Below are positions 1 through 64,000 of a stretch of DNA of 64,000 bases, piece by piece (positions within the stretch are counted from its first letter, which is position 1; each line of letters starts with the position of its first letter). The position numbers and the translations under genes are program-made. The notes under the pieces were generated by a model. The model saw only the letters and a program-made list of their open reading frames with translations, did no database searches and had not been told where the DNA came from. The DNA lies in IMG/VR virus record IMGVR_UViG_3300027672_000010, positions 1-64,000 of that record; one strand, written 5' to 3'. Source of the DNA: a virus (Duplodnaviria; Caudoviricetes).

Positions 1-348
1 TGGTCTACTCGTAAACTACCCCCTCTTAAAGGTGCCAAGCGAAAGCGAACAGTCGTTAAACAATCTGACTGGCAGGACTACTACGGTTCGTCCGAACACC
101 TGAAGGAAGCAGTAGAACAAAAAGGTACCGAAGCATACCACCGAGAAATCCTACATCTTTGTAAGACCAAAGGCGAATGCTCCTACCTAGAAGCAAAGGA
201 ACAGTTTGATCGTGATGTACTATTACGAGATGACTACTACAACGCGTTCATTGGTTGTAAGATCCACGCCAAACATCTCCCCAAATCTCTCCAACCTTTC
301 ATAGAAAGACCGCCTACCAGTACTTGGAAGCGTAATACCTTTCCGTAA
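1..348 (+). CDS. denA: Endonuclease II-like GIY-YIG nuclease, 5' partial (not in ORF track)
   Basis: Frame 1 reads WSTRKLPPLKG...SDWQDYYGSS...REILHLCKTKGECSYLEAKEQF...YYNAFIG to TAA at 346-348; motif typical of T4-like DenA. Confidence 0.75.
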   Translation, partial: WSTRKLPPLKGAKRKRTVVKQSDWQDYYGSSEHLKEAVEQKGTEAYHREILHLCKTKGECSYLEAKEQFDRDVLLRDDYYNAFIGCKIHAKHLPKSLQPFIERPPTSTWKRNTFP

Positions 349-386
349 ATAAGAACCGGATAAGTTAAATGAGTCACCGAAAGTAC

Positions 387-415
387 TTGCTTTTATTACA
401 AGAGTAGGGTATAAT
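387..415 (+). promoter_or_regulatory. Early sigma70-type promoter P1
   Basis: TTGCTT-17nt-TATAAT; about 45 nt nearly identical to P2. Confidence 0.85.
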
Positions 416-441
416 AGGTACTTAATTAATTGAGAAAGAAT

Positions 442-651
442 ATGAATATGAATATGAACGAATTATCCGATACAAACTTGAGTCTATACGAATTATCCGA
501 TGTAAACTTTGATAACTACCAAGAATATATTATGGACAATGCTTGCCCTTCTGAGGTCACCATCTGTAATAGTCAAACACTTCTGGAGGCGGCAGAGAAT
601 TCCTACCTTCTAGAAGACTTCATTCAATCTTCCTCTTTCGTGACTGAATAG
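442..651 (+). CDS. Small acidic early hypothetical protein
   Basis: ORF directly downstream of P1. Confidence 0.6.
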   Translation: MNMNMNELSDTNLSLYELSDVNFDNYQEYIMDNACPSEVTICNSQTLLEAAENSYLLEDFIQSSSFVTE

Positions 652-674
652 TTTGAATCAGTCACCGGAAGTAC

Positions 675-703
675 TTGCTTTTATTACAAGAGTAGGGTAT
701 AAT
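675..703 (+). promoter_or_regulatory. Early sigma70-type promoter P2
   Basis: TTGCTT-17nt-TATAAT. Confidence 0.85.
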
Positions 704-735
704 ACTTGTATTGAATTGATTGAGAGAAATAAATT

Positions 736-927
736 ATGAAGAACTTACCTACTGTCTGCGGTTACTTAGGAGCGATCCTAATGGCAATCTTTGCCTTTCA
801 CATGAACCCTGTCATTGCTATCGTAGGTCTGTGTCTGTTGTCTGTCCAAAGTACCAATGCTCGAATGTGGAACCTAGTAGCACTAAACTTCATTAGTGTC
901 TGTGGATTCATTACTCAACTGATCTAA
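736..927 (+). CDS. Small hydrophobic membrane protein
   Basis: 63 aa, mostly hydrophobic, follows P2 with GAGAG RBS. Confidence 0.65.
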   Translation: MKNLPTVCGYLGAILMAIFAFHMNPVIAIVGLCLLSVQSTNARMWNLVALNFISVCGFITQLI

Positions 928-938
928 GGAAATATATT

Positions 939-1145
939 ATGATGAAAGCAAAAGATTTATATGACGCGAAGTGTAAAGCAATCGAGTACTTCAAAGTCCC
1001 CAAGAGCAAGACTAACCTTGTTGCGGTGGAACCGGGATACGAATGGGTGCGTGGGCGGGCGGGGGACTGTGTGCGTGTTTGTGTAGGGTGGTTCGCATTC
1101 TACAACCAAAAGAAAGTCGCAATTATGAGGGAGTACTTAGTATGA
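939..1145 (+). CDS. Hypothetical protein
   Basis: AAGGA RBS, operonic spacing. Confidence 0.6.
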   Translation: MMKAKDLYDAKCKAIEYFKVPKSKTNLVAVEPGYEWVRGRAGDCVRVCVGWFAFYNQKKVAIMREYLV

Positions 1146-1312
1146 GAGCATTACTTGGAGCGTTCTTAATAATGGGTGCGGTTGGTAGTCAAGACTACGC
1201 AATCGAAGCAGGTGAGGTTGCGCCTCATATAGGTTTGACTATGGCATATGCTTTGGCAGGTTTCACCTTAGTCTATTACGGTCTAAAGAAACATATCATT
1301 ATAACAAAATAG
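1142..1312 (+). CDS. Small membrane protein (MRALLGAF...)
   Basis: ATGA overlap with upstream stop, GGAG RBS, two hydrophobic stretches. Confidence 0.6.
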   Translation: MRALLGAFLIMGAVGSQDYAIEAGEVAPHIGLTMAYALAGFTLVYYGLKKHIIITK

Positions 1313-1325
1313 TCTAATAATACTG

Positions 1326-1354
1326 TTGACTTTAAAACAAGTCTAGGGTATAAT
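1326..1354 (+). promoter_or_regulatory. Early sigma70-type promoter P3
   Basis: TTGACT-17nt-TATAAT. Confidence 0.85.
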
Positions 1355-1391
1355 AGGTACTTAGTTAATCGAGTTGAGAGAGAAAATAGTT

Positions 1392-1916
1392 ATGGCATAC
1401 ATTAGTCAAGAAGAGAAAAAAGAGTTCACTCCTGCGATCAAAGCAGTCCTAAAGAAGTACGGTATGAAAGGTACCCTTGCTATCCGTCATCACAGCACTT
1501 TAGTCTGTAACATTAAAAGCGGTGATCTAGATATCATCGGTTGTAACAACAAGACCACTATGAAAAGCAATCGCTACTACGACACCAACGTCTATGACCT
1601 TCGTGGTAAGATGGCGCGTCTTCAAGAGCAGTACATTCAAGTCAACCCTTACTGGATCGACGAGAACTATGCCGAAGATCAAAAAGTTGTTGCTTTCATT
1701 AAAGAACTCAAAGAAGCAATGGAAGGGCCACGTTTCTTCAACGAAGATGATAGCATGACCGATTACTTCCACCGTAGTCACTACACCGACATCAATGTCG
1801 GAAACTACAACACACCTTACGAGTGTACTACCGAAGGTTATGATATACAAGAAGACCTTGATATGCTTCAGGGACGCATTGATGACCTAGAGCGTGAAGA
1901 TAAGATGGTCGCATAA
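1392..1916 (+). CDS. Conserved phage early hypothetical protein
   Basis: MAYISQEEKK...RHHSTLV...DDSMTDYF motifs seen in phage early proteins; follows P3. Confidence 0.75.
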   Translation: MAYISQEEKKEFTPAIKAVLKKYGMKGTLAIRHHSTLVCNIKSGDLDIIGCNNKTTMKSNRYYDTNVYDLRGKMARLQEQYIQVNPYWIDENYAEDQKVVAFIKELKEAMEGPRFFNEDDSMTDYFHRSHYTDINVGNYNTPYECTTEGYDIQEDLDMLQGRIDDLEREDKMVA

Positions 1917-1983
1917 ATGAAAGGATAAACCTACCGGGCCCTCCCTGAGTAAATACTCGTTGGCACTCGGCATGATGGTTTTC

Positions 1984-2023
1984 TCCCCCCCTCTTTTCGA
2001 AAGTGATTGGGGGGGTTTTTTTT
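1984..2023 (+). terminator. Rho-independent terminator
   Basis: C-run/G-run stem followed by T8. Confidence 0.75.
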
Positions 2024-2096
2024 ACATTTAGCACAGTTATAAGTAACTGTACAAACTCTCTAAACACTATATACTATTAGAAACAGGAATTATTTA

Positions 2097-2525
2097 ATGG
2101 CACATTACCGAACTTACGAGGTCTTTGAAGTATTTGACCTCTTCGCAAAAACAACTGATAACGCAGAACGTGTTGCGTTGTTACAAAAGCACGACACTCC
2201 GGCACTGCGAGATGTCCTGCGTGGAACCTTCGATGATCGCCTTGTGTGGATCTTGCCTGAAGGTACGCCACCCTATACCCCGAACCGTCCAGAGTCATCT
2301 CCGCAAAGTCTCCATAAAGCACATAAAGAATTTGGATACTATGTCAAAGGTGGTTATGGTAACAACATGAACTCTATGAAGAGAGAATCCATGTTTATGC
2401 GTATGCTCGAAAGTGTACACCCTTCCGATGCAAATATAATCTTGAGCATGGTAGCGAAGAAGCGACCAGTCAAGTACCTTAACAAGAAACTAGCACAGGA
2501 GACTTTCCCTAACTTAATACCGTAA
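2097..2525 (+). CDS. Conserved T4-like marine phage hypothetical protein
   Basis: LRGTFDDRLVWILPEGTPPY...RESMFMRMLESVHP motif; AGGA RBS. Confidence 0.75.
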   Translation: MAHYRTYEVFEVFDLFAKTTDNAERVALLQKHDTPALRDVLRGTFDDRLVWILPEGTPPYTPNRPESSPQSLHKAHKEFGYYVKGGYGNNMNSMKRESMFMRMLESVHPSDANIILSMVAKKRPVKYLNKKLAQETFPNLIP

Positions 2526-2565
2526 CCCCTAAACCCACTTAACCGTAATAGAAAGAGAGGTGTTG

Positions 2566-2730
2566 ATGTCGAAGAACCAAATAGATCGATTGAAGAAGGA
2601 CAACAAAGAACTAGGTCATTACATTGCTAAACTTCATAAGAAGGGCAAAACAGATCTGGCATATAAGATGTCCAAGAAGCAAGACTTTTTAAATCAAACT
2701 ATCGCAGATACTCTGCAAATGACTCAATAA
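2566..2730 (+). CDS. Small basic protein, 54 aa (not in ORF track)
   Basis: GAGG RBS; MSKNQIDRLKKD...QMTQ*. Confidence 0.6.
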   Translation: MSKNQIDRLKKDNKELGHYIAKLHKKGKTDLAYKMSKKQDFLNQTIADTLQMTQ

Positions 2731-2797
2731 GGAAGGTGATCCATATCTCTTCATCCCTCTTCGGAGGGGTGTCGTATGGACAGTTAGGACAAATATT

Positions 2798-3034
2798 ATG
2801 CCATTATATGACTTTAGAAACATAGAGACCGATGAGATTACCGAAGCAGTAGTATCCATCGCAAACTATGATCAATACCTCATCGATAACCCCCATCTAG
2901 TAAGGACGTTCACCAAGGCACCTAGTCTGGTGTCAGGTAGTAAGTCTGCTCTGAGTATGGCGGGGTCGGGACACCGTGAACTATTACAACGAATCAAAGA
3001 AGGTTCGGGAGAAGGGAATACTATTAAGACATGA
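2798..3034 (+). CDS. FmdB-like small regulatory protein
   Basis: MPLYDF start, position upstream of phoH as in T4-like phages. Confidence 0.6.
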   Translation: MPLYDFRNIETDEITEAVVSIANYDQYLIDNPHLVRTFTKAPSLVSGSKSALSMAGSGHRELLQRIKEGSGEGNTIKT

Positions 3035-3768
3035 AACCAAAACTCGCGCATAAACCAAAGACCTTACGCATAGATGATCTGCTTACCGTAGACCCTATGA
3101 CTACAGGACAGGAAGAAGTATTTAAAGGATATAAGTCTGGAGATCACATTGTGATGTCTGGTAGCGCAGGAACAGGCAAGACGTTCACTGCTCTTTATCT
3201 GGCACTCGAAGAAGTGTTGAATAAAAGCAACCAATATTCACAGGTTGTTGTGTGTAGGTCAATCGTACCTACGCGAGAGATCGGATTCCTTCCGGGAACA
3301 TTGGAAGAGAAGATGGATGCGTACACCGCACCCTACAAAACAATTTGTGCTGAGTTGTTTGATGACAGCGAAGCATACTCTAAACTTAACGAGAATGGAA
3401 GTATAGAGTTTATTAGTACATCTCACATCCGTGGTACCACTATCAATGATGCGGTAATCGTGGTGGATGAGATGCAGAACTTGACATTCCACGAATTAGA
3501 TAGTATAATAACTCGTGTAGGTCAGAACTGTAAGATCATATTCTGTGGTGACTACTACCAGTCTGACTTCGTTAAAGACGGAGATAAGAATGGTATCATC
3601 CGTTTCATGGATATCCTTGAAATGATGAAAGGTTTCACAGTAGTAGAATTCACTTGGAAAGATATTGTACGTTCGGACTTCGTTCGTGACTATATAATGA
3701 CTAAGGAAATGATGGGCGATAAAGATAACGCTCGTAGACCAAACGGCAAGAAATTTCTCAGGGAGTAA
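3031..3768 (+). CDS. phoH: PhoH-like ATPase
   Basis: GSAGTGKT Walker A, GFLPG, RGTT, DEMQN, GDYYQSD, DIVRS motifs. Confidence 0.95.
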   Translation: MKPKLAHKPKTLRIDDLLTVDPMTTGQEEVFKGYKSGDHIVMSGSAGTGKTFTALYLALEEVLNKSNQYSQVVVCRSIVPTREIGFLPGTLEEKMDAYTAPYKTICAELFDDSEAYSKLNENGSIEFISTSHIRGTTINDAVIVVDEMQNLTFHELDSIITRVGQNCKIIFCGDYYQSDFVKDGDKNGIIRFMDILEMMKGFTVVEFTWKDIVRSDFVRDYIMTKEMMGDKDNARRPNGKKFLRE

Positions 3769-3951
3769 ATGATGCCAACTAAATTTAAAGAGAGTAGTGT
3801 GATTCGTGCGAAGGGTTCTGGTAAAGCAACAGTTCAACACTTCTACATGAAGGATACACCGACTAAAGTATTAGAAGAAGCACTGGAACGCGCAATACCA
3901 AAAATGAAGCAGAAGATCAACAATGAGTTGGTCAAGCGGAGTTTAGCGTAA
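3769..3951 (+). CDS. Small basic hypothetical protein
   Basis: Abuts phoH and overlaps next start. Confidence 0.6.
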   Translation: MMPTKFKESSVIRAKGSGKATVQHFYMKDTPTKVLEEALERAIPKMKQKINNELVKRSLA

Positions 3952-4565
3952 TGAAATACCCTGCCTACGATCCTGATGGTAACGTTATTCGTAATGCCAC
4001 CTATAATGTCGAACTGATAAAGAGACGTTATAACGCTTGGCATACCTACGAGGAACAGGCACTCGCATTGGGTTGTGTCTCTCACGAGAAGATGGCAGAG
4101 GTAATGAATGACCTACCAGATATCGAACAACGAACAGACAAAGCAGATATTGGTTGTGGTACTGGACTTCTCGCCAAAGCATGGCGAAGGGGAGACATGG
4201 TTGGATATGATGTGTCTATTGGTCAGGTAGAAATTGCACGAGCGAGTGGAAGATATGCTCGTGTGTCAGAACTTGATATTAATGAACATCCTTTACCAAA
4301 GAAATATGACTTAATTACTGCGTGTGATCTATTTAACTTAGAACTTGCCACCGCAGAATGTTTGCCTAATGTGGCATCTAGTCTCAAAGAAGGTGGTCTA
4401 TTGATAATGACAATGCCACAGCACAGTGGGTACCATGACGAAGCAGGTTGGCAATTCCAAACATCTTTTGAGCAGGTAAGCGAAACTGAGGAATATGTCT
4501 ATTGTCGCGGTGAGATTTCTGGTAATGATAAGTATCATAAAGTGATAACGTGGAGAAAGTTATAA
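3951..4565 (+). CDS. Class I SAM-dependent methyltransferase
   Basis: DIGCGTG motif I, GYDVS, YDLI, LKEGG. Confidence 0.85.
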   Translation: MKYPAYDPDGNVIRNATYNVELIKRRYNAWHTYEEQALALGCVSHEKMAEVMNDLPDIEQRTDKADIGCGTGLLAKAWRRGDMVGYDVSIGQVEIARASGRYARVSELDINEHPLPKKYDLITACDLFNLELATAECLPNVASSLKEGGLLIMTMPQHSGYHDEAGWQFQTSFEQVSETEEYVYCRGEISGNDKYHKVITWRKL

Positions 4566-4568
4566 GTA

Positions 4569-5117
4569 ATGGATCATGTACAGTCTTACCCAGTCAAAGA
4601 CTACAAGGAGTGGAGAGAAAGGTTTTTAAATGAAGTGTCGTTAGAAGATGGATATTCTATCTACGGTGATTACGATATCACCCATGATTTTCATCCATTG
4701 TCTAATCGTATCGAAAAGAAGTCTCAGTTATTTCAGAGATACTTTTTAGAGATGGTCGCACCTGCTCTTGATCAATATTGCAAATCATGGGGATGCGAAG
4801 ACTGGGGGATAGTGACTGCATGGGTACATAAATATGAGACAGGTGGTGAGTATATACACCATACCCACACATTATGTAATATGGCAGGAGTCGTTCATCT
4901 ATTATTAGATGATGAGAAAGACCATACATATATAGAGTATTACAGCAAACCTATTAAAGAGGGCGAGGTTGTTCTATTACCATCTATGCATCCACACTCG
5001 TGTAAACCAGTGAATGCCAAGAAGATTGTTATATCCTTTAATTGGAATATGCATGGGGATATGAAACAATACGCGTCACCTAGAATTAAACAATCGGAGA
5101 AGAAGAATGAGCAGTAA
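4569..5117 (+). CDS. Putative 2OG-Fe(II) oxygenase (HxH...H type)
   Basis: HTH...EGEVVLLPSMHPH...KIVISFN; paralog of 9065 and 9592. Confidence 0.7.
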   Translation: MDHVQSYPVKDYKEWRERFLNEVSLEDGYSIYGDYDITHDFHPLSNRIEKKSQLFQRYFLEMVAPALDQYCKSWGCEDWGIVTAWVHKYETGGEYIHHTHTLCNMAGVVHLLLDDEKDHTYIEYYSKPIKEGEVVLLPSMHPHSCKPVNAKKIVISFNWNMHGDMKQYASPRIKQSEKKNEQ

Positions 5118-5559
5118 ACAGAGACAAGAGATTTTCGAAACCCTAAAGATAGACGAAGGAGTCAAGTATGAAATCTATGCCGATCACCTCGGTTACCCTA
5201 CTTTCGGAGTCGGCCATCTCGTACTCGAATCGGATGCGGAAAGCGGAATGGATCTCGGAACACCTATTAGCGAAGAACGTGTTGCACAATGTTTCGACGC
5301 AGACCTTAACCTATCCATCGCAGAATGTGTTGCTCTATACGGAGATGGGTTCAATGACTTCCCGGATGCCGCACAGCAAGTACTGGTTAATATGATGTTC
5401 AATATGGGACGCACACGTCTTGGTAAGTTCAAGAACTTCCGTGCCGCATTAGAAGACCATGACTGGAAACGCGCAGGTGTCGAAGGACGAGATAGTCTGT
5501 GGTATAAGCAAGTAACAAACCGTGCCGAACGATTAATGGTACGATTAGAATCAATCTAA
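5107..5559 (+). CDS. T4-type lysozyme (GH24) endolysin
   Basis: DEG...YADHLGYPTFGVGHL catalytic E/D/T, NMMFNMG, SLWYKQVTNRA. Confidence 0.92.
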   Translation: MSSKQRQEIFETLKIDEGVKYEIYADHLGYPTFGVGHLVLESDAESGMDLGTPISEERVAQCFDADLNLSIAECVALYGDGFNDFPDAAQQVLVNMMFNMGRTRLGKFKNFRAALEDHDWKRAGVEGRDSLWYKQVTNRAERLMVRLESI

Positions 5560-5572
5560 AGGATGACCAATC

Positions 5573-5713
5573 ATGGCAAAGTACACACGCCACGATGATA
5601 GTAATAAGAAACGTGATAAGCATAAGAAGTTGTACCAATCAGGTGTAACTAAATTAAGGATCAAGGACGTAGACACTGAGCGTCCTAGATCTAAGAAACT
5701 ATTGATGAGATAA
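5573..5713 (+). CDS. Small basic protein, 46 aa (not in ORF track)
   Basis: AAGGA RBS; MAKYTRHDDSNKKRDKHKK... Confidence 0.55.
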   Translation: MAKYTRHDDSNKKRDKHKKLYQSGVTKLRIKDVDTERPRSKKLLMR

Positions 5714-5714
5714 T

Positions 5715-6539
5715 ATGAAGAACGCGATATTCCAGTACATGGTAGTTAATGATAAAGTTGATGAACGTGGGATGATCAAGGACAGGAAGAGAGGTGAACT
5801 GTATCTAGAAGTTGCGGAACATTCTCGAAAATCCTTCGAACAGTATGCCTTAACCATAGGTGCGGATCATCACTATGCTGATACACTAGAGTTCGTTAAG
5901 TCAGATGACAGTACCGCATTGTTGTTTGAATGTTTGCGCGTAATATATGACCCTATGTTTGACCAGTACGACAAGGTATTGTTTGCTGATACTGATATCA
6001 TGGTCAACACCGACGAGGACATCTTTGATCTCTGCGAAGAGGGAGAAGTCTTTGGTGTCCTAGAGAGTGACTATGTAACTTCTGGGGGTGGTGGTTACAA
6101 CTCGTGGGACTATAAGAAACAGAACTTCGCAGACTTCTCTGCCAAGTATCAATATCACGACATTCCTGTCGTGCCAGTATTCGCACCAAACAAACCATCC
6201 AAGATCACCATCCTTAATACAGGTATGGTCATATGGTCTAAGGAAGCACGTCTTCGTGCGCGTGAGTTGTTTATGGACTGGGAAGAGTGGTTCTTCGCAC
6301 CAGAGGCACAGTACCATATGTCTATTATGAACGACCAACCTTTCATATCAGGTCAGTTGATGGAACACGACTTTGACCTAGTAACCATTCCCCAGACGTG
6401 GAACGACTCCCCACACTATGTCACAGAGAAGGTATTCTTTGAGACTGCCAAGATGTGTCACTATACAGGTGGTGAGTGGAAGTTAGATATGCTACGTCAC
6501 ATCAAAGAAGGTCGATTCAGTCAGTACTACAAACAGTAA
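5715..6539 (+). CDS. GT-A glycosyltransferase (GT8-like)
   Basis: FADTD DxD, NTG, NDQ, WN, H-Y-T motifs. Confidence 0.8.
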   Translation: MKNAIFQYMVVNDKVDERGMIKDRKRGELYLEVAEHSRKSFEQYALTIGADHHYADTLEFVKSDDSTALLFECLRVIYDPMFDQYDKVLFADTDIMVNTDEDIFDLCEEGEVFGVLESDYVTSGGGGYNSWDYKKQNFADFSAKYQYHDIPVVPVFAPNKPSKITILNTGMVIWSKEARLRARELFMDWEEWFFAPEAQYHMSIMNDQPFISGQLMEHDFDLVTIPQTWNDSPHYVTEKVFFETAKMCHYTGGEWKLDMLRHIKEGRFSQYYKQ

Positions 6540-6577
6540 TCCGGTCACGCTTAATTGAAATTAATTCTCGAAATCAC

Positions 6578-6606
6578 TTGACTTCAAAACAATAGTAGGG
6601 TATAAT
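6578..6606 (+). promoter_or_regulatory. Early sigma70-type promoter P4
   Basis: TTGACT-17nt-TATAAT; 3' part identical to P2. Confidence 0.85.
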
Positions 6607-6643
6607 ACTTGTATTGAATTGATTAATGAAGAGAGAAATGATT

Positions 6644-6856
6644 ATGAATGAAGCACAAACTGTTGAGAAGATGATAGAACTGATTCGCGCAAATGGCGGT
6701 GAGAATGCCGCCACAGACTCGCGAGATGGTGGTGCCAACTATATGTTGGGTTACCTCGGTTCAACGATAGTATCACTTGCCACTAAGTACCCCGAAGTAC
6801 TCGAAGAAGTTAACAACACGATTGATTGGTTGGAAACATCTCGCGTCAAACACTGA
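6644..6856 (+). CDS. Early hypothetical protein
   Basis: Follows P4 with GAGAG RBS. Confidence 0.65.
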   Translation: MNEAQTVEKMIELIRANGGENAATDSRDGGANYMLGYLGSTIVSLATKYPEVLEEVNNTIDWLETSRVKH

Positions 6857-6873
6857 TTGGAGGCACAATAATA

Positions 6874-7017
6874 ATGAAACATACACCTAGATATGTTAGA
6901 TTCAATGACGGAGTGGAGTTCATCTCAGAAGGTGAGTTCCAAATTTTAGACGAATGGTTCTGGGAGTTGAGAGATCACTACCCAGTTGGTTATAAGAAAA
7001 GAGAGAATTATGTATAA
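6874..7017 (+). CDS. Small hypothetical protein
   Basis: GGAGG RBS. Confidence 0.5.
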   Translation: MKHTPRYVRFNDGVEFISEGEFQILDEWFWELRDHYPVGYKKRENYV

Positions 7018-7591
7018 CGATGAGAAAATAATATTAACAGACATTGATGGTGTAGTCCTTAACTGGGCATACGCTTTCCATGTTTGGATGTCCGAACAAG
7101 GACAAGAGATTAAGAAAGAACACTGCTACGACATATCAGAGACATATGGTTTATCATATCCTGAAGGTAAGTTCCTAGTAAGAATGTTCAACGAGAGTTC
7201 TATGATGGGGTTCCTACCTCCTCTTAGAGACGCAATGCATTACATGAAGAAGTTACACGAAGAGCATGGATATGTATTCCACGCGATCACTAGTCAAAGT
7301 AATCAGGTCAACGCACAGAAGTTGAGGATTATGAACCTAGAGAAGTTGTTCGGTGAGACCCTGTTCGAGAAGTTTATCATTCTTGGATGTGGTGATGACA
7401 AGGACGAAGCACTAGAACCTTACAGAGACTCTGGATATATCTGGGTAGAAGACAAGGTTAAGAATGCTGAGTTAGGTGTTGAGTTAGGACTAGACTCTAT
7501 ACTGATGGAACATAGTTTCAATATGCACCACGAGACTATCAAACTTGCCAAGAACTGGAAAGACATCTACGAATACATAACAGGTATCTAA
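7010..7591 (+). CDS. HAD-family phosphatase/5'-nucleotidase-like (T4 30.2-like)
   Basis: DIDGVV motif I, AITS, WVEDK motif. Confidence 0.85.
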   Translation: MYNDEKIILTDIDGVVLNWAYAFHVWMSEQGQEIKKEHCYDISETYGLSYPEGKFLVRMFNESSMMGFLPPLRDAMHYMKKLHEEHGYVFHAITSQSNQVNAQKLRIMNLEKLFGETLFEKFIILGCGDDKDEALEPYRDSGYIWVEDKVKNAELGVELGLDSILMEHSFNMHHETIKLAKNWKDIYEYITGI

Positions 7592-7630
7592 AGCATATAT
7601 ACTCTCATAGACAACCCATGAGAATATAAT

Positions 7631-9064
7631 ATGAGATACGTTGGTTTTAGTGAAGACTTCCATGACTCTGCACTATCAATAATAGACAAAGGAGTGGTGA
7701 CCTATGCGTCCCACTCCGAACGCTATTCCAAGAAGAAGAACGACAAGAAAATCCACGAAGATCTATGGAGTGAGGTTCGAGAAGATGACTCGCTTTCATT
7801 CTACGAAGGTGATCAAATATCACCCAGTGGTTTTATCCACAGAAGAAACACCTCCCATCACGGAAAAGCATTACAACCAATATACTACCACAACCATCAC
7901 AAGTCGCATTGTGCTATGGCATTCTACACACGTCCGTGGGAATCTACCAAAGATACCGTAATGGTTTCTATTGATGGAGTAGGAGAAGGTCAGTGTGCTA
8001 CCATATACAACCACAAGTTTGAGTTACTACACAAATGGGATAACCCTAAGTCTGTAGGATTAGTCTACACTACTGCCACAGATCTGTTGGGTTTACGTCC
8101 ACTTGAAGATGAGTATGTTGTTATGGGACTAAGTTCTTATGGCACCGCACCCCCAGATATGGTAAAATACCTTATCGGTTGGTGGAACAGTATTCGAGAC
8201 TTCCCAGAACATAAATCAGATGCCGAACTCATAAGACGTATGGACTATAGAACTGCAATGAGAAACGAACTGACTAAGTTCCTTGCAGTCAATAGCAGAG
8301 AAGACTTTGCGGCAGGTATCCAAGAGTTTGCTAAGTATGGCATAATGACAGTAATGACACTCGCAAGACAGTGGGGATCCAAAGTTGTCTACGGTGGTGG
8401 GTGCGCACAGAATGTTGTTATCAATACATTAATACACAAGATGTTCGATGAGGTACATATTGCTATCTCACCCACAGACGCAGGATCGTCATTGGGTTGT
8501 GCGGCATTGCAGTGGGCAAAGGAAACTGGAGGAGATCGATTAGTTTGGTCACCATATTCCGGTTACAACATAAGAAGAGAGGTTAACCCTCGTCTAGTAG
8601 TCGATCACCTGTTAGACGCTAAAGTATGCGGTCTGGCGAACGGTAAAGCAGAGTTTGGCCCAAGAGCGTTAGGTAATAGATCTTTGATAGCAGACGTGCG
8701 ATATGACGTAAAAGACACAGTAAACGATATAAAGCAGAGACAGAAGTACCGTCCATTCGCCCCTGCTATCCTAGAAGAGTATGCGGACGAGTACTTCTCT
8801 GGCCCTATGAATGAATATATGCAATACACCTCGATTGCCAAACACGATTATGATTCAGTCACCCACGTTGATGGTACTGCTCGTGTCCAGATAGTCAAGA
8901 AGGATTGTAAGTCAGTCTTCCGTAAAGTCATCGAAGAATACTATGAGAGGACAGGAGTTCCTATGTTACTAAATACTAGTCTAAACATTCGAGGAAGACC
9001 GATGGTTAATGATGAGCATGATGCTCACCTCTGGGAACAGAAGTACGGTGTAAAGGTATTCTAG
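7631..9064 (+). CDS. Carbamoyltransferase (NodU/CmcH family)
   Basis: HDSA, HHKSH, DGVGE, GGCAQN, AEFGPRALGNRS, RPFAP, HVDGTAR, LNTSLN. Confidence 0.95.
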   Translation: MRYVGFSEDFHDSALSIIDKGVVTYASHSERYSKKKNDKKIHEDLWSEVREDDSLSFYEGDQISPSGFIHRRNTSHHGKALQPIYYHNHHKSHCAMAFYTRPWESTKDTVMVSIDGVGEGQCATIYNHKFELLHKWDNPKSVGLVYTTATDLLGLRPLEDEYVVMGLSSYGTAPPDMVKYLIGWWNSIRDFPEHKSDAELIRRMDYRTAMRNELTKFLAVNSREDFAAGIQEFAKYGIMTVMTLARQWGSKVVYGGGCAQNVVINTLIHKMFDEVHIAISPTDAGSSLGCAALQWAKETGGDRLVWSPYSGYNIRREVNPRLVVDHLLDAKVCGLANGKAEFGPRALGNRSLIADVRYDVKDTVNDIKQRQKYRPFAPAILEEYADEYFSGPMNEYMQYTSIAKHDYDSVTHVDGTARVQIVKKDCKSVFRKVIEEYYERTGVPMLLNTSLNIRGRPMVNDEHDAHLWEQKYGVKVF

Positions 9065-9592
9065 GTGGAGTTCATAAAGAAGTATAAGATCCAACACTTC
9101 GAACAGTACCAGAGAGTGTTTCTCAAATACATAGAACAGGAAAGAAAAGACAAACCCTGTATATGGAGAGATGACGAAGATGCCGTTGATAATGTGCATA
9201 GTGATTGGTTAGAAATTGCCGATGCGAGATACTGGGATCTTGTTTTACAAATAATAGCAGAACCCATGCAGAATTATATGAAACAGGGTGGCACAGACTA
9301 TTATGAAATGCTTACCTGTTGGTGGACTCAGTATGACGAAGGTGGCACATTTGACTGGCACACTCACGAAGGTTGCAACCTAGTCGCAGTACTACAGTTA
9401 CAAATTGATGACCCTAGTGACAGTACAAAGATATGGGGTTACAATGAAGTGTTAAAGGAAGGTGAGTTAGTGATATATCCTGCAAGCGCGGCACACACTG
9501 GCAGTCCTGCTAAAGGTAAGAAGACTATCATTGGCATGAACTTTAATGTTATGATCGGTAATGGAACAAGTGGATATAGGAAATATGGTTAA
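9065..9592 (+). CDS. Putative 2OG-Fe(II) oxygenase
   Basis: WHTHEGCN...EGELVIYP...H. Confidence 0.7.
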   Translation: MEFIKKYKIQHFEQYQRVFLKYIEQERKDKPCIWRDDEDAVDNVHSDWLEIADARYWDLVLQIIAEPMQNYMKQGGTDYYEMLTCWWTQYDEGGTFDWHTHEGCNLVAVLQLQIDDPSDSTKIWGYNEVLKEGELVIYPASAAHTGSPAKGKKTIIGMNFNVMIGNGTSGYRKYG

Positions 9593-10116
9593 TGTTCGAA
9601 TATATAAAGAAGTATAAGATTAAAGACTTTGACAGATTGCAGAACGAAGTGTTGATGGCAATCGAGATGATCAAAGCAGATAACGAAACCAAGTATGCCA
9701 AGATGAGTGCCTCTGATTATAAGGTAGATCTGAAAGGTGGATCGGAGTTGTATCGGAAACAAGTTCACGAGATGGTGAATGAGTGCGTAGAAGATTATAT
9801 GGCAGGGTGGAGATGCTCGGATTGGGAAATGCAGAACTGTTGGTTCGCAGAATACCGTGATGGCGCAGACTTTGATTATCACACACACGAAGGTTGTAAT
9901 ATGTCTGGTGTTATATCACTAGTACTAGACGAACCTCGTAATGGCACAAAACTAATGGGGTCGGATATCCAACCCTCGGAAGGAGAAGTCGTATTGTTTC
10001 CCGGTATGTTACCACACAAGAGTCCGTATGTATACGAAGGTGAGAAGATCGTTATAGGATTCAACTGGAACATGATGGGAAGTGAAGTTCATTCAACAGG
10101 AATAAGGGAAGAATAA
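9592..10116 (+). CDS. Putative 2OG-Fe(II) oxygenase (tandem paralog)
   Basis: YHTHEGCN...EGEVVLFPGMLPH. Confidence 0.7.
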   Translation: MFEYIKKYKIKDFDRLQNEVLMAIEMIKADNETKYAKMSASDYKVDLKGGSELYRKQVHEMVNECVEDYMAGWRCSDWEMQNCWFAEYRDGADFDYHTHEGCNMSGVISLVLDEPRNGTKLMGSDIQPSEGEVVLFPGMLPHKSPYVYEGEKIVIGFNWNMMGSEVHSTGIREE

Positions 10117-10117
10117 A

Positions 10118-10459
10118 ATGGCAGATAAGAAAGTATTAACAGTAGACTCGGATGGTTCGATGTTAGGAGCAGACGTTGACGGTGATGGACATATCACTGA
10201 GTCAGAACTCTCTATGCACCTAGAGTTTAAACGTAAGGAATTAGAAGACGCAGATGCGATGCGCGATGCCCAACGTAAGATGGCGTGGTTTGCCCTCTAT
10301 GGTATGTTGTTGTATCCGTTCGCAGTTGTACTTGCCTCACTCGCAGGTTTGTCCGAAGCAACGACTACATTAGGTTCAATGGCACCCACATACTTTGTAT
10401 CAGTTGCCGCGATAGTTGCCGCATTCTATGCGAAGGAAGCATTGAGTACGAAGAAGTAA
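10118..10459 (+). CDS. Two-TM membrane protein with EF-hand-like loop (holin-like candidate)
   Basis: DVDGDGHITESE, then two hydrophobic helices and basic C-terminus. Confidence 0.55.
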   Translation: MADKKVLTVDSDGSMLGADVDGDGHITESELSMHLEFKRKELEDADAMRDAQRKMAWFALYGMLLYPFAVVLASLAGLSEATTTLGSMAPTYFVSVAAIVAAFYAKEALSTKK

Positions 10460-10460
10460 G

Positions 10461-11327
10461 GTGGAGATTATATCATGGCGTGGTACTCCCGGAGTAGGTG
10501 ATTTTATGTGGGCACTTAATTGTGCCCATAACCACGCCTATGAAACTGGCACAAAGGTCGAGTTAGAGTTTCATTGGGAACATGATGAGAGTCACAACCA
10601 CCACTTCGAGGATCCAGAGACGATCATCGAACGGTGTGACTATCTACATTCATTCTATAACAGACAAGATGATGTAACGATCAAGCACATCTACGAAGCA
10701 TACAGTCGCTACAGAGATTGGAAGTTCGGAGATGATGTCGTAGAAGAGGCAGACGGTAGTAAACGTATTGCCGCGATAGTCCGTAAGAACAAGGCAAGGT
10801 TCTGGTTTCAGAATGGTAGGTATGATGATAAGGAAGGATCTGACATACCATGTAATGATTGGGGATTCAGAAAAGATGCGTTCAGGGATATCGACAAACG
10901 TAAGGTAGTTATCTGGAGACCAACGTTTAATGCGGAAACTCCAAGAACATGGAAAAAAGAGTTGACAAACGATGAGTGGGATGTTATAATAAGACAGTTG
11001 TCTGCGGCAGGATTATATGTAGTAGAGTTGACTTATAGAACACCAGTGAGAGAAGCACTGTATCACATATCAACCTGTAGACAGATCGTATGCTATGATG
11101 GAATGTGGCATTACATTGCTCGTAACTTATATAGACCTATGTTAATTATAAGTAGAGAGGGTATCACTAAGTATCATACACCCCATGCCCTTACAACAAC
11201 CTATGATAAAGGTAGAAACATATGGTCTTGGTTAGATGACATGAAAGACCTATTAGGTAAAAGTAAACACAAAGCAAGACACTTCGAAAAGAAGGATGAG
11301 AAATATTATAATGACAATGCCCGATGA
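10461..11327 (+). CDS. Putative GT-B glycosyltransferase (GT9-like)
   Basis: GVGD N-terminal motif, YDGMWHYIA C-terminal motif. Confidence 0.55.
   Translation: MEIISWRGTPGVGDFMWALNCAHNHAYETGTKVELEFHWEHDESHNHHFEDPETIIERCDYLHSFYNRQDDVTIKHIYEAYSRYRDWKFGDDVVEEADGSKRIAAIVRKNKARFWFQNGRYDDKEGSDIPCNDWGFRKDAFRDIDKRKVVIWRPTFNAETPRTWKKELTNDEWDVIIRQLSAAGLYVVELTYRTPVREALYHISTCRQIVCYDGMWHYIARNLYRPMLIISREGITKYHTPHALTTTYDKGRNIWSWLDDMKDLLGKSKHKARHFEKKDEKYYNDNAR
10962..10990 (+). promoter_or_regulatory. Perfect sigma70 consensus promoter inside a CDS
   Basis: TTGACA-17nt-TATAAT with extended -10 TG and upstream A-tract. Confidence 0.7.
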
Positions 11328-11520
11328 AAGATACCAAGCACTAAAGCGTACCGCAGAGTTCTTGAAAGATTTACAGACTCATAGTGGTAAGTACACGAGA
11401 GATGATATGAAAGAGATACGAAGAATGGCATCCTCTTGTCTACGTCATTACCCTTGGGATATGTACCTAGAAGATTTAGCAGAGATAGCACCACACATAC
11501 TGGAGAACAAAGATGGGTGA
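11311..11520 (+). CDS. Hypothetical protein
   Basis: MTMPDERY...CLRHYP motif; overlaps flanking genes. Confidence 0.6.
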   Translation: MTMPDERYQALKRTAEFLKDLQTHSGKYTRDDMKEIRRMASSCLRHYPWDMYLEDLAEIAPHILENKDG

Positions 11521-12496
11521 CATAAAGATAGATAGAGCAGTAATCGAAGTTAACGGAGCGTGTAACTTTGACTGTACTATGTGTCCCCAAGATAAACGTG
11601 TGGGTGGTAGACATAAAGGATTCCTTGCGAAGATGAACCTTATGGAGTTCGAAGATAACCTTCGGGACTGTAAGCAACACGGTATGCGAGTAGTCAACCT
11701 AGATGGATCAGGTGAAGCAACCCTTAACCGTAACCTTCCTATGTACATAGCATTAGTTAAGAAGTATGATTGTCAAGCAGTCATCTTCTCTAATGGTTTT
11801 AAGATGCACGGTCAGTTTATGAAAGACTGCGTGGACGCAGGTCTAGACTTCTTTAGGTTCTCGTTCGTAGGATCTAACCCAGAGAAGTATCAAGAGTGGA
11901 TGAACAACACGCGTGGATCATCCTACCATATTATCAAGAAGAACATCGAAGAGATGATGGCATACGTCAAAGCGACAGGTAGTACTTGTGTGGTAGAGAC
12001 ATATCATCTAATCACAGACAATGCCAACTTAGACGCAGAACTAGACGAGTACAAAGCATTAGTAGAAGAACTTGGTTGTAAGACTGAGATCTGGAAGATG
12101 CACAACTGGTCTGGGGCATATGATATAGGAGATAATAAAAGAGAGGGTACAACTAAGACTTGTGGAAGACCCTTCTCTCCAGATGTCGTAATCCGCGCAG
12201 GTGGTATTGACGGTGGGCGAGGCGCAGTTCATCCTTGTTGTCAAGTACTTGGACGAGACGAAGAGGCAGTCATGGGTCATACGTCTCACAATACAATCGA
12301 AGAGATCATCCGTGGCCCAGAGTACTCTGCTCTGCGCGAGTCTCATCGAACTGGTGAGTATACAGATTATTGCGGAGATTGTGACTTTTTACTTGACGAT
12401 CCCGAAACTTTAGTGTATACTAATAATAATAGAGCAACACAAAAAATGATCGGTACAGACTTCAATCTGGAAGATTATAGGAATGGTGGAGTATGA
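11513..12496 (+). CDS. Radical SAM/SPASM protein
   Basis: CNFDCTMC (CxxxCxxC), GEA, C-terminal C...PCC...CxxC. Confidence 0.9.
   Translation: MGDIKIDRAVIEVNGACNFDCTMCPQDKRVGGRHKGFLAKMNLMEFEDNLRDCKQHGMRVVNLDGSGEATLNRNLPMYIALVKKYDCQAVIFSNGFKMHGQFMKDCVDAGLDFFRFSFVGSNPEKYQEWMNNTRGSSYHIIKKNIEEMMAYVKATGSTCVVETYHLITDNANLDAELDEYKALVEELGCKTEIWKMHNWSGAYDIGDNKREGTTKTCGRPFSPDVVIRAGGIDGGRGAVHPCCQVLGRDEEAVMGHTSHNTIEEIIRGPEYSALRESHRTGEYTDYCGDCDFLLDDPETLVYTNNNRATQKMIGTDFNLEDYRNGGV
12393..12421 (+). promoter_or_regulatory. Internal sigma70-type promoter
   Basis: TTGACG-17nt-TATACT. Confidence 0.5.
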
Positions 12497-12723
12497 ATAA
12501 GATAAAGAAGTGGATCAAGGATATATTCCTTGAAGTATACGTCTTGACTATTTGGTACAAAGAAGGTAACGAATTTGAAACCAAGATTACCAAGCGAGTA
12601 TACAATATGAAGAAGATTAAGAAAGCAACTGCCAAGCACGTCATTGGCATTAAGTCAGACGGTAATATGCTAGAGATTAAGACGGTCGAACCCTTTGACT
12701 ATCAAATTGAGAAGATACATTAA
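12493..12723 (+). CDS. Hypothetical protein
   Basis: ATGA overlap, GGAG RBS. Confidence 0.6.
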   Translation: MNKIKKWIKDIFLEVYVLTIWYKEGNEFETKITKRVYNMKKIKKATAKHVIGIKSDGNMLEIKTVEPFDYQIEKIH

Positions 12724-13515
12724 ATGAAAAGATTGATCTATCAGGTATGTTTAGGCGAACAGTACAAGAGTAAACTTTACTCGCATTGTATACAGAGTGT
12801 GGCAGACTATTGTGAGAAGAACGATATAGAACACTATGTATTGCGCACCCCCAAGTTAAGGATCAAACCCGATCCTTTCTCTGGTAATCGAAGCACCGAT
12901 TCGTATATGAAGCACGGTGGTTACCTTCCTATCTATGAGAAAGAGAATGCGTTTGACGAACTAGACAACTACGATCAGATTGCTATCATTGATAGTGACA
13001 TCTATATCAGAGCAGACGCACCGAACATCTTTGATGACTTCGGTACCGAAGATGCGTTTGGTTGTGTGTTTGAGCGTGAGATGCCCTTGACTGATAATTA
13101 TAAAGAGAAGATCCTTAACTACTCTCGTATGCAATACAAACCTTTACATGATACTGGTATTGATTTCAACCCAAGTACTATGGGTTATGAGTTTGCCAAT
13201 ATGGGTATGATCTTGTTGAACTGCTCGTTATTCAAACCCTATCTGAAAGGGCAGACCGCCAAAGAGTTTCTTACTCGTATGGAGTTCAAGGACTTTGTTG
13301 ATGGTCTTGCGGCATGGAAGTGGTCTACTGACCAGACGTTACTGAACTTCTTCCTAAAGAAATATAACGTGCCTGTGAAGCATATGGATCATGTATGGAA
13401 TGGACTGTATGGCGCAAACACAAAGGTTGATGAGTGTCACTTCGTACACTTCTTCTTGAAGACATTACTACCTGATCAAGGCGAGAACGTAGAAGAGTTG
13501 ATGAAGAAGATATGA
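12724..13515 (+). CDS. GT-A glycosyltransferase (GT8-like)
   Basis: IDSD DxD, NMG, DQTLLN, WN, HF motifs. Confidence 0.8.
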   Translation: MKRLIYQVCLGEQYKSKLYSHCIQSVADYCEKNDIEHYVLRTPKLRIKPDPFSGNRSTDSYMKHGGYLPIYEKENAFDELDNYDQIAIIDSDIYIRADAPNIFDDFGTEDAFGCVFEREMPLTDNYKEKILNYSRMQYKPLHDTGIDFNPSTMGYEFANMGMILLNCSLFKPYLKGQTAKEFLTRMEFKDFVDGLAAWKWSTDQTLLNFFLKKYNVPVKHMDHVWNGLYGANTKVDECHFVHFFLKTLLPDQGENVEELMKKI

Positions 13516-14084
13516 AGCAGTGGAAGTATAAAGATTCCGCAGATTATGAAGAACACCAGATTCTTGCCAACATTAAAAAGATAGACTGGGTTTGGATGGA
13601 AGCATCGACTGCCCAAAGGATTCAATATAGGTTTAAATCCGCATCTAGTATATTATGTCATGGCGCAAGAAATGGTACTGAGATTGAATACTTTCGAAAA
13701 TACTATGGACTAGATACAAAGATCATGGGCACGGACATATCACCGACTGCGATAGATTTCAAAGATATGGTTCAGTGGGATATGCAGAAACCCAACGAAC
13801 ACTGGATCGGTAAGTGGGACATTGTATATTCAAATTCGTTTGATCACTGTAATGACCCAAAGAAGTGTGTTAAGACTTGGACTGATCAAGTATCCCCTGA
13901 TGGTATATTGGTAGTAGAAATACCGACAGGAGAAAACAACTTCAGTACAGTGATGGATCCGTTAATGATAAGTAAGAGTGAGTTCCTTGAAATGATAGAA
14001 CCACATGGGTTTAAACTAGTCAATGAGTTCTATGTTGACGCTAAACTAGGAAGCAGTCGCGTACTGCTATGTAAGAAGATATGA
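13512..14084 (+). CDS. SAM-dependent methyltransferase
   Basis: CHGARNGTE, GTDIS, WDIVYSNSFDH. Confidence 0.75.
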   Translation: MKQWKYKDSADYEEHQILANIKKIDWVWMEASTAQRIQYRFKSASSILCHGARNGTEIEYFRKYYGLDTKIMGTDISPTAIDFKDMVQWDMQKPNEHWIGKWDIVYSNSFDHCNDPKKCVKTWTDQVSPDGILVVEIPTGENNFSTVMDPLMISKSEFLEMIEPHGFKLVNEFYVDAKLGSSRVLLCKKI

Positions 14085-14770
14085 AAGCATTTGTAATTGC
14101 GTTAGTGGGTCAATCATACGAACCACTAACAAGAACTATTGAGAAGACCGAATCGCCTTTGGAGTTACATTGGTTACCTGCCACAACACCCAAAACTATC
14201 AAAGATGACCGTAAGGCATTCCCTAAGTTCAAGTGGACTTGGCCAATGTTAGCAGAACAAGATGGTCTTTGTATGGAAACAGGAGTATTCAAGTTTGTCT
14301 ATCAGGCACAAGAATACAGCAAGAAGATTGCCTGTTCGATCAGTCATATGAGAGCATGGCAGAAGTGTGTTGATCTAGATGAACCTATTATCATATTCGA
14401 AGCAGACGCAGTGGTCAAACGAAAGATAGACATTGAACCTGATCAGGCACTCTTGATTGGTCTTAACGATCCTCGTGGTGCCACCAGACGCGCAGGTACA
14501 TATCATGCCAAACAAGTTGAGTACGGAGAAGGAATCAATCCTGTATCCACAGTCAATGAGTCTGGAGAGAATCCAGTGCCCCAAGGATTAGCAGGTAACA
14601 GTGCCTACTATATAACACCTGTAGGAGCAAAGAAGTTACTACAGGAAGCAGAAATATACGGTATGTGGCCAAATGACGCATTTATGTGTAAGGAATTATT
14701 TCCTTTCTTACGACAAGCATATCCATATTATACAACAATCAGTGGAGCAGAATCCACAACAACAAGGTAG
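14081..14770 (+). CDS. GT25-family glycosyltransferase
   Basis: ACSISH...W...IFEAD, AYYITP.GAKKLL. Confidence 0.8.
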   Translation: MKAFVIALVGQSYEPLTRTIEKTESPLELHWLPATTPKTIKDDRKAFPKFKWTWPMLAEQDGLCMETGVFKFVYQAQEYSKKIACSISHMRAWQKCVDLDEPIIIFEADAVVKRKIDIEPDQALLIGLNDPRGATRRAGTYHAKQVEYGEGINPVSTVNESGENPVPQGLAGNSAYYITPVGAKKLLQEAEIYGMWPNDAFMCKELFPFLRQAYPYYTTISGAESTTTR

Positions 14771-14777
14771 AGATGAA

Positions 14778-15047
14778 ATGAGCGAACGAGTATTAGGTGA
14801 TAATGTATTAGTCACAGAACGTAAAGAAGCAGGTGAGACACAAACCGCAGGTGGCATTATCCTCAGTGGTGATCTCAGTACAGGTAACAAAGCGGCATTG
14901 GTATTAGCAGTTGGCCCAGATGTCACAGATATTAAGTCTGGTGATGTATGCTATCTCAAATGGTCTGAGTGTTTGCCAGTAGAATTAGAAGGTGTCAAGT
15001 GTGGCATCGTAGCACAAGAGTTTATTAAGATGGTTGTGGATGCGTGA
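14778..15047 (+). CDS. groES: GroES-like co-chaperonin
   Basis: LGDNVLV...TAGGIIL...VLAVGP...IKSGD. Confidence 0.9.
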   Translation: MSERVLGDNVLVTERKEAGETQTAGGIILSGDLSTGNKAALVLAVGPDVTDIKSGDVCYLKWSECLPVELEGVKCGIVAQEFIKMVVDA

Positions 15048-15697
15048 AAGCATACGTCATAACAATACTGGACAATGATTTATCGCAAGAAGCGGCAGAT
15101 ACTTGTATTGCTAGTGCCAAAAGGTACGGCATTGAAGTAGAGAAGTTTCCTGCTATTACCCCTCGCACAGAGGGGTTTCAACATAGGGTAGCATTAGCGA
15201 ACCTAGACATAGAAGCATTCTCTGGTGGATGGTCGAGGGTAGAGAACGCATTGGCGTGTTTCCTATCCCACCGTGAGTTATGGAAGATGTGTAATGAGAC
15301 GCGAGAAGATATTATGATTCTTGAGCATGATGCGATATTCAAGGATGGTATACCTAAGAACTTCGCATTCAATAAGTGTATTACTCTTGGTAAACCGTCT
15401 TACGGTAACTTCGAAACTCCTACTGGATTCGGGGCACAACCACTATCCCAAGCAAAGTACTTTAAGGGGGCACACGCATATATTATCAAAGCATCTGCCG
15501 CAGAAGACTTTCTAATGAGTATCATCTCTAGACCAACCGACATCTTTCTTAACACGTTTAACTTCCCGTACCTTGAAGAGTATTATCCTTGGGTGGTTGA
15601 GGTTGAAGATACTTTCTCTACTATTCAAAACAAGAAAGGGTTGGAAGCAAAACATACCTATGTGGCAGGGAGAGATGTTAAGGTGGTGGTGGCATGA
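15044..15697 (+). CDS. GT25-family glycosyltransferase
   Basis: CFLSH..LW, ILEHDA, GAHAY. Confidence 0.85.
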   Translation: MKAYVITILDNDLSQEAADTCIASAKRYGIEVEKFPAITPRTEGFQHRVALANLDIEAFSGGWSRVENALACFLSHRELWKMCNETREDIMILEHDAIFKDGIPKNFAFNKCITLGKPSYGNFETPTGFGAQPLSQAKYFKGAHAYIIKASAAEDFLMSIISRPTDIFLNTFNFPYLEEYYPWVVEVEDTFSTIQNKKGLEAKHTYVAGRDVKVVVA

Positions 15698-16401
15698 GCA
15701 AGCGAAAGATTAACTTTATAACAGTATGTACAGACGCGTATCCTATGGAGTATGCGCGTAAGATAATAACTCAGTTCGAGAAACTATCTAACTTCAATGT
15801 AACATCATACTGTATAACAGACCGACCAAACGAGATCTCTGACATTGCCACCCCCATTGCTCCACCCTTCGGTATTGGTAAAGGTTGGTGGAATAAGATG
15901 TATCTTTATAGCGAGGATATGCCCAAAGGTTACAGTGTGTACTTAGACATAGACACAGTTCTAATCAAGAACTTTGATGATGAGATCATAAACTGTATTA
16001 TTAACCTATCGTTTGGTAGAAAGATATCAGTCGTATCGGATGCGATTATGTGGAAGAACAATAAGTACAGTTCCTCTATGATGGTTATGAAGCACGGTCA
16101 GATGGTAGATGTATGGGAGAAGTTTGAAAAGAACAAGGAGTCTTTGTACGGTTACGATGGGGGAGACCAAGTATGGACAGGTCACCAGTTGAGCGACAGT
16201 GATGTATTCTATATCGATGAGTCATTCCCCAAGTTGAAGATGAATTTAAAATTCCACTTAGGTAAGAAGATATTTGGTCAATGGGATTTTCCCAAACGAC
16301 TGCCAGTGGGTACTAAGATAGTTGATTGTGGAGGCAAACCTAAACCGCACGAACTGAGTTATTTACACTATGTAAAGGAGAATTGGCACGATGTTGAGTA
16401 A
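15694..16401 (+). CDS. Glycosyltransferase-like protein
   Basis: GWWNK, YLDID, SSMM, GDQ, GKPKP motifs. Confidence 0.75.
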   Translation: MSKRKINFITVCTDAYPMEYARKIITQFEKLSNFNVTSYCITDRPNEISDIATPIAPPFGIGKGWWNKMYLYSEDMPKGYSVYLDIDTVLIKNFDDEIINCIINLSFGRKISVVSDAIMWKNNKYSSSMMVMKHGQMVDVWEKFEKNKESLYGYDGGDQVWTGHQLSDSDVFYIDESFPKLKMNLKFHLGKKIFGQWDFPKRLPVGTKIVDCGGKPKPHELSYLHYVKENWHDVE

Positions 16402-16786
16402 ACTATTTGCCGGAGTAATCCTTGCGATGAGCATAACAGGTTATCTGTTCTATACGCAAGTACACAAACCACTATTAGCACAAGTGGCACAACAAGCGGC
16501 AGTGATTGCCGCACAAGAGATCCGTCAACAAGAACAGATCAGAACTCTCGAAGCACTACAAGCAAACTTCATTAAGACAACCGAAGCACTCAATGTAATG
16601 AGCGCAAAGAATGCGGAGATCGAAGCAGAACAAGCAAGATACCTCGACATATTCAAACGTCATAATCTAACTAAGTTGGCTGCCGCTAAACCGGGACTAA
16701 TAACAACTAGAATCAATAGGGGGACTAAAAATGTATTCGATTCAATTGAGAACGATTCTACTTTCATTGATAATCTTGACGAGTAG
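16391..16786 (+). CDS. i-spanin-like protein
   Basis: N-terminal TM followed by coiled coil; overlaps a lipoprotein gene. Confidence 0.65.
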   Translation: MLSKLFAGVILAMSITGYLFYTQVHKPLLAQVAQQAAVIAAQEIRQQEQIRTLEALQANFIKTTEALNVMSAKNAEIEAEQARYLDIFKRHNLTKLAAAKPGLITTRINRGTKNVFDSIENDSTFIDNLDE

Positions 16787-17159
16787 TGGATGTTCCACCA
16801 TAGGTGGTTTGTTCACAGATGATATGGTACCTCCTGTAGTTGAGATTCGTACCATAGAAGTTAAGATACCTATCACACACCCAGTGATGCCTCGTGCTAT
16901 TGATCTAAAAGACCCTGAGTTCTTTGTTGTGTCCGAAAAGAACGTCGAAGAGTTTATGCTCGATATAAAGAAACGTGCCGGAACTTTGGTATTTATTGCG
17001 ATAACAGTTGACGATTACGAGTTAATGAGTTATAATATGCAAGAGATAAAACGTTATGTTAATCAGATGAAAGAAGTTATCGTGTATTACCGTACCATCA
17101 ATGACTTCGAAGAAGAAGTCGAAACCGAACCAACAACCAAACAGGAAAGTGTACCATGA
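16731..17159 (+). CDS. o-spanin-like lipoprotein
   Basis: Lipobox-like SSGC, Pro-rich segment. Confidence 0.65.
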   Translation: MYSIQLRTILLSLIILTSSGCSTIGGLFTDDMVPPVVEIRTIEVKIPITHPVMPRAIDLKDPEFFVVSEKNVEEFMLDIKKRAGTLVFIAITVDDYELMSYNMQEIKRYVNQMKEVIVYYRTINDFEEEVETEPTTKQESVP

Positions 17160-17497
17160 AGACAGTAGTACTAATCTCATCGTTATTGTTTTGCGGAGCA
17201 GTCGATTCGACACCATATATTGAAGCAAAGAGCAAAGCAAAAGTTACCAGTGATTCTTACGCAGTATCTTATTTTACAAACGAGGCAGTCAACCACATAC
17301 GATTGGGTAACGCGTGGGATAATGCGTATATCGAAGCAGGTAAGATGACAAATGGTGTATCTAGCGAAGCAGGTTATAGGTTTCGGAAGATCGGTGGAAG
17401 TAACTTTACTCTGAAAGGTAAGGTAGAGAGTACTAAGCGAGATGGTGAACAGTGGGTTCATGGAGTCGAAACCGAACTCCGTTACACCTTTGACTAA
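17156..17497 (+). CDS. Small outer-membrane beta-barrel-like protein
   Basis: Signal peptide, alternating beta pattern, C-terminal RYTFD. Confidence 0.5.
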   Translation: MKTVVLISSLLFCGAVDSTPYIEAKSKAKVTSDSYAVSYFTNEAVNHIRLGNAWDNAYIEAGKMTNGVSSEAGYRFRKIGGSNFTLKGKVESTKRDGEQWVHGVETELRYTFD

Positions 17498-17544
17498 CAA
17501 ATCGTATACATACATACAGAGAATAACTAATAGGTTAGAAGAAT

Positions 17545-18021
17545 ATGTATGAATATAGCGCAAAGATTGTTAGGGTGGTTGACGGTGATACTGTGGACGT
17601 TGACCTTGATCTTGGTTTCGGTATCGTGTATGCTAATCAGCGCATTCGTCTATACGGTATCGACACTCCTGAATCACGGACAAGAGATCTTACAGAGAAA
17701 GTCTTCGGTAAAATCGCAGGGAAGTTCCTTGAAGGAAAACTTGGGGAGCGATGCAAGATCCGTACTCGAAAAGACGGAAAGGGAAAGTACGGACGTATCC
17801 TCGGAGAGTTTGTTGTCTACGATCACGAGACTGACTCGGAGATGACCGTCAATGATATTATGATCCGCGACCACTATGCGGTTGCGTACTTTGGTCAGTC
17901 TAAGGATGATATCGAAGCAGAACACGTTATCAATCGCGCAAAGTTGGCAGAACATTACGGTCACCCTAGCGAAGATGGAAAGTACATAGAATTGAAAGAA
18001 TCATTTGGATTAGACTTTTAG
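17545..18021 (+). CDS. Thermonuclease (SNase-like)
   Basis: VVDGDT, RIRLYGIDTPE, GKYGRIL. Confidence 0.9.
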   Translation: MYEYSAKIVRVVDGDTVDVDLDLGFGIVYANQRIRLYGIDTPESRTRDLTEKVFGKIAGKFLEGKLGERCKIRTRKDGKGKYGRILGEFVVYDHETDSEMTVNDIMIRDHYAVAYFGQSKDDIEAEHVINRAKLAEHYGHPSEDGKYIELKESFGLDF

Positions 18022-18029
18022 GATAGATT

Positions 18030-18659
18030 ATGAGATGGAATGTACTTGGTAATGGGGATAATGCCCATATGTTTGAACGTGGGACAAAAGGTAAGTTACT
18101 GATATGTAATATGCCTCCCTTCGAGATACCCACTAGGGAAGTCCACGCTACCTGTATGGTAGACTACAAGATGATGTTGGCACTAGCACAGGGTCACATC
18201 AAACTCGATATGTATGATTGGGTTCTTGGTATGCGTCCCAGACATTGGATGGAGATGAACCCTGCGTTCTATCTCAAGTATGCTCAGAAGATCAAGGCAA
18301 TGCATACACACATACCTAAGTACGCACAATTGGATGGACAAGACGCAGGACAGGCATCCACTAACTATTCCTGTGGACATATGGCAATCGACTATGCCTG
18401 TCGTGTTAAGGGCGCAACAGAAGTACACATCTATGGTTTTGATGCTATGTTCGATACTAACCTCAGATCTTATACAGACCTATTGTTAGAATCAGATCGT
18501 AGTGAACAAAACACCTATAGGATTGCCAACAACTGGAGACCAGTATGGACTGGACTCTTTAAAGAGTTCAAGCACGTTAAGTTTTACTTGTATCACAAAC
18601 ACGATAGACTTCAAGTGCCTGTAGGTAAGAACGTAACAGTAATAGTAAAGGAGAGATAG
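18030..18659 (+). CDS. Maf/GT42-like glycosyltransferase candidate
   Basis: VLGNG start and NYSCGHMA...G..EVHIYGFD motif. Confidence 0.45.
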   Translation: MRWNVLGNGDNAHMFERGTKGKLLICNMPPFEIPTREVHATCMVDYKMMLALAQGHIKLDMYDWVLGMRPRHWMEMNPAFYLKYAQKIKAMHTHIPKYAQLDGQDAGQASTNYSCGHMAIDYACRVKGATEVHIYGFDAMFDTNLRSYTDLLLESDRSEQNTYRIANNWRPVWTGLFKEFKHVKFYLYHKHDRLQVPVGKNVTVIVKER

Positions 18660-18660
18660 T

Positions 18661-18810
18661 ATGCCAAGTAAAGAAGACCTAGTAGTAGTAATGAGAAGGT
18701 TAACCGAATTCTTAGGAGACACAGTGAGTGACTTCATTTCGGTTTGGAGGATATATCCTAATGTACTTATTTGGTGTGGACTTGCGTTCTTGATTGCCGC
18801 ATTTGTATAA
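18661..18810 (+). CDS. Small membrane protein (not in ORF track)
   Basis: AAGGAG RBS; C-terminal hydrophobic helix. Confidence 0.5.
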   Translation: MPSKEDLVVVMRRLTEFLGDTVSDFISVWRIYPNVLIWCGLAFLIAAFV

Positions 18811-18813
18811 ATA
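18806..18813 (+). promoter_or_regulatory. T4-type late promoter
   Basis: TATAAATA shortly upstream of 18849. Confidence 0.8.
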
Positions 18814-18848
18814 AACGTATATTACAAACCATTACATACAGGTAACCC

Positions 18849-19541
18849 ATGCAGAAGTTTAAGACATTCACCGAAGAACTAGAATTACAAGAAGGGGTCA
18901 ATGATCCTGCCATCTTTAAAGCAGTATTCCTAGCAGGTGGTCCCGGTTCGGGTAAGTCATTCATAGCAGGTAAGACTGGTCTTGGATCTTTCGGATTCCG
19001 TATCATCAACTCCGATGACGCGTTCGAGAACTCTATGAAGAAAGCAGGAATGGAGATGTCACCCGAAGAGATCTTCTCGGTCAAGGGACAGGAACTTCGT
19101 GGTAAGGCAACAGCGATTACTGCCAAGAAGAAAGAGATGTATCTTAAAGGTCGATTGGGTATTTGTATTGATGGTACTGGTAAAGACTTCGAGAAGTTAA
19201 ACAAGCAACGTAAAGAACTAGAGAAGATGGGTTATGATTGTGCTATCATCGTAGTCAACACTAACCTAGATACTGCCGTAGGTCGTGACCAAGCACGGAA
19301 ACGTACTATCGGTAAGAAGATGTTAGAACCAATGTGGCAAGCAGTACAAGACAACATTGGTAAGTTTCAAACAGCATTCGGACGAAACAAAACCTTTATC
19401 GTAGATAACTCAGACGGCAAAGACTACCAGAAAGAAACAATGGCGGCATACAAAGGCGTTGGTGTCTGGGCAAAGAAAACACCAGACAACTCCAAAGCGC
19501 GTAAGTGGATCGCCAGTGAGACTAAGAAGAAGACTCGATAA
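18849..19541 (+). CDS. P-loop kinase (zeta-toxin/AAA_33-like), probable internal head protein
   Basis: GGPGSGKS Walker A, IINSDD, IDGTG; N-terminal MQKFKTFTEE..LQE. Confidence 0.75.
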   Translation: MQKFKTFTEELELQEGVNDPAIFKAVFLAGGPGSGKSFIAGKTGLGSFGFRIINSDDAFENSMKKAGMEMSPEEIFSVKGQELRGKATAITAKKKEMYLKGRLGICIDGTGKDFEKLNKQRKELEKMGYDCAIIVVNTNLDTAVGRDQARKRTIGKKMLEPMWQAVQDNIGKFQTAFGRNKTFIVDNSDGKDYQKETMAAYKGVGVWAKKTPDNSKARKWIASETKKKTR

Positions 19542-20456
19542 TTACTCGAAGTCATATCCTCGCGGATAAGTAATACCTCCGGGAGTCTTGTAGCAGTCAA
19601 TCATAGTATCTAGTACAGAGTATTCTATGTTCTTGTCTGCTTCAGACTCTTCTCTGAATCTTTCGTCCCAGATAGTCCGACTAACAAACACCTCGTTCAA
19701 CCAATCAGAATTATTCTCACGGACACCACCGATATACTTATCGGTGTCTTTGTCCTGATAGTTAATATCAATGATCTCGAATCCTTCACAACATATTGGC
19801 GAGAACGTAGATCGAATGTGATGTTCGGTGAATCCCTCGTCTTCTCCAATCTTAGGTACACCTGCGAACACAACCGCATCATACATTGTATTCTGTGGGG
19901 GTGTTATAGTAACGTTACCACCGTGCTTGTATTGCTCGGATGCAGGAACAAGATCAATCTCGTATCGTCTATATAACGAGTGCATCAACTGAGTGAACCT
20001 AGACTCTGGTGGTTTGGCAGTATGCATTTGGAAGTTCCTATAACCCATTGCCATCTTAACAATAGGAAGAAACTGAATCCAGATGTTAGGATCTACCATA
20101 GTAGTATCGGCAGACTTGAACGTTGGAGTTGGATGTAGGTTACGATCAGTCTTACGCGGATACGTCCATGATGTTTGTGCCGCATTGAAGTGACCAACAA
20201 ACAACACCTTATTGAATCCCTTCAATGAAAGATAGTTAAGCACCATAGGGCAGTAGTTGAACACATCATTAACAGTATGAGAGTCGGCATCCTTCCATCG
20301 TGTAACTAGATCATTTTTACGTTTCTCTGCATCTATGGTGTAGTTTAACTTACCCCATTGGTTCTGCTTATCGTGCTTATGAACATAAGTCCCAACAGAT
20401 GATCCTGCCGCCCTTTTGCCCTTCTGAAGAAGTTCATTCACTGCTCTGTATTGCAT
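19542..20456 (-). CDS. Hypothetical protein (late)
   Basis: 304-aa ORF, AAGGA RBS, downstream of minus-strand late promoter. Confidence 0.75.
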   Translation of the reverse strand: MQYRAVNELLQKGKRAAGSSVGTYVHKHDKQNQWGKLNYTIDAEKRKNDLVTRWKDADSHTVNDVFNYCPMVLNYLSLKGFNKVLFVGHFNAAQTSWTYPRKTDRNLHPTPTFKSADTTMVDPNIWIQFLPIVKMAMGYRNFQMHTAKPPESRFTQLMHSLYRRYEIDLVPASEQYKHGGNVTITPPQNTMYDAVVFAGVPKIGEDEGFTEHHIRSTFSPICCEGFEIIDINYQDKDTDKYIGGVRENNSDWLNEVFVSRTIWDERFREESEADKNIEYSVLDTMIDCYKTPGGITYPRGYDFE

Positions 20457-20459
20457 GGT

Positions 20460-20723
20460 TTATCCTTTATAAATCTTTTGTATGTGAGTCTCGAATAGTT
20501 CGATCTTCTCTAGTCGTTGTGGCCACAGTATATAATCCTTCTCAGGATTCTGTTTCAAGTTGTTCAGCAATGGTTGAATGCCATTATACAACTTGTCTAA
20601 TCGTTCTTTGTATGTGTCCACTTCGTCAGATGTAGCACTGGCACTAGCAACGGCACTCTGTACTGCCTCTAGTTCATCCTCATCTACAATGGTAAATCCA
20701 AAGTCAAAGATCTCGTCACTCAT
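20460..20723 (-). CDS. Conserved T4-like hypothetical protein
   Basis: FDFGF...LLNNLKQNPEKDYILWP motif. Confidence 0.75.
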   Translation of the reverse strand: MSDEIFDFGFTIVDEDELEAVQSAVASASATSDEVDTYKERLDKLYNGIQPLLNNLKQNPEKDYILWPQRLEKIELFETHIQKIYKG

Positions 20724-20751
20724 ATTTATACCTTTATTTTGCGTTTACCTT

Positions 20752-20800
20752 TATTTATACCTTGACAAAGTTCCAAAAATACTATATAATGGTATAAATA
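20752..20800. promoter_or_regulatory. Divergent promoter hub: minus late, plus sigma70 and plus late
   Basis: TATTTATA 20752-59; TTGACA 20762-67 -17nt- TATAAT 20785-90; TATAAATA 20793-800. Confidence 0.8.
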
Positions 20801-20813
20801 AGTGGAGAATTAC

Positions 20814-20999
20814 ATGAGTGCAATGGGTGATGTAGTACAGCAGGTACAGGAGTTCGTAGATCCTATGTTATACAATGGGTATACTAACCAACAAATCTTA
20901 GATGAGTTCCAACGTCTATACCAAGACGATCCGAACTTCTTCTATATGAACAAGGTTATCACGGAACAACTCCGTGGTCGATCATTCCTAACGGAGTAG
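20814..20999 (+). CDS. Hypothetical protein
   Basis: GGAG RBS after promoter. Confidence 0.6.
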   Translation: MSAMGDVVQQVQEFVDPMLYNGYTNQQILDEFQRLYQDDPNFFYMNKVITEQLRGRSFLTE

Positions 21000-21008
21000 A
21001 TACAATCA

Positions 21009-21194
21009 GTGAAGAACTGGGACAATCCACAATCCAAATGGACAATTTGGAAACACGCACTTGGGTCATTCTCCGATGAACAGACCTATGGGCAAGACGA
21101 TAAGATTGCGTTGATCAGAACGGTCATTGTTGCCAGTAACCTATTGTGTGCGTATTTGTTTATGATTAATATTATAGTAGGATGGATTGGATGA
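21009..21194 (+). CDS. Small membrane protein
   Basis: WxIWxxxLG...IRT motif plus TM; related to 21318. Confidence 0.55.
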   Translation: MKNWDNPQSKWTIWKHALGSFSDEQTYGQDDKIALIRTVIVASNLLCAYLFMINIIVGWIG

Positions 21195-21370
21195 GACGTG
21201 GTACTCAACCACTAGCAGTTCGTGCCAAGCAACACATATCTATTTGTTGTAAGACTCTCTGCGAGAGAGAGATAGTAGAAGAATACATCAATCAATTAGA
21301 AGAGAGAGTAAAAGAACTTGAGCAAATGGTGGAGAATCTGGGCGAAGAGTCTAGGGGAGAAGGTCGGTGA
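21191..21370 (+). CDS. Small coiled-coil hypothetical protein
   Basis: ATGA overlap. Confidence 0.5.
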   Translation: MRRGTQPLAVRAKQHISICCKTLCEREIVEEYINQLEERVKELEQMVENLGEESRGEGR

Positions 21371-21497
21371 GTCAGACAAGCAAGCAAATACTATCGCAGG
21401 TGTCCGTACCGTGTGGTGGTTCACTCACATGGCAACCTGTTTCGCAATCATCCTTAATGCCATTGCCAATCACGGTTGGGGTTTGTTAGGACTGTGA
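21318..21497 (+). CDS. Small membrane protein (not in ORF track)
   Basis: MSKWWRIWAKSLGEK...VRT...TM; GTGA overlap with iscA. Confidence 0.5.
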   Translation: MSKWWRIWAKSLGEKVGESDKQANTIAGVRTVWWFTHMATCFAIILNAIANHGWGLLGL

Positions 21498-21841
21498 TCA
21501 CCGTAACACCAGACGCATTAGTCGTTTTACAACAGAGATTAGTCTCTCGACCTGACTGTGATGGTATTAGGTTAGAAGTTAAAGGCGCAGGTTGTAGTGG
21601 GTACGCATATCATATGGAGTACTCATACGCAAGAAAGCACGATGATGTTATTGTTCCACTAGAGGAAGTGTCCCTAGTGATAGACCCCAAGAGTATGCTG
21701 TTTATGACTGGAACACAGTTAGAATATGTAGTCGAGGGATTCAGTGAAGGATTTCAATTCGTCAACCCCAATGTAACAGGGGAATGCGGATGTGGTGAGA
21801 GTTTCTATTATGATGGCGAAAAAGTACCAACTAGCGAATAA
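21494..21841 (+). CDS. iscA: IscA/HesB Fe-S cluster assembly protein
   Basis: GCSGYAY, F.NPN...CGCGESF. Confidence 0.93.
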   Translation: MITVTPDALVVLQQRLVSRPDCDGIRLEVKGAGCSGYAYHMEYSYARKHDDVIVPLEEVSLVIDPKSMLFMTGTQLEYVVEGFSEGFQFVNPNVTGECGCGESFYYDGEKVPTSE

Positions 21842-21853
21842 CTACCAATTAAG

Positions 21854-22573
21854 ATGAACTATGATATTAATAAGTTTGATGAATTCGGTTACGTTGTTGT
21901 CACTGACTTTCTGTCGGAAGATGAACACCACCGTTTAAACACACAGTGTGATTACTTTACCATGCTCGGTAGCAACCTCACCAATAACGAAGATGGGTGG
22001 ATACTTAATTCCCCTAACAATCCATGTAAGTTAGATGGAGCAATGCATAGAAGTCAAGTGTTTAGAGACCTTGCCTCCAACGATACTTTAAGTAGTATTG
22101 CTCGAACACTTCTTGGACAAGAGAACATAGACACTTACATATCCAAGTTCTTTCCTATGGTACCACACGAAGGGTTCTCTGTAGGTTGGCACCAAGATAA
22201 CTTTTATATCAAAGCAGACCCTAGTCGTTTTATCAGTTGTGATGTGTTTGTTAATGGTGCGGATAAGGAGAATGGTTGTCTGCGAATTATACCCGACACC
22301 CAGATGGGTATTTGGGAAGTTCATCAAAAAACACACGGTGTGTTCTACTGGATAGATATAGAGGAAGAGGGTTTAACTATAGTAGACATAGAGTGTGATA
22401 CTACGTTCGCAGTATTCTTTCACCCGAACCTAGTACATGGTTGTTATAGAAACAAGAGTGACAGATATCGTTACAGTATTGCTTGGGAATATATTCACGA
22501 AGGTTATGTACCACAGACCCATATAGGTCATCAATCACAGGACAGGTTACCTGTATATTCCAAAAAGTTATAA
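21854..22573 (+). CDS. Phytanoyl-CoA dioxygenase-family 2OG-Fe(II) oxygenase
   Basis: WHQD, ENGCL, H...R motifs. Confidence 0.85.
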   Translation: MNYDINKFDEFGYVVVTDFLSEDEHHRLNTQCDYFTMLGSNLTNNEDGWILNSPNNPCKLDGAMHRSQVFRDLASNDTLSSIARTLLGQENIDTYISKFFPMVPHEGFSVGWHQDNFYIKADPSRFISCDVFVNGADKENGCLRIIPDTQMGIWEVHQKTHGVFYWIDIEEEGLTIVDIECDTTFAVFFHPNLVHGCYRNKSDRYRYSIAWEYIHEGYVPQTHIGHQSQDRLPVYSKKL

Positions 22574-22602
22574 GGTTATGCGATAATAGTCTAAGAAAGG
22601 GG

Positions 22603-22631
22603 TTGCGCGATACATAGAATGGTGGTATAAT
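22603..22631 (+). promoter_or_regulatory. Early sigma70-type promoter P5
   Basis: TTGCGC-17nt-TATAAT; upstream AATAGTCTAA shared with P3. Confidence 0.7.
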
Positions 22632-22658
22632 AGTACCCTATTCAGTGATAAAGAGAAG

Positions 22659-22961
22659 ATGATTATGAAAGACAGAATATTCAACTACGCCAAGACTGAT
22701 GACACTAACGTGTTCTACTTCAATCGTGTAGCAGATGCGTTCACTTCTAAGTTAGATTGGTACGACAATGATGACGTTGATATGATCGTCGTTGATGCCA
22801 CTAATACCTCACAAGAGACTGACAACATTTTCTCTTTCCTTTACCAAACTGAACCTAACACTGATCAAGTATGGATGCGCTTCGCCAAAGAGTTCGAAGT
22901 GACCAATGCTGATCTGATTCTTGATCCAACTAAACCTTCTTATATGATACAGGTGAAATAA
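22659..22961 (+). CDS. Early hypothetical protein
   Basis: Follows P5. Confidence 0.65.
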   Translation: MIMKDRIFNYAKTDDTNVFYFNRVADAFTSKLDWYDNDDVDMIVVDATNTSQETDNIFSFLYQTEPNTDQVWMRFAKEFEVTNADLILDPTKPSYMIQVK

Positions 22962-22963
22962 AT

Positions 22964-23320
22964 ATGTTTAATAATTATACATGCAATGCTGTTACTGGTG
23001 CCGCAGGTGGTTACACTCTTCGCTTCGGTGGTCTTGATATGGCGGCACTCCGTCCTGAATGTGTTCTGGGCGAGACTCCTATGGTTGACAAAGAAATATC
23101 TCTGTCTGCCAAGAAGTACAGCGTCGATGAACTTATGATCGGTGAGAAGTTTATCTCTTACGATCTAATCCTACGAATGATGCTGAAGGAAGGTGTAATC
23201 ACTCCCCAGACCAAAGTTAAGATTGGTGCCACTGGAAGACTTCGTGAAGTCTATAACTGTAAGACACAACTCGCATATCGTATGTGGGGTAAGTCGTACT
23301 ACGGTTGTGTGTCCAGATGA
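22964..23320 (+). CDS. Hypothetical protein
   Basis: Operonic spacing, AGGT RBS. Confidence 0.65.
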   Translation: MFNNYTCNAVTGAAGGYTLRFGGLDMAALRPECVLGETPMVDKEISLSAKKYSVDELMIGEKFISYDLILRMMLKEGVITPQTKVKIGATGRLREVYNCKTQLAYRMWGKSYYGCVSR

Positions 23321-23420
23321 TTGACTTTATCGCATCACTAACATTCAGTGAGGGGTTATCCATCCTCATCGTGTTTGGTGTGTTTGTCTTGTGGGTAGAG
23401 ATTAAAGGGAGAGACGAGCA

Positions 23421-23564
23421 ATGAGTAAACCACGCAATCCTGTTGCCAAGTTCCAACGCAAGTACAACAAGGCAAAGGTCTTTCTTGATCGCAAGCGCGA
23501 AGCAAAGAAGCAAGGCAAACTTGTGTATGCTGAATACCAACTACTAAAGGATAGTGACGAATGA
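23421..23564 (+). CDS. Small basic protein (RNPVAK type; not in ORF track)
   Basis: MSKPRNPVAKFQRKYNKAKVFLDRK; ATGA overlap with denV-like gene. Confidence 0.55.
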   Translation: MSKPRNPVAKFQRKYNKAKVFLDRKREAKKQGKLVYAEYQLLKDSDE

Positions 23565-24130
23565 ATATATTTAGATTAGATAATGATCCTGTTGTTGCCG
23601 CACAGATGATGTGTGATAAACACGTTGTCAAGATGGTTACTGAGTATGGTCAGTTACTCTCTACTGCCCACCGTGTACTAATGGGTACTCCAGAGAAACG
23701 TCTATCCAAGTCTGGCAAGCGTATGGTCGATCACTATGTAGTAAGAGGTGCCGCCAAAGAACGATTGCTATATAAGGTTGCCCATAAGAATCATCCGTCT
23801 GCTATCTGGGCACGAGAGAATAACGAAAACTACCGATGGTTATACAAGCACTTCCAAGCAACTGCGAAGGAGTACGAACATCGTTATGGTCGTGTACACA
23901 AGACATATAAAGATCTAGGTAGTATGTTGTGGTTCTCACCTATCGTACCAGACGGTACTGATTACCGATGGGCACGAGAGACAGAGATGCCTCAGTGTAT
24001 GCCTGATCACTGCAAACAAGACGATGTGGTTGATGCTTACCGGAAATACTATATAGAGGAGAAGAAAGGTTTTGCTAAGTGGACTAAAAGAAAGACACCC
24101 GACTGGTTTCACAAAGAAGATGTCGGTTAA
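23561..24130 (+). CDS. denV: Pyrimidine dimer DNA glycosylase/endonuclease V-like
   Basis: MNIF.LD...DKHVVKM..E..QLLST, H.NHP..W, AYRKYY. Confidence 0.85.
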   Translation: MNIFRLDNDPVVAAQMMCDKHVVKMVTEYGQLLSTAHRVLMGTPEKRLSKSGKRMVDHYVVRGAAKERLLYKVAHKNHPSAIWARENNENYRWLYKHFQATAKEYEHRYGRVHKTYKDLGSMLWFSPIVPDGTDYRWARETEMPQCMPDHCKQDDVVDAYRKYYIEEKKGFAKWTKRKTPDWFHKEDVG

Positions 24131-24245
24131 GGAAGTCATCGCCACAGCAATCCTATTGGTATGGTTATCTGCGTCATTAAACAAGTATGACGAACTATAT
24201 GGAGTAAGAATGTCAATGCGTAGAATGAATGAGTGCCGGAAAGTG

Positions 24246-24274
24246 TTGACAACATCAAACTAGCGTGGTATAAT
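24246..24274 (+). promoter_or_regulatory. Sigma70 consensus promoter
   Basis: TTGACA-17nt-TATAAT. Confidence 0.85.
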
Positions 24275-24431
24275 ATAAACTTAATACACAGACAAGGATA
24301 CCAATGAACAAGCGACTCAGACATTTACAACTTAGATCCGCACAGACTGCGCAACAAAGTAGAAGAAGAATGATGAGACTGAATGTATTATTTGAACAAG
24401 AAATTAAATCAATTGAAGGAGAAGATCCGTT

Positions 24432-24743
24432 ATGGCCTATACAGAAAAGCAGTGGAAAGCAGATGTCGAAGTAGCAAAGGGCGTTCTGAAAGAAACTTAT
24501 GTTAACAACATCATCTACGTTCAAGAACGTGTTAAAGATGGTGCTACAGAAGAAGAATTGAAACAGATCGAAGATCTGATCATGGCGAACGAGCGATTGA
24601 TTGTATACTTTGATGAAGGTGATGATTGGGTCAAAGACCTACACGAACAGGCAAAAGGCGATAATGCCGATGATGCCGAATTTGAGGAAGTTAAAGATGA
24701 TGAAGACGAAGTTGCGAGGATCGACAATGCCAGAAACTCTTAG
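24432..24743 (+). CDS. Acidic hypothetical protein
   Basis: AAGGAG RBS. Confidence 0.65.
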   Translation: MAYTEKQWKADVEVAKGVLKETYVNNIIYVQERVKDGATEEELKQIEDLIMANERLIVYFDEGDDWVKDLHEQAKGDNADDAEFEEVKDDEDEVARIDNARNS

Positions 24744-25068
24744 TGAAGAGCAACTAGCGAAGATCCAACAAGAACTGGTAGAAGAGACAGAACGTGTTGC
24801 TACTCTTGTTAAAGTGAAGGAAGGTTTGGTAGGTGCGTTACGCGATGGTGTGACACATTTATCTTTTAAGAAGGTTAATGGTAGCACTCGCAATATGATT
24901 GCCACCCTGAAGACTGACTTGATCCCCGAAGATAAGATTCCCGAAGAAGGTAAGGAACGTAAAGAGAGCGAAGCACTCGTTGTGTTGTATGACCTTGAAG
25001 AGAATGATTGGCGATCACTGCGCACCGAGAACCTTGTCGAATATCGGTGTGAAGCATGGCAAGCGTAA
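24727..25068 (+). CDS. SH3/WYL-like small protein
   Basis: F.KVNG..R.M.ATL...YDLE..DWRS motif. Confidence 0.65.
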   Translation: MPETLSEEQLAKIQQELVEETERVATLVKVKEGLVGALRDGVTHLSFKKVNGSTRNMIATLKTDLIPEDKIPEEGKERKESEALVVLYDLEENDWRSLRTENLVEYRCEAWQA

Positions 25069-25625
25069 AACGCAAACGGAAACCCATGTCCGAAGAGCAA
25101 CGTCTTGCGGCAAGCGAAAGACTTGCCAAGGCGCGTGAAGCACGAGGACATGATGGTTCCAAGAGCGTACATCCCTTGTTATTGGAACAAGACGATGATA
25201 GTCCTATTCATTGGAAGAAGGTTCGAGTATGGATCAAGGAGATCCAGTCGGAACTTACCTCAATGAAAGCAAAGAGACTGTCCAAGGATACCAAAGAGAG
25301 ACAAGAGTATCAGATACTTGAAGTATACCTTGGTAACCTGAAGAAGTTCCTAGAGTCTAGCATATGGTTAGATATGAGATACGGAAGACATCGTGAAGGA
25401 AGGATGAAGACTATCGTTACGACAATGGCATACTTTCCGTGTGGGAGACCTAAGAGGACTGTAGGTTTTTATTATAAAGATGTTGGTGTTTACACCGAGG
25501 AGATGAAGTCGCATGACGATAGAATTTACAGTACAGACGAACACACCCCCAGTAGCAGAGAACTTTATGAACAAGAAGAAGTTCTCGAAGATGGTGGAAC
25601 GGACGGTGAGGAACTCTGGACTTAA
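25056..25625 (+). CDS. Conserved hypothetical protein upstream of gp33
   Basis: PMSEEQR...ERLAKAR motif, synteny. Confidence 0.7.
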   Translation: MASVKRKRKPMSEEQRLAASERLAKAREARGHDGSKSVHPLLLEQDDDSPIHWKKVRVWIKEIQSELTSMKAKRLSKDTKERQEYQILEVYLGNLKKFLESSIWLDMRYGRHREGRMKTIVTTMAYFPCGRPKRTVGFYYKDVGVYTEEMKSHDDRIYSTDEHTPSSRELYEQEEVLEDGGTDGEELWT

Positions 25626-25776
25626 CTACATGGATTCTATTGTACATATGTGCGATACGAATAACATGGAAGTAGAGGACGTTAAGAAGTATTTGACAAC
25701 CTCTATCATTGACTGCCTTGAAAGTGAGGCAATGAGTTTAAACTTTCTAGAGAAAACTAACTCACTAGATGTTTAA
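25513..25776 (+). CDS. gp33: Late promoter transcription co-activator
   Basis: FS..VE...YMDSIV..C....E.E...EA..LNFL; immediately upstream of gp32. Confidence 0.85.
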   Translation: MTIEFTVQTNTPPVAENFMNKKKFSKMVERTVRNSGLNYMDSIVHMCDTNNMEVEDVKKYLTTSIIDCLESEAMSLNFLEKTNSLDV

Positions 25777-25783
25777 ATAACAC

Positions 25784-25812
25784 TTGACTTATGTGTATAA
25801 ATAGGTTATAAT
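25784..25812 (+). promoter_or_regulatory. gp32 promoter: sigma70 site with nested late promoter
   Basis: TTGACT-17nt-TATAAT with TATAAATA at 25796-803 in the spacer. Confidence 0.8.
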
Positions 25813-25892
25813 ACAATGGTACAATCAAGTACAAAGTGAACATACGCTGAGTAACACAACTGTAATACAATGCATATACTGGAGAAACAAAT

Positions 25893-26810
25893 ATGTCTTT
25901 TGCAAACCTAAAGTCTCGATCAACCGATATGAGCAAACTAGTAACTGCCGCGCAAGAAGCGTCAGGTCAAACAACCAAAACCAATAAGTACGATGATGAT
26001 CGTAAGTGGAAACCTACCGTTGATGATAACGGCAATGGTTACGCTGTGATTCGTTTCCTCCCTGCGATGGAAGGGGCAGATATGCCTTGGGAACGATATT
26101 GGGATCACGGATTCAAAGGCCCCGCAGGTCAGTGGTATATTGAGAAGTCTCTCACTACCATTGGTCAGAAGGATCCTGTATCCGAACTGAATTCACGTTT
26201 GTGGAACTCAGGTATCGAAGACGATAAAGAAACTGCTCGTCGGCAGAAACGTAGACTACACTATGTGTCAAACATCTTAGTAGTAAACGATCCAACTAAC
26301 CCCCAGAACAATGGGAAAGTATTCTTCTATGAGTATGGTAAGAAGATCTTTGATAAGATCATGGATATGATGCAACCACAGTTTCCGGGTGAAACTCCGA
26401 TTAACCCATTTGACTTCTGGGCAGGTGCAGACTTTGAATTGAAGATTCGTAATGTTGCAGGATATCGTAACTATGACAAGTCTGAGTTCAAATCAACTAC
26501 TGCTCTATATGAGTCTGATGAAGTTAAGTTGGAAGCAACGTACAACCAACAGTATGACCTACATGAATTTGTAGATCCTGCTAACTACAAGTCGTTTGAT
26601 GAACTTTCTTCTAGATTAGAACTAGTTCTTGGAACTGCTGTAGGTGGTAACGTTACACAAAAGAATGAAGCACTCACTCAGACTGCTGAGATGAATGTGG
26701 GACGTTCTGCTCCTCAACCAGAGATCGTTTCTGCTCCTGCCCCAACGGTAGGTGCGGCATCTGATGAAGAGGATACGCTATCTTACTTTGCTAAGATGGC
26801 ACAAGAATAG
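25893..26810 (+). CDS. gp32: Single-stranded DNA-binding protein
   Basis: NGYAVIRFLP, WYIE.SLTT, GKKIFDKI, YRNYDKSEF, acidic tail. Confidence 0.97.
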   Translation: MSFANLKSRSTDMSKLVTAAQEASGQTTKTNKYDDDRKWKPTVDDNGNGYAVIRFLPAMEGADMPWERYWDHGFKGPAGQWYIEKSLTTIGQKDPVSELNSRLWNSGIEDDKETARRQKRRLHYVSNILVVNDPTNPQNNGKVFFYEYGKKIFDKIMDMMQPQFPGETPINPFDFWAGADFELKIRNVAGYRNYDKSEFKSTTALYESDEVKLEATYNQQYDLHEFVDPANYKSFDELSSRLELVLGTAVGGNVTQKNEALTQTAEMNVGRSAPQPEIVSAPAPTVGAASDEEDTLSYFAKMAQE

Positions 26811-26943
26811 GTGATTGGAACTCAGTGAGTGAAAATCTGCTGATATTAAACTCACCTTTAACTAAAACACTAAACCAGACGTGGGTCACGGAGAAGTTTC
26901 GAACCAGTTGATCGGGTGTAGGGATGGAGTGATGAGTGTTTAT

Positions 26944-26977
26944 AAGGGGTATGACTGGATGTCATCCCCTTTTTTTA
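26944..26977. terminator. Terminator hairpin between convergent gp32 and iscU
   Basis: AAGGGGTATGAC-TGGAT-GTCATCCCCTT followed by T-run. Confidence 0.7.
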
Positions 26978-27345
26978 TTCCTGTAATCTGAGATTGCGCT
27001 CTTGATCGCGTCCTCTGCTAGGACAGAACAGTGTATCTTAACAGGTGGCAATGCTAACTCTTCTGCCAGTTCTGTATTCTTTATAGTGTTGGCATCATCC
27101 AAGGACTGACCAATGACCCATTCGGTAAGTAGACTACTAGAAGCAATAGCACTACCGCAACCATAAGTCTTGAACTTCGCATCTTCTATTATCCCTTCTT
27201 CGTTTACTCTTATCTGTAGTCTCATAACATCACCACACGCAGGGGCACCTACCATACCAGTGCCCACGTTCTTGTCGTGTTCGTCCATGTTTCCTACGTT
27301 TCGAGGATTCTCGTAATGGTCTAGTAACTTCTCACTGTATGCCAT
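26962..27345 (-). CDS. iscU: IscU Fe-S scaffold protein
   Basis: DHYENPRNVG, GAPACGDVM, FKTYGCGSAIASSS, LPPVKIHCS. Confidence 0.97.
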   Translation of the reverse strand: MAYSEKLLDHYENPRNVGNMDEHDKNVGTGMVGAPACGDVMRLQIRVNEEGIIEDAKFKTYGCGSAIASSSLLTEWVIGQSLDDANTIKNTELAEELALPPVKIHCSVLAEDAIKSAISDYRNKKRG

Positions 27346-29387
27346 TAACCAAATCCTTGGTCGTGGAAACTTCTATCATTGTGATCTTGGGTTGGTAAGT
27401 TCTGATCTATGATAGCGGCAGTGTTACTGTTACTATTGTTTGTTACTGTCGATGTCTGGGGAGCAATCATAACGGCATTAGTACCACCTGCCGCTTGTGT
27501 GTTCTCTCTAGACATTCCGTCTAGTTCACCGCCTCTTTGTGCTTTGATTGCTTCGATCTGTTCGAGTTTATTATCATTGTTAGACAAGATGCGTTGTCCA
27601 TATGCGCTGTCCTCATCTAGTTTCTGACCATTCTTCATGCCAGTAGACTTGATCTTTAGAAATTTCTCTTCGTCTCTGAGCAATCTATCTTCGGCACGTC
27701 GATCCTTGTCTGCCTTTGCTTTGGCACGTTTCTTTCTCTTTTCTTCCTGATCTTTTTGGTATGAAGGATCGTCCAGATCCTTTAAGAATTCCGCTGTGGA
27801 CGCGTTCATTGGTTTAGGATTAGTATCAATTGCCGCTTTAGTCTTCGTAACTTCTACAGGAAGTTCAGGAACTTCGGATGTATTCTCTGCTACAGGAAGT
27901 TCAGGAACTTCGGATGTATTCTCTGCTCCCACTGCTTCTACAGGTGGGGGTGGAGCAACATTAACATAATCGTAGACTGCATCTGGTACTAGTTTACCTA
28001 ACAGTGAGTCTGCGTCTGGTAGTATACTACCTATCAGTTCCTTTAGTTTATTCAATGCCATTGCCGCGAAGTCACCGACTGCACTCTTGGCATCATCAAA
28101 CTTACCCTCAAGACCGAGCAACTGAAGGATCTTTGTGAATGCCCCAGTGACCAACGTCTTGATGGTATTCCAAACCCTAGTAGGAAGTTCCAGTAACCAT
28201 TCGAAAGTAAACCCTTCCCCATCTAACCCAAGCATATTACCAACCGCAGAGAACCAATCACTGATTCCTTTTATAGCGTCTTGTATAATCAAGTCCATCT
28301 TTAGTTTGAATATATCTCCTGCATTATCTGTGTTGGTGAATATGTCACCTATACTATCAAAGAAGTCTCCAATCAAATCCATTAGACTGAATTCTGAGAC
28401 CATCTTTCCAAAGTCTTCAAAACCAAGAGTCTTTGCTACGAAAGCGACGATCTTCTTTGGTATGAAGAATATGATATCAAACAAACCACCAATAATATTC
28501 TTTGCAAGAGAACCTAAGAAGTCAACGATACCTCTTGTCATCTTCTTACCAAACCCACCTGTCTGATTCTTGAATCCCTTGAATCCATCAAACAGACCGA
28601 TTAGGGCACTGATGACTTGACCAATGATAGGAATCTTAGTACCGAACACTTTGAATGCAGCGAAGACTTTTCCTAAAGATCCACCCTTAGAAAACATATT
28701 GCCAAACCCACTCAACAACTTTGTAGGGCCAGCGAACAGGTTCTTAAAGGTTGCCGTTATTTTTGCTAACAGACCACCTGCTTCCTTACTAGACTCGATT
28801 GCTTTACCAACGGCACGGAAGGGAGTCAGTAAGAATCGTATCCCTTTGCCAATACCATTCATTATCTTAGACAACATGCCCATAGGTTTGAATGCACCAT
28901 TGACACCCCTACTGATACTCGTGAAACCTCTAGTACCTGCCATGAACGCATTACTAACGTTCTTCAAGTTCCTACTTAGACTCTTTACTCCCTTGGCAAT
29001 AGAAGAACGGAATCCTGCTGTTGCTTTGTCAATCCAAGTACCTTTGAGTAATTTAGAGGCAAACCCACCTAACCAAGTTGCCACACCAGTGACGAATCCT
29101 GAGACTGCCGCACCGAGAGTTAGGGCAAATCCTGCGATACCCATTCCACCAGTGAAGTCATCTTTCTGGAAACCTTTGATAGGGTTAGGCTTTTTGCCCT
29201 TACCTTTCTTATCGTCTCTGCGCTTCTCTTCATCGTCAAGTTTATCCCCCGCAAACGACTTCAAGAACTTTTCCATGTTCTTGTTTAGGTTCGTTAACTG
29301 GGTAGTAGTCGCTTTATCTCCACTCTTCGTTGTATCGTTGAGTTCTCTTAAACCGACTGCTACTTGTTTTAGGTTGGTCTCTGCCAT
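27345..29387 (-). CDS. Tape-measure/baseplate hub-like protein (gp29 position)
   Basis: Long Gly/Phe/Ala amphipathic helical protein downstream of gp26/gp51. Confidence 0.6.
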   Translation of the reverse strand: MAETNLKQVAVGLRELNDTTKSGDKATTTQLTNLNKNMEKFLKSFAGDKLDDEEKRRDDKKGKGKKPNPIKGFQKDDFTGGMGIAGFALTLGAAVSGFVTGVATWLGGFASKLLKGTWIDKATAGFRSSIAKGVKSLSRNLKNVSNAFMAGTRGFTSISRGVNGAFKPMGMLSKIMNGIGKGIRFLLTPFRAVGKAIESSKEAGGLLAKITATFKNLFAGPTKLLSGFGNMFSKGGSLGKVFAAFKVFGTKIPIIGQVISALIGLFDGFKGFKNQTGGFGKKMTRGIVDFLGSLAKNIIGGLFDIIFFIPKKIVAFVAKTLGFEDFGKMVSEFSLMDLIGDFFDSIGDIFTNTDNAGDIFKLKMDLIIQDAIKGISDWFSAVGNMLGLDGEGFTFEWLLELPTRVWNTIKTLVTGAFTKILQLLGLEGKFDDAKSAVGDFAAMALNKLKELIGSILPDADSLLGKLVPDAVYDYVNVAPPPPVEAVGAENTSEVPELPVAENTSEVPELPVEVTKTKAAIDTNPKPMNASTAEFLKDLDDPSYQKDQEEKRKKRAKAKADKDRRAEDRLLRDEEKFLKIKSTGMKNGQKLDEDSAYGQRILSNNDNKLEQIEAIKAQRGGELDGMSRENTQAAGGTNAVMIAPQTSTVTNNSNSNTAAIIDQNLPTQDHNDRSFHDQGFG
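27854..27927 (-). repeat. 36-nt perfect tandem repeat x2 (AENTSEVPELPV)
   Basis: CTACAGGAAGTTCAGGAACTTCGGATGTATTCTCTG at 27854 and 27890. Confidence 0.9.
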
Positions 29388-29389
29388 TG

Positions 29390-29587
29390 TTACTGCCCTT
29401 GTTGTTCTTGTTTAATTCTATCGTTCTCTTCCTTTACATAATCAATTAACATACTTACATATATCTCCCTTTCCCACGGCATCATTGTATCTATTTCTGA
29501 TAAATTATAATGATGGTGTTGCATCAACGAAAAGTTGGTCTTATAATGATTGACCAAGTTATCGTGAGAAAGGTTTATGACAAAAAA
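29390..29587 (-). CDS. gp51: Baseplate hub assembly catalyst; possibly a -1 frameshift extension of gp26
   Basis: YKTNFSLMQHH..Y.LSEI..MMPWEREIY motif; start uncertain. Confidence 0.8.
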   Translation of the reverse strand, partial: FFVINLSHDNLVNHYKTNFSLMQHHHYNLSEIDTMMPWEREIYVSMLIDYVKEENDRIKQEQQGQ

Positions 29588-30288
29588 TCTGATATTCCTT
29601 TCAGTTTCCTTTCTACCGTCTCTCCGCAACCTTCACACGCAAATTTAAGATCATGTTCTATTGCAGGTAGTTCACTAAGGAACTTTGACACACCTGCAAA
29701 CTGGTCTGATGTCATGGACTCAATGAAATCAATCAACTCTTCTTGTGTCGATTCACTGGCATCAATCCTTTCGTCTTCGGTTAGGATGGCGGCAATTGAT
29801 TGTGCTAACATAGCAAAACCCATCTCCGTCTGATCGCCCTCTTCGAGATCCATCTTCAATACATCCGAGTACTTTGGGTATTGCATCTCTACTGATATGT
29901 TGTCTGTTATCTCAATTGTGTTTTCCTGATCTTCGGGGAACTTAACTTGAATTGCCGCGATGTCTAGCGACACTTCGTTCTTATGTCCACACCCTTCATT
30001 AGAGCAAGGTACAACAATAGTCGCACTCTCTCCAACTGACTTAGATCTAACCTGAGTAAACAGATACTCTACGTCAAATGTCGTTAGACTTCTTGCATCT
30101 ATGTTTTCAATACAAGCGTCTAGTGTATTGACGATTGCATTCAATGCTTCTTTCTGATGACCAGTCTCAAATGCAATCATTAGTATCTTCTCTTCTTTGA
30201 CCAAGTATGGTCGGTAACTGACAGTATCTCCAGTAGAAGGGACTTTACAAGTGTATTGCGGTGATGCGTTTAGTTTTGGTAATGCCAT
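29575..30288 (-). CDS. gp26: Baseplate hub subunit/chaperone
   Basis: MALPKL..P.Y...PSTG...YRPYLVKEEK, RSKSVGE, CxxC motifs. Confidence 0.92.
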   Translation of the reverse strand: MALPKLNASPQYTCKVPSTGDTVSYRPYLVKEEKILMIAFETGHQKEALNAIVNTLDACIENIDARSLTTFDVEYLFTQVRSKSVGESATIVVPCSNEGCGHKNEVSLDIAAIQVKFPEDQENTIEITDNISVEMQYPKYSDVLKMDLEEGDQTEMGFAMLAQSIAAILTEDERIDASESTQEELIDFIESMTSDQFAGVSKFLSELPAIEHDLKFACEGCGETVERKLKGISDFLS

Positions 30289-30313
30289 AATATTCTCCAA
30301 TATTAAATAATAA

Positions 30314-31048
30314 TTAAATCTTTCCTAATAGAAAGTTTGTTAATGATGAAATAGCACCACGACCAATTGCTTCGCCTGTGCCTGTATGTTGTCCTACCGT
30401 GCTTTCCCAATCAGTGTACGACAGTTGTACTGTCAATTCCATTACACCTTCTTCGGCATTACCTAACTGCTGATCAGAGATCGTAGTAGGGTAACACTCT
30501 CGTAATGAAACCGAGTATGTCTTCTTCTCTTGAAATGACGCACCTGCGTCTATCTCGCCTTGCTGTAGATCAATCGGGCCAACCTTGGGTAGTCTGTTCC
30601 GTATGAAGGATGGGATCTTATCTATGAATCCCAACTGCTTCTTAAAGATAGACAACCTAAGTCCTCTCTCTATTAACGCAACCTTCACTGGGTATGTATA
30701 ATCTTCGAAGTAACCTACTGTACGACTGACTGGATCGTGTGCTTCTGCTTGCCATGCTTCGAAGTATTGTCGTGCCACATGATCGTTTCCTACCAAGAAG
30801 GTCAATGTTAGATCTGTAGTAGCAAAACCATTAGCAATCTTTCGTAAGGTTGTTCCCATCTGCTTATCGATGGATGTGATCTGCCGTCCCGGTAAAGACG
30901 CAACCGTACAGAAAATGTTCAATGACTGTGCGTCTACAGGAAAGGATGCGAGTTGAGGTAGTTGAACCATGAACTGATTCGCCTTTGCCAATCCACCCGA
31001 CTTACTGAGTTCTGCCTTTAATGTTTCTATTGATGAACCTGCGCTCAC
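30314..31048 (-). CDS. Tail tube-like protein (gp19/gp54 fold)
   Basis: C..ASLPG, YFE.W, YP..I...L...ELTV.LSY..W. Confidence 0.75.
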   Translation of the reverse strand: MSAGSSIETLKAELSKSGGLAKANQFMVQLPQLASFPVDAQSLNIFCTVASLPGRQITSIDKQMGTTLRKIANGFATTDLTLTFLVGNDHVARQYFEAWQAEAHDPVSRTVGYFEDYTYPVKVALIERGLRLSIFKKQLGFIDKIPSFIRNRLPKVGPIDLQQGEIDAGASFQEKKTYSVSLRECYPTTISDQQLGNAEEGVMELTVQLSYTDWESTVGQHTGTGEAIGRGAISSLTNFLLGKI

Positions 31049-31629
31049 TGAATCATACTCCTACTATCGTAATGTACTTTATAACTGTTTGCTTTACGGA
31101 ACTGAGCAGTAGGTAAGAAGATTGCGACTTCCCATTCTGGTGCTAGTACCTCTGCGAACTTACTTGTTACCTGAGAGTTCAAGTAATGCTTTAAACAAGG
31201 TTTGAAGTATCTTAAACTAGAAGACTTCTTCAACATCCTATAGGTCAATGAAAACTTGGCATCATCTGTCAACTTACTACCCTGTATGTCCATTAAGTTT
31301 GCGAAGAACTGCATACGCAACTTGGGTGGCAGGTAGTGTAGGTTGAGTCCCATAAACCCACCTTTGGCAGGGCCAAGTACGATGACCAATGGAAAGATAT
31401 CATAGTACGGTAATTTGTCTTTATGTTTAGGATCATACATAAACATCTGCATAGAACCAATGATCTGCTTGGCACCTTGCTTCAACTCATCTTCTTGCAT
31501 TAGTGCCGTTCTATTGATCGACCTCATGTTCTGTGCTTTCTTTAAAAACCACTCACGACTTTCTTTGGTGCGAGGTGTTATACCTGCACGGAATGCTTGT
31601 CGTTCTAGTCTTTGTAAAATCTTAGACAT
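31045..31629 (-). CDS. gp2: DNA end protector
   Basis: YDPKHK..LPYYD.FPL, GLNLHYLP, FLPT.QF. Confidence 0.93.
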   Translation of the reverse strand: MSKILQRLERQAFRAGITPRTKESREWFLKKAQNMRSINRTALMQEDELKQGAKQIIGSMQMFMYDPKHKDKLPYYDIFPLVIVLGPAKGGFMGLNLHYLPPKLRMQFFANLMDIQGSKLTDDAKFSLTYRMLKKSSSLRYFKPCLKHYLNSQVTSKFAEVLAPEWEVAIFLPTAQFRKANSYKVHYDSRSMIQ

Positions 31630-31656
31630 TGTTAATCCTGTAATAACTCATGTGTT

Positions 31657-31664
31657 TATTTATA
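31657..31664 (-). promoter_or_regulatory. Late promoter
   Basis: TATAAATA on minus strand upstream of gp2. Confidence 0.8.
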
Positions 31665-31670
31665 TGAATA

Positions 31671-32204
31671 TTAACGCTTTGCTCGTGGTTTCTTTACACG
31701 AGTCTTTGCTTTAGGTCTGAATGGCGGTAAAGGTTTAATAGGTTTCTTTGATCGTAATGGTTTAGGCATCAACCCCATTGCTTGAAGTTTCTGTTCAGTC
31801 CAGATCTCGAAGTGCCACCCCCTATCTGCCGCATACTTAGTTGCTTCTTTCCACTTACTCTGGTTCTTAATATAAGTCATACCTTCGTTCAGGACGATAC
31901 GTCTGGATCTACCTTGACCAGTCTTGGGTGGTAATGTCTGGGCATGGGGTTTGACCTCTACCAATACGGTACGACCATCCCTGAACTTTATCAAGAAATC
32001 CATGAAGTACCGGTGAATTCGCTTGTCAGTCTCGCATAAGTATGGTATAATGACTTCTTCGGAGTTCCACTTAACTACCTGTGCGGAATCGTCACACCAC
32101 TTCATAACGTGCCTTTCCCACATACTTCGATACTGTACCTTGGTATGGTCACCTAGATACTTATCTTTATTCGAAGGTTTGTATCTTCCCTTGTAAGTTT
32201 TCAT
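31671..32204 (-). CDS. gp4: Head completion nuclease
   Basis: YRSMWE, W.SEE..IPY, HRYF.DF, EVKP, NQ.KW. Confidence 0.93.
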   Translation of the reverse strand: MKTYKGRYKPSNKDKYLGDHTKVQYRSMWERHVMKWCDDSAQVVKWNSEEVIIPYLCETDKRIHRYFMDFLIKFRDGRTVLVEVKPHAQTLPPKTGQGRSRRIVLNEGMTYIKNQSKWKEATKYAADRGWHFEIWTEQKLQAMGLMPKPLRSKKPIKPLPPFRPKAKTRVKKPRAKR

Positions 32205-32211
32205 ATAAATA
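32204..32211 (+). promoter_or_regulatory. Late promoter
   Basis: TATAAATA upstream of gp48. Confidence 0.8.
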
Positions 32212-32253
32212 GATCTATAGAATTTCAGATAAACCTATTTATGGAATAGTTAA

Positions 32254-33375
32254 ATGCTAGACAAATTAAAGACAAAAGCACAACAAAAAGCGGATGAACT
32301 AAAAGCAGGTGTTACTGGTTCCTATGAAGCGAATAGCACCCCTCCCAATACACCTGAAGTCGCATCATCTAGTCAGAGGTTATCATACCCTTTAGATGAT
32401 GCCGATTATAAAGCAAGGGTTATCTTTAGTGTGCTTGCCACAGAGTCTACTGGTGTTGATGATAGTTTCACTCAACTAGCAGAATCCTCAGATTCTAAAG
32501 CAAATGCAATCAAAACACAGATCCAAGAAAAGATTGATGAGGCAAAGGCAAATTCAAAGAATGGGGAACTTCGCCAGTCTGATATCGATGACATTGAGAC
32601 ACTAGTTGCCGAGGGTAAACAACTCAGAGAACAACAAGCAAAATTCGAAGGTCTATCGAAACAAACTAACACCAAGACATCTATTGAAGATGCAGGTGCG
32701 CGTATATCATTATACCTACCGATGGGTCTTGCGTTTCGAGACAACGTAACCTATGAGAACTTCGATCTAGGTGTTGTTGGGGGTGCAATGGCACAGGGAG
32801 CAGGTATGGCATCTGCTATGACGGACGGCATTGGTTCATTCATTGGTGGACTAAAAGGGCCCGGTGGACGAGATCTTGCCAAACTAGCAGGTGTTCAACT
32901 CGCCAAACAAGCAGGTTCATTTGGCGCAGAAGCACAAGCGGCATTGAAAATTCAGGGTGGAGTAACACTAAACCCTAACTCGCGTATTATGTTCAAGCAA
33001 CCTAACATACGAGAGTTCGCATTCGCATTCAAGTTTATCGCAAGGTCGGCAGAAGAACAGGAATCAGTCAATCAAATCATTAAGACATTCCGTACTGAAC
33101 TATACCCTTCTAGTATTACTGCTCAAATTGGTGGACAAACTATCTCATTGGGTTATAACTTCCCAAAGAAATTCCAACTCGCATTCGAATATGATGGAGG
33201 AGAGATCCCCGGACTTGCCAAGATTAAACCTTGTTATCTCCGTGACGTATCCACTACATTCAACTCATCACAAATGGCAATGCACAAAGATGGTAACTTC
33301 ATGGAAGTCGATATGACTCTGAGTTTCCAAGAGACTGCCGCATTGACCCAATCAGATATTAAGGACGGATTTTAA
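32254..33375 (+). CDS. gp48: Baseplate tail tube cap
   Basis: LYLP, NPN...F..P..R.F.F.F, P..F, L.FQE. Confidence 0.85.
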   Translation: MLDKLKTKAQQKADELKAGVTGSYEANSTPPNTPEVASSSQRLSYPLDDADYKARVIFSVLATESTGVDDSFTQLAESSDSKANAIKTQIQEKIDEAKANSKNGELRQSDIDDIETLVAEGKQLREQQAKFEGLSKQTNTKTSIEDAGARISLYLPMGLAFRDNVTYENFDLGVVGGAMAQGAGMASAMTDGIGSFIGGLKGPGGRDLAKLAGVQLAKQAGSFGAEAQAALKIQGGVTLNPNSRIMFKQPNIREFAFAFKFIARSAEEQESVNQIIKTFRTELYPSSITAQIGGQTISLGYNFPKKFQLAFEYDGGEIPGLAKIKPCYLRDVSTTFNSSQMAMHKDGNFMEVDMTLSFQETAALTQSDIKDGF

Positions 33376-34436
33376 TGTCATACTTTAAGAACTTCCCACC
33401 TGCTCTATACAAGTTTGGTGACGAACAATCTTTCGCACTTACGACTAACTTGTCCCAGTATGTGGATCTGATTGATCAGGTGAAGGTCAATGATATTTTC
33501 CTTCAGGACTATATTATTCCTGCCAACGAGAGACCCGATCAAGTATCATTTAAAATCTATGGTACTACTGACCACTACTGGACATTGTTTCTGGCAAACG
33601 ATCATATCAGAGAGAATGGTTGGCCGTTAACTCTACATGAAGTAGACACTGCCGCGATTAAACGATATCCGCACAGACAGGTTACAGTAAAGATCAAACA
33701 ACAAGATGTCGTGGACTACTACGATGATGATAACAAACCAATCTTTAGAACTAAACTAGTAGGTACATCTCCCGATCAGTTTGAGATTGGTTCTAAGGTT
33801 ACTGGTAACGTCTCTGGTACTCAGGGTATCATAATAAAACGTGATCTTTCATTAGGTACATTTATCATTGATACTCTTAATGTATCTAACCTATCTGAGA
33901 TTGTTGAACAAGTGGTCGTTCCTAACGGTAATGGTATTGTTGTTTTAGAAAGAACAGATGTTAACGAGGCAGAGACCTTTGACTTACCACTTCAGTGGGT
34001 GTTACTAAAGGATGATGTTCCTGTTAACGTAACAAAGACACTAGATCCCTTTAAACGTAAGGCAACAATAACTGGTATACCGTTTAGTCCTACTTCAGTA
34101 TATAAACTGTCTTACTGGATCAGTACCAAGAACCTTACAGACGGTAAGTTTGCCGCGAACGAAGAACTATCCTATCGTAATCCAGATGGGTTCGATACTT
34201 CAATGATCGTTGAGTCTGATGTTGAACAATATAAAGGCACTCATCATTACGAAGATGCGACTGGTGCGTGGGTGGATATTGATCCTCTATCCCAGACGAT
34301 ACCTTCGGGGGCGGTAAAGGTAACTTTCCTAGACAACCTACGAAAGAACAACGAGAAGTTGAGACAAATTAAGATACTGAAACCTTCTGCTATTAAAGGT
34401 TTAGTGAATGAGTTCGCAAAAGTAATGAGTGAATAA
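33375..34436 (+). CDS. gp53: Baseplate wedge subunit
   Basis: MSYF..FP, ERPD..S..IYG....W..FLAN, NE..RQIKILKP. Confidence 0.88.
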   Translation: MSYFKNFPPALYKFGDEQSFALTTNLSQYVDLIDQVKVNDIFLQDYIIPANERPDQVSFKIYGTTDHYWTLFLANDHIRENGWPLTLHEVDTAAIKRYPHRQVTVKIKQQDVVDYYDDDNKPIFRTKLVGTSPDQFEIGSKVTGNVSGTQGIIIKRDLSLGTFIIDTLNVSNLSEIVEQVVVPNGNGIVVLERTDVNEAETFDLPLQWVLLKDDVPVNVTKTLDPFKRKATITGIPFSPTSVYKLSYWISTKNLTDGKFAANEELSYRNPDGFDTSMIVESDVEQYKGTHHYEDATGAWVDIDPLSQTIPSGAVKVTFLDNLRKNNEKLRQIKILKPSAIKGLVNEFAKVMSE

Positions 34437-35785
34437 TGGAAAGACAATCCCAGTTTAAATACAAGGTAGCAGAGATTACGTCCGATAGGATGGGTGATCA
34501 GTTTACCTTGGATGTTCGTCCATTGATTGTTGAACTCGTGTTCTTCGAATCTTTGGATAAACCATATGTGACAGGACAGATTGCGATCTCTGATGATCAG
34601 GCAATCTTTGATAGTATTACATTCTCTGGTACAGAAAGACTTAATATCCAAATGACAAGTGAGTTGTCTGCTAGTGAGAATGAAGATGTTGTTATGGATA
34701 GAAGTTTTATTCTAACAGGCATTGATACTATTGTCAAGTCATCTAACTCTGGTTCTTCTTCGATCTATGTGTTCTCCTTTATGGACGAACACGCAATGAT
34801 CAGCAAGACCAAGAACATCTCTCGTTCAGTAAAGGATGATCTCAACACCGAGATCCTAAAGTTATGTGGTAATGAGTGTGGTGCTGATGTTGATATGTCT
34901 TATGCGTCTGAGTCTGTCCAAGGTAACTTCCGTGGTATCATACCCTATATGCATCCATTAGAAGCGGCATCATGGTTGTGCGGTAAAGCAACAACTAACC
35001 TTGGTATGCCATTCTTCTTATATGGTACTGCGTTTGACAAGAACATACGACTTGGGTCTCTGGATAAGATGTTGGAACAACCTGCTTGGAATGAAGATAT
35101 ACCATTCCTGTTCTCTCCTGCCAATACACAGGCACAAGAGTTGACTGGCAGTCCTACGTCACAGTACTTCCAAGTACAGAGTATGAAGTCTACGTCATTA
35201 CAGAATACATTTAAACAACTACAGACAGGTGGTATTGGTTCAAGATATACTGTTACTGATATATCTAACGGACGTAACACTTCTCAGCATTTTAGTATAG
35301 ACCGCATGATTGATCAAGCACATGAGGCAGGTCTTATTGATAAGACCAAACAGAACATATATGATCCCGAATATAAGACACCTGACTTTGATACTGTTAA
35401 CATCTCTGGCGATCATCTACATGACACAGACGCACAGATATTCCACAATGTAGTTTCTCGTGGAGTATATGGTGATAAGAAGTCTTTACACGACGAAGTA
35501 AGTCCTGCTATGTTTCTCAAGAAGATAGAGAATCTGGCATACCGTAATGCAATCTACAAGAATATGATTGACGTTACATTACCGGGACCGGGATTCATTA
35601 AGTCTGGTGGTACTGTTGGTGACAAGATTAAGATCAATGTATTGAATGATGATAACGGTAAGGATGGTGGACTTGATAGACTGAGGAGTGGTGATTTCCT
35701 TGTTTACAATACAAGACATACCTTTAAGAACACTCGTCACGATGTGGCACTTACCGTGTTCAAATTAGAGAAGGGATCAAAATGA
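34436..35785 (+). CDS. Baseplate hub protein (gp27-like)
   Basis: FESL..PY.TG...I.D, G.E.L; lies between gp53 and gp5. Confidence 0.65.
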   Translation: MERQSQFKYKVAEITSDRMGDQFTLDVRPLIVELVFFESLDKPYVTGQIAISDDQAIFDSITFSGTERLNIQMTSELSASENEDVVMDRSFILTGIDTIVKSSNSGSSSIYVFSFMDEHAMISKTKNISRSVKDDLNTEILKLCGNECGADVDMSYASESVQGNFRGIIPYMHPLEAASWLCGKATTNLGMPFFLYGTAFDKNIRLGSLDKMLEQPAWNEDIPFLFSPANTQAQELTGSPTSQYFQVQSMKSTSLQNTFKQLQTGGIGSRYTVTDISNGRNTSQHFSIDRMIDQAHEAGLIDKTKQNIYDPEYKTPDFDTVNISGDHLHDTDAQIFHNVVSRGVYGDKKSLHDEVSPAMFLKKIENLAYRNAIYKNMIDVTLPGPGFIKSGGTVGDKIKINVLNDDNGKDGGLDRLRSGDFLVYNTRHTFKNTRHDVALTVFKLEKGSK

Positions 35786-36648
35786 TTAAGTATTATGGAG
35801 ACAAGACACGATGGTTCGTGGGCGATGTCATTGACGGAACACCCCCTTATGGTTTCGAAGGTAGGGTACGAGTGCGCATACACGGTGTACATAATCCGTC
35901 TGCTCGTCAAATAGCACAGAACGATCTACCTTGGGCACAGGTTGTATTACCAACTACCGAAGGTGGTGTGTCTGGTTTGGGTACTACTCCAAGAATAGAA
36001 TCAGGGGCACTAGTCTTTGGTTTCTTTATGGACGGCAAACAGTCTCAGGTTCCCTTGATCCTTGGGTCAATACCTCGTACCGAATACCCTAGTCCAGTAC
36101 AGAAATCTGTTGCATATCAAGATCTAACCGAAAGAACTGATCCTAACACAGAGTTCTACAATATATCTGTATCAGGTATCAATGAGAATGATCCTTCCCT
36201 TGGCAACGAATTGTCTAAGCAACCTATCACAGAAGTGATGGCAAAGTATCGTAGAGATATTGCTGTTAGATTCTTTTTGTCAAATGGTTACACAATCAAG
36301 CAGTCGTGTGCTATCGTGGGTATTATGGCAGAGACAAACCCTACATTCGATACTACTTATGAGAATGCAGGTGGTCTTGGATTGATGGGATGGAGCGACA
36401 TAAGATTAACTCGACTCAAACAGTTTAGTACTTCGTGGATGTATTTTAGCGTACAACTTGCCTTCATTATGTTTGAACTAAATACTACAAAGGTAGATGC
36501 GAACGTTCGTATACTTAACTCTGATGTTATTGATAAGAGTAAAGGTAAGTCTTTAGGTGAGATACTTTCTCGATTCTATGCTCCTATTGTAAACGATTAT
36601 AGTTCCCAAGTCAAGAGAGTATATGAAATATATGCTAATAAGGTATAA
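35782..36648 (+). CDS. gp5: gp5 N-terminal OB-fold plus tail-lysozyme-like domain
   Basis: GRVRVRIHGVH, LPWA, VFGFF.DG...Q.P.ILG; C-terminal AIVG...E...GL.GW. Confidence 0.8.
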   Translation: MIKYYGDKTRWFVGDVIDGTPPYGFEGRVRVRIHGVHNPSARQIAQNDLPWAQVVLPTTEGGVSGLGTTPRIESGALVFGFFMDGKQSQVPLILGSIPRTEYPSPVQKSVAYQDLTERTDPNTEFYNISVSGINENDPSLGNELSKQPITEVMAKYRRDIAVRFFLSNGYTIKQSCAIVGIMAETNPTFDTTYENAGGLGLMGWSDIRLTRLKQFSTSWMYFSVQLAFIMFELNTTKVDANVRILNSDVIDKSKGKSLGEILSRFYAPIVNDYSSQVKRVYEIYANKV

Positions 36649-36650
36649 CG

Positions 36651-38651
36651 ATGTCTAAGATAGATACAATCAATGCTAAACTTTCCTCCAATGCCAAACA
36701 GGTCGGAGCAGAGTCGCACACTGGTAATATTTTACAAGCGGCAAAGAATGCTACCGAAGTAAAGAAAGCAAACACGTTGACCGTGCTTGGTAGTGACGTA
36801 GGTGTGTTGACGAATGGTTATGAGAGTTTAGACAACTGTCCTATTAGTCAGACCGATCCAAGCAAACTATTAAATAATGTATTATCAGGTGATACCTCTA
36901 GTAAGTTGAATCAGATGATGCCTAGTGCCACAGCATTCCCTAGTACTGATCCTGCCGCATTCAAGGTAAAGACACTGGGTGCCGCGACTACCTCAATGGT
37001 AGCACAGGTTATCCAAACAAATGTATTCGATAGCGCAGGTGATCTAGTAGGACACGATTCTGCATCCTTGGGATCATTGGTTCCTACCGTGACACTTGGT
37101 GCTGATGTAACTCAGAATGTAAATGAAGTAATGACTTCCTTGACTGGAATCGTACCTCCACTCGAACCAATTACTATTGTGTCTTTGGGTGGGTCTGCCG
37201 TAGATGCTATCGCAGGTGCTATAGGAGAAGCAAAAGATTCTAAAGCAACTATCCTCGCGAAGATATCCACTGTGGCAGGTGAAGCAAGTAAACAAAGCGG
37301 TGGTGTTGGACAGGATGCGTTGAAAGGTAATGCCGCCATGAAGGAGGTAATGCAGAAAAAAGATTCATTAGTCGGTGATATTCTGGGTGCGGTAAGTGCC
37401 GTAGAAGGTCTTGCTGATACTGCCGCTGAAACTGCCGCAAATGCTGTAGGATCTGCGCTTGGTGGACTACAAGACAAATTAGAAACTACTGTCGGTGATC
37501 TTACTGAATCTATTGAAGACTCCGATGGATTGGATAAGTTATTGAGTAGCATCACTAAGGCAGTAGGCGAAGGTATTTCTAATATTGTTGGTCAAGTTGC
37601 TGATGGATTATCTGATGTGGTAGGTTCGTTACAAGTATTGGGAGAACAATTGACAGGTACATTGAGAAGTGCTTTCGCAGGTGCGATAGGTGGGTTGCCA
37701 TTATCTGATGAAAAGGTTTCCGAATTAACACTTCTTATGCAAAAGGGTGATGATGTTTCTAAGACTAAAGCGGCAGTGATACTGGCACAAGCGGCAGATC
37801 CTAGTCCTGCTATGAAGAAGGTTATTGCTGAAGCAGGTGATAATGCTTCTACTGTAACTGGTTTTAAAGAACTAGTAGAGTCTAAAGCAAGGGCGGCAGG
37901 TATTCCTACCGCAGAAGTACAGAAGTTTAGTTCTACTCAAGACAAGATTGAATCATCATTAGAAGCAGTGACTACTACTATCGCAGGATCTAATGTATCC
38001 GAAGCAGGTACATTCTATAAAGAAGAAGTCGATCTAGCAGTCCTTGCCAAAAGATATAAAGAATCAAGTACTAAAGTATTCCCTTATGTTAACTCTAAGG
38101 AAGAACTTCAGTTAGAGATCTTCAAGACAACTCGTGAAGTTAGCGAGATAGTTGTCCATGCCACCGAGAGTTACACCAATGCTAATATCGGTAGTGAAGA
38201 GATTCATATACGACACATCGAAGCAGGGCATGATGGTATTCAATATCACTATGTCATTAGGCGCGATGGTACACTACAACGCGGTATCCCAACGGATACT
38301 CCGAGTACTGCCAGTGCTATTCTGGGTCACGACAAGAACTGTATTGATGTTGTATTGGTCGGTGGTGTTAACGTACCGTCCGAAGCAGACTATCCGTTGT
38401 TGAATCTAAGTGCTTCATCATTTACCCAAGCACAGATGAAGACTCTAGAAGCAATATGTGAATCATTCTACCTGAAAGTTTCGGGTGGTCAAGTGATGGG
38501 TCATAATGCTATAGATCGAAACTCTCAAGATCCATACTTTGATGTTGTGTCTTATGTCGAAAACAAGTTCGGCAAGAAGAGTGTGTACGAAGACCTTCTG
38601 ACCGAAACATCATTATCACTGAAAGACTTGATTACGAAGAGAGCAGTATGA
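36651..38651 (+). CDS. Long helical protein with C-terminal T7-lysozyme-like amidase domain
   Basis: IVVHAT, IQYHYVIRRDG.LQRG, I...LVGG, FT.AQ..TL, GH...DP.FDV. Confidence 0.8.
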   Translation: MSKIDTINAKLSSNAKQVGAESHTGNILQAAKNATEVKKANTLTVLGSDVGVLTNGYESLDNCPISQTDPSKLLNNVLSGDTSSKLNQMMPSATAFPSTDPAAFKVKTLGAATTSMVAQVIQTNVFDSAGDLVGHDSASLGSLVPTVTLGADVTQNVNEVMTSLTGIVPPLEPITIVSLGGSAVDAIAGAIGEAKDSKATILAKISTVAGEASKQSGGVGQDALKGNAAMKEVMQKKDSLVGDILGAVSAVEGLADTAAETAANAVGSALGGLQDKLETTVGDLTESIEDSDGLDKLLSSITKAVGEGISNIVGQVADGLSDVVGSLQVLGEQLTGTLRSAFAGAIGGLPLSDEKVSELTLLMQKGDDVSKTKAAVILAQAADPSPAMKKVIAEAGDNASTVTGFKELVESKARAAGIPTAEVQKFSSTQDKIESSLEAVTTTIAGSNVSEAGTFYKEEVDLAVLAKRYKESSTKVFPYVNSKEELQLEIFKTTREVSEIVVHATESYTNANIGSEEIHIRHIEAGHDGIQYHYVIRRDGTLQRGIPTDTPSTASAILGHDKNCIDVVLVGGVNVPSEADYPLLNLSASSFTQAQMKTLEAICESFYLKVSGGQVMGHNAIDRNSQDPYFDVVSYVENKFGKKSVYEDLLTETSLSLKDLITKRAV

Positions 38652-40087
38652 CTACAACAAATAAAAAAGTATCAATAGGTGACAATCCTTCAGTAGAGAA
38701 TACCGAAGGAGTACCAATTGATGGTTTCCAAGATCCTACAGGCGAGTATCCCAAGAGAGAATACCACTACGGATCTTCGATAAACAAATCTGCTCGTGGA
38801 CTAAAGGTAGAGAACCTTTATCTGGGTGGTGGTACCGAAGGGGTATCGCTGAATCTAGAAGACCAAGAACCTTCTCGTTTCCCTTTCAACCAAGTCAAAG
38901 AGACTTCCTCTGGACATATCATCTCATACGATGATACTCCCGGTGGCGAACGCGTACTTATCAAACATCGTACAGGCGCAGGTGTAGAAGTTCGGGCAGA
39001 TGGATCTGTTATTATCTCTTCTTTGAATAACAAGGTTGAAGTAACTGGGGGTGACCAAACTGTTATTGTTGAAGGTAATGGTAAGTTGGTGTATAATGGT
39101 AACCTCAACCTAGAAGTTACTGGAGATTACAATGTCAATGTTGGGGGTGACTACAACGTCAACACTAATGGCAATCAAAACACCAAGGTAAGAAAGAACA
39201 ACATAACCGAAGTAGGATTGAACACAAACTATCTTACCAAAGGAACTCACGTCCAGAAGACAGTAGAACACGAGTCGCGTATAGTATTGGGTAACGAGAA
39301 TCATATCGTTAAGGGATACTGGAGAAACCAGATTGGCGCAGAGATCGAGATGTTCACTGGTAACCGTTTCCAAGTGTCGGCAGAAGAAGAGTTTGCGATC
39401 ACCGCACTCCAAGGTAATATCTCTGCGACCGAAATATCAGTAATTGGTATGAAGGGCGTGATTGGTGGTGAGGCAGTTGAGTTTACATCTCCTGTCTATA
39501 TGGGGCCACAGGGTGCTGTACCATTTACTTCTGGCGCATCTTTCTATGGTTCATTTCACGGACAGGCACTAGAAGCAATCAAATCTAACTATGCGTACAA
39601 AGCAGAGAATGCCAAGACTTCCGAGAAAGCAAGTAAGGAAAGTCCGGGACAACCAAGCGGTGGTGCCCCAGAAGTACCTACCAATATGGAGAGTGAAGTT
39701 CCTGTTAAACCAGTACCAATTTGTGATGCTGTCTCTGGCATACTCTCTGATGGTCATCTTTCTATCCGTGCTGTTAAAGTAGATCCAAAGGACGCATTAA
39801 GAAACTCATTATTATTACGAGACGATTACGCAGGGTTGTTCGAGAAAGACCCAACCATCGATGAGATTAGATCAACGCTAAGAGACGTTGCCAACCGTAC
39901 AATTACGAATGCCGAAGATAATAAGTTTGTTGACATAATGATACAGAACGAAGTGATAAGTGCCCAATGGGAAGCACCACTACCATTCAAGATAGGTCGT
40001 GTTGCGAAAGGAACTGCTACAACTCCTAAGTTTGGATACACTCCATTAGGCAACTCAATAGACCATAGAGGAAAGATATTCAAATGA
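38648..40087 (+). CDS. gp5 C-terminal part (beta-helix spike)
   Basis: P.N.V.ET.SGH...DDTPG.ER....HRTG; V.GDYN repeats. Confidence 0.8.
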   Translation: MTTTNKKVSIGDNPSVENTEGVPIDGFQDPTGEYPKREYHYGSSINKSARGLKVENLYLGGGTEGVSLNLEDQEPSRFPFNQVKETSSGHIISYDDTPGGERVLIKHRTGAGVEVRADGSVIISSLNNKVEVTGGDQTVIVEGNGKLVYNGNLNLEVTGDYNVNVGGDYNVNTNGNQNTKVRKNNITEVGLNTNYLTKGTHVQKTVEHESRIVLGNENHIVKGYWRNQIGAEIEMFTGNRFQVSAEEEFAITALQGNISATEISVIGMKGVIGGEAVEFTSPVYMGPQGAVPFTSGASFYGSFHGQALEAIKSNYAYKAENAKTSEKASKESPGQPSGGAPEVPTNMESEVPVKPVPICDAVSGILSDGHLSIRAVKVDPKDALRNSLLLRDDYAGLFEKDPTIDEIRSTLRDVANRTITNAEDNKFVDIMIQNEVISAQWEAPLPFKIGRVAKGTATTPKFGYTPLGNSIDHRGKIFK

Positions 40088-40689
40088 TAGTTTTACCTGA
40101 CCAGAAGTTCAACCCTAACTTCCAAGACATAATATTGTCTAGTACAAAACTAGCACCGGGAGTGGCATTGTCCAAGTTCCTTGGTACGAAAGGTAACCCT
40201 TGTAGTTTGACCACAGTATCAAAGTATCAAAATAACCAGACAGAACGGAAACAACTCGCACGGAACCTATACCTCCACGCAGAACTGTTCCGTAGTGTTA
40301 ACGGCAATACTGATATGTTCAAGGACGTTCGTTTGATTGTGACCGAAGGTGTCTACCGTGGTGGCCCAATAGAAACAGTCGCAGGTGATAACCTCACTAA
40401 GCAAGAAGGTAGATTGGTAGTATATAAGGTTATTGACGAAGACGGAAAGATCGATTATGAGAGAACGTTTGATCTAGCAGTGTATTGGAAAGACTATATG
40501 AACTACGATAAACTCTCATTAGAATACGATATGTGGAATCCTAATGGTGTACTGAATGCCCAGATAGCAGTCGAGACACCCAAGGTACCAGAGTCTTTTG
40601 ATATATCATTTGGTGGTAAAGTACAGACTAACTTTAATGGGTCGCTTTTATCGGCAGATGAACTCACAGAAGTTCTAGAAGATGTATAA
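40084..40689 (+). CDS. Baseplate-associated hypothetical protein
   Basis: ATGA overlap, between gp5C and gp25. Confidence 0.7.
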   Translation: MIVLPDQKFNPNFQDIILSSTKLAPGVALSKFLGTKGNPCSLTTVSKYQNNQTERKQLARNLYLHAELFRSVNGNTDMFKDVRLIVTEGVYRGGPIETVAGDNLTKQEGRLVVYKVIDEDGKIDYERTFDLAVYWKDYMNYDKLSLEYDMWNPNGVLNAQIAVETPKVPESFDISFGGKVQTNFNGSLLSADELTEVLEDV

Positions 40690-40692
40690 ATA
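40685..40692 (+). promoter_or_regulatory. Late promoter
   Basis: TATAAATA upstream of gp25. Confidence 0.8.
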
Positions 40693-40719
40693 GAACTATA
40701 AGAATTTTAGGATAGTAAG

Positions 40720-41169
40720 ATGGCAAGAGCATTCTCAGTAGAAGACGGTAAACTTGATAACCAAGTCACGTTAAACGCTACAAATAATCGCGAGTACATA
40801 GACATTGATATGTCTTTCTCTGCGAAACCGACTGGTGACGTTTATAAAAAGAATGCTGTGGCGGCAGTTAAGCAGTCACTCAAGAACCTATTAATGACAG
40901 CACGAACCGAGAAACCATTCCAAGCATACTTTGGATGTAATCTCAATTCGTATTTGTTTGAACTTGCGGACGCAGGAACAGTAGGTGAGATCAAGATTGC
41001 TATCCGAGAGAATGTAAGAGTGTATGAACCAAGGGTTGATCATAAGAAATTGGTAATCCGATGTGTATTGTCTCCGAACGATAACACTCTTATAATAACA
41101 TTAGTTTTTAACGTATTGAATTCTGGCGAACAAGCAGAGTTCACAACACGACTGAATAGGTTACGATAA
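40720..41169 (+). CDS. gp25: Baseplate wedge subunit
   Basis: AVKQS..NL..T...EKPF...FG, LFE, YEPRV. Confidence 0.92.
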   Translation: MARAFSVEDGKLDNQVTLNATNNREYIDIDMSFSAKPTGDVYKKNAVAAVKQSLKNLLMTARTEKPFQAYFGCNLNSYLFELADAGTVGEIKIAIRENVRVYEPRVDHKKLVIRCVLSPNDNTLIITLVFNVLNSGEQAEFTTRLNRLR

Positions 41170-43148
41170 TGGCAACAACAATACACAGTTCTTCTTTAGA
41201 CTTCACAGCGATAAAGAATAATTTAAAGACATATTTACAGCAACAGTCTGAGTTTAAAGACTACGACTTTGAAGCGGCAGGTCTTTCAAATATTCTTGAT
41301 GTGTTGGCATACAACACGCACATGAATGGACTGACTGCCAACTTTGCCTTGAACGAATCGTTCTTGAATACTGCACAGTTGAGATCCAGTGTTGTGTCAC
41401 ACGCAGAGACTTTGGGTTATGTTCCTGCGTCTAAGAGTGCCGCACAAGCGACAGTCAACCTATCCTTTAACATTGGTATCGACCAAGAAGATGTACCTGA
41501 GAAATTACAGGTATCTTCTGGTTATAAGTTTACCTCTTCTGTTAACGATGCGTCATATACATTCCAGACTCAAGAGTTAATCGAAGCAACAAACGATGGT
41601 AATAACTTCTTCCAATTCCAAACACTAGAGGGATCCACAGAGATTCCTGTCTTCGAAGGTATTGCTAAGACTAAGACATTCTTCGCAGGTGAAGATACCG
41701 AAGGTACGTTGTATATAATCCCAGATATAAACATGGATAGATCTACTGCTGTAGTAAAGGTATATGAGAGCGCAACTTCTGGTGACTTTACCTCATACAT
41801 TAACCTAGAGGTCGCAACTAACATTGACGTAACAACTCCTGCTTACATACTCAAGGAAGCACCTAATGGATACTATGAGTTGTCGTTTGGTAATGGTTCT
41901 ACTTTAGGCGCAGTACCTACCGCAGGTTCTAAGGTCACAATAGAATACTTATCCGTAGATGGTTCTAATGCCAACGGTGCAAGATTGTTTGAACCAGTTA
42001 ATACTATCGAAGTAACCGAACCCACAAGTGGTATCGGTCTAGAACGATTACCTATTGTATCTACTACTAACCGATCAGTCGGTGGTTCTGCCAAAGAGTC
42101 ACTTGCGTCTATTCGTAAGAACTCTCCTTATCGCTATGCCACACAGAACAGAATGGTAACCCATGCTGACTATGCATCATTAGTACTTCGTACATATGGT
42201 TCATTGATCAGTGACATAATTGCTTGGGGTGGAGAAGATAACCTAGTACCAGAGTATGGTATGGCATTCCTCTCTATCAAGTTCAAGTCAGACGTAACTG
42301 ACAGTCTCAAAGAAACAACTAAAGATAACATCCGTGTGTTGGTGGATCAATTGTCAATTGCCTCCTTTGGATTGAAGTACACAGATCCAGTACTAACTTT
42401 TATTGAAAACAATGTGTTCTTTCAGTATAACCCAGATTACACTAACTTGTCAATCAATGCTTTACAGGAATCTGTAAGAAACGTGATGACTAGTTACTAT
42501 ACGACTAACACTGGTAAGTTCGGACAAGCATTCAGACGTTCGCAACTACTCGCATTGATTGATGACGTGAGTCCTGCTATCCTATCTTCTCGTGCAGATG
42601 TTAAAATGCAACAACGTTTCACCCCCTCTGGTGGTGTAGAAGGTAACTTCAGTTTTGACTTCCCGACTCAAATATCTAATCCTCTGATTGATCAGAAGGT
42701 TATTACGTCTTCGGTATTCAAAAAGACTACTGCCAAAGGATTATTGAACTGTCAGATAGTAAACAAAGAGACAAAGAACATCGTAACGATTGATACACTA
42801 ACATCGAACGTAGTTGTTGTTGGTAAAGTTAATACAGTTAATACTGCCGCAATTGGCGAGAACAATATAACTACCACGTCCTCTTCTACCCAAGAAGTTC
42901 AACAAGGTCTAGTATTACAGATCATTGATACTGGTACAGGTGATGTTGTTGTAGATAATGTAGGATACTATATACCCGGAGCAGGTATAGTGCATCTAGT
43001 AGGATTCAAAGCAGACGAATCTACTGAGATCAAGATGAGCGTAATACCTGCCAACCAGAGTGCGATAGTACCAAATAGAGAATACATTCTCGAATACGAT
43101 AACACTAGACTAAGTGCTAAAGGTCTGCGTACTACAGCGAGTAACTAA
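41169..43148 (+). CDS. gp6: Baseplate wedge subunit
   Basis: LDF..IK, DYDFE, LAYNTH, E.FL.TA..RSSV, QNR.VT..DY. Confidence 0.93.
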   Translation: MATTIHSSSLDFTAIKNNLKTYLQQQSEFKDYDFEAAGLSNILDVLAYNTHMNGLTANFALNESFLNTAQLRSSVVSHAETLGYVPASKSAAQATVNLSFNIGIDQEDVPEKLQVSSGYKFTSSVNDASYTFQTQELIEATNDGNNFFQFQTLEGSTEIPVFEGIAKTKTFFAGEDTEGTLYIIPDINMDRSTAVVKVYESATSGDFTSYINLEVATNIDVTTPAYILKEAPNGYYELSFGNGSTLGAVPTAGSKVTIEYLSVDGSNANGARLFEPVNTIEVTEPTSGIGLERLPIVSTTNRSVGGSAKESLASIRKNSPYRYATQNRMVTHADYASLVLRTYGSLISDIIAWGGEDNLVPEYGMAFLSIKFKSDVTDSLKETTKDNIRVLVDQLSIASFGLKYTDPVLTFIENNVFFQYNPDYTNLSINALQESVRNVMTSYYTTNTGKFGQAFRRSQLLALIDDVSPAILSSRADVKMQQRFTPSGGVEGNFSFDFPTQISNPLIDQKVITSSVFKKTTAKGLLNCQIVNKETKNIVTIDTLTSNVVVVGKVNTVNTAAIGENNITTTSSSTQEVQQGLVLQIIDTGTGDVVVDNVGYYIPGAGIVHLVGFKADESTEIKMSVIPANQSAIVPNREYILEYDNTRLSAKGLRTTASN

Positions 43149-44299
43149 TGCCAAACCATACTATCTTTGATAAAACACTAGTAGACACGAATAGACGTGA
43201 CATCAACCTTAGAGAACCCCAAGTTGAGTCCGTCTTACCCGATCATATTCTAGCAGAGTATCCGAAGTTTGTCTCGTTTCTAAAACACTACTATGACTTT
43301 GAGTCACAGAATACATCCTTAACTCGTTTCTTAAACAATATGTTCGAGACGAGGGATGTTACACAGACTGACAAAGATCTACTAAGTTATTTCGAAGACG
43401 AGTATCTATTAGGTCAGAACTACTTCAAAGGTTTCGTAGATAAGAGGACTGCTGTTAAGTACTCTAGTTATCTCTATAGAACCAAGGGTACTAGATACTC
43501 TATACAACAATTCTTCAAGACATTCTTTGACATTGAACCAGATGTGGTGTATACTAAACAATATATATTTACATTAAATGAATCAAAGGTAGGTGCAGAA
43601 TCATCTAGATTTCTCACCGACAACAAATTATATCAAACCTTTGCTGTACAGATTAGATCAGAATTATCTATCGCACAGTGGAGAGATGCCTATAAGTTGA
43701 TCGTTCATCCCGCAGGAATGTATCTTGGTGGACTTACACAGATCGTAGGTGCCGCAGGATTCGATAATGCTCAGTACGATCCGGGTCAAGCAATTAAACC
43801 ACCAATCGTATTGGAAGGTGAAGGTGGATTTACAACATTAGGATTCGAGCAGAACACCGCACTATTCGACTTTGGTATAACAAGTGACGCAGGTAACGTA
43901 TTGAAGTTTAGAACTAGATTGGGTAGTAGCGCAGGTAAGGCAAAGGATAGTGATCAACTCGCACTAGGTATTCCACGCGGTAATGATTGGTCAGATCTTG
44001 AGAATCTTACTGTCGATAACCTTGACAGAATGTATTCTAGTCTTGGTGAGTACCTCACTCCAGATAGTCCAACGTTGGATGATGATAGTGATGGATCAAC
44101 ATTGTACAGTGGATTCGACTTATCTTCTAGCGAACTGATCGACCAAGAGACATTCACTTGGAACCCTGCTGTGACTAGGTTCGACTCTGATAACTCATCA
44201 TTGCTAGTTACAGATACAATAAATAGAGGAGCAATACGCTCCGTAGGCGATTCCGATTCTGAGATATCTTTGCGTGAGATAATCAGAAGAGGGATGTAA
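43148..44299 (+). CDS. gp7: Baseplate wedge initiator-like
   Basis: YP.FV.FL..YY, Y..KGT..S, HPAG. Confidence 0.7.
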   Translation: MPNHTIFDKTLVDTNRRDINLREPQVESVLPDHILAEYPKFVSFLKHYYDFESQNTSLTRFLNNMFETRDVTQTDKDLLSYFEDEYLLGQNYFKGFVDKRTAVKYSSYLYRTKGTRYSIQQFFKTFFDIEPDVVYTKQYIFTLNESKVGAESSRFLTDNKLYQTFAVQIRSELSIAQWRDAYKLIVHPAGMYLGGLTQIVGAAGFDNAQYDPGQAIKPPIVLEGEGGFTTLGFEQNTALFDFGITSDAGNVLKFRTRLGSSAGKAKDSDQLALGIPRGNDWSDLENLTVDNLDRMYSSLGEYLTPDSPTLDDDSDGSTLYSGFDLSSSELIDQETFTWNPAVTRFDSDNSSLLVTDTINRGAIRSVGDSDSEISLREIIRRGM

Positions 44300-44306
44300 A
44301 TAATAG

Positions 44307-44314
44307 TATAAATA
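44307..44314 (+). promoter_or_regulatory. Late promoter
   Basis: TATAAATA. Confidence 0.8.
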
Positions 44315-44339
44315 GAAGTAATAATATTCGGGAAGTAAG

Positions 44340-45359
44340 ATGACTAGACAAGTATTAAACAGAGGAACGATTGCGAATGATGGCACAGGCGATACGCTTC
44401 GCGGTGCCGCATTAAAGATCGAACAGAACATTATCGAGATCTACAATAAGTTAGGTGACGGTGATGCACTGACTCCTCTTATTGACTTTGACTCCAGTGG
44501 AATTATATTTAAAGATTCCGCAGGTGGATCATTCTCGTCTCGAATTGGTGTTGTTGCTCCGACTGCTAGTAACCTAATCTATGTCCCGAATGCTTCGGGT
44601 CAGTTGGTTATGGATGCCGCAACTCAGACACTCACCAATAAGACTCTGACTAGTGCGGTTCTTACCACTCCTCAGATCAACGACACTAGTGCTAATCACC
44701 AGTATGTTGTTGCAGTAAGTGAACTTGCCGCAGACAGGACAGTCACACTCCCATTGTTGGGTGCCGCAGATGAGTTTACATTCAATAGTCATACACAGAC
44801 ACTTGTTAACAAGACACTTACTGCTCCACGAATAGATAATATTCGTATGGGTGACGGTGATGGTATACTTGATAGTGCAGGTAACGAACAACTATTATTT
44901 GTTGCAGACTCCTCTTCTCCAGTTAACTATCTTCGCATTACAAGTGGACGTACCAATGTTGCACCGATACTTAAAGCAGTAGGCGAATCTACTACTTCAT
45001 TGTCATTGCAAGGATCTGGTAATGGTGCTGTACAGATTGACTCTAAACTTGTTCTTAAAACACAAAGTGTGGGTGGTGCAGGTGCGTTAAGTGTTAATGT
45101 TCCAGTATCAATTATCGTGAATAATTCTGGTGCAGATTATACTCTACCCAATGGTACTCAGACTGGTGAAGTGAAGTATATAACCAACACAAAGAATGTC
45201 AATGCCGTTATCAAACCAACATCATCTAACATTGGTGCAGTTTCTACTATAACATTGACACAAAATGACTCAGTAATGCTTATGTGGTTCACCAACCAAT
45301 GGGCAATAATAAATACATATGGTGCGTCTACTGGATCCTCTGATCCGGCAGTTGCGTAA
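44340..45359 (+). CDS. gp9: Baseplate tail-fibre connector (gp9/gp10 N-terminus)
   Basis: G..ANDGTGDTLR....KI..N..EIY; QTLTNKTLT repeats. Confidence 0.75.
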   Translation: MTRQVLNRGTIANDGTGDTLRGAALKIEQNIIEIYNKLGDGDALTPLIDFDSSGIIFKDSAGGSFSSRIGVVAPTASNLIYVPNASGQLVMDAATQTLTNKTLTSAVLTTPQINDTSANHQYVVAVSELAADRTVTLPLLGAADEFTFNSHTQTLVNKTLTAPRIDNIRMGDGDGILDSAGNEQLLFVADSSSPVNYLRITSGRTNVAPILKAVGESTTSLSLQGSGNGAVQIDSKLVLKTQSVGGAGALSVNVPVSIIVNNSGADYTLPNGTQTGEVKYITNTKNVNAVIKPTSSNIGAVSTITLTQNDSVMLMWFTNQWAIINTYGASTGSSDPAVA

Positions 45360-45382
45360 CAACATAAATTAGGAATAGATAA

Positions 45383-46753
45383 ATGCCAGTAGTAACCGAT
45401 ACATTTAAAAAACAAGTCTTGGATGATCTCCTTGCCGATCAAGTCAGTGCGTCCATAAGATATTATGCCGCAATTGGTAGATCAGAAGACTGGAACGATT
45501 CGGATGTGGCAACTGTTCCTACGAATGATGCCGCAAGTGCGCGAGATGCTCGTGGTGGTTTCCAATCACTCAAACTTATTGAGGATGCCTCTTATGTCAC
45601 TCCTCGTAGAATCTGGATTGCTAACCTGATCTATTCTGCCTTTGATGACAATGATGTTGGGTTCCCAGTGAATCCTTTCTATGCCATCAACTCTAACAAC
45701 GAGATCTACATTTGTTTGGAGCAGGGTAAGAAGCAGGATGGTACCTCTCAGTTGTCTACTATTCAACCTACAGGTAATACTATTGGTTCTCCTTTCCGTA
45801 CTGCGGATGGATACACTTGGAAATTCCTATACTCTATTGGTGCATTGAGAGCAGACAAGTTCTTATCCTCTGCATATCAACCAGTACGGTATGTTGCCTC
45901 AACTGACTCAGACAGTCCTGCCGAAGATCTTCAACAAGAGATCGTACAGAACAATGCAATTCCGGGACAGATCTTAGGATACGCAATCACCAACGGTGGT
46001 ACTGGTTATACTTCTACTCCTACAGTAAGCATTATCGGTAACGGTACTAACGCAAGAGCATATGCAGTTAAGTCTGGTGAAGTAATCATCGACATTAAAG
46101 TTGTAGCAGATAGTTCTGGCAACTCTAGTGCGTCTTACTTCGGTAAAGACTATGACTATGCTAACGTAGTTATTACTGGTGGTGGCGGTGACTCGTGTAC
46201 TGCACGTCCTATTATAGGACAACGTGATGGTATCGGTGCTAACCCAGTAATTGATCTTAAATCAAATGGTATGATGTTTAATACAAAACCAGAAGGAATA
46301 GAAGGTGGTGACTTTGTTACAGGTGATGAGATCTTCCGTCAAGTATCACTCGTTCGTAATCCTCGTGTTGACTCTGCAAATGGGACTCTTCTCACTTCTA
46401 CCACCGCTAGGGTCTTAGACAAGATTCGATTCAACTCTGGTGCGTTCTTGAAGTCTACTGTACAGAAGTCTACCATTAGTGGTGCGACCTCTGGTGCTAC
46501 AGCAATTCTTGATGACACAAATGATTCGGATACTGTATGGTATCACCAGAATACAACAACAGGATTTAAACCTTTCGCAGTAGGAGAAACTGTGTCGGTA
46601 GTTGGTAATGCATCTATCACTGGAGTTATTGCCGCAAAGACTCAGGGCGAAGCAGATCCTTACTCTGGAGATCTCCTATATATAGATAACCGATCACCAG
46701 TAACACGATCTACCGACCAAACCGAAGACTTGAAAATAGTAATCACTATCTAG
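45383..46753 (+). CDS. gp8: Baseplate wedge subunit
   Basis: YICL, S...PT, DGY.WK.LY, SG.LLYIDNR..V.R...Q.EDLKI. Confidence 0.9.
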   Translation: MPVVTDTFKKQVLDDLLADQVSASIRYYAAIGRSEDWNDSDVATVPTNDAASARDARGGFQSLKLIEDASYVTPRRIWIANLIYSAFDDNDVGFPVNPFYAINSNNEIYICLEQGKKQDGTSQLSTIQPTGNTIGSPFRTADGYTWKFLYSIGALRADKFLSSAYQPVRYVASTDSDSPAEDLQQEIVQNNAIPGQILGYAITNGGTGYTSTPTVSIIGNGTNARAYAVKSGEVIIDIKVVADSSGNSSASYFGKDYDYANVVITGGGGDSCTARPIIGQRDGIGANPVIDLKSNGMMFNTKPEGIEGGDFVTGDEIFRQVSLVRNPRVDSANGTLLTSTTARVLDKIRFNSGAFLKSTVQKSTISGATSGATAILDDTNDSDTVWYHQNTTTGFKPFAVGETVSVVGNASITGVIAAKTQGEADPYSGDLLYIDNRSPVTRSTDQTEDLKIVITI

Positions 46754-46762
46754 GATTAAGAA

Positions 46763-49700
46763 ATGCCAAATACGTTTACAGAACAGACAATGAGATCGAC
46801 CTATAAGGACGATTATAAAGATAGTGATAATTACTCACAGATCTTATTCAACGCAGGTCGTGCGCTTCAAGCGCGTGAACTTACGCAGATGCAGACTATC
46901 ATCCAGAAAGAAATCCAACGGTTTGCTAATAATGTATACACCAAAGACGGTGTGGCAACTCAGACTGGTGGTATAACTGTTCAGAACTGGCAGTTTGCCA
47001 AGATCTCGAATGATGCGAACAACACGTTCGATACTACTGATAACCTTAACGGTGTTGTCCTTACTGGTTCACAGTCTAGCATTAAGGTAAAGGTTTACCG
47101 TGCAGTCGCGGCAACTGGTACTGATCCAGATACAATCTACATTCAGTATCTAGAAGATCCTACTGCTCGTAGTCCTGCTACTACTTTCCTAGAACCTGCT
47201 CGTGTAACTCCGGGAGAAGTTCTTTCTAATGGATCGAACATCAACCTGACAGTACAGACTACTAACACAACTGCAAACCCTGCTATTGGTACTGCGTGTG
47301 CGGTAGAAGTCGGTTCTTCTGAATTCTATGTTAAAGGACACTTTGTATTTACACCAAAGCAAGAGTTGATCGTATCTAAGTATTCGGCAGATGCAACGGC
47401 AGACATTGGTTATAAGATTGTACAAGATGTTGTTACTGTATCTGATACAGATGACTTATATGATAACCAGAATGCAACTCCTAACCGTTCAAGTCCCGGT
47501 GCTGATAGACTACGAATCAGACTTACTTTGGCAAAACGATCATCATTGGTCGCAGGTGAGACCTTCGTATACTATGCTACTATGTTCCGTGGTGTTATGG
47601 AGAACGAAGTAACTCAGAAAGAAAACTATGGTTTCCATGATCATGTCGCTACACGCGTCCGTGAGATTCATGGTGACTTCATTACAAAATATTGGAAGAT
47701 TGGTATTGCTCCAGACGCAAAGAGTACAACCAACTTCATCATGCGAGTAGATCCGGGAACTGCATATATTGACGGTCACCGTATTGCTACTAAGCAAACT
47801 CAAAGTCTTATTGTTCCTCGTGCTACTGATACTATTGTTCGTGAAGAAGATCAGGTTGGTGTTGACTACGGCAACTACTTCTACTTCAACGATGGCGTTG
47901 GTATGTTGGATATCGATGTCTGTGAATCAGTTAACCTTTATAAAGGTACGGCAGGGCAAGACTCAGTAATTGGTACTGCTAACATTCGTGCGATTACCGA
48001 AGGTGCTTCGGGTACAAGAGTAGGTGGAAACTCTTACGATAGCGTACCTGCATTTAAGGCACACTTATTCAATATCAATCGTACTAACTTTAACTGGTCA
48101 CTTGCAGACGTTTCGTCTATCAAGTCTGTTGCAAACACTCATTATGTCAATACTGTTAAGACAACTAGTAGTGGCAATTCGATTAACAGTGCGGCACTAC
48201 TTCACGAACCAAAGAAGAATGCTTTAATCTTTGATACGCCTTTGCGTAGACCAAAGAACTTCTCTGATGTCACTATGACATTTATGAAGAAGTATAACTT
48301 CACTTCTAGTGGTACCACTCACTTGATTAATCTAACTGATGCAGGTGAATCATTCGTTCGTGCTAGTGATGTGATTGTCGCATCTACTACAGATTTTAAT
48401 CCGAACGGTGTATCTGCCGCGATCTCTACCGCAGGTAATAAGAGAATAACTTTCTCTGGTCTTACTGGTAGTGTCGCATACGAAGTTATCGTATTCATTA
48501 AGAAGACTAATGCTACTGTTAAGTCCAAGACCCTAACGTCTGCGACTGTTACTGCCGCATTGGATTCTGATGGTCAAGGTCGTTACTTCTTAGATCTTGG
48601 TCAATCAGATGTCTATAGTGTTGAACGTATTCGTAAGACTAACTCCGATGGATCAGATCTCTTTACTAACTTCTTGTTTGATGCAGGTAACCGTACTACT
48701 CACCAAGCAGATGGTAAGTTAATCTGGTCTGGTGGTGGTCTTGATAGTTCTACAGATGGTCAAGTCTTTGCTCGATACAAGTACTTCGCAAACTCTACCG
48801 CAGGTTCATTCTTTGCAGTCAACTCTTATGATGGTCAGTTAGACTATCTTGATGTTCCTGCTCAGAAACTACCTACTGGCGGCAAGGTATCTTTGCGTGA
48901 CGCAATCGACTTCCGTCCTTCAATGAACGGTTCTGGTGCGTTTAGTGCAACTGATGTGCCACCTTTACCAGTACCATCCGATACAATTATCGCAGATGCC
49001 GAATACTACTTGCCTCGTGCAGACCGTTTGGTTATCTCAGACAAGAGCGAACTACGTTATATTACTGGTTCATCTTCTCTTAATCCTAAGTTCCCTGACA
49101 TTCCAGTGGATTGTATTGATCTTTATAAGGTTAAGTTAGGGGCGAACACTCTACACACCCAAGATCTCAAAACAACTATTATCCCTCGTAAGGGATATAC
49201 GATGCAAGACATCAACAAGTTGGAACAGAAAGTTGATCGTCTAGAAGAGATGACTACACTTTCATTACTTGAGTTGAACACTAAGTTCTTACAAGTATTA
49301 GATAGTGCTGGTGATGATCGTTCTAAGGCAGGTTTCTTTGTAGATAACTTCTCTAACCATTCCCACACTTCGATAGGTACTAATGTCGGTGGCGGTGGTA
49401 AGTCTTCGATTGATCCCCATGCTAAATTGATGCGTCCTACTTACTCAGAAGATGCTATCGATATGTACTATGATAGTAATCACTCTCTACAGTTAAACAC
49501 TGTTAAGCAAGGCGATTTCGTTACACTAAACTACTCTACGGTTGGATACCAGTCACAAGAACTTGCATCTAATACAGAGAACCTTGCGCCATTCTATGTA
49601 CAGACTTCTATTGGCGCATTGTCAATATCTCCTGAAACCGATAACTGGTTTGATACACAGAAAGTCGGTGAGACTGTTGTAGGTACAGCAACCGAACTAG

Positions 49701-52700
49701 ACTTAACCCATGCTTTATCTTGGAACAACTCTGAGAACTCTTGGTATGGTGTTGATCCTAGTGAACTAGATGTTGGTGATGCTTCTAACTCATTCATCTC
49801 TGGTACTTCTACTCAGGTTACTCACGATTCATTAGACCCAATCCTCATTGGTACTCAACAAACCGAGCATCTTGGAGAGTGGGTTAAAGTTGGTAACGTA
49901 ACTGATGTTGAAACACTATTCACCGAAGTAGTAGAAATCTCTAGGGAACGTGAAGAAGAGATCTCACGAACTACCATCGATTCTTATTGGCAAGCAATAC
50001 AAGATGGCACTTATGAAGATTACTGGGGCAACTGGGACGGTCACTGGGATGGCGTGAACTGGGATAGTCTCTATGGCGTAGGCACTAACTTCTTCACTGG
50101 TGACTTTGGTCTAGGTGGAAACAGTTACGAGGGCGGTGGTCTTTATGGATGGGGATCATTCGATTGGTCATTCGAAGAAATCACTACAGATATGTGGGAT
50201 GTTATTACTTCTGAAACAAGAGATACTGTACGGACTGCTAATACTTCTACATACGAGACTACTCGAACAATCAATACAGAGAATACCTACGAAGGTACTG
50301 TAGAGACAACTACTGCCACAAGCACTTCAAGCACAGTAAACCGTGTTGCAAGTGAGTCAACTATTCGAGACATTATTGGTAGTCGAATCGTAGATGTTGC
50401 AGTTATACCATTCATGCGTCCTATTAGAATCAACTTCAAAGCAGAAGGACTTCGTGCTAACACACAGTACTTCCCATTCTTTGACGGTGAGAACGTATCT
50501 ACTTTCTGTAGAGAAGAGACTGTATACCAAACTTATGGTGACAAGTCTTATACTCTTGCACAAGGTGTTGAGGATGATGAGGGGACTCAACGTCCTACTC
50601 AGGATCACTCACAAGGAAAGACTAACTTAGTCGCCAATGCAGACGGTGAGATCATAGGTTCTTTCGAAGTTCCTAATGGTACTCACATGAGATTCAAGAC
50701 TGGTAGTCGAACATTTGCGATGTATGATGTTAATGCTTCGGATCGGCAATCGGCAATGTCTTTTTGTGAGACAGTATTTACTTCGGCAGGTGTTTTGAAC
50801 AAGACCGAAGATAACGTACAAGTAACTCGCATACTCAAGATTGTTGGTGGATCGACTGTTGCAGTTGAATCCACTACGGCAGTTGAGAATACAGTATGGA
50901 CAGAAAGTGTTGTAACTACCGAAGTTGCCACCGATGTTAGATCAACATCTACTACTACTGTAATCGCAGGGGATCAGTCAACTACTCGCGAACACGTCGG
51001 TCAGACTGTCGTAATAGATCATGGTTGGGGAACTTATCCAGTAGATCATACTACTGACACAGTAACTCCTCCCGGTGGTTCTGGTACACCAGAAACTCAA
51101 CCTGCCGCAGAAGTTCCTGCCAGAAATAGAGGTAAGGGCAATCGAGGAATGCAAGATGGTGGCGCAAGATATGTCGATCCTATTGCACAGACTTTCCAAG
51201 TACTAGAAGCAGGTGGTATCTTCATGCCTAGCGTCGAAGTATACTTTGCGACTAAGGGTAGCACTTCGGTAAGATGTGAGATTCGTCCTGCTGTTCAAGG
51301 AAAACCTTCTTCTACTTCTATCTTGGCATTCAAGGTTCTTAAAGCAAGTCAAGTTAACTTGGTATCGGCAGGTTCTACAAACAAAGAGATGCTACAAAAC
51401 TCTACTAAGTTTATATTTGACAACCCTCTGTTCCTTGCTCCGGGAGAATACTCAATTGTATTAATTCCTACAGACAACAACCCAGACTATAATGTCTATG
51501 TTGGTACTGTTGGTGAGTTCCAGTTGGGATCAAGTACTTCGTTTATATCACAACAACCGACTCTGGGTGGATTCTTTAAATCTCAGAACGGTAAGTTATG
51601 GGAACCATCTAGTGACATTGACTTATGTTACAGACTTAACTGTTGTCAGTTTGTTAGTAGCGGTAATGCGATATTTGAGAACAGTAATGTATCACCACAA
51701 GCACTAGGCAAAGACCCATTACTTGTTGACTCAGGTAGTAACGTTCGAGTAATGTTACAGGGTCATGGTTTACGCGCAGGTGATATGACTTGGATTCGTG
51801 GTATTGACTCCGCAACTAACTTTGGTAATGGTCTTACTGGTGCTGATGTAATTGGCCCTAGAACAGTCATCCAAGCAGATAACTCTGGTTACACATATGC
51901 CGCAGATGCTAACGTAACTTCTCGTAAGTGGTTCGGTGGTTCTTCTGTGACTTCACAACGTAACATTAACTTTGACAGACTCAAACCAATAATGAACTTA
52001 ACTCAACCTTCTTCGACTAACATTACGTTGTCTATGAAGACTACTAGTCAATCTGCTCTGGCAGGTGATCAGACTAGGTTCGTAAAAGATAGTAAGTTTA
52101 GTATTGTTGAGAATAACAAGTGGATTGAGTTTGCTCAACCAAAAGCAATCTACAATAGACGTACCGAGAACTTGACTGGTGCAGGTAAGTTAGCAGGTGA
52201 GAGATCTTCTACTCTACAGGTTACTATGGCAACGACTAACCCATTCCTATCTCCAGTACTTGATCTGGAAGGAATGAGTCTGAATGCTTGTGCTAACTTG
52301 ATATCTAAACAAGACTCTGCCGCAACTGTCGGTTACAATGTTCCGTTAACTTATGTATCAGAGAGATCACCTCTCAACGGTACCGAATCTGCGAAGCATA
52401 TAACTAAGGTTACTACTCTAACAGATGCCGCAGTTGGTCTAAAGGTATTACTTGCCGCTAACCGTCCTCCTGAGTCTGACTTCCAGATTTACTGGAGAGT
52501 GGCGAGTGGTTCAGATCCTATCCAGAAGATGGCATGGACTATTGCACCTGCCGAAGTATCTCCACAACCAGATACGAACAAGAACGTGTTCCGTGAGTAT
52601 CGTTACCTAGTAGGTGGTGAAGGTGGTACTATGAATCCATTTACTCAGTTCCAAGTCAAGATTGTTATGCGATCTACTAACAGTGCGAAATGTCCTACCT

Positions 52701-52735
52701 TCCGTGACTTACGCATAATGGCATTGGCAGTATAA
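46763..52735 (+). CDS. Large virion structural protein (VrlC/DUF4815-like)
   Basis: LF..GRALQARELT.MQ, PGADRL, YYLPR.D, YTM.DI..LE, GFFVDNF, DP.AQTF. Confidence 0.8.
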   Translation: MPNTFTEQTMRSTYKDDYKDSDNYSQILFNAGRALQARELTQMQTIIQKEIQRFANNVYTKDGVATQTGGITVQNWQFAKISNDANNTFDTTDNLNGVVLTGSQSSIKVKVYRAVAATGTDPDTIYIQYLEDPTARSPATTFLEPARVTPGEVLSNGSNINLTVQTTNTTANPAIGTACAVEVGSSEFYVKGHFVFTPKQELIVSKYSADATADIGYKIVQDVVTVSDTDDLYDNQNATPNRSSPGADRLRIRLTLAKRSSLVAGETFVYYATMFRGVMENEVTQKENYGFHDHVATRVREIHGDFITKYWKIGIAPDAKSTTNFIMRVDPGTAYIDGHRIATKQTQSLIVPRATDTIVREEDQVGVDYGNYFYFNDGVGMLDIDVCESVNLYKGTAGQDSVIGTANIRAITEGASGTRVGGNSYDSVPAFKAHLFNINRTNFNWSLADVSSIKSVANTHYVNTVKTTSSGNSINSAALLHEPKKNALIFDTPLRRPKNFSDVTMTFMKKYNFTSSGTTHLINLTDAGESFVRASDVIVASTTDFNPNGVSAAISTAGNKRITFSGLTGSVAYEVIVFIKKTNATVKSKTLTSATVTAALDSDGQGRYFLDLGQSDVYSVERIRKTNSDGSDLFTNFLFDAGNRTTHQADGKLIWSGGGLDSSTDGQVFARYKYFANSTAGSFFAVNSYDGQLDYLDVPAQKLPTGGKVSLRDAIDFRPSMNGSGAFSATDVPPLPVPSDTIIADAEYYLPRADRLVISDKSELRYITGSSSLNPKFPDIPVDCIDLYKVKLGANTLHTQDLKTTIIPRKGYTMQDINKLEQKVDRLEEMTTLSLLELNTKFLQVLDSAGDDRSKAGFFVDNFSNHSHTSIGTNVGGGGKSSIDPHAKLMRPTYSEDAIDMYYDSNHSLQLNTVKQGDFVTLNYSTVGYQSQELASNTENLAPFYVQTSIGALSISPETDNWFDTQKVGETVVGTATELDLTHALSWNNSENSWYGVDPSELDVGDASNSFISGTSTQVTHDSLDPILIGTQQTEHLGEWVKVGNVTDVETLFTEVVEISREREEEISRTTIDSYWQAIQDGTYEDYWGNWDGHWDGVNWDSLYGVGTNFFTGDFGLGGNSYEGGGLYGWGSFDWSFEEITTDMWDVITSETRDTVRTANTSTYETTRTINTENTYEGTVETTTATSTSSTVNRVASESTIRDIIGSRIVDVAVIPFMRPIRINFKAEGLRANTQYFPFFDGENVSTFCREETVYQTYGDKSYTLAQGVEDDEGTQRPTQDHSQGKTNLVANADGEIIGSFEVPNGTHMRFKTGSRTFAMYDVNASDRQSAMSFCETVFTSAGVLNKTEDNVQVTRILKIVGGSTVAVESTTAVENTVWTESVVTTEVATDVRSTSTTTVIAGDQSTTREHVGQTVVIDHGWGTYPVDHTTDTVTPPGGSGTPETQPAAEVPARNRGKGNRGMQDGGARYVDPIAQTFQVLEAGGIFMPSVEVYFATKGSTSVRCEIRPAVQGKPSSTSILAFKVLKASQVNLVSAGSTNKEMLQNSTKFIFDNPLFLAPGEYSIVLIPTDNNPDYNVYVGTVGEFQLGSSTSFISQQPTLGGFFKSQNGKLWEPSSDIDLCYRLNCCQFVSSGNAIFENSNVSPQALGKDPLLVDSGSNVRVMLQGHGLRAGDMTWIRGIDSATNFGNGLTGADVIGPRTVIQADNSGYTYAADANVTSRKWFGGSSVTSQRNINFDRLKPIMNLTQPSSTNITLSMKTTSQSALAGDQTRFVKDSKFSIVENNKWIEFAQPKAIYNRRTENLTGAGKLAGERSSTLQVTMATTNPFLSPVLDLEGMSLNACANLISKQDSAATVGYNVPLTYVSERSPLNGTESAKHITKVTTLTDAAVGLKVLLAANRPPESDFQIYWRVASGSDPIQKMAWTIAPAEVSPQPDTNKNVFREYRYLVGGEGGTMNPFTQFQVKIVMRSTNSAKCPTFRDLRIMALAV

Positions 52736-52965
52736 TGAAACGCACATTGACTGCTGTAAAAGATGAACCCGATTTTGCCAGAGATGGTGAGTCGGGTGGC
52801 ATTATTAATATAAATAGAACTGAGATACAGAATGCTAAAGAACGGAAGAAGAACCGCCAAGCAAAACTTGCGGATGAAAAGAATCTGAAGGATAAGGTAA
52901 GTAATCTCGAAAATGATATGCGAGATATCAAATCCTTACTTTCACAACTAGTAGAGAAACTATAG
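52735..52965 (+). CDS. Small coiled-coil protein
   Basis: RD..SG.IIN motif, C-terminal heptads. Confidence 0.7.
   Translation: MKRTLTAVKDEPDFARDGESGGIININRTEIQNAKERKKNRQAKLADEKNLKDKVSNLENDMRDIKSLLSQLVEKL
52809..52816 (+). promoter_or_regulatory. Late promoter (intragenic)
   Basis: TATAAATA 150 nt upstream of the fibre gene. Confidence 0.6.
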
Positions 52966-55761
52966 ATGTCAAGACCATTTACTAAATTATCAGACTCGTT
53001 TAAGATATTACGAGACAACCTGAATACGACATCGTATAACGTTGGCGATCCAGATAACTTACTTACTTATGGTGACAGTGATGTTGTCATGGCAATCAAT
53101 GAGATCGAAAGAGTCTTTGATGCTTCGGCAGGTGAAATATTATATCCTACTGGTAATGCACTACAGGGCGAAACCCAAACACGACTATTGATTAGTACTG
53201 CACAAGCAAGTGGTACTGATATCCAATTTAATGTCGGAGCAAACTTCAACGTCAATGCAGTGGGTGATATTAACCTAGATGCAGGTGGAGCGAACATCAA
53301 CTTCCTTGATGATTCGGTTGCGCGTTTCAACTTTACATTAGGTGCAACTAACGTAGTAGACGTTACTGGTATCCTTGACCTTAATATTTCGAGTAACCTA
53401 GATGCAGATATTGCAGGTAACTCAGTACTTACGACCACTGGATCCCAAACCCAAGAGGGCACAACCCTTAACCTAGACTTCTCTGGTGATATCACCTTAG
53501 ACGCTGATGGTAACGACATCATATTTAAGAATGGTGCAGGTGGTGATCAAGTAACGCATACTCTTCTCGACAATGCAAAGTACACTATTGCCGCACCTGA
53601 TGACTACACTATTGATGCTGTAGGGGATATAGTACTTGATGCAGGTGGAGACAATATAACACTGAAGGATGCAGGTACTACTCGTATCGGTTATACCCTT
53701 GGTGCTACAAACACTATTGCGACTACTGGCAACTTAACAAACAATACGTCTGGTGCAGTAGTTGATTCTGCCGCATCATACACAGGTACATTCACTGGTG
53801 CATATGCTACTACCGCAGGTGGTAATCAAACTGCCACAGTGGGTGGTAACTATGTCCTAGATGCAAACGGTGACATAACCCTAGACGCGAACGGTAATGA
53901 TATTATCCTTCGTGATGGTGCAGATGATCGAATCAAACACACACTTGGTGCTACTAACACTACTGCCGTGACAGGTAACTATACTGTCGATGCGTCTGGA
54001 GACATTGTTCTCGATGCAGGTGGTAATGACTTAGACATTAAAGGTGCAGGTACTACTCGTTTCGCATATGGTCTTGGTACTAGTAACACAATAGATGTTA
54101 CAGGAAACTTAACACAGACTATTGCAGGTGCTTATTCAGATAGTGCTACTGGTGCTTATCATATTGGTGCTACTGGCGCACTTGACATTGTTAGCGCGTC
54201 AACTTTAGTAACTAGTTCTAAGGCACAGACCCACACATCTAACGGTGCATATAACGTCAATGTAACAGGTGCCGCTAAGATTGCCGCATCAACTACTATC
54301 ACATTAGACGCGGCAGGGGATATTATCCTTGACGCGGCAGGTGATGACGTAATCCTTAAAGATGCAGGGACAGAGTACGGAAGATTCAAACACGCAGGTG
54401 CCAATCAATTAGGTATCTACTCTAATGGTATCCTGACTGCAACACTGAATGACTCAGACATTGTATTCAACAACGATGTTAACATTGAGAATGATCTTGA
54501 TGTAGACCGTGACTTGAATGTTGATCGTAACACTACCTTAAATGGTAATGTTGATCTGGGTAATGCTACTGGAGATACTATCTCTTTCCTTGGTCGTGTT
54601 GATACAAACATCGTACCAAGCACAGACGGTACTCGTGACCTTGGTTCTGCCTCACTAGAGATGCGACATGGTTTCTTCGATGGAACAGTAACTACTGATA
54701 GTCTTGTCACAGACAGTGCAGACATTGCTAACTTTAATGTTGTTTCCAATACAATAAGTAATCCTAATGCAGTGACCCTAGATGGTGGTAATGCCATTAA
54801 CCTAGACACTCATACTGGTTCTTTGACAATGAAGAAAGCAGGGACTACTCGTCTTGCATATACTCTTGCCGCGAACAACGTATTAAATGCGACTGGTAGT
54901 TTGACTACTAATGCTACTACCCTGATAAAGGACTCTGCCACTACTAGTCACACAACTGTAGCAGGTACTTCGATAGTACATACCGCAGGTACCACACTGA
55001 CTAATACGTCTGGTGGCGCAATGACACAAACGTCTGGTGGAAACTGGACTGCGACTGTAACAGGTGCCGCCAAGATAGACGCGTCAACTACCATCACATT
55101 AGATGCGAATACAGACATTGTTCTTGATGCAAATAGTGGTAACGTATATCTCAAAGACAACGGTACTCAGTTTGGTCGATTCCAAAACAGTAGCAATCAA
55201 TTAGATATATACTCTGGGACTACACTTGCAGTAGCAATGGACGCAAGCAAAGTAGAGATTCATGGTCGCGCATTCTTCGTAGACAGTGGCGTGAATACTG
55301 TGGCACAGAACATAGCAGGTTCTATCAATGAGATACATACTCAGTTAGATTCGGCAGTATCAGAGATCCTTGTTAACAAGGGAAACATTGCTACTAATGA
55401 TGCAGAACTTGCAGTTCATCTTTCAAGACTCGATTCTGATAGTACTCAGTTGGCATTTAACATTGGAAGACTGGATTCTGATAGTACTCAGTTGGCAGTT
55501 AACATTGGAAGACTTGATTCTGATGCTACTTTCTTGCAATCTAACCTTGGTAGGATTGATACCAACTCAGCAAACATAGCGACTAACGTAAGTAACATTA
55601 CTGCTGTCAATACTTTGGTAGGAACTCTGAATACATTAGATTCTTCTGCTCCGGGCGGTTTCTTCAAAGGTATAAATAATGATAGTATCGTTAAAGCGTT
55701 AAATGAACTGGCAACTAGAACTGTCCTTATCTATGACGAAAGCGGTACTCTTCTAAACTAA
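52966..55761 (+). CDS. Tail fibre-like protein
   Basis: GDI.LDA.G repeats, C-terminal coiled coil; located in tail module. Confidence 0.75.
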   Translation: MSRPFTKLSDSFKILRDNLNTTSYNVGDPDNLLTYGDSDVVMAINEIERVFDASAGEILYPTGNALQGETQTRLLISTAQASGTDIQFNVGANFNVNAVGDINLDAGGANINFLDDSVARFNFTLGATNVVDVTGILDLNISSNLDADIAGNSVLTTTGSQTQEGTTLNLDFSGDITLDADGNDIIFKNGAGGDQVTHTLLDNAKYTIAAPDDYTIDAVGDIVLDAGGDNITLKDAGTTRIGYTLGATNTIATTGNLTNNTSGAVVDSAASYTGTFTGAYATTAGGNQTATVGGNYVLDANGDITLDANGNDIILRDGADDRIKHTLGATNTTAVTGNYTVDASGDIVLDAGGNDLDIKGAGTTRFAYGLGTSNTIDVTGNLTQTIAGAYSDSATGAYHIGATGALDIVSASTLVTSSKAQTHTSNGAYNVNVTGAAKIAASTTITLDAAGDIILDAAGDDVILKDAGTEYGRFKHAGANQLGIYSNGILTATLNDSDIVFNNDVNIENDLDVDRDLNVDRNTTLNGNVDLGNATGDTISFLGRVDTNIVPSTDGTRDLGSASLEMRHGFFDGTVTTDSLVTDSADIANFNVVSNTISNPNAVTLDGGNAINLDTHTGSLTMKKAGTTRLAYTLAANNVLNATGSLTTNATTLIKDSATTSHTTVAGTSIVHTAGTTLTNTSGGAMTQTSGGNWTATVTGAAKIDASTTITLDANTDIVLDANSGNVYLKDNGTQFGRFQNSSNQLDIYSGTTLAVAMDASKVEIHGRAFFVDSGVNTVAQNIAGSINEIHTQLDSAVSEILVNKGNIATNDAELAVHLSRLDSDSTQLAFNIGRLDSDSTQLAVNIGRLDSDATFLQSNLGRIDTNSANIATNVSNITAVNTLVGTLNTLDSSAPGGFFKGINNDSIVKALNELATRTVLIYDESGTLLN
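55425..55530 (+). repeat. 42-nt tandem repeat x2.5 (RLDSDSTQLAxNIG)
   Basis: Near-identical AGACTNGATTCTGATAGTACTCAGTTGGCA units. Confidence 0.85.
55671..55678 (+). promoter_or_regulatory. Late promoter
   Basis: TATAAATA about 100 nt upstream of 55774. Confidence 0.7.
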
Positions 55762-55773
55762 GTAGGAAAGAGA

Positions 55774-58700
55774 ATGTCGAATAATAAGACATTACCGTTA
55801 AAGTTAAAAGACAGTGATGGTAATCTCCAACAGATCAGTGCAACGGAGAAGAACTATGTTGCCTACCTTGCAGGACTACAGAACGCGCAAGCGGATAGTA
55901 GTGATGTAGGTCTTCTCACGCTTGCCTCTAGTGGAAACCGAGGAATCGGTTCCACCCTAGACACCTACTACCCAGAACCAGTAGGTACGCATCCTTACGA
56001 CCAAGTTTCGGTAATCAGTAGCACAAAGAACCTGTTCCAGATTAATGGTACGGCAAGCGAAGCAGATAGTGACTTCCGTCTACCCATTGCTCATTTCGGG
56101 GCGCACGTTTACGAACAACCTGCTTCGAACTTCAATGCCTTTAGTGATGAGATCAATGCTCGTATTGTTCTATCGGACTATCCGGGATCTTTAAAGTTAT
56201 CTCCAACTGCTCCTAGTTCTGACTATAGCATACTAGTACCTTCTGTTCTGTTAGACAAACGTGCTGATTCCGCAGGTAATGCGATTGTCATTAACGATTA
56301 CTCTATCTGGCGTAGAGATACAATGACTGCTCCTAGTGCTATCCTTGATAGTAAAGGCGGCATATCAAGTCTTGCAGGTATTAAGAGATCCAATGGAGAC
56401 TCTGGTACATTCCAAGGTATACAGAAATTAACTGACAGGCAGATCCAAGTATCTGTTGGTCAACGCGCAAAGACTAGACGTGCTATCAGTGGCAACGTTG
56501 GTTCATACGAACTTCGTACTGCTTCGCAAGGTGCCCCTGCCTCTGGAACTTGGGCATCTAAGGGTACCGCTACAAACACTATTCGACTGGTCAATGAAAT
56601 TGCGTACACAAGAACCAGTACTCGATCACGAGGTTCAGCATATGCAAGAACTCGTGTAGGTAACTATACAAGAAATTCTACTCGTAATGACCCACAGAAC
56701 TTTGCAGGTAATTATGGAACTACCTATGTAGGTAACTATACAAGAACATTTGCAGGTAATTATGCAGGTGACTTCACTGGTAATTATGCTCGTGACTTCG
56801 TTGGTAACTATCAGCGTGGATTTACTGGTGACTATACTGGTAATTACACTGGTGACTATACTCGTAACTTTACACGAAACCGCGCATCTACATTTAACCG
56901 CACTAGGGCGAGTAATTACGCAGGTAATTATACAGGCAACTATGCCAGAAACTTTGAACGTACTCGCAACTCAAACTATATTCTTAGTCGTGTGTCAACC
57001 TATCAACGTGGGTTCGCAGGTAACTATACTCGTATAATAGCAGACCAATACGCAGGTAACTTCGTAGGTAACTATGCTCGTACTGGTATTGTTTCTAGAA
57101 CAAGTGCTTACTCACGAACAAGAATTCAGAATAGAGTATCAAACTACTCTCGTGCTTTCTTAGGTAACTACTCAAGAGAATATCTGCGCACATCAACAGC
57201 AACAAGTACTACTGACTTTACTGGTGAATATTCTAGACAGTACCTCCGAACTCGTGTGTCTAACTATTCTCGTAACTTTGGTGGTAACTATTCAAGAGCA
57301 TATACTCGCGCATTCATTGGTAACTATGCCAGAACATTTGCAGGTAACTTTGTTGGTAACTATGTGGGAGGTGCCACTACTTATGGTACTCAAACTGCCT
57401 ATGGGAAAACTCGTATACAGAACAGGATAGTAACTTACATAGGTAACTATACACAGATTCGTACATCTCTCTATACAGGTAACTTTACGAGAGGCACTTA
57501 TTTTACAGGAAACTATATTGGAACTAATTGGCCAACAAGTGAAGTAAATCGATATGTCGGTAACTACACTCAGGGATTTACTCGCATATATGTTGCGAAT
57601 GCACAAAACTTCCAAGGTAACTACACAGGTGCGCAAATCTTTTATGGTGGGTTCTCAGGTGACTTTACTGATTATAGGTATGGTGGTTTCTACACTGGTG
57701 TAGAAAGTACCGTAACATTCACCGGTGACTTTACGAGAACTAGGGTAGCACTAGGAGCGTTTACTAGAGTATCTAATGTCGGTGATGGAAATTATCTTAG
57801 AAATAGTGGCGTTGGATACACTAGAACCAGAACATCTACTATAATCTCAGTAAGGGAAAGAGCAAGTACGAATATTGGTTATGCCAGACTTGGCCCCGCG
57901 AAAGGCGGCAGTCCGCTATACTATATTGGTGCAGGTTTCTATACAGGTAACTACACAGGCCTCCAAAACTTTACTGGCAACTTCCTTAGATTGTTTGTGG
58001 GCAACTACGTCCGTACCTTCAATAGATCTTCTAGTCGTCAGTTCAGTCGTCTAATATTGGGGTCAAGGTACTCAACCTTTACTGGCAACTATGTTGGTAA
58101 CTATGCTCGTGCCTTTACTAGAACTTCTACACGAAATAGAGACAGCACTTACATTAGAACTCGAACCTCAAGTTACACAAGAAACTTTGAACGTACTCGT
58201 GTATCAAACTATACTCGCGACTTCGCAGGTAACTTCTCAAGAAACTTCAGTAGAATACGCGTTAGTTCTTACATAGGTAATTTCATTGGTAACTATTCTA
58301 GAATCTTTGTGGGTGACTATAGTAGAAACTATGCGAGAACATTCGTAGGAAATTACACTGGTAACTATCAGAGAACGTTTATTGGTAACTACACAAGAGA
58401 TTATAACAGAACTTCTACGCGAACAAGTATCGTTAACAGAACCTCTGCATATAATAGAACTCGTGTATCAAACTATGCTCGTACCTTTGTAGGAGACTAC
58501 ACAAGAAACTTCGGTGGTAACTACGCAAGAAACTTTACTGCTGATTATACTAGAATAAGAGCATCATCTTTTGCTAGGACTAGAACTTCTAACTTTACTA
58601 GAAATCGTGGTTCAACATATACAGGTGTATACTCTGCTGTTTATGTAGGCATATATAGTAGAGCATATAGTCGTACCCGAACAAGTAACTACACTAGAAA

Positions 58701-58941
58701 CTCTACTAGAGATTCGACCAGAAACCGTGATTCGGCATATGCAAGAACTCGTGGTTCTACTTTTACTAGGTCAAGAACAAGTGCGTATACTGGTGACTTC
58801 ACTGGAGATTACACAAGAAACTTCGAGGGTAACTACTCACGGAACTTTGCAGGTAATTATGTTGGTAACTATGTTGGGCAGACTATCGGTAATAGTATAT
58901 TCAACGTGGAGACTTATACTTTATATGTAAGAACTGCATAG
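55774..58941 (+). CDS. Self-complementary repeat filament protein A (1055 aa)
   Basis: About 275-aa N-domain, then tetrapeptide repeats whose N- and C-arms (56608-57363, 58117-58872) mirror each other. Confidence 0.9.
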   Translation: MSNNKTLPLKLKDSDGNLQQISATEKNYVAYLAGLQNAQADSSDVGLLTLASSGNRGIGSTLDTYYPEPVGTHPYDQVSVISSTKNLFQINGTASEADSDFRLPIAHFGAHVYEQPASNFNAFSDEINARIVLSDYPGSLKLSPTAPSSDYSILVPSVLLDKRADSAGNAIVINDYSIWRRDTMTAPSAILDSKGGISSLAGIKRSNGDSGTFQGIQKLTDRQIQVSVGQRAKTRRAISGNVGSYELRTASQGAPASGTWASKGTATNTIRLVNEIAYTRTSTRSRGSAYARTRVGNYTRNSTRNDPQNFAGNYGTTYVGNYTRTFAGNYAGDFTGNYARDFVGNYQRGFTGDYTGNYTGDYTRNFTRNRASTFNRTRASNYAGNYTGNYARNFERTRNSNYILSRVSTYQRGFAGNYTRIIADQYAGNFVGNYARTGIVSRTSAYSRTRIQNRVSNYSRAFLGNYSREYLRTSTATSTTDFTGEYSRQYLRTRVSNYSRNFGGNYSRAYTRAFIGNYARTFAGNFVGNYVGGATTYGTQTAYGKTRIQNRIVTYIGNYTQIRTSLYTGNFTRGTYFTGNYIGTNWPTSEVNRYVGNYTQGFTRIYVANAQNFQGNYTGAQIFYGGFSGDFTDYRYGGFYTGVESTVTFTGDFTRTRVALGAFTRVSNVGDGNYLRNSGVGYTRTRTSTIISVRERASTNIGYARLGPAKGGSPLYYIGAGFYTGNYTGLQNFTGNFLRLFVGNYVRTFNRSSSRQFSRLILGSRYSTFTGNYVGNYARAFTRTSTRNRDSTYIRTRTSSYTRNFERTRVSNYTRDFAGNFSRNFSRIRVSSYIGNFIGNYSRIFVGDYSRNYARTFVGNYTGNYQRTFIGNYTRDYNRTSTRTSIVNRTSAYNRTRVSNYARTFVGDYTRNFGGNYARNFTADYTRIRASSFARTRTSNFTRNRGSTYTGVYSAVYVGIYSRAYSRTRTSNYTRNSTRDSTRNRDSAYARTRGSTFTRSRTSAYTGDFTGDYTRNFEGNYSRNFAGNYVGNYVGQTIGNSIFNVETYTLYVRTA

Positions 58942-58950
58942 TATAATTCT

Positions 58951-58958
58951 TATAAATA
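58951..58958 (+). promoter_or_regulatory. Late promoter
   Basis: TATAAATA about 30 nt upstream of GTG 58990. Confidence 0.85.
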
Positions 58959-58989
58959 GAGATAAGTTAAATTGATAGAGAATTAATCT

Positions 58990-61900
58990 GTGGCAAAGTC
59001 GAACATACCGCTAAAGGCAGAAGGAACAAACGCTGATCTGAAGGAGTTAACTCCTACGGAAGAGCATTACCTCGCCTATCAAGCAGGACTACAATTAGCG
59101 GCAGGTACCACAAGCGCAGGTACTCTACATAAGACTTCGGGTACCACTATCGGTACGTTCGTTGATACTTACTTCAATGAGGCAGACGGCACACACCCTG
59201 CCTCTGCCATAACTTCTGGTAGTACATCTACTCCCCTAAAGCAAATACAAGGTACTGCTAACTACACTGGTGCGAACTATCGCAGACCAGTAGGGTATCT
59301 GAACAGTGGTGCCGAAGGTCTATATGAATTTCCTGACTCTGATATGTCTACTCTTACGACTAGACTTAATGCTCGTATTGCTCTATCAGATTATCCCGGA
59401 ACATATAAACTAGGAACCTCTGCTCCGTCAAGTGACTATAGTGCCTTACTGTCAAACGTATACACCGATACATTGGGTAACGGAACAAGCACAGTATACA
59501 ACATCTACAAACGAAATACAATGACTGCCCCCTCAACTATCAGACCTATGGGTTTGGTTGGTTCAGATTCGGCAGGGTCGTTTAGTGGTATTCGTGAACT
59601 GAATGATAACGAGATCAAGCATACGTTTGGTCAACACGCCAAGACAGAACGTGCAGTAGTAGGTAACATTGGTTCTTATCAGTTGAGATCTGCTACCCAA
59701 GGTGTTCCTTCTGCTTCTGGTACATGGGCGGCAAAGGGTACTGCTACTAATACAAAGAGAACAACTTCGGAAGTTGCGTACACAAGAACTCGCGCATCCG
59801 CATATACTCGTAGTCGTGGTTCTGTTTATGCAAGAACTCGTACTTCGGCATACACAAGAAATTCCCTTCAGACCTTTACTGGTACTTACGCAGGTAACTT
59901 TGTAGGTAACTACACTCGCGCCTTTGCCGGTAACTATTCAAGAGACTTTGCAGGAAACTACGTTGGAGACTTCATTGGTAACTATCAACGTACTCGTGTG
60001 TCGCAATACACAACTAATTTCACAGACGTATTTACTAGAAACTTTGTAGGCAACTATCAACGTATTCGAGTATCAAACTATACTCGTGACCGTATTACTG
60101 TATTTACTGGTAACTTCATAGGAAACTATGTTCGTACTCGTATCTCTGCCTATGCTAGAACAAGTACTCGAACTAGAAACAGCACCTACATTAGAACTCG
60201 AACCTCTGCATACACGACTGTCTTCGCAGGTAACTATATTGGAGACTTCGTAGGAAACTACTCACGAACTCGTGTGTCTGGTTACTCTGGTGCTTACACT
60301 AGAATAAGAAACTCTGCCTATAACAGAACTCGTACTTCAACATATACGCGTGACCGTGTTACTAACTTTACTGGTGATTTCACTGGTAACTATTCTCGTA
60401 ACCGTGTGTCGGCATATACTAGAATCTCAACACGAACTAGAGTATCCGCATATACTCGCTCTAGAATCTCAACATATACTCGTGATAGATTACAAACATT
60501 TACTGGGGATTTCGTAGGTAACTATGGACGTACTCGCACCTCTGCTTATATCAGAACTCGTGCATCTAACTATGCAGGAAACTATACTGGGAACTATACT
60601 CGTACTCGTATCTCTGCTTACACGCGTGACCGTGTTACTAACTTTACTGGTGATTTCATTGGTAATTACTCACGAACTCGTAGTTCAGCATATATCCGTG
60701 ATAGACTAGTAACCTTTACTGGTGACTATGTTGGTAACTATAGCAGAACATTTGTTGGTAACTATTCCAGAACATTTGTTGGTAACTATGCTAGGGCATT
60801 CGCAGGGAATTACGTTGGTAATTATGCGAGGATCTCAACAAGAACTCGTACATCTACTTACAATAGAACATCAACAAGAGATTCTTTAGTAACATATACT
60901 CGCGATAATGTTGTTGGTTATACAGGTAATTTCGGTGGTAACTATTCCAGAAACTTTATTGGTAACTATTCCAGAACATTCGCAGGTGAATATGTTGGTA
61001 ACTATGCTCGTGCGTTCGCAGGAGAGTACATAGGTAACTATTCACGAACTTTCGTAGGAGACTACATTGGTAACTTCATAGGAAACTATGCTCGTGGATT
61101 CGCAGGTGAATATGTTGGTAACTATGCTCGTGGATTCGTGGGCGAATATGCTCGTACCAGAAACTCTACATACAATCGAAATAGTACTAGAATCTCTACG
61201 CGTATTCTTAACTATACCAGACTTCGAATTGCTATCAGTACTCGCATCCTAGACTATCAGCGTACATCCACAAGAACTAGCACACCTACCGAAACGTACA
61301 CACGAATTGGTTTCTATGCAGGTAACTTTGTAGGTAACTATACGCGTATCAGTATAAACACTGGTACCTATATTCGTATCAGAACTGCGACAGGAACGTA
61401 CACAAGAAATAGAACTGCGATAGGAACATACACAAGACTTCGAATTGCCATTAGCACAAACACTGGAACGTACACACGAAACCGTATTGGATCGTTCCTT
61501 GGTAACTATACTAGACTTCGAATTGCCATCAGTACAAACACTGGTACTTACATCCGTATCCGTACTGCCGCGTATCTTGGTAACTATACTCGTATATTAT
61601 ACTACGCAGGTAACTTCGCAGGTAACTACACTCGTACTCTGTATTATACTGGTAACTATACTCGTAATCTTTCTTACATTGGTAACTATACTGGTAACTA
61701 CACGAGAAACTTAGCATACCTTGGTAACTATACTCGTAATCTTTCTTACATTGGTAACTATACTGGTAACTATACTCGTACTCTGTATTATACTGGTAAC
61801 TATACTCGTACTCTGTATTACGCAGGTAACTTTGTTGGTAACTTCTCAGGGCAGTATACTAGAACATCGACTCGTACTTCTACTCGCAATGTTGCCTATA

Positions 61901-64000
61901 CCCGACAGGGTGGAAAGGGCGGTAACGTGACTCTATATTACATTGGTAGTGGTTATTACGCAGGTAACTTCGCAGGTAACTACACTCGTACTAGTACGCG
62001 GACTAGTACGCGGGCCCGTGCCGCGACTGGTACTTACATTAGAATTCGTACTGCGACTGGCACATACATTCGTATACGACTAACCAACCGTATTGCTACT
62101 GGCACATACACACGAAACCGTATTGCTACTGGCACATACATTCGTATACGACTAACCAACCGTATTGCTACTGGTACTTACATTAGAATTCGTACTGCGA
62201 CTGGCACATACATTCGTACCTCTACAAGAACCAGTACTCCTATAGGAACTTATACTAGAAACCGTATTGGTTCGTACACAGGTAACTATCAACGTACTCT
62301 GTATTATACTGGTAACTATCTTGGTAACTATACGCGTACTAGTGCGCCCTCATACATTGGTAACTATCAACGTACTCTGTATTATACTGGTAACTATCTT
62401 GGTAACTACACGAGAATCTTAGCATACCTTGGTAACTATACGCGTACTCTATACTATACTGGTAACTATCAGCGTACCTTATATTATACTGGTGATTACA
62501 CTCGTACCTCTACTCGTACCTCTACTCGTATACTTGGGTACACTAGAATCGGTTCATACGCAGGAGACTTTGTAGGTAACTATACTCGTATTGGTTTCTA
62601 TACTGGTAACTATACTGGTGACTACACGAGAGTAGGATACTATACTGGTGACTTCACTGGCAACTATGCTCGTGCTTTTATTGGTAACTATTCACGAACT
62701 CGTATATCTACATATAATAGAACATCCACACGGAATCGTATCTCGACTTATATTAGAACTCGTGCTACTAACTTTACTCGTAACCGTATCTCCGCATATG
62801 CTAGAACTAGTACGCGTAGTCGTATCTCAGCATACGCTAGGACTAGTACTCGCGCACGAGCATCTACCTACACTAGAGGTAGAGTAAGTGCATACACAAG
62901 AACATCCACACGAGATAGTACTGTAGTTTCTACTTCGGGTGGGGGTGCAAGATACTCAGATCAATCTAACTTGTTGTGGCAAAACTTCCCTGAGTGGACA
63001 GTTGGTACTGGATCCGCAACTAACTACGGACAGAATGGTGACGGTAACTCTCGTCTTGTAGTATCAGATTCCCCAAAAGGAAGTGATATCGTTTGGCAGA
63101 CACTAAACAACGATACAGCATCTAACGCAGATGGTGGTTGGAATACGTCTTCATTTGCAGTTGACCATACTAAGAAATATCGCTTCTCCGTTTGGATGAG
63201 AAGACCAGTAATTGGTAATGGATATGGATACTTAGGTATTGGTGGAGCAGTTCTTAACAGAGACAATGGTGCCGCCAATAGTAACCATTACTTCTGGTAT
63301 TCAAACTCATTCTTTAATTCTCAAAATGCAAACGAATGGTTCTTGATTGTAGGTCACGTCTGGCCAACTGGTTCTGGTGCAGGTGCGATAGATTCTGCTT
63401 CTGGTATATATAACGTTGCAGGTGAGAAGGTCGCAAACATTATTCGTGATGCGATATGGAATAATAACACAACAACTTACCATCGTTCATACTTGTACTA
63501 TTCAACTGATACCGCCACAAACCAACAGTTCTGGGAACCTCGTGTAGATGATATGACTCATTCACTTGTTCCAACTGTTGCTAATATGATTGCACAGTCA
63601 GGTTCATACACGCGTACATTCGCAGGTAACTTTGTTGGTAACTACTCTCGTGGGTTTGCAGGTAACTATACTGGCGAATATTTAAGAACCTCGACTCGTA
63701 CTCGTAACAGTTCTTATATCCGTAACCGCGTATCAACCTACACTAGAAACCGTGTGTCTGCGTATGCTCGTACTCGTATCACAGATTATGTTGCGAACTA
63801 TATTGGTAATTATGCTCGTAACTTTGTGGGAGAGTATACGCGTAACAGTATACAGGTATTCGCAGGTAACTTTGTTGGTAACTACTCTCGCGCATTTGCA
63901 GGAGAATACACAAGGATCTCTACGCGAACTCGTGTAAGTAACTTCGTAGGTAACTATAGCAGAAACTTCGCAGGAGACTATTCTCGTACTCGTGTTACTG
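58990..64000 (+). CDS. Self-complementary repeat filament protein B, >1670 aa, 3' partial (absent from ORF track)
   Basis: Frame 1 open from GTG 58990 to window end in my translation; N-domain paralogous to protein A (PLK...YxAYxAGLQ, GTHP, NARIxLSDYPG, GSYxLR, GTWxxKGTATNT). Confidence 0.92.
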   Translation, partial: MAKSNIPLKAEGTNADLKELTPTEEHYLAYQAGLQLAAGTTSAGTLHKTSGTTIGTFVDTYFNEADGTHPASAITSGSTSTPLKQIQGTANYTGANYRRPVGYLNSGAEGLYEFPDSDMSTLTTRLNARIALSDYPGTYKLGTSAPSSDYSALLSNVYTDTLGNGTSTVYNIYKRNTMTAPSTIRPMGLVGSDSAGSFSGIRELNDNEIKHTFGQHAKTERAVVGNIGSYQLRSATQGVPSASGTWAAKGTATNTKRTTSEVAYTRTRASAYTRSRGSVYARTRTSAYTRNSLQTFTGTYAGNFVGNYTRAFAGNYSRDFAGNYVGDFIGNYQRTRVSQYTTNFTDVFTRNFVGNYQRIRVSNYTRDRITVFTGNFIGNYVRTRISAYARTSTRTRNSTYIRTRTSAYTTVFAGNYIGDFVGNYSRTRVSGYSGAYTRIRNSAYNRTRTSTYTRDRVTNFTGDFTGNYSRNRVSAYTRISTRTRVSAYTRSRISTYTRDRLQTFTGDFVGNYGRTRTSAYIRTRASNYAGNYTGNYTRTRISAYTRDRVTNFTGDFIGNYSRTRSSAYIRDRLVTFTGDYVGNYSRTFVGNYSRTFVGNYARAFAGNYVGNYARISTRTRTSTYNRTSTRDSLVTYTRDNVVGYTGNFGGNYSRNFIGNYSRTFAGEYVGNYARAFAGEYIGNYSRTFVGDYIGNFIGNYARGFAGEYVGNYARGFVGEYARTRNSTYNRNSTRISTRILNYTRLRIAISTRILDYQRTSTRTSTPTETYTRIGFYAGNFVGNYTRISINTGTYIRIRTATGTYTRNRTAIGTYTRLRIAISTNTGTYTRNRIGSFLGNYTRLRIAISTNTGTYIRIRTAAYLGNYTRILYYAGNFAGNYTRTLYYTGNYTRNLSYIGNYTGNYTRNLAYLGNYTRNLSYIGNYTGNYTRTLYYTGNYTRTLYYAGNFVGNFSGQYTRTSTRTSTRNVAYTRQGGKGGNVTLYYIGSGYYAGNFAGNYTRTSTRTSTRARAATGTYIRIRTATGTYIRIRLTNRIATGTYTRNRIATGTYIRIRLTNRIATGTYIRIRTATGTYIRTSTRTSTPIGTYTRNRIGSYTGNYQRTLYYTGNYLGNYTRTSAPSYIGNYQRTLYYTGNYLGNYTRILAYLGNYTRTLYYTGNYQRTLYYTGDYTRTSTRTSTRILGYTRIGSYAGDFVGNYTRIGFYTGNYTGDYTRVGYYTGDFTGNYARAFIGNYSRTRISTYNRTSTRNRISTYIRTRATNFTRNRISAYARTSTRSRISAYARTSTRARASTYTRGRVSAYTRTSTRDSTVVSTSGGGARYSDQSNLLWQNFPEWTVGTGSATNYGQNGDGNSRLVVSDSPKGSDIVWQTLNNDTASNADGGWNTSSFAVDHTKKYRFSVWMRRPVIGNGYGYLGIGGAVLNRDNGAANSNHYFWYSNSFFNSQNANEWFLIVGHVWPTGSGAGAIDSASGIYNVAGEKVANIIRDAIWNNNTTTYHRSYLYYSTDTATNQQFWEPRVDDMTHSLVPTVANMIAQSGSYTRTFAGNFVGNYSRGFAGNYTGEYLRTSTRTRNSSYIRNRVSTYTRNRVSAYARTRITDYVANYIGNYARNFVGEYTRNSIQVFAGNFVGNYSRAFAGEYTRISTRTRVSNFVGNYSRNFAGDYSRTRVT
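62935..63600 (+). other. Globular carbohydrate-binding-like domain inserted in protein B
   Basis: Non-repetitive, Trp-rich, about 220 aa: NLL...W, DGGWN, YRFSVW, WFLIVGH, HRSYLYY, FWEPRVD. Confidence 0.6.

Follow-up and report, generated by a model that had tools for sequence, protein, structure and literature searches.

The window analyzed here, a 64,000-nucleotide stretch of a Caudoviricetes virus (positions 1 to 64,000 of IMG/VR record IMGVR_UViG_3300027672_000010), carries the gene for a putative fibre protein, protein A, in which two arms of tetrapeptide units lie on either side of an irregular tip and are enclosed by a base domain and a short tail (Table 1). A paralog, protein B, served for comparison. 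No Pfam or PHROG family matched protein A, and none matched the three ORFs after gene B.

Table 1. Segments of the protein A gene, in window coordinates
Feature	Coordinates	Strand	Basis or remark
Fibre protein A gene	55774..58941	+	ORF list; 1055 aa plus stop
N-terminal base domain, residues 1-278	55774..56607	+	closes with anchor ...NEIAY
N-arm, 63 tetrapeptide units, residues 279-530	56608..57363	+	sequence, register and Phe-Arg tests
Poorly complementary N-arm part, units 17-32, residues 343-406	56800..56991	+	register rank, orthologue indel
Irregular tip region, residues 531-781	57364..58116	+	sequence; AlphaFold2 pLDDT < 50
13-residue VGG...TAY element in tip region	57364-57402	+	sequence
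B-like turn motif GPAKGG in tip region, residues 707-712	57892-57909	+	sequence
13 extra in-phase units on return side of tip region, residues 730-781	57961-58116	+	sequence
C-arm, 63 tetrapeptide units, residues 782-1033; antiparallel partner of N-arm	58117..58872	+	i pairs with 1311-i
C-terminal tail, 22 residues ending ETYTLYVRTA	58873..58938	+	predicted to join N-terminal domain sheet

The first-pass annotation gave each arm 756 nt, or 63 four-residue units. Both lengths are correct, and the unit pairs that it quoted are present: TRTS/VGNY, TRSR/AGNY, GSAY/SRNF, and ARTR/EGNY at outer units 1 to 4, and ARTF/DSTY, AGNF/TRNR, and VGNY/TRTS at inner units 61 to 63. Its equality of arm lengths holds as a count of 63+63 but is partly a matter of construction, with the inner limit taken from the N side alone. 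The four-residue period on the C side, as read from the sequence, continues for 13 units past the C-arm (residues 730-781), so the inner limit is the N-side phase slip at residue 531. Neither arm (residues 279-530 and 782-1033) contains a histidine. A TGDY TGNY TGDY run lies within N-arm units 17-32, where orthologues carry one extra unit.

We searched the tip (residues 531-781) for a mirror hairpin of its own and found no clear internal pairing, the best segments scoring only 13-17 bits. A turn motif (GG...YY.G) is common to protein A, protein B, and a minimal 397-aa homologue, P0147; it was rejected as a family-wide marker of the tip, as it occurs in only 3 of 114 members. A DNA palindrome was likewise rejected as the cause of the mirror pattern, with a single 19-nt inverted pair found across the region. 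Direct DNA repeats in the region are mostly 60-89% alike.

Antiparallel register and side-chain code of the arms

Scoring of the two arms against each other confirmed that they are complementary beyond chance when read antiparallel, with residue i opposite residue 1311-i. With a matrix trained on 104 distant homologues over their outer 48 residues (protein A, protein B, and 7 close relatives excluded), this register was the top of 201, at 184 versus 141.5 bits, and had a z of 4.6 against 24 in-phase registers. It was still the top register when units 13-63 or units 33-63 were scored alone (z 3.1 and 2.1, respectively). A log-odds matrix trained on paralog B gave 155 bits for the same register and 84.5 for the next best. 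Both matrices were derived from relatives and hence share ancestry with protein A. In the shuffle test proposed in the first-pass annotation, none of 20,000 unit shuffles matched the observed score with either matrix; when the test was restricted to the inner 51 units, the counts were 1 and 0 of 20,000. A coarser test, with position 2 of each unit classed as Arg or non-Arg, was marginal: 39 of 63 pairs were complementary, 894 of 20,000 shuffles equaled this, and two shifted registers also reached 61-64%.

In the sharpest rule of the pairing, Phe and Arg face each other at position 4 of the unit; this holds for 19 pairs in the proposed register and for a mean of 5.7 pairs (standard deviation, 2.2; maximum, 12.3) in 50 shifted registers. 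These pairs are spread over the three thirds of the arms (5, 8, and 6 pairs), each third exceeding all 43-44 shifted registers. The partner of position-4 Arg is specific, with 19 Phe-Arg versus 3 Tyr-Arg pairs (binomial P of 2e-6). The other position-4 pairs are mainly aromatic, and the 64 pairs include 20 Tyr-Tyr and 10 Phe-Tyr; a single pair has no aromatic residue, versus 4.8 expected. At position 2, Arg-Gly (25) and Arg-Ser (14) make up most of the 63 pairs. Another 9 of the 63 are Arg-Arg, a pair outside the 30 commonest types among the 706 pairs of protein B, and this bears out the earlier remark that protein A is the more mismatched of the two.

The register is not equally clear along the whole arm. 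In the 64-residue window 342-405, which nearly coincides with units 17-32, it ranked only 23rd of 327, and units 22-25, 30, and 32 of this part still hold Phe-Arg pairs. At depth 192-255, offset 0 was rank 1 of 435.

The unit order of protein A had been described as different from that of protein B, and we found the same: each arm of A aligns at many sites of B, at 35-45% identity with 28-138 gaps, and as well with the C-arm of B as with its N-arm. A colinear homology of the arms of A to those of B was therefore rejected, only generic repeat similarity being found.

Mirrored changes in orthologues and homologues

The orthologues of protein A provide a new observation, namely that whole units are gained or lost in both arms at mirrored sites. 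Full-length orthologues, 88-89% identical to A, differ from it by one unit in each arm. One of them (L006; 1,075 aa, 88% identical) has 4 extra residues after A355 and 4 after A956, and 355 + 956 = 1311. The other (L005; 1,115 aa, 89% identical) has 4 extra residues after 350 and 4 after 948, as well as 20 (five units) after 505, a site that MAFFT places after 520, and 20 after 786. Unit counts in A and these orthologues are thus 63/63, 64/64, and 69/69. The same +4/+4 change occurs in a 760-aa orthologue (L029), whose tip is different and much shorter and whose large deletions were left out of the arm comparison; four partial orthologues that span one arm only (L007, L009, L028, and L034) were left out of the mirrored-indel test.

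Where the orthologues carry the additional unit in each arm, the register of the anchors still wins over 193 residues, at 124 versus 51 and 140 versus 72 bits. For the stretch inside a one-sided insertion of 9 or 12 residues, the predicted register ranked only 9th and 4th of 201 by total score and had the most Phe-Arg pairs (7 and 5) among the best eight offsets. Substitutions also coincide at mirrored positions. One comparison gave 12 coincidences versus 4.3 expected, with 2 of 80 shift controls reaching 12, and the other gave 17 versus 5.0 expected, with 0 of 80 controls reaching 17; among them are exact swaps (TV to VT and TS to ST). Many substitutions are common to L005 and L006, so these are not two independent tests. 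The mirrored unit-number changes and coincident substitutions lie within the lineage of A, in line with the first-pass view that complementarity was maintained separately in this paralog.

We considered whether the arms fold back about the B-like turn GPAKGG (residues 707-712), with many small N-side bulges, rather than in a strict 63+63 register. The turn motif shared by A, B, and the minimal homologue would suit such a fold, and an anchored alignment drifts toward it under lenient gap costs: with a gap-open score of -6, a path with 16 N-side bulges was favored at 175 versus 162 bits, and at -4 the values were 214 versus 162, whereas at -10 the arms aligned over 255 residues ungapped on the i/1311-i register. 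However, this fold requires at least 16 bulges, and when the tip is scored on the register that matches the turn of B by homology, the result is -89.6 bits. In all three thirds of the arms, the Phe-Arg rule favors the ungapped register; offset 0 again ranks first at depth 192-255, and without gaps the mirrored five-unit indel falls close to where the arms end on the inner side. We therefore consider a fold about GPAKGG highly improbable.

Similar patterns extend across a large family. Relatives of A (E of <=0.001) form 455 representative clusters at 50% identity, and 42 near-length proteins at the same threshold (29-98% identity) carry a homologous N-terminal base domain. The base-domain anchor, G.A.(N/D)T followed by 8 residues and Y/F, was aligned in 44 sequences. 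A tail of about 22 residues ending in (E/D)TYT(L/M)Y is present in 38 of the 42 near-length proteins, the remaining 4 being cut off, and E1046-R1053 belong to the columns that reach at least 90% conservation in a 101-row alignment. Both anchors were found in 114 of 183 family sequences examined. Among phage records, only Phage C48C1 (OQ984149) has a relative, a 3,347-aa hypothetical protein.

Among 113 complete homologues, scored over the outer 48 residues with the B-trained matrix, the register set by the anchors was rank 1 of about 223 in 50, rank 3 or better in 69, and not rank 1 in 63. Unequal arms had been named as an outcome that would speak against the fold-back geometry; in 18 homologues, 28 windows of 64 residues scored strongly, at depths of 0-191, and 27 of these keep the register of the flanking anchors. 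Corrected mutual information over 108 homologues has its maximum, 0.094, on the mirror diagonal, with at most 0.066 at other shifts. Short family members switch unit type at mirrored places.

These data bear on the possibility that the arms do not pair at all. An 8-residue alternation of unit types, together with common descent of the ends, would then give rise to the complementarity as a side effect, and the arms would fold otherwise, for example each as its own solenoid or spiral. In-phase shifted registers of A do score positively (103 +/- 17.5 bits with the homologue-trained matrix), and X-drop extension from the anchors is nondiscriminating, reaching 255 residues in A and up to 242 in shifted controls. 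Structure predictors also yield no arm structure. Yet the proposed register beats every in-phase shift, orthologues gain or lose units at mirrored sites of the two arms, substitutions coincide at such sites, and homologues with quite different unit types still switch at mirrored places. An origin without physical pairing thus seems unlikely to us.

Predicted base closure and a proposed fold-back fibre model

AlphaFold2 modeled the base domain of A with block means of pLDDT between 71 and 98, and in the full-length model the tail reached block means of 84, 96, and 98 over residues 1031-1055. Two predicted strands, 260-283 and 1028-1053, have ends that sum to the mirror value of 1311. The model of P0147 has the same closure, between strands 238-269 and 362-395. 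The pairing of the arms is absent from the AlphaFold2 models: residues 288-1025 of A have a pLDDT of about 33 and no secondary structure, and so do residues 267-365 of P0147.

A complex prediction with two parts of the chain, in three copies each, scored the tail against other chains only. It placed residues 1030-1055 against 240-250 and 258-281 with a score of 0.82, the best of 3 controls reaching 0.59. In the calibration of this score, 58 of 80 solved complexes attained the mark, as did 2 of 110 mismatched pairs; these counts apply only roughly to A, for which a custom alignment was used in a job unlike those of the calibration set. At least 55% of contacts are shared between the runs, and the partner has a pLDDT of 48-59. 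The first-pass annotation had the C-terminal strand returning to the N-terminal domain, and the tail joins the base sheet in both the AlphaFold2 and the complex predictions. The models therefore support a location of the last 22-25 residues of A in the sheet of the N-terminal domain, a binding that is backed rather than demonstrated.

Taken together, it is probable that protein A is a fold-back fibre of a contractile-tailed, T4-like marine phage, with its arms in the i/1311-i register and its tail closing the base. The earlier reading of A, with separate complementarity, C-terminal closure, and equal arms, survives these tests, all of them computational. In the model that we propose, the chain would leave the compact base domain (residues 1-278) and run outward as an extended 63-unit strand, traverse an irregular 251-residue tip that is probably the site of host recognition, and come back as a second 63-unit strand, antiparallel and in residue-by-residue register. 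The 22-residue tail would then complete the sheet of the base domain.

The complementarity of the arms would correspond to physical beta-pairing, with the register fixed by side chains. At position 2, Arg would face Gly or Ser; at position 4, Tyr would lie opposite Tyr or Phe, and Arg opposite Phe; on the other face, small or beta-branched residues (Thr, Ala, Val, and Ser) would lie opposite Asn, Asp, or Thr. Since the strands must stay in register, length would evolve by equal gain or loss of units in both arms, at mirrored sites, and one-sided insertions would be tolerated only when looped out. By analogy with other phage fibres, the fibre would be a trimer of six strands. Its paired part may be about 80 nm long; the filament length of about 100 nm given earlier for A is arithmetic only. 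The tip would be the part that binds a receptor.

Such a stalk could also be built with the pairing between chains, the N-arm lying beside the C-arm of a neighbor in a domain-swapped manner, or beside both its own and a neighbor's C-arm. The code would then specify assembly and not an intramolecular hairpin. Complementarity and mirrored indels fit partners from the same chain and from a neighbor alike. Lesser peaks of mutual information lie at shifts of +/-2 (0.065-0.066). The in-phase register +40, which would suit a second neighboring strand, is second best in A and takes first place when the inner part is scored in the orthologues. Against this, tail and base of one and the same chain are already joined with high confidence in the AlphaFold2 model of the monomer, and we regard between-chain pairing as rather unlikely. 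The complex prediction, in whose output tail copy 3 is listed with base copy 3, does not discriminate between own and neighboring chains.

If the arms do pair, the way in which a strand of 250 residues locates its partner and stays with it would follow a rule that can be read from sequence. This would be the protein equivalent of base pairing, and compensatory indels would be its mark in evolution. Under the fold-back model, host recognition in a large group of uncultured marine myovirus fibres (the 455 clusters) would map to the middle of the gene, and not to its end, which would change the annotation of such genes and the way host range is deduced from metagenomic data. Protein design would gain a modular scaffold whose length can be set. 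For paralogs A and B, the model predicts two fibres of different length on the same base.

Comparison with known fibres and folds

Short repeats build long, thin shafts in several known proteins, including the triple beta-spiral of adenovirus, the triple beta-helix, collagen-like GXY repeats, and the beta-solenoid of pentapeptide repeats. In these shafts, repeats pack on their sequence neighbors or on the same repeat of other chains, with periods of 15, 3, and 5 residues, versus a period of 4 in protein A. To our knowledge, none of them needs mirror-order complementarity of distant halves of a chain, and none therefore predicts mirrored indels. Pentapeptide-repeat and other beta-solenoid proteins have a five-residue period and coils that stack on sequence neighbors; we rejected this class for protein A, which has a period of 4 over 63+63 units and matched no Pfam repeat family.

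It is quite possible, though we advance this more tentatively than the fold-back itself, that the stalk represents a fibrous protein of a new class. This would be a long beta duplex with its register held in a small side-chain code, an evolution resembling that of an RNA stem, and a length tunable per unit. The code in this case is Arg opposite Gly/Ser, Phe opposite Arg, Tyr opposite Tyr, and small residues opposite Asn/Thr, and evolution would proceed by compensatory substitutions and paired unit insertions. With such a duplex, phages could adjust fibre length by single units of about 1.3 nm while the fold is kept, and one strand could loop out additional elements or even entire domains.

Database searches with protein A gave little. 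Searched by sequence, the PDB returned one chance-level row (E of 0.14), and by family profile no chain at an E of <=10; Foldseek with the whole model found no PDB match at an E of <=0.001, and the ESM Atlas held only viral clusters of "hypothetical protein" at 0.77-0.80, within the chance range. In the portions of the literature available to us, we found no description of this family or of a tetrapeptide-coded fold-back fibre; the class lists of a fibre atlas (PMC12143355) may hold a similar fold.

The best fold matches to the base domain with its tail, which are weak, were beta-prisms of the MACPF C-terminal/MABP type (2QP2, 8B6V, and 3TOW), with Z of 6.0-6.8, rmsd of 3.3-3.8, 111-124 residues aligned, and 6-13% identity. 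A Z under 8 indicates a common arrangement, and these proteins have no fibre and no functional link to A. The T4 baseplate protein gp11 (PDB 1EL6) was the only phage protein among the fold matches listed and was found with both models. Its match spans the last part of the base domain and the tail (Z 3.5, rmsd 4.1, 48 aligned, and 25% identity; with the second model, Z 2.7, rmsd 4.0, 49 aligned, and 26% identity), at a Z far too low to claim a shared fold. Chains of gp37, gp12, and gp10 were not among the fold matches listed for the base. By hhalign, the probability was 0.3% for A against gp37 residues 785-1026 and 0.1-0.2% against T4 gp10, gp11, and gp12.

The closest known parallel in overall plan is T4 gp37, as described in the accessible sections of its account (PMC6957217). 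In PDB 2XGF, its needle, D11 (residues 882-1009), is inserted into the collar D10 (811-881 plus 1010-1026), a fold common to T4 gp10, gp11, gp12, and gp37 (PMC6957217). The chain returns and the C terminus completes the base, the receptor-binding tip lying in the middle of the segment; seven iron atoms with histidine ligands hold the needle (PMC6957217). The two proteins differ in size, the whole of D11 having 128 residues versus 755 in the insertion of A, and in chemistry, the iron-binding histidines of the gp37 needle contrasting with the histidine-free arms of A. Those sections also describe no tetrapeptide code or mirrored unit indels for gp37, unlike what we found in A. The likeness lies in the order of the parts, with A predicted to have a base (residues 1-278), out-and-back arms with a tip, and a tail that rejoins the base.

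Layout of protein A and its genomic setting

Gene A encodes a fibre protein made of a base domain, two arms of tetrapeptide units separated by a tip, and a short tail. The first-pass annotation had placed the two arms and quoted seven pairs of facing units, and all of these coordinates and pairs proved correct when checked on the sequence of A. The count of 63 units in each arm is partly so by construction, since the C-arm side keeps its four-residue period for 13 more units. These units run in phase along the return side of the tip, and the outward side offers them no regular partner. On the outward side of A, the period slips phase at residue 531, within the VGGATTYGTQTAY element, and the tip is asymmetric by about 110 residues around a GPAKGG turn.

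A recurrent element of 9-17 residues, VGG...T(A/T)YG(T/S).TA(Y/F)G, closes the N-arm of A. The same element is also found in L005 and L006, two full-length orthologues of A, as a one-sided insert midway along the N-arm, at the position that corresponds to A residue 466. On sequence grounds, the element behaves like a looped-out bulge. Just past it in A, the alignment anchored on the conserved flanks of the arms gains 8 residues at offset +13 (k 1322).

The window covers the first 64 kb of one contig, which is 92,722 bp long. PHROG matches on the contig to tail sheath, tail tube, major head protein, and baseplate wedge subunits place its source among the contractile-tailed phages. Upstream of gene A are a DUF4815 protein (E 6.8e-44), which also matches PHROG 358 and adjoins the fibre genes, and a fibre-like protein. 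The latter has many GD(I/V).LDA.G..(I/L) repeats and a C-terminal tandem (R/N)(L/I)DSD...L repeat, and its sole match is a weak one to a PHROG of baseplate assembly proteins (E 2.6e-4). The three small open reading frames directly after paralog B have no Pfam or PHROG match. Farther upstream, the C-terminal third of a baseplate-module protein resembles amidases and lysozymes of T7-like phages (25-33% identity, E about 1e-8 to 1e-14). This third is probably the portion of the central hub that cuts the cell wall.

Features of protein A and of its neighbourhood
Feature	Nucleotide position	Residues of A	Description
Baseplate-module protein	36651-38651		666 aa
DUF4815 protein	46763-52735		1990 aa
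Fibre-like protein	52966-55761		931 aa
Gene A	55774-58941 (+)		one ORF, 1055 aa; holds the whole finding
Base domain		1-278	non-repetitive, N-terminal
N-arm		279-530	63 tetrapeptide units
Element closing the N-arm	57364-57402	from 531	VGG... type
Tip (middle region)		531-781	irregular, 251 residues
Further in-phase units	57961-58116	730-781	return side of tip
C-arm		782-1033	63 tetrapeptide units
Tail		last 22	ends ETYTLYVRTA
Paralog B	58990-64794		1934 aa, directly after gene A
Three small ORFs	64862-66751 (genome; L003:863-2749)		155, 245, and 231 aa

Complementarity of the two arms

In the antiparallel reading, N-arm unit n lies opposite C-arm unit 64-n, and residue i lies opposite residue 1311-i (1-based). 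The crudest code, Arg versus non-Arg at unit position 2, makes 39 of 63 pairs complementary, a result that is only marginal, as 894 of 20,000 shuffles reach 39 pairs and two shifted registers reach 61-64%. We scored all registers with two log-odds pair matrices. Matrix 1 was trained on the mirror alignment within paralog B. Matrix 2, intended to be independent of B, was trained on 104 distant homologues, of which only the outer 48 residues were used; A and B were left out, as were 7 close relatives. Matrix 1 ranked the proposed register first, at 155 bits, with the runner-up at 84.5. With matrix 2 it was the best of 201 (184 versus 141.5 bits; z 4.6 against 24 in-phase registers), and it was still the best with units 13-63 alone (z 3.1) and with units 33-63 alone (z 2.1). 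The earlier claim of unit-by-unit pairing also withstood the shuffle test proposed for it: with either matrix, none of 20,000 unit shuffles matched the observed score.

With a gap-open penalty of -10, 255 residues of the anchored alignment stay ungapped on the proposed register. The fit is poor in the 64-residue window at residues 342-405 (roughly units 17-32), where the register is only 23rd of 327, and with cheaper gaps the alignment of the arms drifts and acquires many N-side bulges.

The side chains at unit position 2 form 25 Arg-Gly, 14 Arg-Ser, 9 Arg-Arg, and 3 Gly-Gly pairs (n = 63). Position 4 has 20 Tyr-Tyr, 19 Phe-Arg, 10 Phe-Tyr, 5 Phe-Ser, 4 Ser-Tyr, and 3 Arg-Tyr pairs (n = 64), with a single pair lacking an aromatic residue. 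Arg faces Phe 19 times and Tyr 3 times, even though Tyr outnumbers Phe overall (p 2e-6). Against these 19 Phe-Arg pairs, 50 shifted registers give 5.7 ± 2.2 (maximum, 12.3). Divided by arm thirds, the pairs number 5, 8, and 6, each more than in any of 43-44 shifted registers. One register thus applies all the way from base to inner end, so that the two runs carry no net insertion or deletion. The Phe-Arg rule is the sharpest marker of the register, and the complementarity of the arms in A is real.

Mirrored changes among orthologues and homologues

Full-length orthologues of A were obtained from scans of viral contigs and metagenome contigs. L006 (1075 aa) is 88% identical to A; L026 is identical to L006, and L027 has the same indels. 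Compared with A, L006 has one additional unit after A355 and another after A956, positions that mirror each other exactly, since 355 + 956 = 1311. A 12-residue VGGSDGGTTYGT element, confined to the N-arm, follows A466 in L006. L005 (1115 aa, 89% identity to A) shares this one-unit pair, with insertion points after 350 and 948 that lie within ambiguous repeat runs, and gains five units more per arm, after 505 (after 520 by MAFFT) and after 786 (mirror position 525). A 9-residue VGG... element is present in its N-arm only, and its tip has 3 extra residues. Equal arm lengths, which had been claimed for A, extend to these orthologues, with 63/63 units in A, 64/64 and 69/69 in the orthologues, and indels in both arms. 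The +4/+4 pair is present too in L029 (760 aa). This metagenome-contig sequence, 90% identical to A over the common parts, is missing most of the tip region and inner arms; it represents a naturally short fibre, or else the assembly collapsed across the repeats.

When the extra unit in each arm of L006 and L005 is included, the anchor register still scores best across the first 193 residues (124 versus 51 and 140 versus 72 bits). Substitutions coincide at mirrored positions 12 times in one orthologue (4.3 expected; 2 of 80 shift controls reach 12) and 17 times in the other (5.0 expected; none of 80 reaches 17), counts that are not two independent tests because L005 and L006 have history in common. 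The mirrored double changes include the swaps TV to VT and TS to ST. In the part of the arms inside the one-sided 9- or 12-residue element, the predicted shifted register comes no higher than 9th and 4th among 201 when ranked on total score; it has the most Phe-Arg pairs (7 and 5) among the best eight offsets by score. Read from these sequences, the mirrored unit indels, which are new, are the strongest new support for a putative fold-back of A.

A search with the N-terminal domain found 42 near-length proteins, and a whole-protein search with A found 455 representative clusters (E ≤ 0.001). The tail motif is common to complete members, and varied non-repetitive domains occupy the mid-chain of homologues. 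Both flanking anchors were positioned by homology, blind to the repeats. Over the outer 48 residues, the anchor register ranks first of about 223 in 50 of 113 members and third or better in 69. Strongly scoring windows, 28 in 18 homologues, hold this register in 27 cases, at depths of up to 191 residues, the sole exception being P0068 (offset -27). Corrected mutual information across 108 homologues peaks on the mirror diagonal (0.094 versus at most 0.066 elsewhere), and the arms of short members change unit type at mirrored places. P0181 has different, eight-residue units, GVR(D/N)VNF(L/G) in one arm and a QPQPGTF(N/S) repeat in the other, so the family has more than one complementarity alphabet. 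In P0006, the outward and return arms each contain two copies of an 18-residue element, GAQGTG.SI(V/I).GE..F.

Predicted closure at the base and comparison with known fibres

AlphaFold2 was run on full-length A with 101 sequences. Block-mean pLDDT was 71-98 in the N-terminal domain and 84-98 in the blocks over residues 1031-1055; the arms had pLDDT of about 33 and no secondary structure. The predicted strands 260-283 and 1028-1053 have ends that sum to 1311. The model of P0147, a 397-aa homologue, showed the same pattern (strands 238-269 and 362-395). For complex prediction, we used three copies each of residues 1-290 and 1022-1055, two parts of one chain. The base/tail complex scored 0.82, compared with 0.59 for the best of 3 controls; contact agreement in the complex runs was at least 55%, and partner pLDDT was at least 48. 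Of 80 solved complexes, 58 reach the mark used for this score, as do 2 of 110 mismatched pairs; both counts are only roughly valid here. Tail contacts are predicted at residues 240-250 and 258-281. The return of the C-terminal strand to the N-terminal domain, proposed in the first-pass annotation, is thus predicted by both approaches, and the modeling supports a putative tail-base contact in A.

Fold-back is the best explanation of A, and a likely one. Searching the PDB by sequence gave no structure like A, and literature searches gave no description of such a fibre. By hhalign, the probability of a match between A and gp10, gp11, gp12, or the gp37 C terminus of T4 is 0.1-0.3%, and the sequence of the arms has no histidine. 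In fold comparisons, the base comes closest to beta-prism domains, at Z scores (6.0-6.8) too low to claim; of T4 gp10, gp11, gp12, and gp37, gp11 alone is among the fold matches listed, weakly (Z 2.7-3.5). Membership of A in the gp37 needle type is not supported. In the T4 gp37 needle, the elongated D11 is inserted in the collar domain D10, which the C terminus completes (PMC6957217). As modeled, A would match this topology, an out-and-back insertion with the C terminus completing the base. By arithmetic, paired arms of 252 residues at roughly 0.33 nm per residue would span about 85 nm, to which the tip would add. With its structure, oligomeric state, length, and receptor function all putative, A is a new variation on the out-and-back fibre design.

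What the first reader, a model, noticed from the sequence alone, without database searches (positions are those of the whole stretch)
60514..63993. A protein that pairs with itself like an RNA stem: 107 peptide units in mirror-complementary register
Seen by hand translation of the unannotated ORF at 58990: the repeat region parses into 4- and 6-residue units. Reading outward from the turn TRQGGKGGNVTLYY (~61900-61941), left and right units pair by a consistent code. xGx(Y/F) pairs with xRx(R/S) (TRTS/AGNF, TGNY/IRIR, VGEY/SRTR). xRxF pairs with xSxY (ARAF/ISAY, SRTF/VSTY). xGxF pairs with x(T/Q)xF. All 17 hexamers in the left arm sit opposite a hexamer (TRTLYY/TATGTY, TNTGTY/QRTLYY). Unit order is aperiodic, so the match carries information, and register holds for 107 units (left arm 60514-61899, 462 aa) with few exceptions. 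Inference: a giant antiparallel beta-hairpin ribbon with cross-strand Arg-aromatic and Gly-Arg/Ser pairs, i.e. an amino-acid complementarity code. At ~0.33 nm/residue, the ~700-residue arm could span ~230 nm. I know no described phage fibre with this design; known fibres are mostly parallel homotrimers.
Basis: partly seen in the sequence, partly recalled or inferred. Interest (0 to 1): 0.97.

Follow-up and report, generated by a model that had tools for sequence, protein, structure and literature searches.

The report
Self-pairing giant hairpin phage fibre
A 1,934-residue fibre protein of a marine T4-like phage has two repeat halves of about 700 residues that match residue by residue when one is read backwards, so the chain most likely runs out, turns and pairs with itself as one very long stalk of a kind I found described nowhere.

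Summary
In mirror order, 63 of 72 units fit the code, against 18.4 ± 3.5 (max 33) in 20,000 unit-order shuffles and at most 32 in slid or direct registers.

At residue level every second residue obeys i+j = constant: Tyr/Phe face Arg/Ser, and Gly faces Arg/Ser/Leu (148 of 161 and 149 of 184 pairs). The gene's unseen end (to 64794) continued the code (96 of 121). The upstream paralog and the phage C48C1 homologue show it too. So do 47 of 101 complete metagenomic relatives. Cognate arms beat foreign arms in 20 of 21 proteins.

No DNA inverted repeat explains it. Pfam, NCBIfam, PDB and six literature searches found no description.

Structure prediction is mixed. A minimal homologue gave two confident strands of about 35 residues at the stalk base. 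The tip fragment gave a local solenoid-like model of one arm only.

Best reading: an intrachain fold-back β stalk with a side-chain pairing code. Oligomer state and true length are open. This scan's AI notes report the same design in at least 13 other genomes.

The parts
58990..64000 (+). Fibre gene, window part. The whole gene is 58990-64794 in the genome contig (1934 aa) and ends in a conserved ~22-aa tail with the YTLYVR motif.
58990..59775 (+). N-terminal globular domain (aa 1-262). It defines the family and is the presumed attachment domain.
   Evidence: 346 representative proteins at E<=1e-3; pLDDT about 95+ in homologue P0108. No Pfam or NCBIfam match.
59785..61920 (+). Outgoing arm (aa 266-977), period-4 repeats with 17 hexamers.
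61900..61941 (+). Tip turn (aa 971-984). The centre of symmetry is at about aa 978, in a GGKGG stretch that, by my reading of the sequence, holds one of the very few Lys (K 0.1%) of the repeat region.
61924..62919 (+). Return arm, part 1 (aa 979-1310). It pairs with aa 977-646 on i+j=1956.
   Evidence: 148 of 161 code pairs over right 990-1310
62926..63600 (+). Globular module of about 225 aa looped out of the return arm (aa 1313-1537). It sits opposite two unpaired left units (aa 637-644).
   Evidence: Shared with other phage and Bacteroidota surface proteins. Fold unassigned.
63625..64000 (+). Return arm, part 2 (aa 1546-1670 in the window; continues to aa 1912, nt 64725). It pairs with aa 632-266 on i+j=2178.
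   Evidence: 149 of 184; 96 of 121 beyond the window.
61578..61843 (+). 72-nt tandem array (3.7 copies) in the outgoing arm.
62026..62260 (+). 72-nt tandem array (3.3 copies) of a different unit in the return arm, at the mirror position of the array above (aa 1013-1091 against 864-952).
   Evidence: the mapping is my arithmetic with i+j=1956
55774..58941 (+). Upstream paralog (1055 aa) with the same N-domain, repeat type, turn motif and C-tail.
56611..57363 (+). Paralog outgoing arm (aa 280-530).
   Evidence: i+j=1313, 100 of 126 code pairs; next best diagonal scores 19 against 48
58120..58872 (+). Paralog return arm (aa 783-1033).

Best explanation
The gene encodes a virion fibre of a marine T4-like myovirus. 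It lies between the baseplate-wedge genes and the neck genes.

Architecture. After a 262-aa globular N-domain, the chain runs out for about 712 residues as a beta strand with a four-residue repeat. It reverses at a Gly-rich turn (about aa 978) and runs back antiparallel in strict residue register (i+j constant) to a 22-aa C-terminal tail that rejoins the N-domain.

The code. Register is set on one face of the strands only. There Tyr or Phe on one arm faces Arg (or Ser/Ala) on the other, and Gly faces Arg, Ser or Leu. Like never faces like. The other face is uniformly Thr/Asn/Ile/Val/Ala and carries no pairing information. I infer that it packs against something symmetric, most plausibly the same face of other copies in an oligomer.

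Insert and surface. A module of about 225 aa is looped out of the return arm without disturbing register. It is a candidate receptor-binding knob on the side of the stalk. The coded face makes the stalk strongly basic and aromatic (R 14.2%, Y+F 17.7%, D+E 3.7%).

Growth. Length changes by matched duplications on both arms.

What is shown: the mirror code, its statistics, its generality in the family and its specificity for the cognate arm.
What is inferred: beta geometry, intrachain pairing, fibre role and oligomer state.
For: Statistics: 63 of 72 mirror units against 18.4 ± 3.5 in shuffles. Residue level: 148 of 161 and 149 of 184 code pairs, with the next best diagonal scoring 28 against 122 and 79.

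They do: 96 of 121 pairs (slides 34-77), and 46 of 61 units fit the two strict rules.

Beta periodicity: only alternate residues covary.

Independent proteins: paralog 100 of 126; C48C1 131 of 155 plus 28 of 32 between its very first and very last repeats.

Family:
- 47 of 101 complete relatives exceed all 12 segment-order shuffles, with z up to 28.
- A matrix-free mutual-information scan finds the same diagonal in P0069 and P0095.
- In 15 of 47 the alignment reaches within 45 aa of both the N-domain and the C-terminus, often at equal distances.

Specificity: a protein's own arm is the best partner in 20 of 21 rows and columns after length normalisation (12 of 21 raw).

Fold prediction: P0108 with an alignment gives strands 260-294 and 398-434 at pLDDT about 90+ near the base.

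No DNA inverted repeat longer than 28 nt.

Context: gp6-, gp8- and gp9/10-like genes lie upstream. Downstream lie a fibre-assembly-like gene (phrog_3304), then neck and sheath-stabiliser genes, in the same order as in C48C1.

Matched 72-nt arrays sit at mirror positions.
Against: - AlphaFold2 on the tip fragment (aa 847-1110, no alignment) did not build the hairpin. It built a local solenoid- or meander-like stack for the left arm (pLDDT 75-85) and nothing for the right arm. Foldseek gave only non-significant beta-helix rows.
- In the P0108 model the distal 100 residues of the stalk are below pLDDT 50. I cannot read contacts from the tool, so the statement that the two long strands pair with each other is my inference.
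- 54 of 101 complete relatives show no signal with this code. They include P0001 and P0004, which use an 'xxxY' repeat.
- The 21 proteins of the cognate test were chosen for strong self-complementarity.
- There is no virion proteomics, microscopy or expression data.
- A free two-stranded ribbon hundreds of residues long has no precedent that I know of and may not be stable alone.
Confidence: 0.75

Rival explanations
1. Same fold-back topology, but the working unit is a homotrimer. Three hairpins would form a six-stranded fibre, an enormously lengthened version of the stem of the T4 gp37 needle, rather than a free two-stranded ribbon. The uncoded Thr/Asn/Ile face would point to the three-fold axis and the Arg/Tyr face outward. 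This refines the best explanation and is not exclusive of it.
For: - The odd face carries no mirror covariation, as expected if it packs against identical residues of symmetry mates.
- The gene sits where T4 has gp11, gp12 and wac, which are trimers (T4 gene order and oligomer states recalled; context).
- gp37 has a fold-back stem, residues 882-931 and 960-1009, inserted in a collar domain that also occurs in gp10, gp11 and gp12 (PMC6957217, Introduction passages).
- VIA-align lists T4 gp11 and a Klebsiella phage KP1 variant baseplate chain against model residues 237-436 (Z 3.0 and 2.9, 48 and 46 residues, 23% and 20% identity).
Against: - Those Z scores are far below the level the tool calls meaningful.
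- A family profile finds no gp10, gp11, gp12 or gp37 chain in the PDB.
- The repeat region has no His, so there are no gp37-type metal sites.
- No oligomer prediction was run.
Confidence: 0.4
2. Each arm folds locally, as a beta-solenoid or meander. The two arms only lie side by side antiparallel, so the mirror match would reflect rung-to-rung contacts rather than a residue-by-residue ladder.
For: The AlphaFold2 tip model has strands of 8-12 residues with GN turns at pLDDT 75-85 for the left arm. Weak Foldseek rows are beta-helical proteins.
Against: - The code holds at every second residue over hundreds of residues (148 of 161). A lateral solenoid contact would constrain only a fraction of residues.
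- Pure 4-mer stretches place GN every 4-8 residues, too often for turns.
- The model left the other arm unfolded and used no alignment.
- With an alignment, a homologue gives unbroken strands of 35-37 residues.
Confidence: 0.1
3. The arms pair between chains. The outgoing arm of one copy pairs with the return arm of another (antiparallel, domain-swapped), giving dimers or networks rather than an intrachain hairpin.
For: Sequence complementarity alone cannot tell intra-chain from inter-chain pairing.
Against: - Pairing runs right up to a tight Gly-rich turn (aa 976/980, 975/981).
- In many relatives it reaches from just after the N-domain to just before the C-tail. In the P0108 model the C-tail is folded at high confidence (pLDDT about 96-98); that it packs with the same chain's N-domain is my inference.
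Confidence: 0.05
4. No structural meaning: the mirror pattern is a by-product of repeat composition, segmental duplication or a DNA palindrome.
For: The protein is of low complexity with strong direct periodicities (lags 4, 8, 24). It also contains tandem DNA arrays.
Against: - Shuffles that keep composition and unit content give 18.4 ± 3.5 against 63. Direct orientation gives at most 28.
- No DNA inverted repeat is longer than 28 nt.
- The code predicted unseen sequence and recurs in proteins with different unit orders.
Confidence: 0.02

Closest known systems
Needle (stem of domain D11) of the phage T4 long-tail-fibre protein gp37, PDB 2XGF, as described in PMC6957217 (Introduction passages read)
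   Same: A phage fibre in which the chain goes out to a tip and comes back. The stem is residues 882-931 plus 960-1009 and the tip is 932-959. The fold-back part is an insertion into a base domain whose last piece comes from the C-terminus. Both belong to T4-like myoviruses.
   Different: gp37's arms are about 50 residues; here they are about 712 (about 1000 in C48C1). gp37 is a trimer held by His-bound iron; here there is no His at all and the oligomer state is unknown. gp37 has no four-residue repeat and no reported arm-to-arm residue code. No sequence link was found.
Antiparallel intramolecular coiled-coil arms of SMC and Rad50 proteins (recalled, not tested here)
   Same: A very long fold-back arm whose two halves, far apart in sequence, pair in register so that the N- and C-terminal parts meet at the base. 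Arm lengths must change together.
   Different: Those arms are alpha-helical with heptad packing. This one has period-2/period-4 beta periodicity with Arg/Tyr/Gly pairing. The function differs (DNA handling against virion fibre).
Fold-back stalk of streptococcal antigen I/II adhesins, where the alanine-rich helix pairs with the proline-rich polyproline helix (recalled, not tested here)
   Same: A surface adhesin stalk made by two complementary repeat regions of one chain. It carries a globular binding domain.
   Different: Alpha/PPII pairing rather than beta. The stalk is about 50 nm. The repeats and the organism are different.
Parallel trimeric phage and virus fibre shafts: triple beta-helix of T4 gp5/gp12, triple beta-spiral of adenovirus fibre (recalled)
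   Same: Repetitive beta-rich shafts of host-recognition fibres.
   Different: In those the chains run parallel and repeats match in direct order. Here direct order gives no match (28 of 72 at best) and mirror order does.

Membership tests
T4 gp37-type fold-back needle | Chain reverses at the tip, with the two stem halves far apart in sequence | tested here: met
   Mirror register about aa 978 over aa 266-1912. Sequence inference only, not a structure.
T4 gp37-type fold-back needle | His residues that bind iron along the stem | tested here: not met
   No His among the 1423 residues of the repeat region. The gp37 feature is taken from PMC6957217.
T4 gp37-type fold-back needle | Base 'collar' domain shared with gp10, gp11 and gp12 | tested here: inconclusive
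   VIA-align: T4 gp11 Z 3.0, 48 residues, rmsd 3.9, 23% identity. The family profile finds no such chain.
T4 gp37-type fold-back needle | Homotrimer | not tested
   No oligomer prediction was run. My one complex job tested arm against arm.
Parallel trimeric beta-helix or beta-spiral fibre shafts | Repeats related in direct order, with no mirror complementarity | tested here: not met
   Direct orientation gives at best 28 of 72 complementary and 25 of 43 same-class matches; mirror gives 63 of 72.
Any Pfam, NCBIfam or PHROG family of known function | Profile match above the family cut-off | tested here: not met
   Pfam 0 families. NCBIfam 0. PHROGs gave only phrog_15773, of unknown function, E 2.5e-6.
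Family defined here: N-domain plus YTLYVR tail proteins | Conserved ~260-aa N-domain and ~22-aa C-tail | tested here: met
   346 representatives at E<=1e-3. 102 of 154 held proteins carry the tail motif. The finding's gene ends in it.
LamG / concanavalin-like lectin domain (for the looped-out module) | Match to PF13385 or PF02210 over the module | tested here: not met
   Pfam gives nothing on the module even at E 10. In homologue P0166 the module aligns to residues 787-987, outside the best PF13385 stretch 606-760. Co-occurrence only.

The most novel reading that the evidence does not exclude
This is a protein analogue of a nucleic-acid stem. A heritable side-chain pairing code (Tyr/Phe with Arg/Ser, Gly with Arg/Ser/Leu, never like with like) by itself sets the register of a single chain over more than 700 residue pairs. 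The result would be a two-stranded beta ribbon a few hundred nanometres long. Its length is tuned in evolution by compensating duplications on both arms, and globular modules can be looped out as from an RNA helix.
Probability: 0.3. Interest if true: 0.95.

Novelty: categorically new. Interest (0 to 1): 0.86.

Why it matters
If the fold-back stalk is real, it is a fibre design not covered by the known parallel trimeric shafts, and it is by far the longest registered beta pairing within one chain that I know of.

It gives a simple, readable rule linking sequence to long-range contacts. That rule can be tested by swapping pairs, much as one tests an RNA stem. It could also be used to build protein rods of chosen length with side modules at chosen heights.

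For marine virology, it names a large uncharacterised family of probable host-recognition fibres: 346 representatives at 50% clustering, with complete members of 318-2282 aa and 3347 aa in phage C48C1. Their length and inserted modules vary widely.

Tried and rejected
- DNA palindrome as the cause: only 8 short inverted repeats of 14-28 nt, none at arm scale. Rejected.
- My first guess was that hexamers merely face hexamers because of an A-B-A'-B' block order. The unit-by-unit table rejected it.
- Aromatic-to-aromatic mirror correlation was the wrong measure, because aromatics face Arg. Dropped.
- Megablast of the two genes against phage records: no match. tblastn of the N-domain found only phage C48C1.
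- Sequence search of the PDB with the protein, the insert and a family profile: nothing meaningful.
- Foldseek of both models against the PDB, and of the P0108 model against BFVD: no row at E<=0.001.
- VIA-align wide: best Z 6.5 to C-terminal beta-rich domains of MACPF proteins and an MABP domain. This is under the level the tool treats as informative.
- Complex prediction with aa 646-760 against aa 1196-1310 as two chains: no verdict (score 0.00, controls not run). It is not evidence either way.
- The 'xxxY' relatives (P0001 tried): no clear register from a base-anchored scan or the code scan. Unresolved.
- Homologues found through the insert module (9 examined of 33) lack the repeat arms and gave no score of 10 or more. 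They could not serve for a compensatory-change test.
- No close full-length orthologue of this protein was found. The nearest is a 511-aa fragment, P0007.
- Literature searches (listings and abstracts seen) turned up no description of such a fibre. PMC10743442 (tentaclins; passages read) is unrelated. Supplements were not opened.
Full report
**What is there.**
The window is the structural region of a T4-like myovirus. ORFs at 41169-46753 match the baseplate-wedge proteins gp6, gp8 and gp9/10. The nearest record is phage C48C1, labelled Kyanoviridae, at 38% identity in gp6. Pelagibacter, Methylophilales and Synechococcus myophages follow at about 33%. The host is unknown.

The finding lies in an ORF that starts at 58990 and runs off the window. 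In the 92.7-kb contig it ends at 64794, giving 1934 aa. Directly upstream is a 1055-aa paralog (55774-58941).

Downstream come three small ORFs, a gene like a tail-fibre assembly protein (phrog_3304), two structural proteins, then neck, sheath-stabiliser and terminase genes. The first part of this order, three small hypothetical genes and then the fibre-assembly-like gene, follows the C48C1 homologue too. From recalled T4 gene order, this is the position of gp11, gp12 and wac.

**Checking the observation.**
I parsed the repeat with a fixed rule: cut after Tyr/Phe, then into 4-mers, with a final 6-mer when needed.

Reading outward from the turn (aa 971-984):
- 20,000 shuffles of unit order gave 18.4 ± 3.5 (max 33).
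- Slid registers gave 12-32, and direct orientation at best 28.

At residue level the pattern is simpler than units suggest. With i+j=1956, every second residue forms R-Y (61), G-R (24), G-S (22), G-L (16), A-Y (12), F-R (8) or F-S (7) of 166 pairs, and never Y-Y, R-R or G-G. 'Hexamers facing hexamers' is simply what keeps i+j constant.

A scan of all diagonals gives:
- 148 of 161 code pairs for right 990-1310 against left 966-646.
- 149 of 184 for right 1546-1912 against left 632-266.
- The next diagonal scores 28 against 122 and 79.

The two segments differ by 222 because a globular module (aa 1313-1537) is looped out of the return arm, opposite two unpaired left units.

**A prediction that could have failed.**
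Before reading beyond the window I expected the missing C-terminus to be about 250 residues and to pair with aa 266-508.

The gene adds 264 residues. Of these, 96 of 121 coded-face pairs fit (slides 34-77), and 46 of 61 units fit the two strict rules. By my reading of the pair list, about nine more fit the third rule. The gene ends in a 22-aa tail, as forecast.

**Not a DNA effect.**
Inverted DNA repeats in the gene are at most 28 nt and scattered. By my own reasoning from the codon table, the reverse complement of the codons would not give the observed partners.

**Generality.**
- The paralog pairs aa 280-530 with 783-1033 (100 of 126). Its middle part is irregular.
- The 3347-aa C48C1 protein pairs 878-1186 with 1480-1788 (131 of 155). 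Its first repeats pair with its last (28 of 32).
- The N-domain finds 346 representative proteins.
- 102 of the 154 proteins I held carry the C-terminal tail motif, at lengths of 318-2282 aa.
- I made a pairing matrix from the finding's protein and ran a gapped mirror alignment. 47 of 101 complete proteins beat all 12 shuffles of their own segment order, with z up to 28.
- A matrix-free mutual-information scan lands on the same diagonal in P0069 and P0095, and near the base-anchored one in several others.
- In 15 of these 47 the alignment reaches both ends of the repeat region, often at equal distances from the N-domain motif and the C-terminus.
- I paired each of 21 proteins' left arms with all 21 right arms. 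The cognate arm is best in 12 of 21 cases raw, and in 20 of 21 rows and 20 of 21 columns after correcting for arm length.

These 21 were picked for strong signal. The test therefore shows specificity, not prevalence.

The other 54 of 101 relatives give no signal with this code, among them P0001 and P0004 with a Tyr-every-fourth-residue repeat. Whether they pair by other rules is open.

**What kind of structure.**
Covariation sits on alternate residues only: 1.20 bits against 0.24-0.73 in slid registers. The other face has none: 0.16 against 0.10-0.19. That is beta-strand periodicity with one coded face.

The repeat region is 16.5% Thr, 14.2% Arg, 12.2% Tyr, 10.6% Gly and 9.6% Asn. It has no His, Cys, Met or Trp and only 3.7% acidic residues.

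I infer a ladder in which Arg side chains lie over the partner strand's Gly and stack on Tyr. The uncoded Thr/Asn/Ile/Val face may pack against other copies.

**Predictions by machine were mixed.**
- The tip fragment without an alignment gave a poor model (mean pLDDT 52). Its left arm was a stack of short strands and its right arm was unfolded. No significant fold match followed.
- A minimal family member with 67 aligned relatives gave a confident N-domain and two unbroken strands, 260-294 and 398-434, with pLDDT above 90 near the base. No other strand in that model exceeds 14 residues, so I infer that these two pair with each other. The distal stalk was below pLDDT 50.
- Fold searches gave nothing significant. 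Weak rows include T4 gp11 (Z 3.0).

**The looped-out module.**
It has no Pfam, NCBIfam or PDB match. Its relatives occur in other phage proteins and in Bacteroidota surface proteins that also carry LamG domains. In the one case I mapped, however, it aligns beside the best LamG stretch and not on it. The protein atlas offers a carbohydrate-binding-module cluster as a lead only (0.93).

**Growth by matched duplication.**
A 72-nt array of 3.7 copies at 61578-61843 and a different 72-nt array of 3.3 copies at 62026-62260 lie at mirror positions. Their copy similarities are alike, 78% and 80-85%. This fits length changes made on one arm and compensated on the other.

**Comparison with what is known.**
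The nearest described thing is the stem of the T4 gp37 needle. It is a fold-back of about 50 residues per arm, inserted in a collar domain, trimeric and iron-bound (PMC6957217, Introduction passages). This protein shares the topology and the kind of phage. It has no His, a four-residue repeat, arms fourteen times longer, and a readable pairing code.

In logic it resembles the antiparallel coiled-coil arms of SMC proteins and the fold-back stalk of antigen I/II adhesins (both recalled).

Six literature searches found no description.

This scan's own AI notes report the same design in at least 13 other genomes. I treated these as leads, not as evidence. One of them pointed me to PMC6957217.

**Verdict.**
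Antiparallel self-pairing of the arms is the only explanation I could find that fits all controls. Three things remain to be measured: whether it is a two-stranded ribbon or a bundle of hairpins, the stalk's true length, and the fibre's role.

Noticed in passing
window 61578-61843 and 62026-62260: Two different 72-nt tandem arrays (3.7 and 3.3 copies) lie at mirror positions on the two arms. By my reading of the protein, a 26-aa duplication at aa 815-866 also faces one at about aa 1101-1140. This suggests compensating duplications.
   Followed up: partly
contig beyond the window, 64862-67182 (L002 6862-9182): Three small ORFs of unknown function (155, 248 and 231 aa) and a 119-aa gene like an L-shaped tail-fibre assembly protein follow the fibre gene. 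The same four follow the homologue in phage C48C1. They are candidate folding helpers for the stalk.
   Followed up: partly
L001 12001-22044 (phage C48C1, WJE88074.1): The 3347-aa homologue holds an exact repeat of about 75 aa that spans the end of its globular module and the first repeats after it. It is either a recent duplication or an assembly artefact. It also carries several further globular modules in its return arm.
   Followed up: no
window 59785-63999, repeat region: The composition is extreme: Arg 14.2% against Asp+Glu 3.7%, with no His, Cys, Met or Trp. The stalk would carry a very large net positive charge.
   Followed up: partly
relatives P0001-P0004 and about half of the family: Many complete family members use a different repeat with Tyr at every fourth residue and few Gly/Arg units. 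They show no mirror signal with this code, so they may pair by other rules or not at all.
   Followed up: partly
family-wide: In many relatives the mirror diagonal equals the position of the conserved GTW motif plus the protein length. The C-terminal tail would therefore pair with the stretch just after GTW in the N-domain.
   Followed up: partly
window 46763-52735: A 1990-aa ORF with a DUF4815 match and a strong match to PHROG 358 of unknown function lies between the gp8-like gene and the fibre genes. A 931-aa ORF follows it.
   Followed up: no
window 62926-63600: The looped-out module is shared at 34-53% identity with non-fibre phage proteins and with Bacteroidota secreted proteins. It looks like a mobile binding module.
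   Followed up: partly

What the first reader, a model, noticed from the sequence alone, without database searches (positions are those of the whole stretch)
61435..62408. Matched DNA duplications at mirror positions on both arms
On the left arm, a 50-nt identical repeat occurs at 61651 and 61723 (offset 72). Its partner region on the right has a different 47-nt identical repeat at 62056 and 62128 (offset 72). Likewise a near-identical left repeat at 61435/61513 (offset 78) is mirrored by an identical right repeat at 62281/62359 (offset 78). Synonymous identity implies recent copying. Lengthening a hairpin needs two compensating events at separate sites, so this implies either strong selection on sequential slippage/gene conversion or an unknown coordinated mechanism for tuning filament length.
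Basis: partly seen in the sequence, partly recalled or inferred. Interest (0 to 1): 0.82.

Follow-up and report, generated by a model that had tools for sequence, protein, structure and literature searches.

The report
Mirror-matched repeat copies in fold-back fibre
A giant marine-phage tail-fibre protein seems to run out, turn and pair with itself, and the freshly copied DNA tracts and every length change on one half are matched at the mirror position on the other half, as if selection keeps the two halves in register.

Summary
The repeats are real: 51 nt at 61650/61722, 47 nt at 62056/62128, 50 nt at 62281/62359; the 61435/61513 pair is only 64/78 identical. Codon bias cannot explain them (P about 1e-6 each). 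They lie in a 1934-aa fibre ORF (58990-64794) whose two 715-residue arms mirror each other around a GGKGG turn (K976). At i+j=1951 all unit boundaries coincide, and the left and right identity tracts map onto each other within 1-3 residues. Relatives keep the arms equal: right minus left is 29-31 in ten B-like proteins with left arms of 624-801 aa, and 7 in five proteins of a second subfamily. Eight arm indels between relatives are length-matched. The tracts are not fresh tandem duplications. They cover 47-51 of 72-78 nt, and the 24-aa array has the same length in relatives, so they are conversion-like patches. Only 3 of 16 left-arm exact repeats have a DNA-identical mirror partner. Best reading: independent recombination in each arm, filtered by selection for register. 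I found no sign of a coordinated mechanism. This scan has already noted this fibre family on other DNA.

The parts
58990..64000 (+). Fibre ORF B. It runs past the window end to 64794 of the contig and encodes 1934 aa.
58990..59769 (+). Conserved N-terminal domain (aa 1-260), the family signature. No Pfam or PDB match.
   Evidence: (343 representatives at E<=1e-3)
59770..61905 (+). Left (outgoing) arm, aa 261-972. It is built of 4-residue units, with 6-, 8- and 10-residue units near the tip.
61906..61926 (+). Gly-rich turn, aa 973-979, with K976 at the mirror centre.
61927..62919 (+). Right (returning) arm, tip-proximal part, aa 980-1310.
62920..63597 (+). Non-repetitive globular insert in the right arm only. 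It shifts i+j by 222, from 1951/1954 to 2173/2176.
63598..64000 (+). Right arm, distal part. It continues to aa 1912 (nt 64725) beyond the window.
61650..61700 (+). Left 24-aa period, identity tract copy 1 (aa 888-904).
61702..61722 (+). Left unique linker between the copies (aa 905-911). It differs densely from the homologous part of the next period. A near-copy lies in the right arm near 62413-62433.
   Evidence: (families D9, D14)
61722..61772 (+). Left 24-aa period, identity tract copy 2 (aa 912-928).
62056..62102 (+). Right 24-aa period, identity tract copy 1 (aa 1023-1038). It is the mirror partner of left copy 2 and the likely recipient of the copying.
62104..62127 (+). Right unique linker (aa 1039-1046), the mirror partner of the left linker.
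62128..62174 (+). Right 24-aa period, identity tract copy 2 (aa 1047-1062). It is the mirror partner of left copy 1 and is nearly codon-identical to the orthologous part of L002, so it is the likely donor.
61435..61590 (+). Left 26-aa periods (two copies, 64/78 nt identical).
62281..62408 (+). Right 26-aa periods. The 50-nt exact tracts lie at 62281-62330 and 62359-62408.
61630..61810 (+). Left pair at offset 144 (37 nt exact at 61630 and 61774).
62026..62218 (+). Right pair at offset 144 (49 nt exact at 62026 and 62170). Its mirror midpoint sum is 1956.3.

Best explanation
ORF B encodes a tail-fibre-module protein whose chain most likely runs out for about 715 residues, turns at a Gly-rich loop (K976) and runs back antiparallel. 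Every repeat unit then faces a unit of the same length and of a complementary type on the other arm. Within each arm, neighbouring periods (24 aa = 4+6+4+4+6; 26 aa = 4+8+4+10) are similar enough in DNA to recombine. Unequal exchange changes the copy number, and short-patch gene conversion overwrites one period with its neighbour. The 47-51-nt identical tracts are the traces of such recent copying. The two arms share no DNA homology, so events on the left and on the right are separate. Variants survive only if both arms end up with the same length and matching unit types at mirror positions. This is purifying selection for register, the protein counterpart of compensatory change in an RNA stem. 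Matched states then spread by ordinary homologous recombination, including exchange of whole tip cassettes, which preserves matching automatically. Shown here: the repeats, their recency, their mirror placement, and the equality of arm lengths and of indels across relatives. Inferred: the physical hairpin, the conversion mechanism and the order of events.
For: Mirror register. At i+j=1951 all unit boundaries coincide from aa 760-975 against 976-1190 without any bulge. Mutual information between facing residues peaks at i+j=1954 near the tip (1.458; mean 0.920, sd 0.115 over 111 values), at 1956 in the middle (1.69; mean 1.311, sd 0.120 over 45 values) and at 2176 beyond the 222-aa insert (1.411; mean 1.073, sd 0.059 over 146 values). 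The best parallel offset scores only 1.213.

Arm equality without any alignment. Right minus left arm length is 29-31 in B, L002, L003, L007, L010, L012, L016, L025, L028 and L029, while the left arm ranges from 624 to 801 aa. It is 7 in L072, L073, L076, L082 and L086 (left arm 286-452 aa) and 6 in P0017.

Matched indels between relatives. L002 vs L025: 28 and 28, with flanks 98-100% identical in DNA. B vs L025/L002: 26 and 26 internally, plus 26 and 26 at the tip. L007 vs L010/L012: 14 and 14. P0002/P0004 vs P0003: 36 and 38. L073 vs L076: 24 and 24, from the position of the turn motif. L069 vs L072: net 12 and 12. L017 vs L046: 24+36+20 and 20+24+36.

Recency. P about 1e-6 per tract.

Conversion rather than new length. 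The tracts cover 47-51 of 72-78 nt. The 24-aa array has equal length in B, L025 and L002. B aa 1045-1084 is nearly codon-identical to L002, whereas 1023-1046 and left 893-928 are B-specific.

No DNA coupling. The region holds only three weak inverted repeats.

Mirror DNA-identity pairs exceed chance: 3 observed against a mean of 0.225 under shifted centres, and 0 of 276 shifts reach 3.

The AlphaFold2 model of a short family member, built with a 31-sequence alignment, has two long strands, 241-267 and 379-407, at pLDDT 83-97. Their positions sum to 646-648, as expected for the base of a hairpin.
Against: No structure shows the hairpin. AlphaFold2 on B aa 800-1151 without an alignment gave pLDDT 61.9 and pTM 0.48, with the left arm as a run of roughly 11-residue strands rather than one long ribbon. 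In the short member, the arms themselves (265-383) are below pLDDT 50, and I could not read contacts, so pairing of the two long strands with each other is inferred.

Thirteen of 16 left-arm exact repeats have no DNA-identical partner.

Some members are asymmetric: paralog A -104, L079 -140, P0046 -203, P0083 +78. L081 carries a one-sided 58-aa insertion beside the tip.

L082 vs L093 (65% identity) could not be resolved into matched indels, and P0002 vs P0004 show two 5-aa indels of opposite sign in an irregular region.

The residue-level register is uncertain by about 3 residues (1951 by unit boundaries, 1954 by mutual information).

Only 20 of 143 pooled sequences had all the anchors my patterns needed.
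Confidence: 0.7

Rival explanations
1. The same length constraint arises from pairing between chains. Two or three chains lie head-to-tail, so that the left arm of one chain faces the right arm of another, and the chain does not fold back on itself.
For: Sequence covariation and matched indels cannot tell intramolecular from intermolecular antiparallel pairing. No structural model resolves the arms.
Against: A Gly-rich turn motif sits exactly at the mirror centre in several subfamilies. The conserved N-terminal domain and the conserved C-terminal tail would meet at one end only in a hairpin. The model of the short member places a long strand leaving the N-domain and a long strand ending in the C-tail, with position sums of 646-648. 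Irregular, variable regions cluster at the centre, as expected of a distal tip.
Confidence: 0.12
2. An unknown coordinated process copies a whole two-stranded rung, both arms at once, in one event, to tune fibre length.
For: In B the identity tracts, the linkers and the offset-144 pairs mirror each other within 1-5 residues. L016 has an exactly mirrored 44-aa pair, with a midpoint sum of 1765.8 against 1765 expected.
Against: The arms share no sequence or inverted repeat through which DNA-level copying could be coupled. Donor and recipient lie in opposite order on the two arms. Thirteen of 16 left-arm exact repeats lack a DNA-identical partner. The left and right copies of the 26-aa pair differ in age. 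The extra 28-aa segments of L002 are not recent local duplicates (68/84 and 61/84 nt).
Confidence: 0.04
3. There is no physical coupling. Each arm is an independent repeat solenoid, and equal offsets merely reflect shared repeat periods.
For: The single-sequence AlphaFold2 model folds the left arm as short strands. Periods of 24-26 aa resemble solenoid rungs (my own knowledge).
Against: This does not explain why right minus left length stays constant within 2 residues while arms vary by 177 aa. It does not explain why indels between close relatives come in equal pairs at mirror positions, or why block types alternate in mirror order with complementary types.
Confidence: 0.05
4. The repeats are assembly artefacts.
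For: Short-read contigs break at these repeats, and none spans an array.
Against: The exact tracts are at most 51 nt. Contig pieces from runs of different studies are identical and cross the copy junctions (X1 61671-61772; X3 62073-62157; X1 and X3 62301-62388). Seventeen of 24 listed runs hold at least half of the sampled words. The frame stays open and the arms stay exactly matched. Independent relatives show the same architecture.
Confidence: 0.02

Closest known systems
Needle of the phage T4 long-tail-fibre protein gp37 (domains D10-D11, PDB 2XGF)
   Same: It is a phage fibre in which the chain goes out to a distal tip and comes back. In PMC6957217 (passages read), D10 is made of residues 811-881 plus 1010-1026, and D11 of residues 882-1009 lies between them.
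   Different: The gp37 fold-back is about 130 residues long and trimeric, with His-coordinated iron. B has about 715 residues per arm, no His and no Cys in the arms, and no sequence match to any PDB chain or Pfam family. Its oligomeric state is unknown.
Antiparallel coiled-coil arms of SMC proteins
   Same: One chain folds back so that an N-terminal and a C-terminal segment pair along their length, which constrains the arm length. I saw PMC5344682 as a search listing and abstract only. That indels there are symmetric is from my own knowledge and from an earlier scan note.
   Different: SMC arms are helical heptad coiled coils. The arms here are Thr/Arg/Tyr/Gly/Asn-rich 4-residue units predicted as strand.
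Compensatory evolution and concerted evolution of repeats in RNA stems
   Same: Two distant sites must change together to keep pairing. Intermediates are selected against or short-lived.
   Different: The pairing here is between peptide units, and the compensated changes are indels and conversion patches of 14-38 residues, not single bases. This is an analogy from my own knowledge.
T4 gp37 host-range duplications between His boxes (recalled, not checked in any call)
   Same: Recombination between short repeated motifs in a fibre gene duplicates small modules.
   Different: There, as I recall, duplications are single tandem events that change host range. A need for a matching change on a returning strand was not described.

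Membership tests
Uncharacterised fold-back fibre family of T4-like marine phages (no public name) | Conserved N-terminal domain of about 260 aa | tested here: met
   phmmer with aa 1-260 found 343 cluster representatives at E<=1e-3 and 159 at E<=1e-30.
Uncharacterised fold-back fibre family of T4-like marine phages (no public name) | Conserved C-terminal tail ending in the TYTLYVR-like motif | tested here: met
   B ends with it, as do the complete relatives.
Uncharacterised fold-back fibre family of T4-like marine phages (no public name) | Two repeat arms of equal length in mirror-complementary register around a Gly-rich turn | tested here: met
   (arms of 715 and 715 aa after removing the 222-aa insert).
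Uncharacterised fold-back fibre family of T4-like marine phages (no public name) | Location in the baseplate and tail-fibre gene module | tested here: met
   PHROG baseplate wedge and hub hits lie just upstream. The homologue in phage C48C1 lies among tail-fibre genes.
T4 gp37 needle (D10-D11) | Sequence homology to gp37 or the collar domain | tested here: not met
   No PDB chain at E<=0.01, no Pfam family, no Foldseek match for the short member.
T4 gp37 needle (D10-D11) | His-x-His iron-binding repeats along the needle | tested here: not met
   There are 0 His in the 1409 arm residues. That the motif defines the needle is recalled and is partly supported by the PMC6957217 passages on H929.
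T4 gp37 needle (D10-D11) | Trimer of fold-back chains | not testable with these tools
   No oligomer prediction was made for three copies.
Antiparallel coiled-coil hairpin (SMC-like) | Alpha-helical heptad repeats | tested here: not met
   The arms have a 4-residue period, are rich in T, R, Y, G and N, and are modelled as strands.
Beta-solenoid repeat proteins | Each arm folds on itself in rungs of one period, with no partner arm needed | tested here: inconclusive
   The single-sequence model shows short strands in the left arm, but arm-length coupling is not expected of independent solenoids.

The most novel reading that the evidence does not exclude
Whole two-stranded rungs of the fibre are copied as units by a single coordinated event that acts on both arms at once, giving the phage a built-in way to step fibre length up or down. 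In other words, matched gain and loss of paired modules would be a dedicated, fast length- and host-range-tuning device rather than the residue of selection on independent events.
Probability: 0.04. Interest if true: 0.9.

Novelty: new variant of a known kind. Interest (0 to 1): 0.62.

Why it matters
If the fold-back reading is right, this is a protein that evolves like an RNA stem. Its two halves must stay paired over about 700 residues. Insertions, deletions and gene-conversion patches are therefore tolerated only in mirror-matched pairs. That gives a rare, clean readout of structural constraint from sequence alone. Arm lengths in relatives track each other to within 1-2 residues over a 177-residue range. 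It also suggests how phages can vary the length of a receptor-seeking fibre in discrete steps. The family is large (343 cluster representatives) and has no Pfam family or solved relative, so a structure would probably reveal a new fibrous fold. For this particular finding, the practical result is that no exotic copying mechanism is needed.

Tried and rejected
The megablast search of the ORF against phage records found nothing.

The word-indexed protein search with the N-terminal 300 aa gave only 9 hits among 8000 candidates, which the repeats swamped.

Complex prediction with the left arm 806-970 against the right arm 981-1145 gave 'no answer' (score 0.04, mark 0.34). I report it here only, as evidence neither for nor against pairing.

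Sequencing runs: only Logan contigs were available, and they break at the repeats. None spans an array and no indel rows were listed. The X3 joint 61649>61722 (skips 72) has a 20-nt side and 51 ambiguous letters, and that side is itself repeated at offset 144, so I do not read it as a deletion allele. The rearranged 355-nt contig in X18 (record 18) is a diverged relative whose flanks match other units, so it says nothing about arm lengths.

Foldseek of the short-member model against the PDB found no match at E<=0.001.

My first hand register (i+j=1957, pairing 4+6 blocks as wholes) left 2-residue mismatches. I dropped it for 1951, where every unit faces a unit of equal length. My early count of unequal segments between the TSTRTST motifs (192 vs 164 aa) was wrong, because those motifs are not each other's partners: they face xGNF units.

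Codon bias as the cause of the identity was rejected. A DNA or RNA palindrome as the cause was rejected.

Literature searches found no description of this fibre or of mirror-matched indels in a beta fibre.
Full report
Context. The window is bases 1-64000 of a 92,722-bp contig with T4-like baseplate genes just upstream of the finding (PHROG hits). The only GenBank phage with a homologue of the N-terminal domain is phage C48C1 (Kyanoviridae), where a 3347-aa hypothetical protein lies among tail-fibre genes. The finding lies in ORF B, 58990-64794, 1934 aa, which runs past the window end. Its paralog A (55774-58941, 1055 aa) lies directly upstream. B has no Pfam family and no sequence relative in the PDB. 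Its N-terminal 260 aa define a large family: 343 cluster representatives at E<=1e-3, 263 at E<=1e-10 and 159 at E<=1e-30.

Observation. All four repeat pairs exist: 51 nt at 61650/61722 (offset 72), 47 nt at 62056/62128 (offset 72), 50 nt at 62281/62359 (offset 78), and a weaker pair at 61435/61513 (offset 78; 64/78 identical, longest exact run 17 nt). Further pairs share offsets across the two sides: 144 nt (61630/61774 and 62026/62170), 30 nt, and 276 nt (60346/60622 and 63823/64099). Given the arms' own codon usage, identical peptides would be encoded by identical codons with a probability of about 4e-6, 6e-7 and 5e-6 for the three exact tracts. The copying is therefore recent.

Is there a hairpin? 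The arms are rich in Thr, Arg, Tyr, Gly and Asn, with no His or Cys. They are built of 4-residue units ending in an aromatic residue. Near the centre there are also 6-, 8- and 10-residue units of two kinds, a Gly-Asn-Tyr/Leu-Tyr-Tyr kind and a Thr-Gly-Thr-Tyr/Ile-Arg-Ile-Arg kind. I wrote the left arm backwards under the right arm with i+j=1951. Every unit boundary then coincides from aa 760-975 against 976-1190: 4 faces 4, 6 faces 6, 8 faces 8 and 10 faces 10. The two kinds always face each other, and xGNF units face TRTS units on both sides. The mirror centre falls on K976 of a GGKGG motif.

Mutual information between facing residues peaks at i+j=1954 for the tip region (1.458, against a mean of 0.920 and sd of 0.115 over 111 values). 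It peaks at 1956 for the middle and at 2176 for the distal arms beyond a 222-residue non-repetitive insert in the right arm. The best parallel offset is lower, at 1.213. With the insert removed, the first left unit (261-264) faces the last right unit (1909-1912), and both arms are 715 residues long. The residue-level register is uncertain by about 3.

Relatives confirm the block logic. L002 and L025 carry an extra block at the tip. It is of the Thr-Gly-Thr-Tyr kind on the left and of the Leu-Tyr-Tyr kind on the right.

Arm lengths in relatives. I used sequence anchors only: the end of the N-domain, the Lys of the turn motif, the borders of the globular insert and the C-terminal motif. Right minus left arm length is 31, 30, 30, 29, 29, 29, 29, 31, 31 and 31 in B, L002, L003, L007, L010, L012, L016, L025, L028 and L029, while the left arm is 721, 801, 801, 662, 648, 648, 624, 773, 627 and 627 aa. 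In a second subfamily (L072, L073, L076, L082, L086) it is 7 in all five, with left arms of 286-452 aa. In P0017 it is 6. Some of these proteins are near-duplicates: L002/L003 and L010/L012 are 99.6% identical, and L028/L029 are 95.7% identical.

Four proteins are asymmetric: paralog A -104, L079 -140, P0046 -203 and P0083 +78. These have irregular, non-repeat stretches on one side that I did not subtract. Only 20 of the 143 pooled complete sequences matched all my anchor patterns, and the rest were not evaluated.

Indels between close relatives. L002 and L025 are 94.2% identical in DNA. They differ by one 28-aa indel on each arm, in flanks that are 98-100% identical. B differs from L025 and L002 by 26 aa on each arm inside the 26-aa array (two periods in B, three in the others) and by 26 aa on each side of the tip. 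L007 differs from L010/L012 by 14 aa on each arm. P0002/P0004 differ from P0003 by 36 and 38 aa. L073 differs from L076 by 24 aa on each side of the turn motif (K718 vs K694, total lengths 1185 vs 1137). L069 and L072 differ by a net 12 aa on each side. L017 and L046 differ by 24+36+20 aa on the left and 20+24+36 aa on the right.

One-sided differences were a 4-aa indel at the turn (L083/L084, and likewise L016/L028) and a 58-aa insertion beside the tip of L081 that contains a second turn-like motif. L082 vs L093 (65% identity), the central parts of L017 vs L046, and two 5-aa indels of opposite sign in P0002 vs P0004 were left unresolved.

What the identical tracts are. They are not fresh tandem duplications. 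Such an event would leave at least 72 or 78 identical bases, but only 47-51 are identical. The rest of each period differs at many synonymous sites: for example, 5 synonymous and 3 non-synonymous codon differences in the left 24-aa pair, all but one of them in the last 7 codons. Each arm reads X-Y-u-Y-X. Y is the identical tract, u is a unique linker and X is a generic unit that is itself duplicated at offset 144. At i+j=1951, left Y copies 888-904 and 912-928 face right Y copies 1047-1062 and 1023-1038 within one residue, and the linkers 905-911 and 1039-1046 face each other.

The 24-aa array has the same length and the same 10,14,10,14,10,14,10 pattern in B, L025 and L002. B aa 1045-1084 is almost codon-identical to L002, whereas right 1023-1046 and left 893-928 are specific to B. 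In the B lineage, then, one rung of the ladder was overwritten on both strands by the sequence of the neighbouring rung, with right 1047-1062 as the donor. Alternatively, the whole tip segment was imported from another allele in which this had already happened. The left linker has a near-copy in the right arm (families D9 and D14), which shows that short patches also move between like units on different arms.

Left and right events are not always of the same age. Over the 26-codon period the left 26-aa copies carry 5 synonymous codon differences, 4 of them in the 13-codon stretch aa 816-828 of the shared core, while the 17 codons of the right exact tract carry none. The extra 28-aa segments of L002 are not recent local duplicates (68/84 and 61/84 nt identical to their neighbours).

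How general is DNA identity on both arms? In seven B-like genomes, 16 left-arm exact repeats of at least 24 nt lie opposite the tip-proximal right arm. Three of them have a right-arm exact repeat with the same offset whose midpoint sum is within 6 of twice the turn position minus one: two in B, and one exactly mirrored 44-aa pair in L016. Shifting the assumed centre by 13-150 residues gave a mean of 0.225 and a maximum of 2 matches, and none of 276 shifts reached 3. Paired identity is thus far above chance but is the exception. Equal length is the rule.

Mechanism. The arms share no inverted repeat or other DNA similarity that could couple them, and donor and recipient lie in opposite order on the two arms. 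The simplest account is frequent unequal exchange and short-patch conversion within each array, followed by selection for equal length and complementary unit types. T4-like phages recombine heavily (my own knowledge). One-sided loops are tolerated in this family, as shown by the 222-aa insert, paralog A's asymmetric tip and the L081 insertion. A single-arm intermediate could therefore be viable for a while. Double crossovers that span the tip move matched pairs together without breaking register. This may explain the mosaic identity profiles, where the tips are 71-91% identical between genomes whose flanks are 95-100% identical.

Structure predictions. AlphaFold2 on B aa 800-1151 without an alignment was weak (pLDDT 61.9, pTM 0.48). 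It drew the left arm as short strands, not one ribbon. AlphaFold2 on the 409-aa family member of locus L070 with a 31-sequence alignment gave a confident N-domain and two long strands, 241-267 and 379-407. The first leads out of the N-domain and the second ends in the C-terminal tail, and their positions sum to 646-648. At that sum, Tyr faces Tyr and Gly faces Ala in the first repeat units. The arms between them were below pLDDT 50. I infer, but could not verify, that the two long strands pair with each other. Foldseek found no PDB match.

Assembly. Seventeen of 24 listed runs hold at least half of the sampled words, and the 20 runs that hold any part come from 12 studies. Contig pieces in X1 and X3 are identical to the window and cross the copy junctions, but no contig spans an array.

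Comparison with what is known. The nearest solved analogue is the T4 gp37 needle, whose chain goes out and returns (D10 = 811-881 plus 1010-1026; D11 = 882-1009; passages of PMC6957217). B shares no sequence with it, has no His, and is more than five times longer per arm. The evolutionary behaviour resembles that of SMC coiled-coil arms (PMC5344682, listing and abstract only) and of compensatory change in RNA stems.

My four literature searches found no description of this fibre. This scan has noted the same architecture, including equal indels at mirror positions and paired duplications, in other genomes and for paralog A of this genome. I did not use those notes as evidence.

Verdict. The tracts are conversion-like patches rather than new length, and selection on separate events suffices to explain them.

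Noticed in passing
window 61702-61722 and about 62413-62433: The unique linker of the left 24-aa array has a near-identical DNA copy (one base different over about 40 nt, flanks included) in the right arm's Leu-Tyr-Tyr block. Short patches therefore also move between like units on opposite arms.
   Followed up: partly
L081 aa 579-649 (locus L081, ORF 9980-12268) versus L079: L081 has a one-sided 58-aa insertion next to the tip that contains a second turn-like Gly-rich motif. It may be a side branch or a remodelled tip.
   Followed up: partly
P0017 (572 aa): This family member has arms built of a quite different Pro/Cys/Thr-rich repeat of about 16-18 aa, yet left and right arm lengths are still nearly equal (151 vs 157). 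The fold-back design may be independent of the tetrapeptide code.
   Followed up: no
P0001 (1798 aa): A relative carries precomputed Pfam hits PF14312 and PF13385 (the latter recalled as a laminin-G/concanavalin-like domain; names not checked) inserted in or after the N-terminal domain, ahead of the repeat arms.
   Followed up: no
L026 and L027 (metagenome contigs): The ORF ends translate into strings typical of sequencing-adapter remnants (recalled), so these two contigs have artificial ends. I did not use them for any count.
   Followed up: no
window 55774-58941 (paralog A): Paralog A has no exact internal DNA repeat of 24 nt or more. Its left side is 104 residues longer than its right by my anchors, in line with an irregular tip region.
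   Followed up: partly
L001 16..25 kb (phage C48C1, CDS0201): The 3347-aa homologue contains a perfect 225-nt tandem duplication (aa 2007/2082). I did not check whether a mirror partner exists.
   Followed up: no
L020 (911 aa): This subfamily has 22-26-aa periods of the same unit type on both arms and many exact repeats at offset 78 nt on both sides. One left pair (435/461) mirrors a right pair (679/705) within about 4 aa if the turn is near aa 575, a position I judged by eye.
   Followed up: partly
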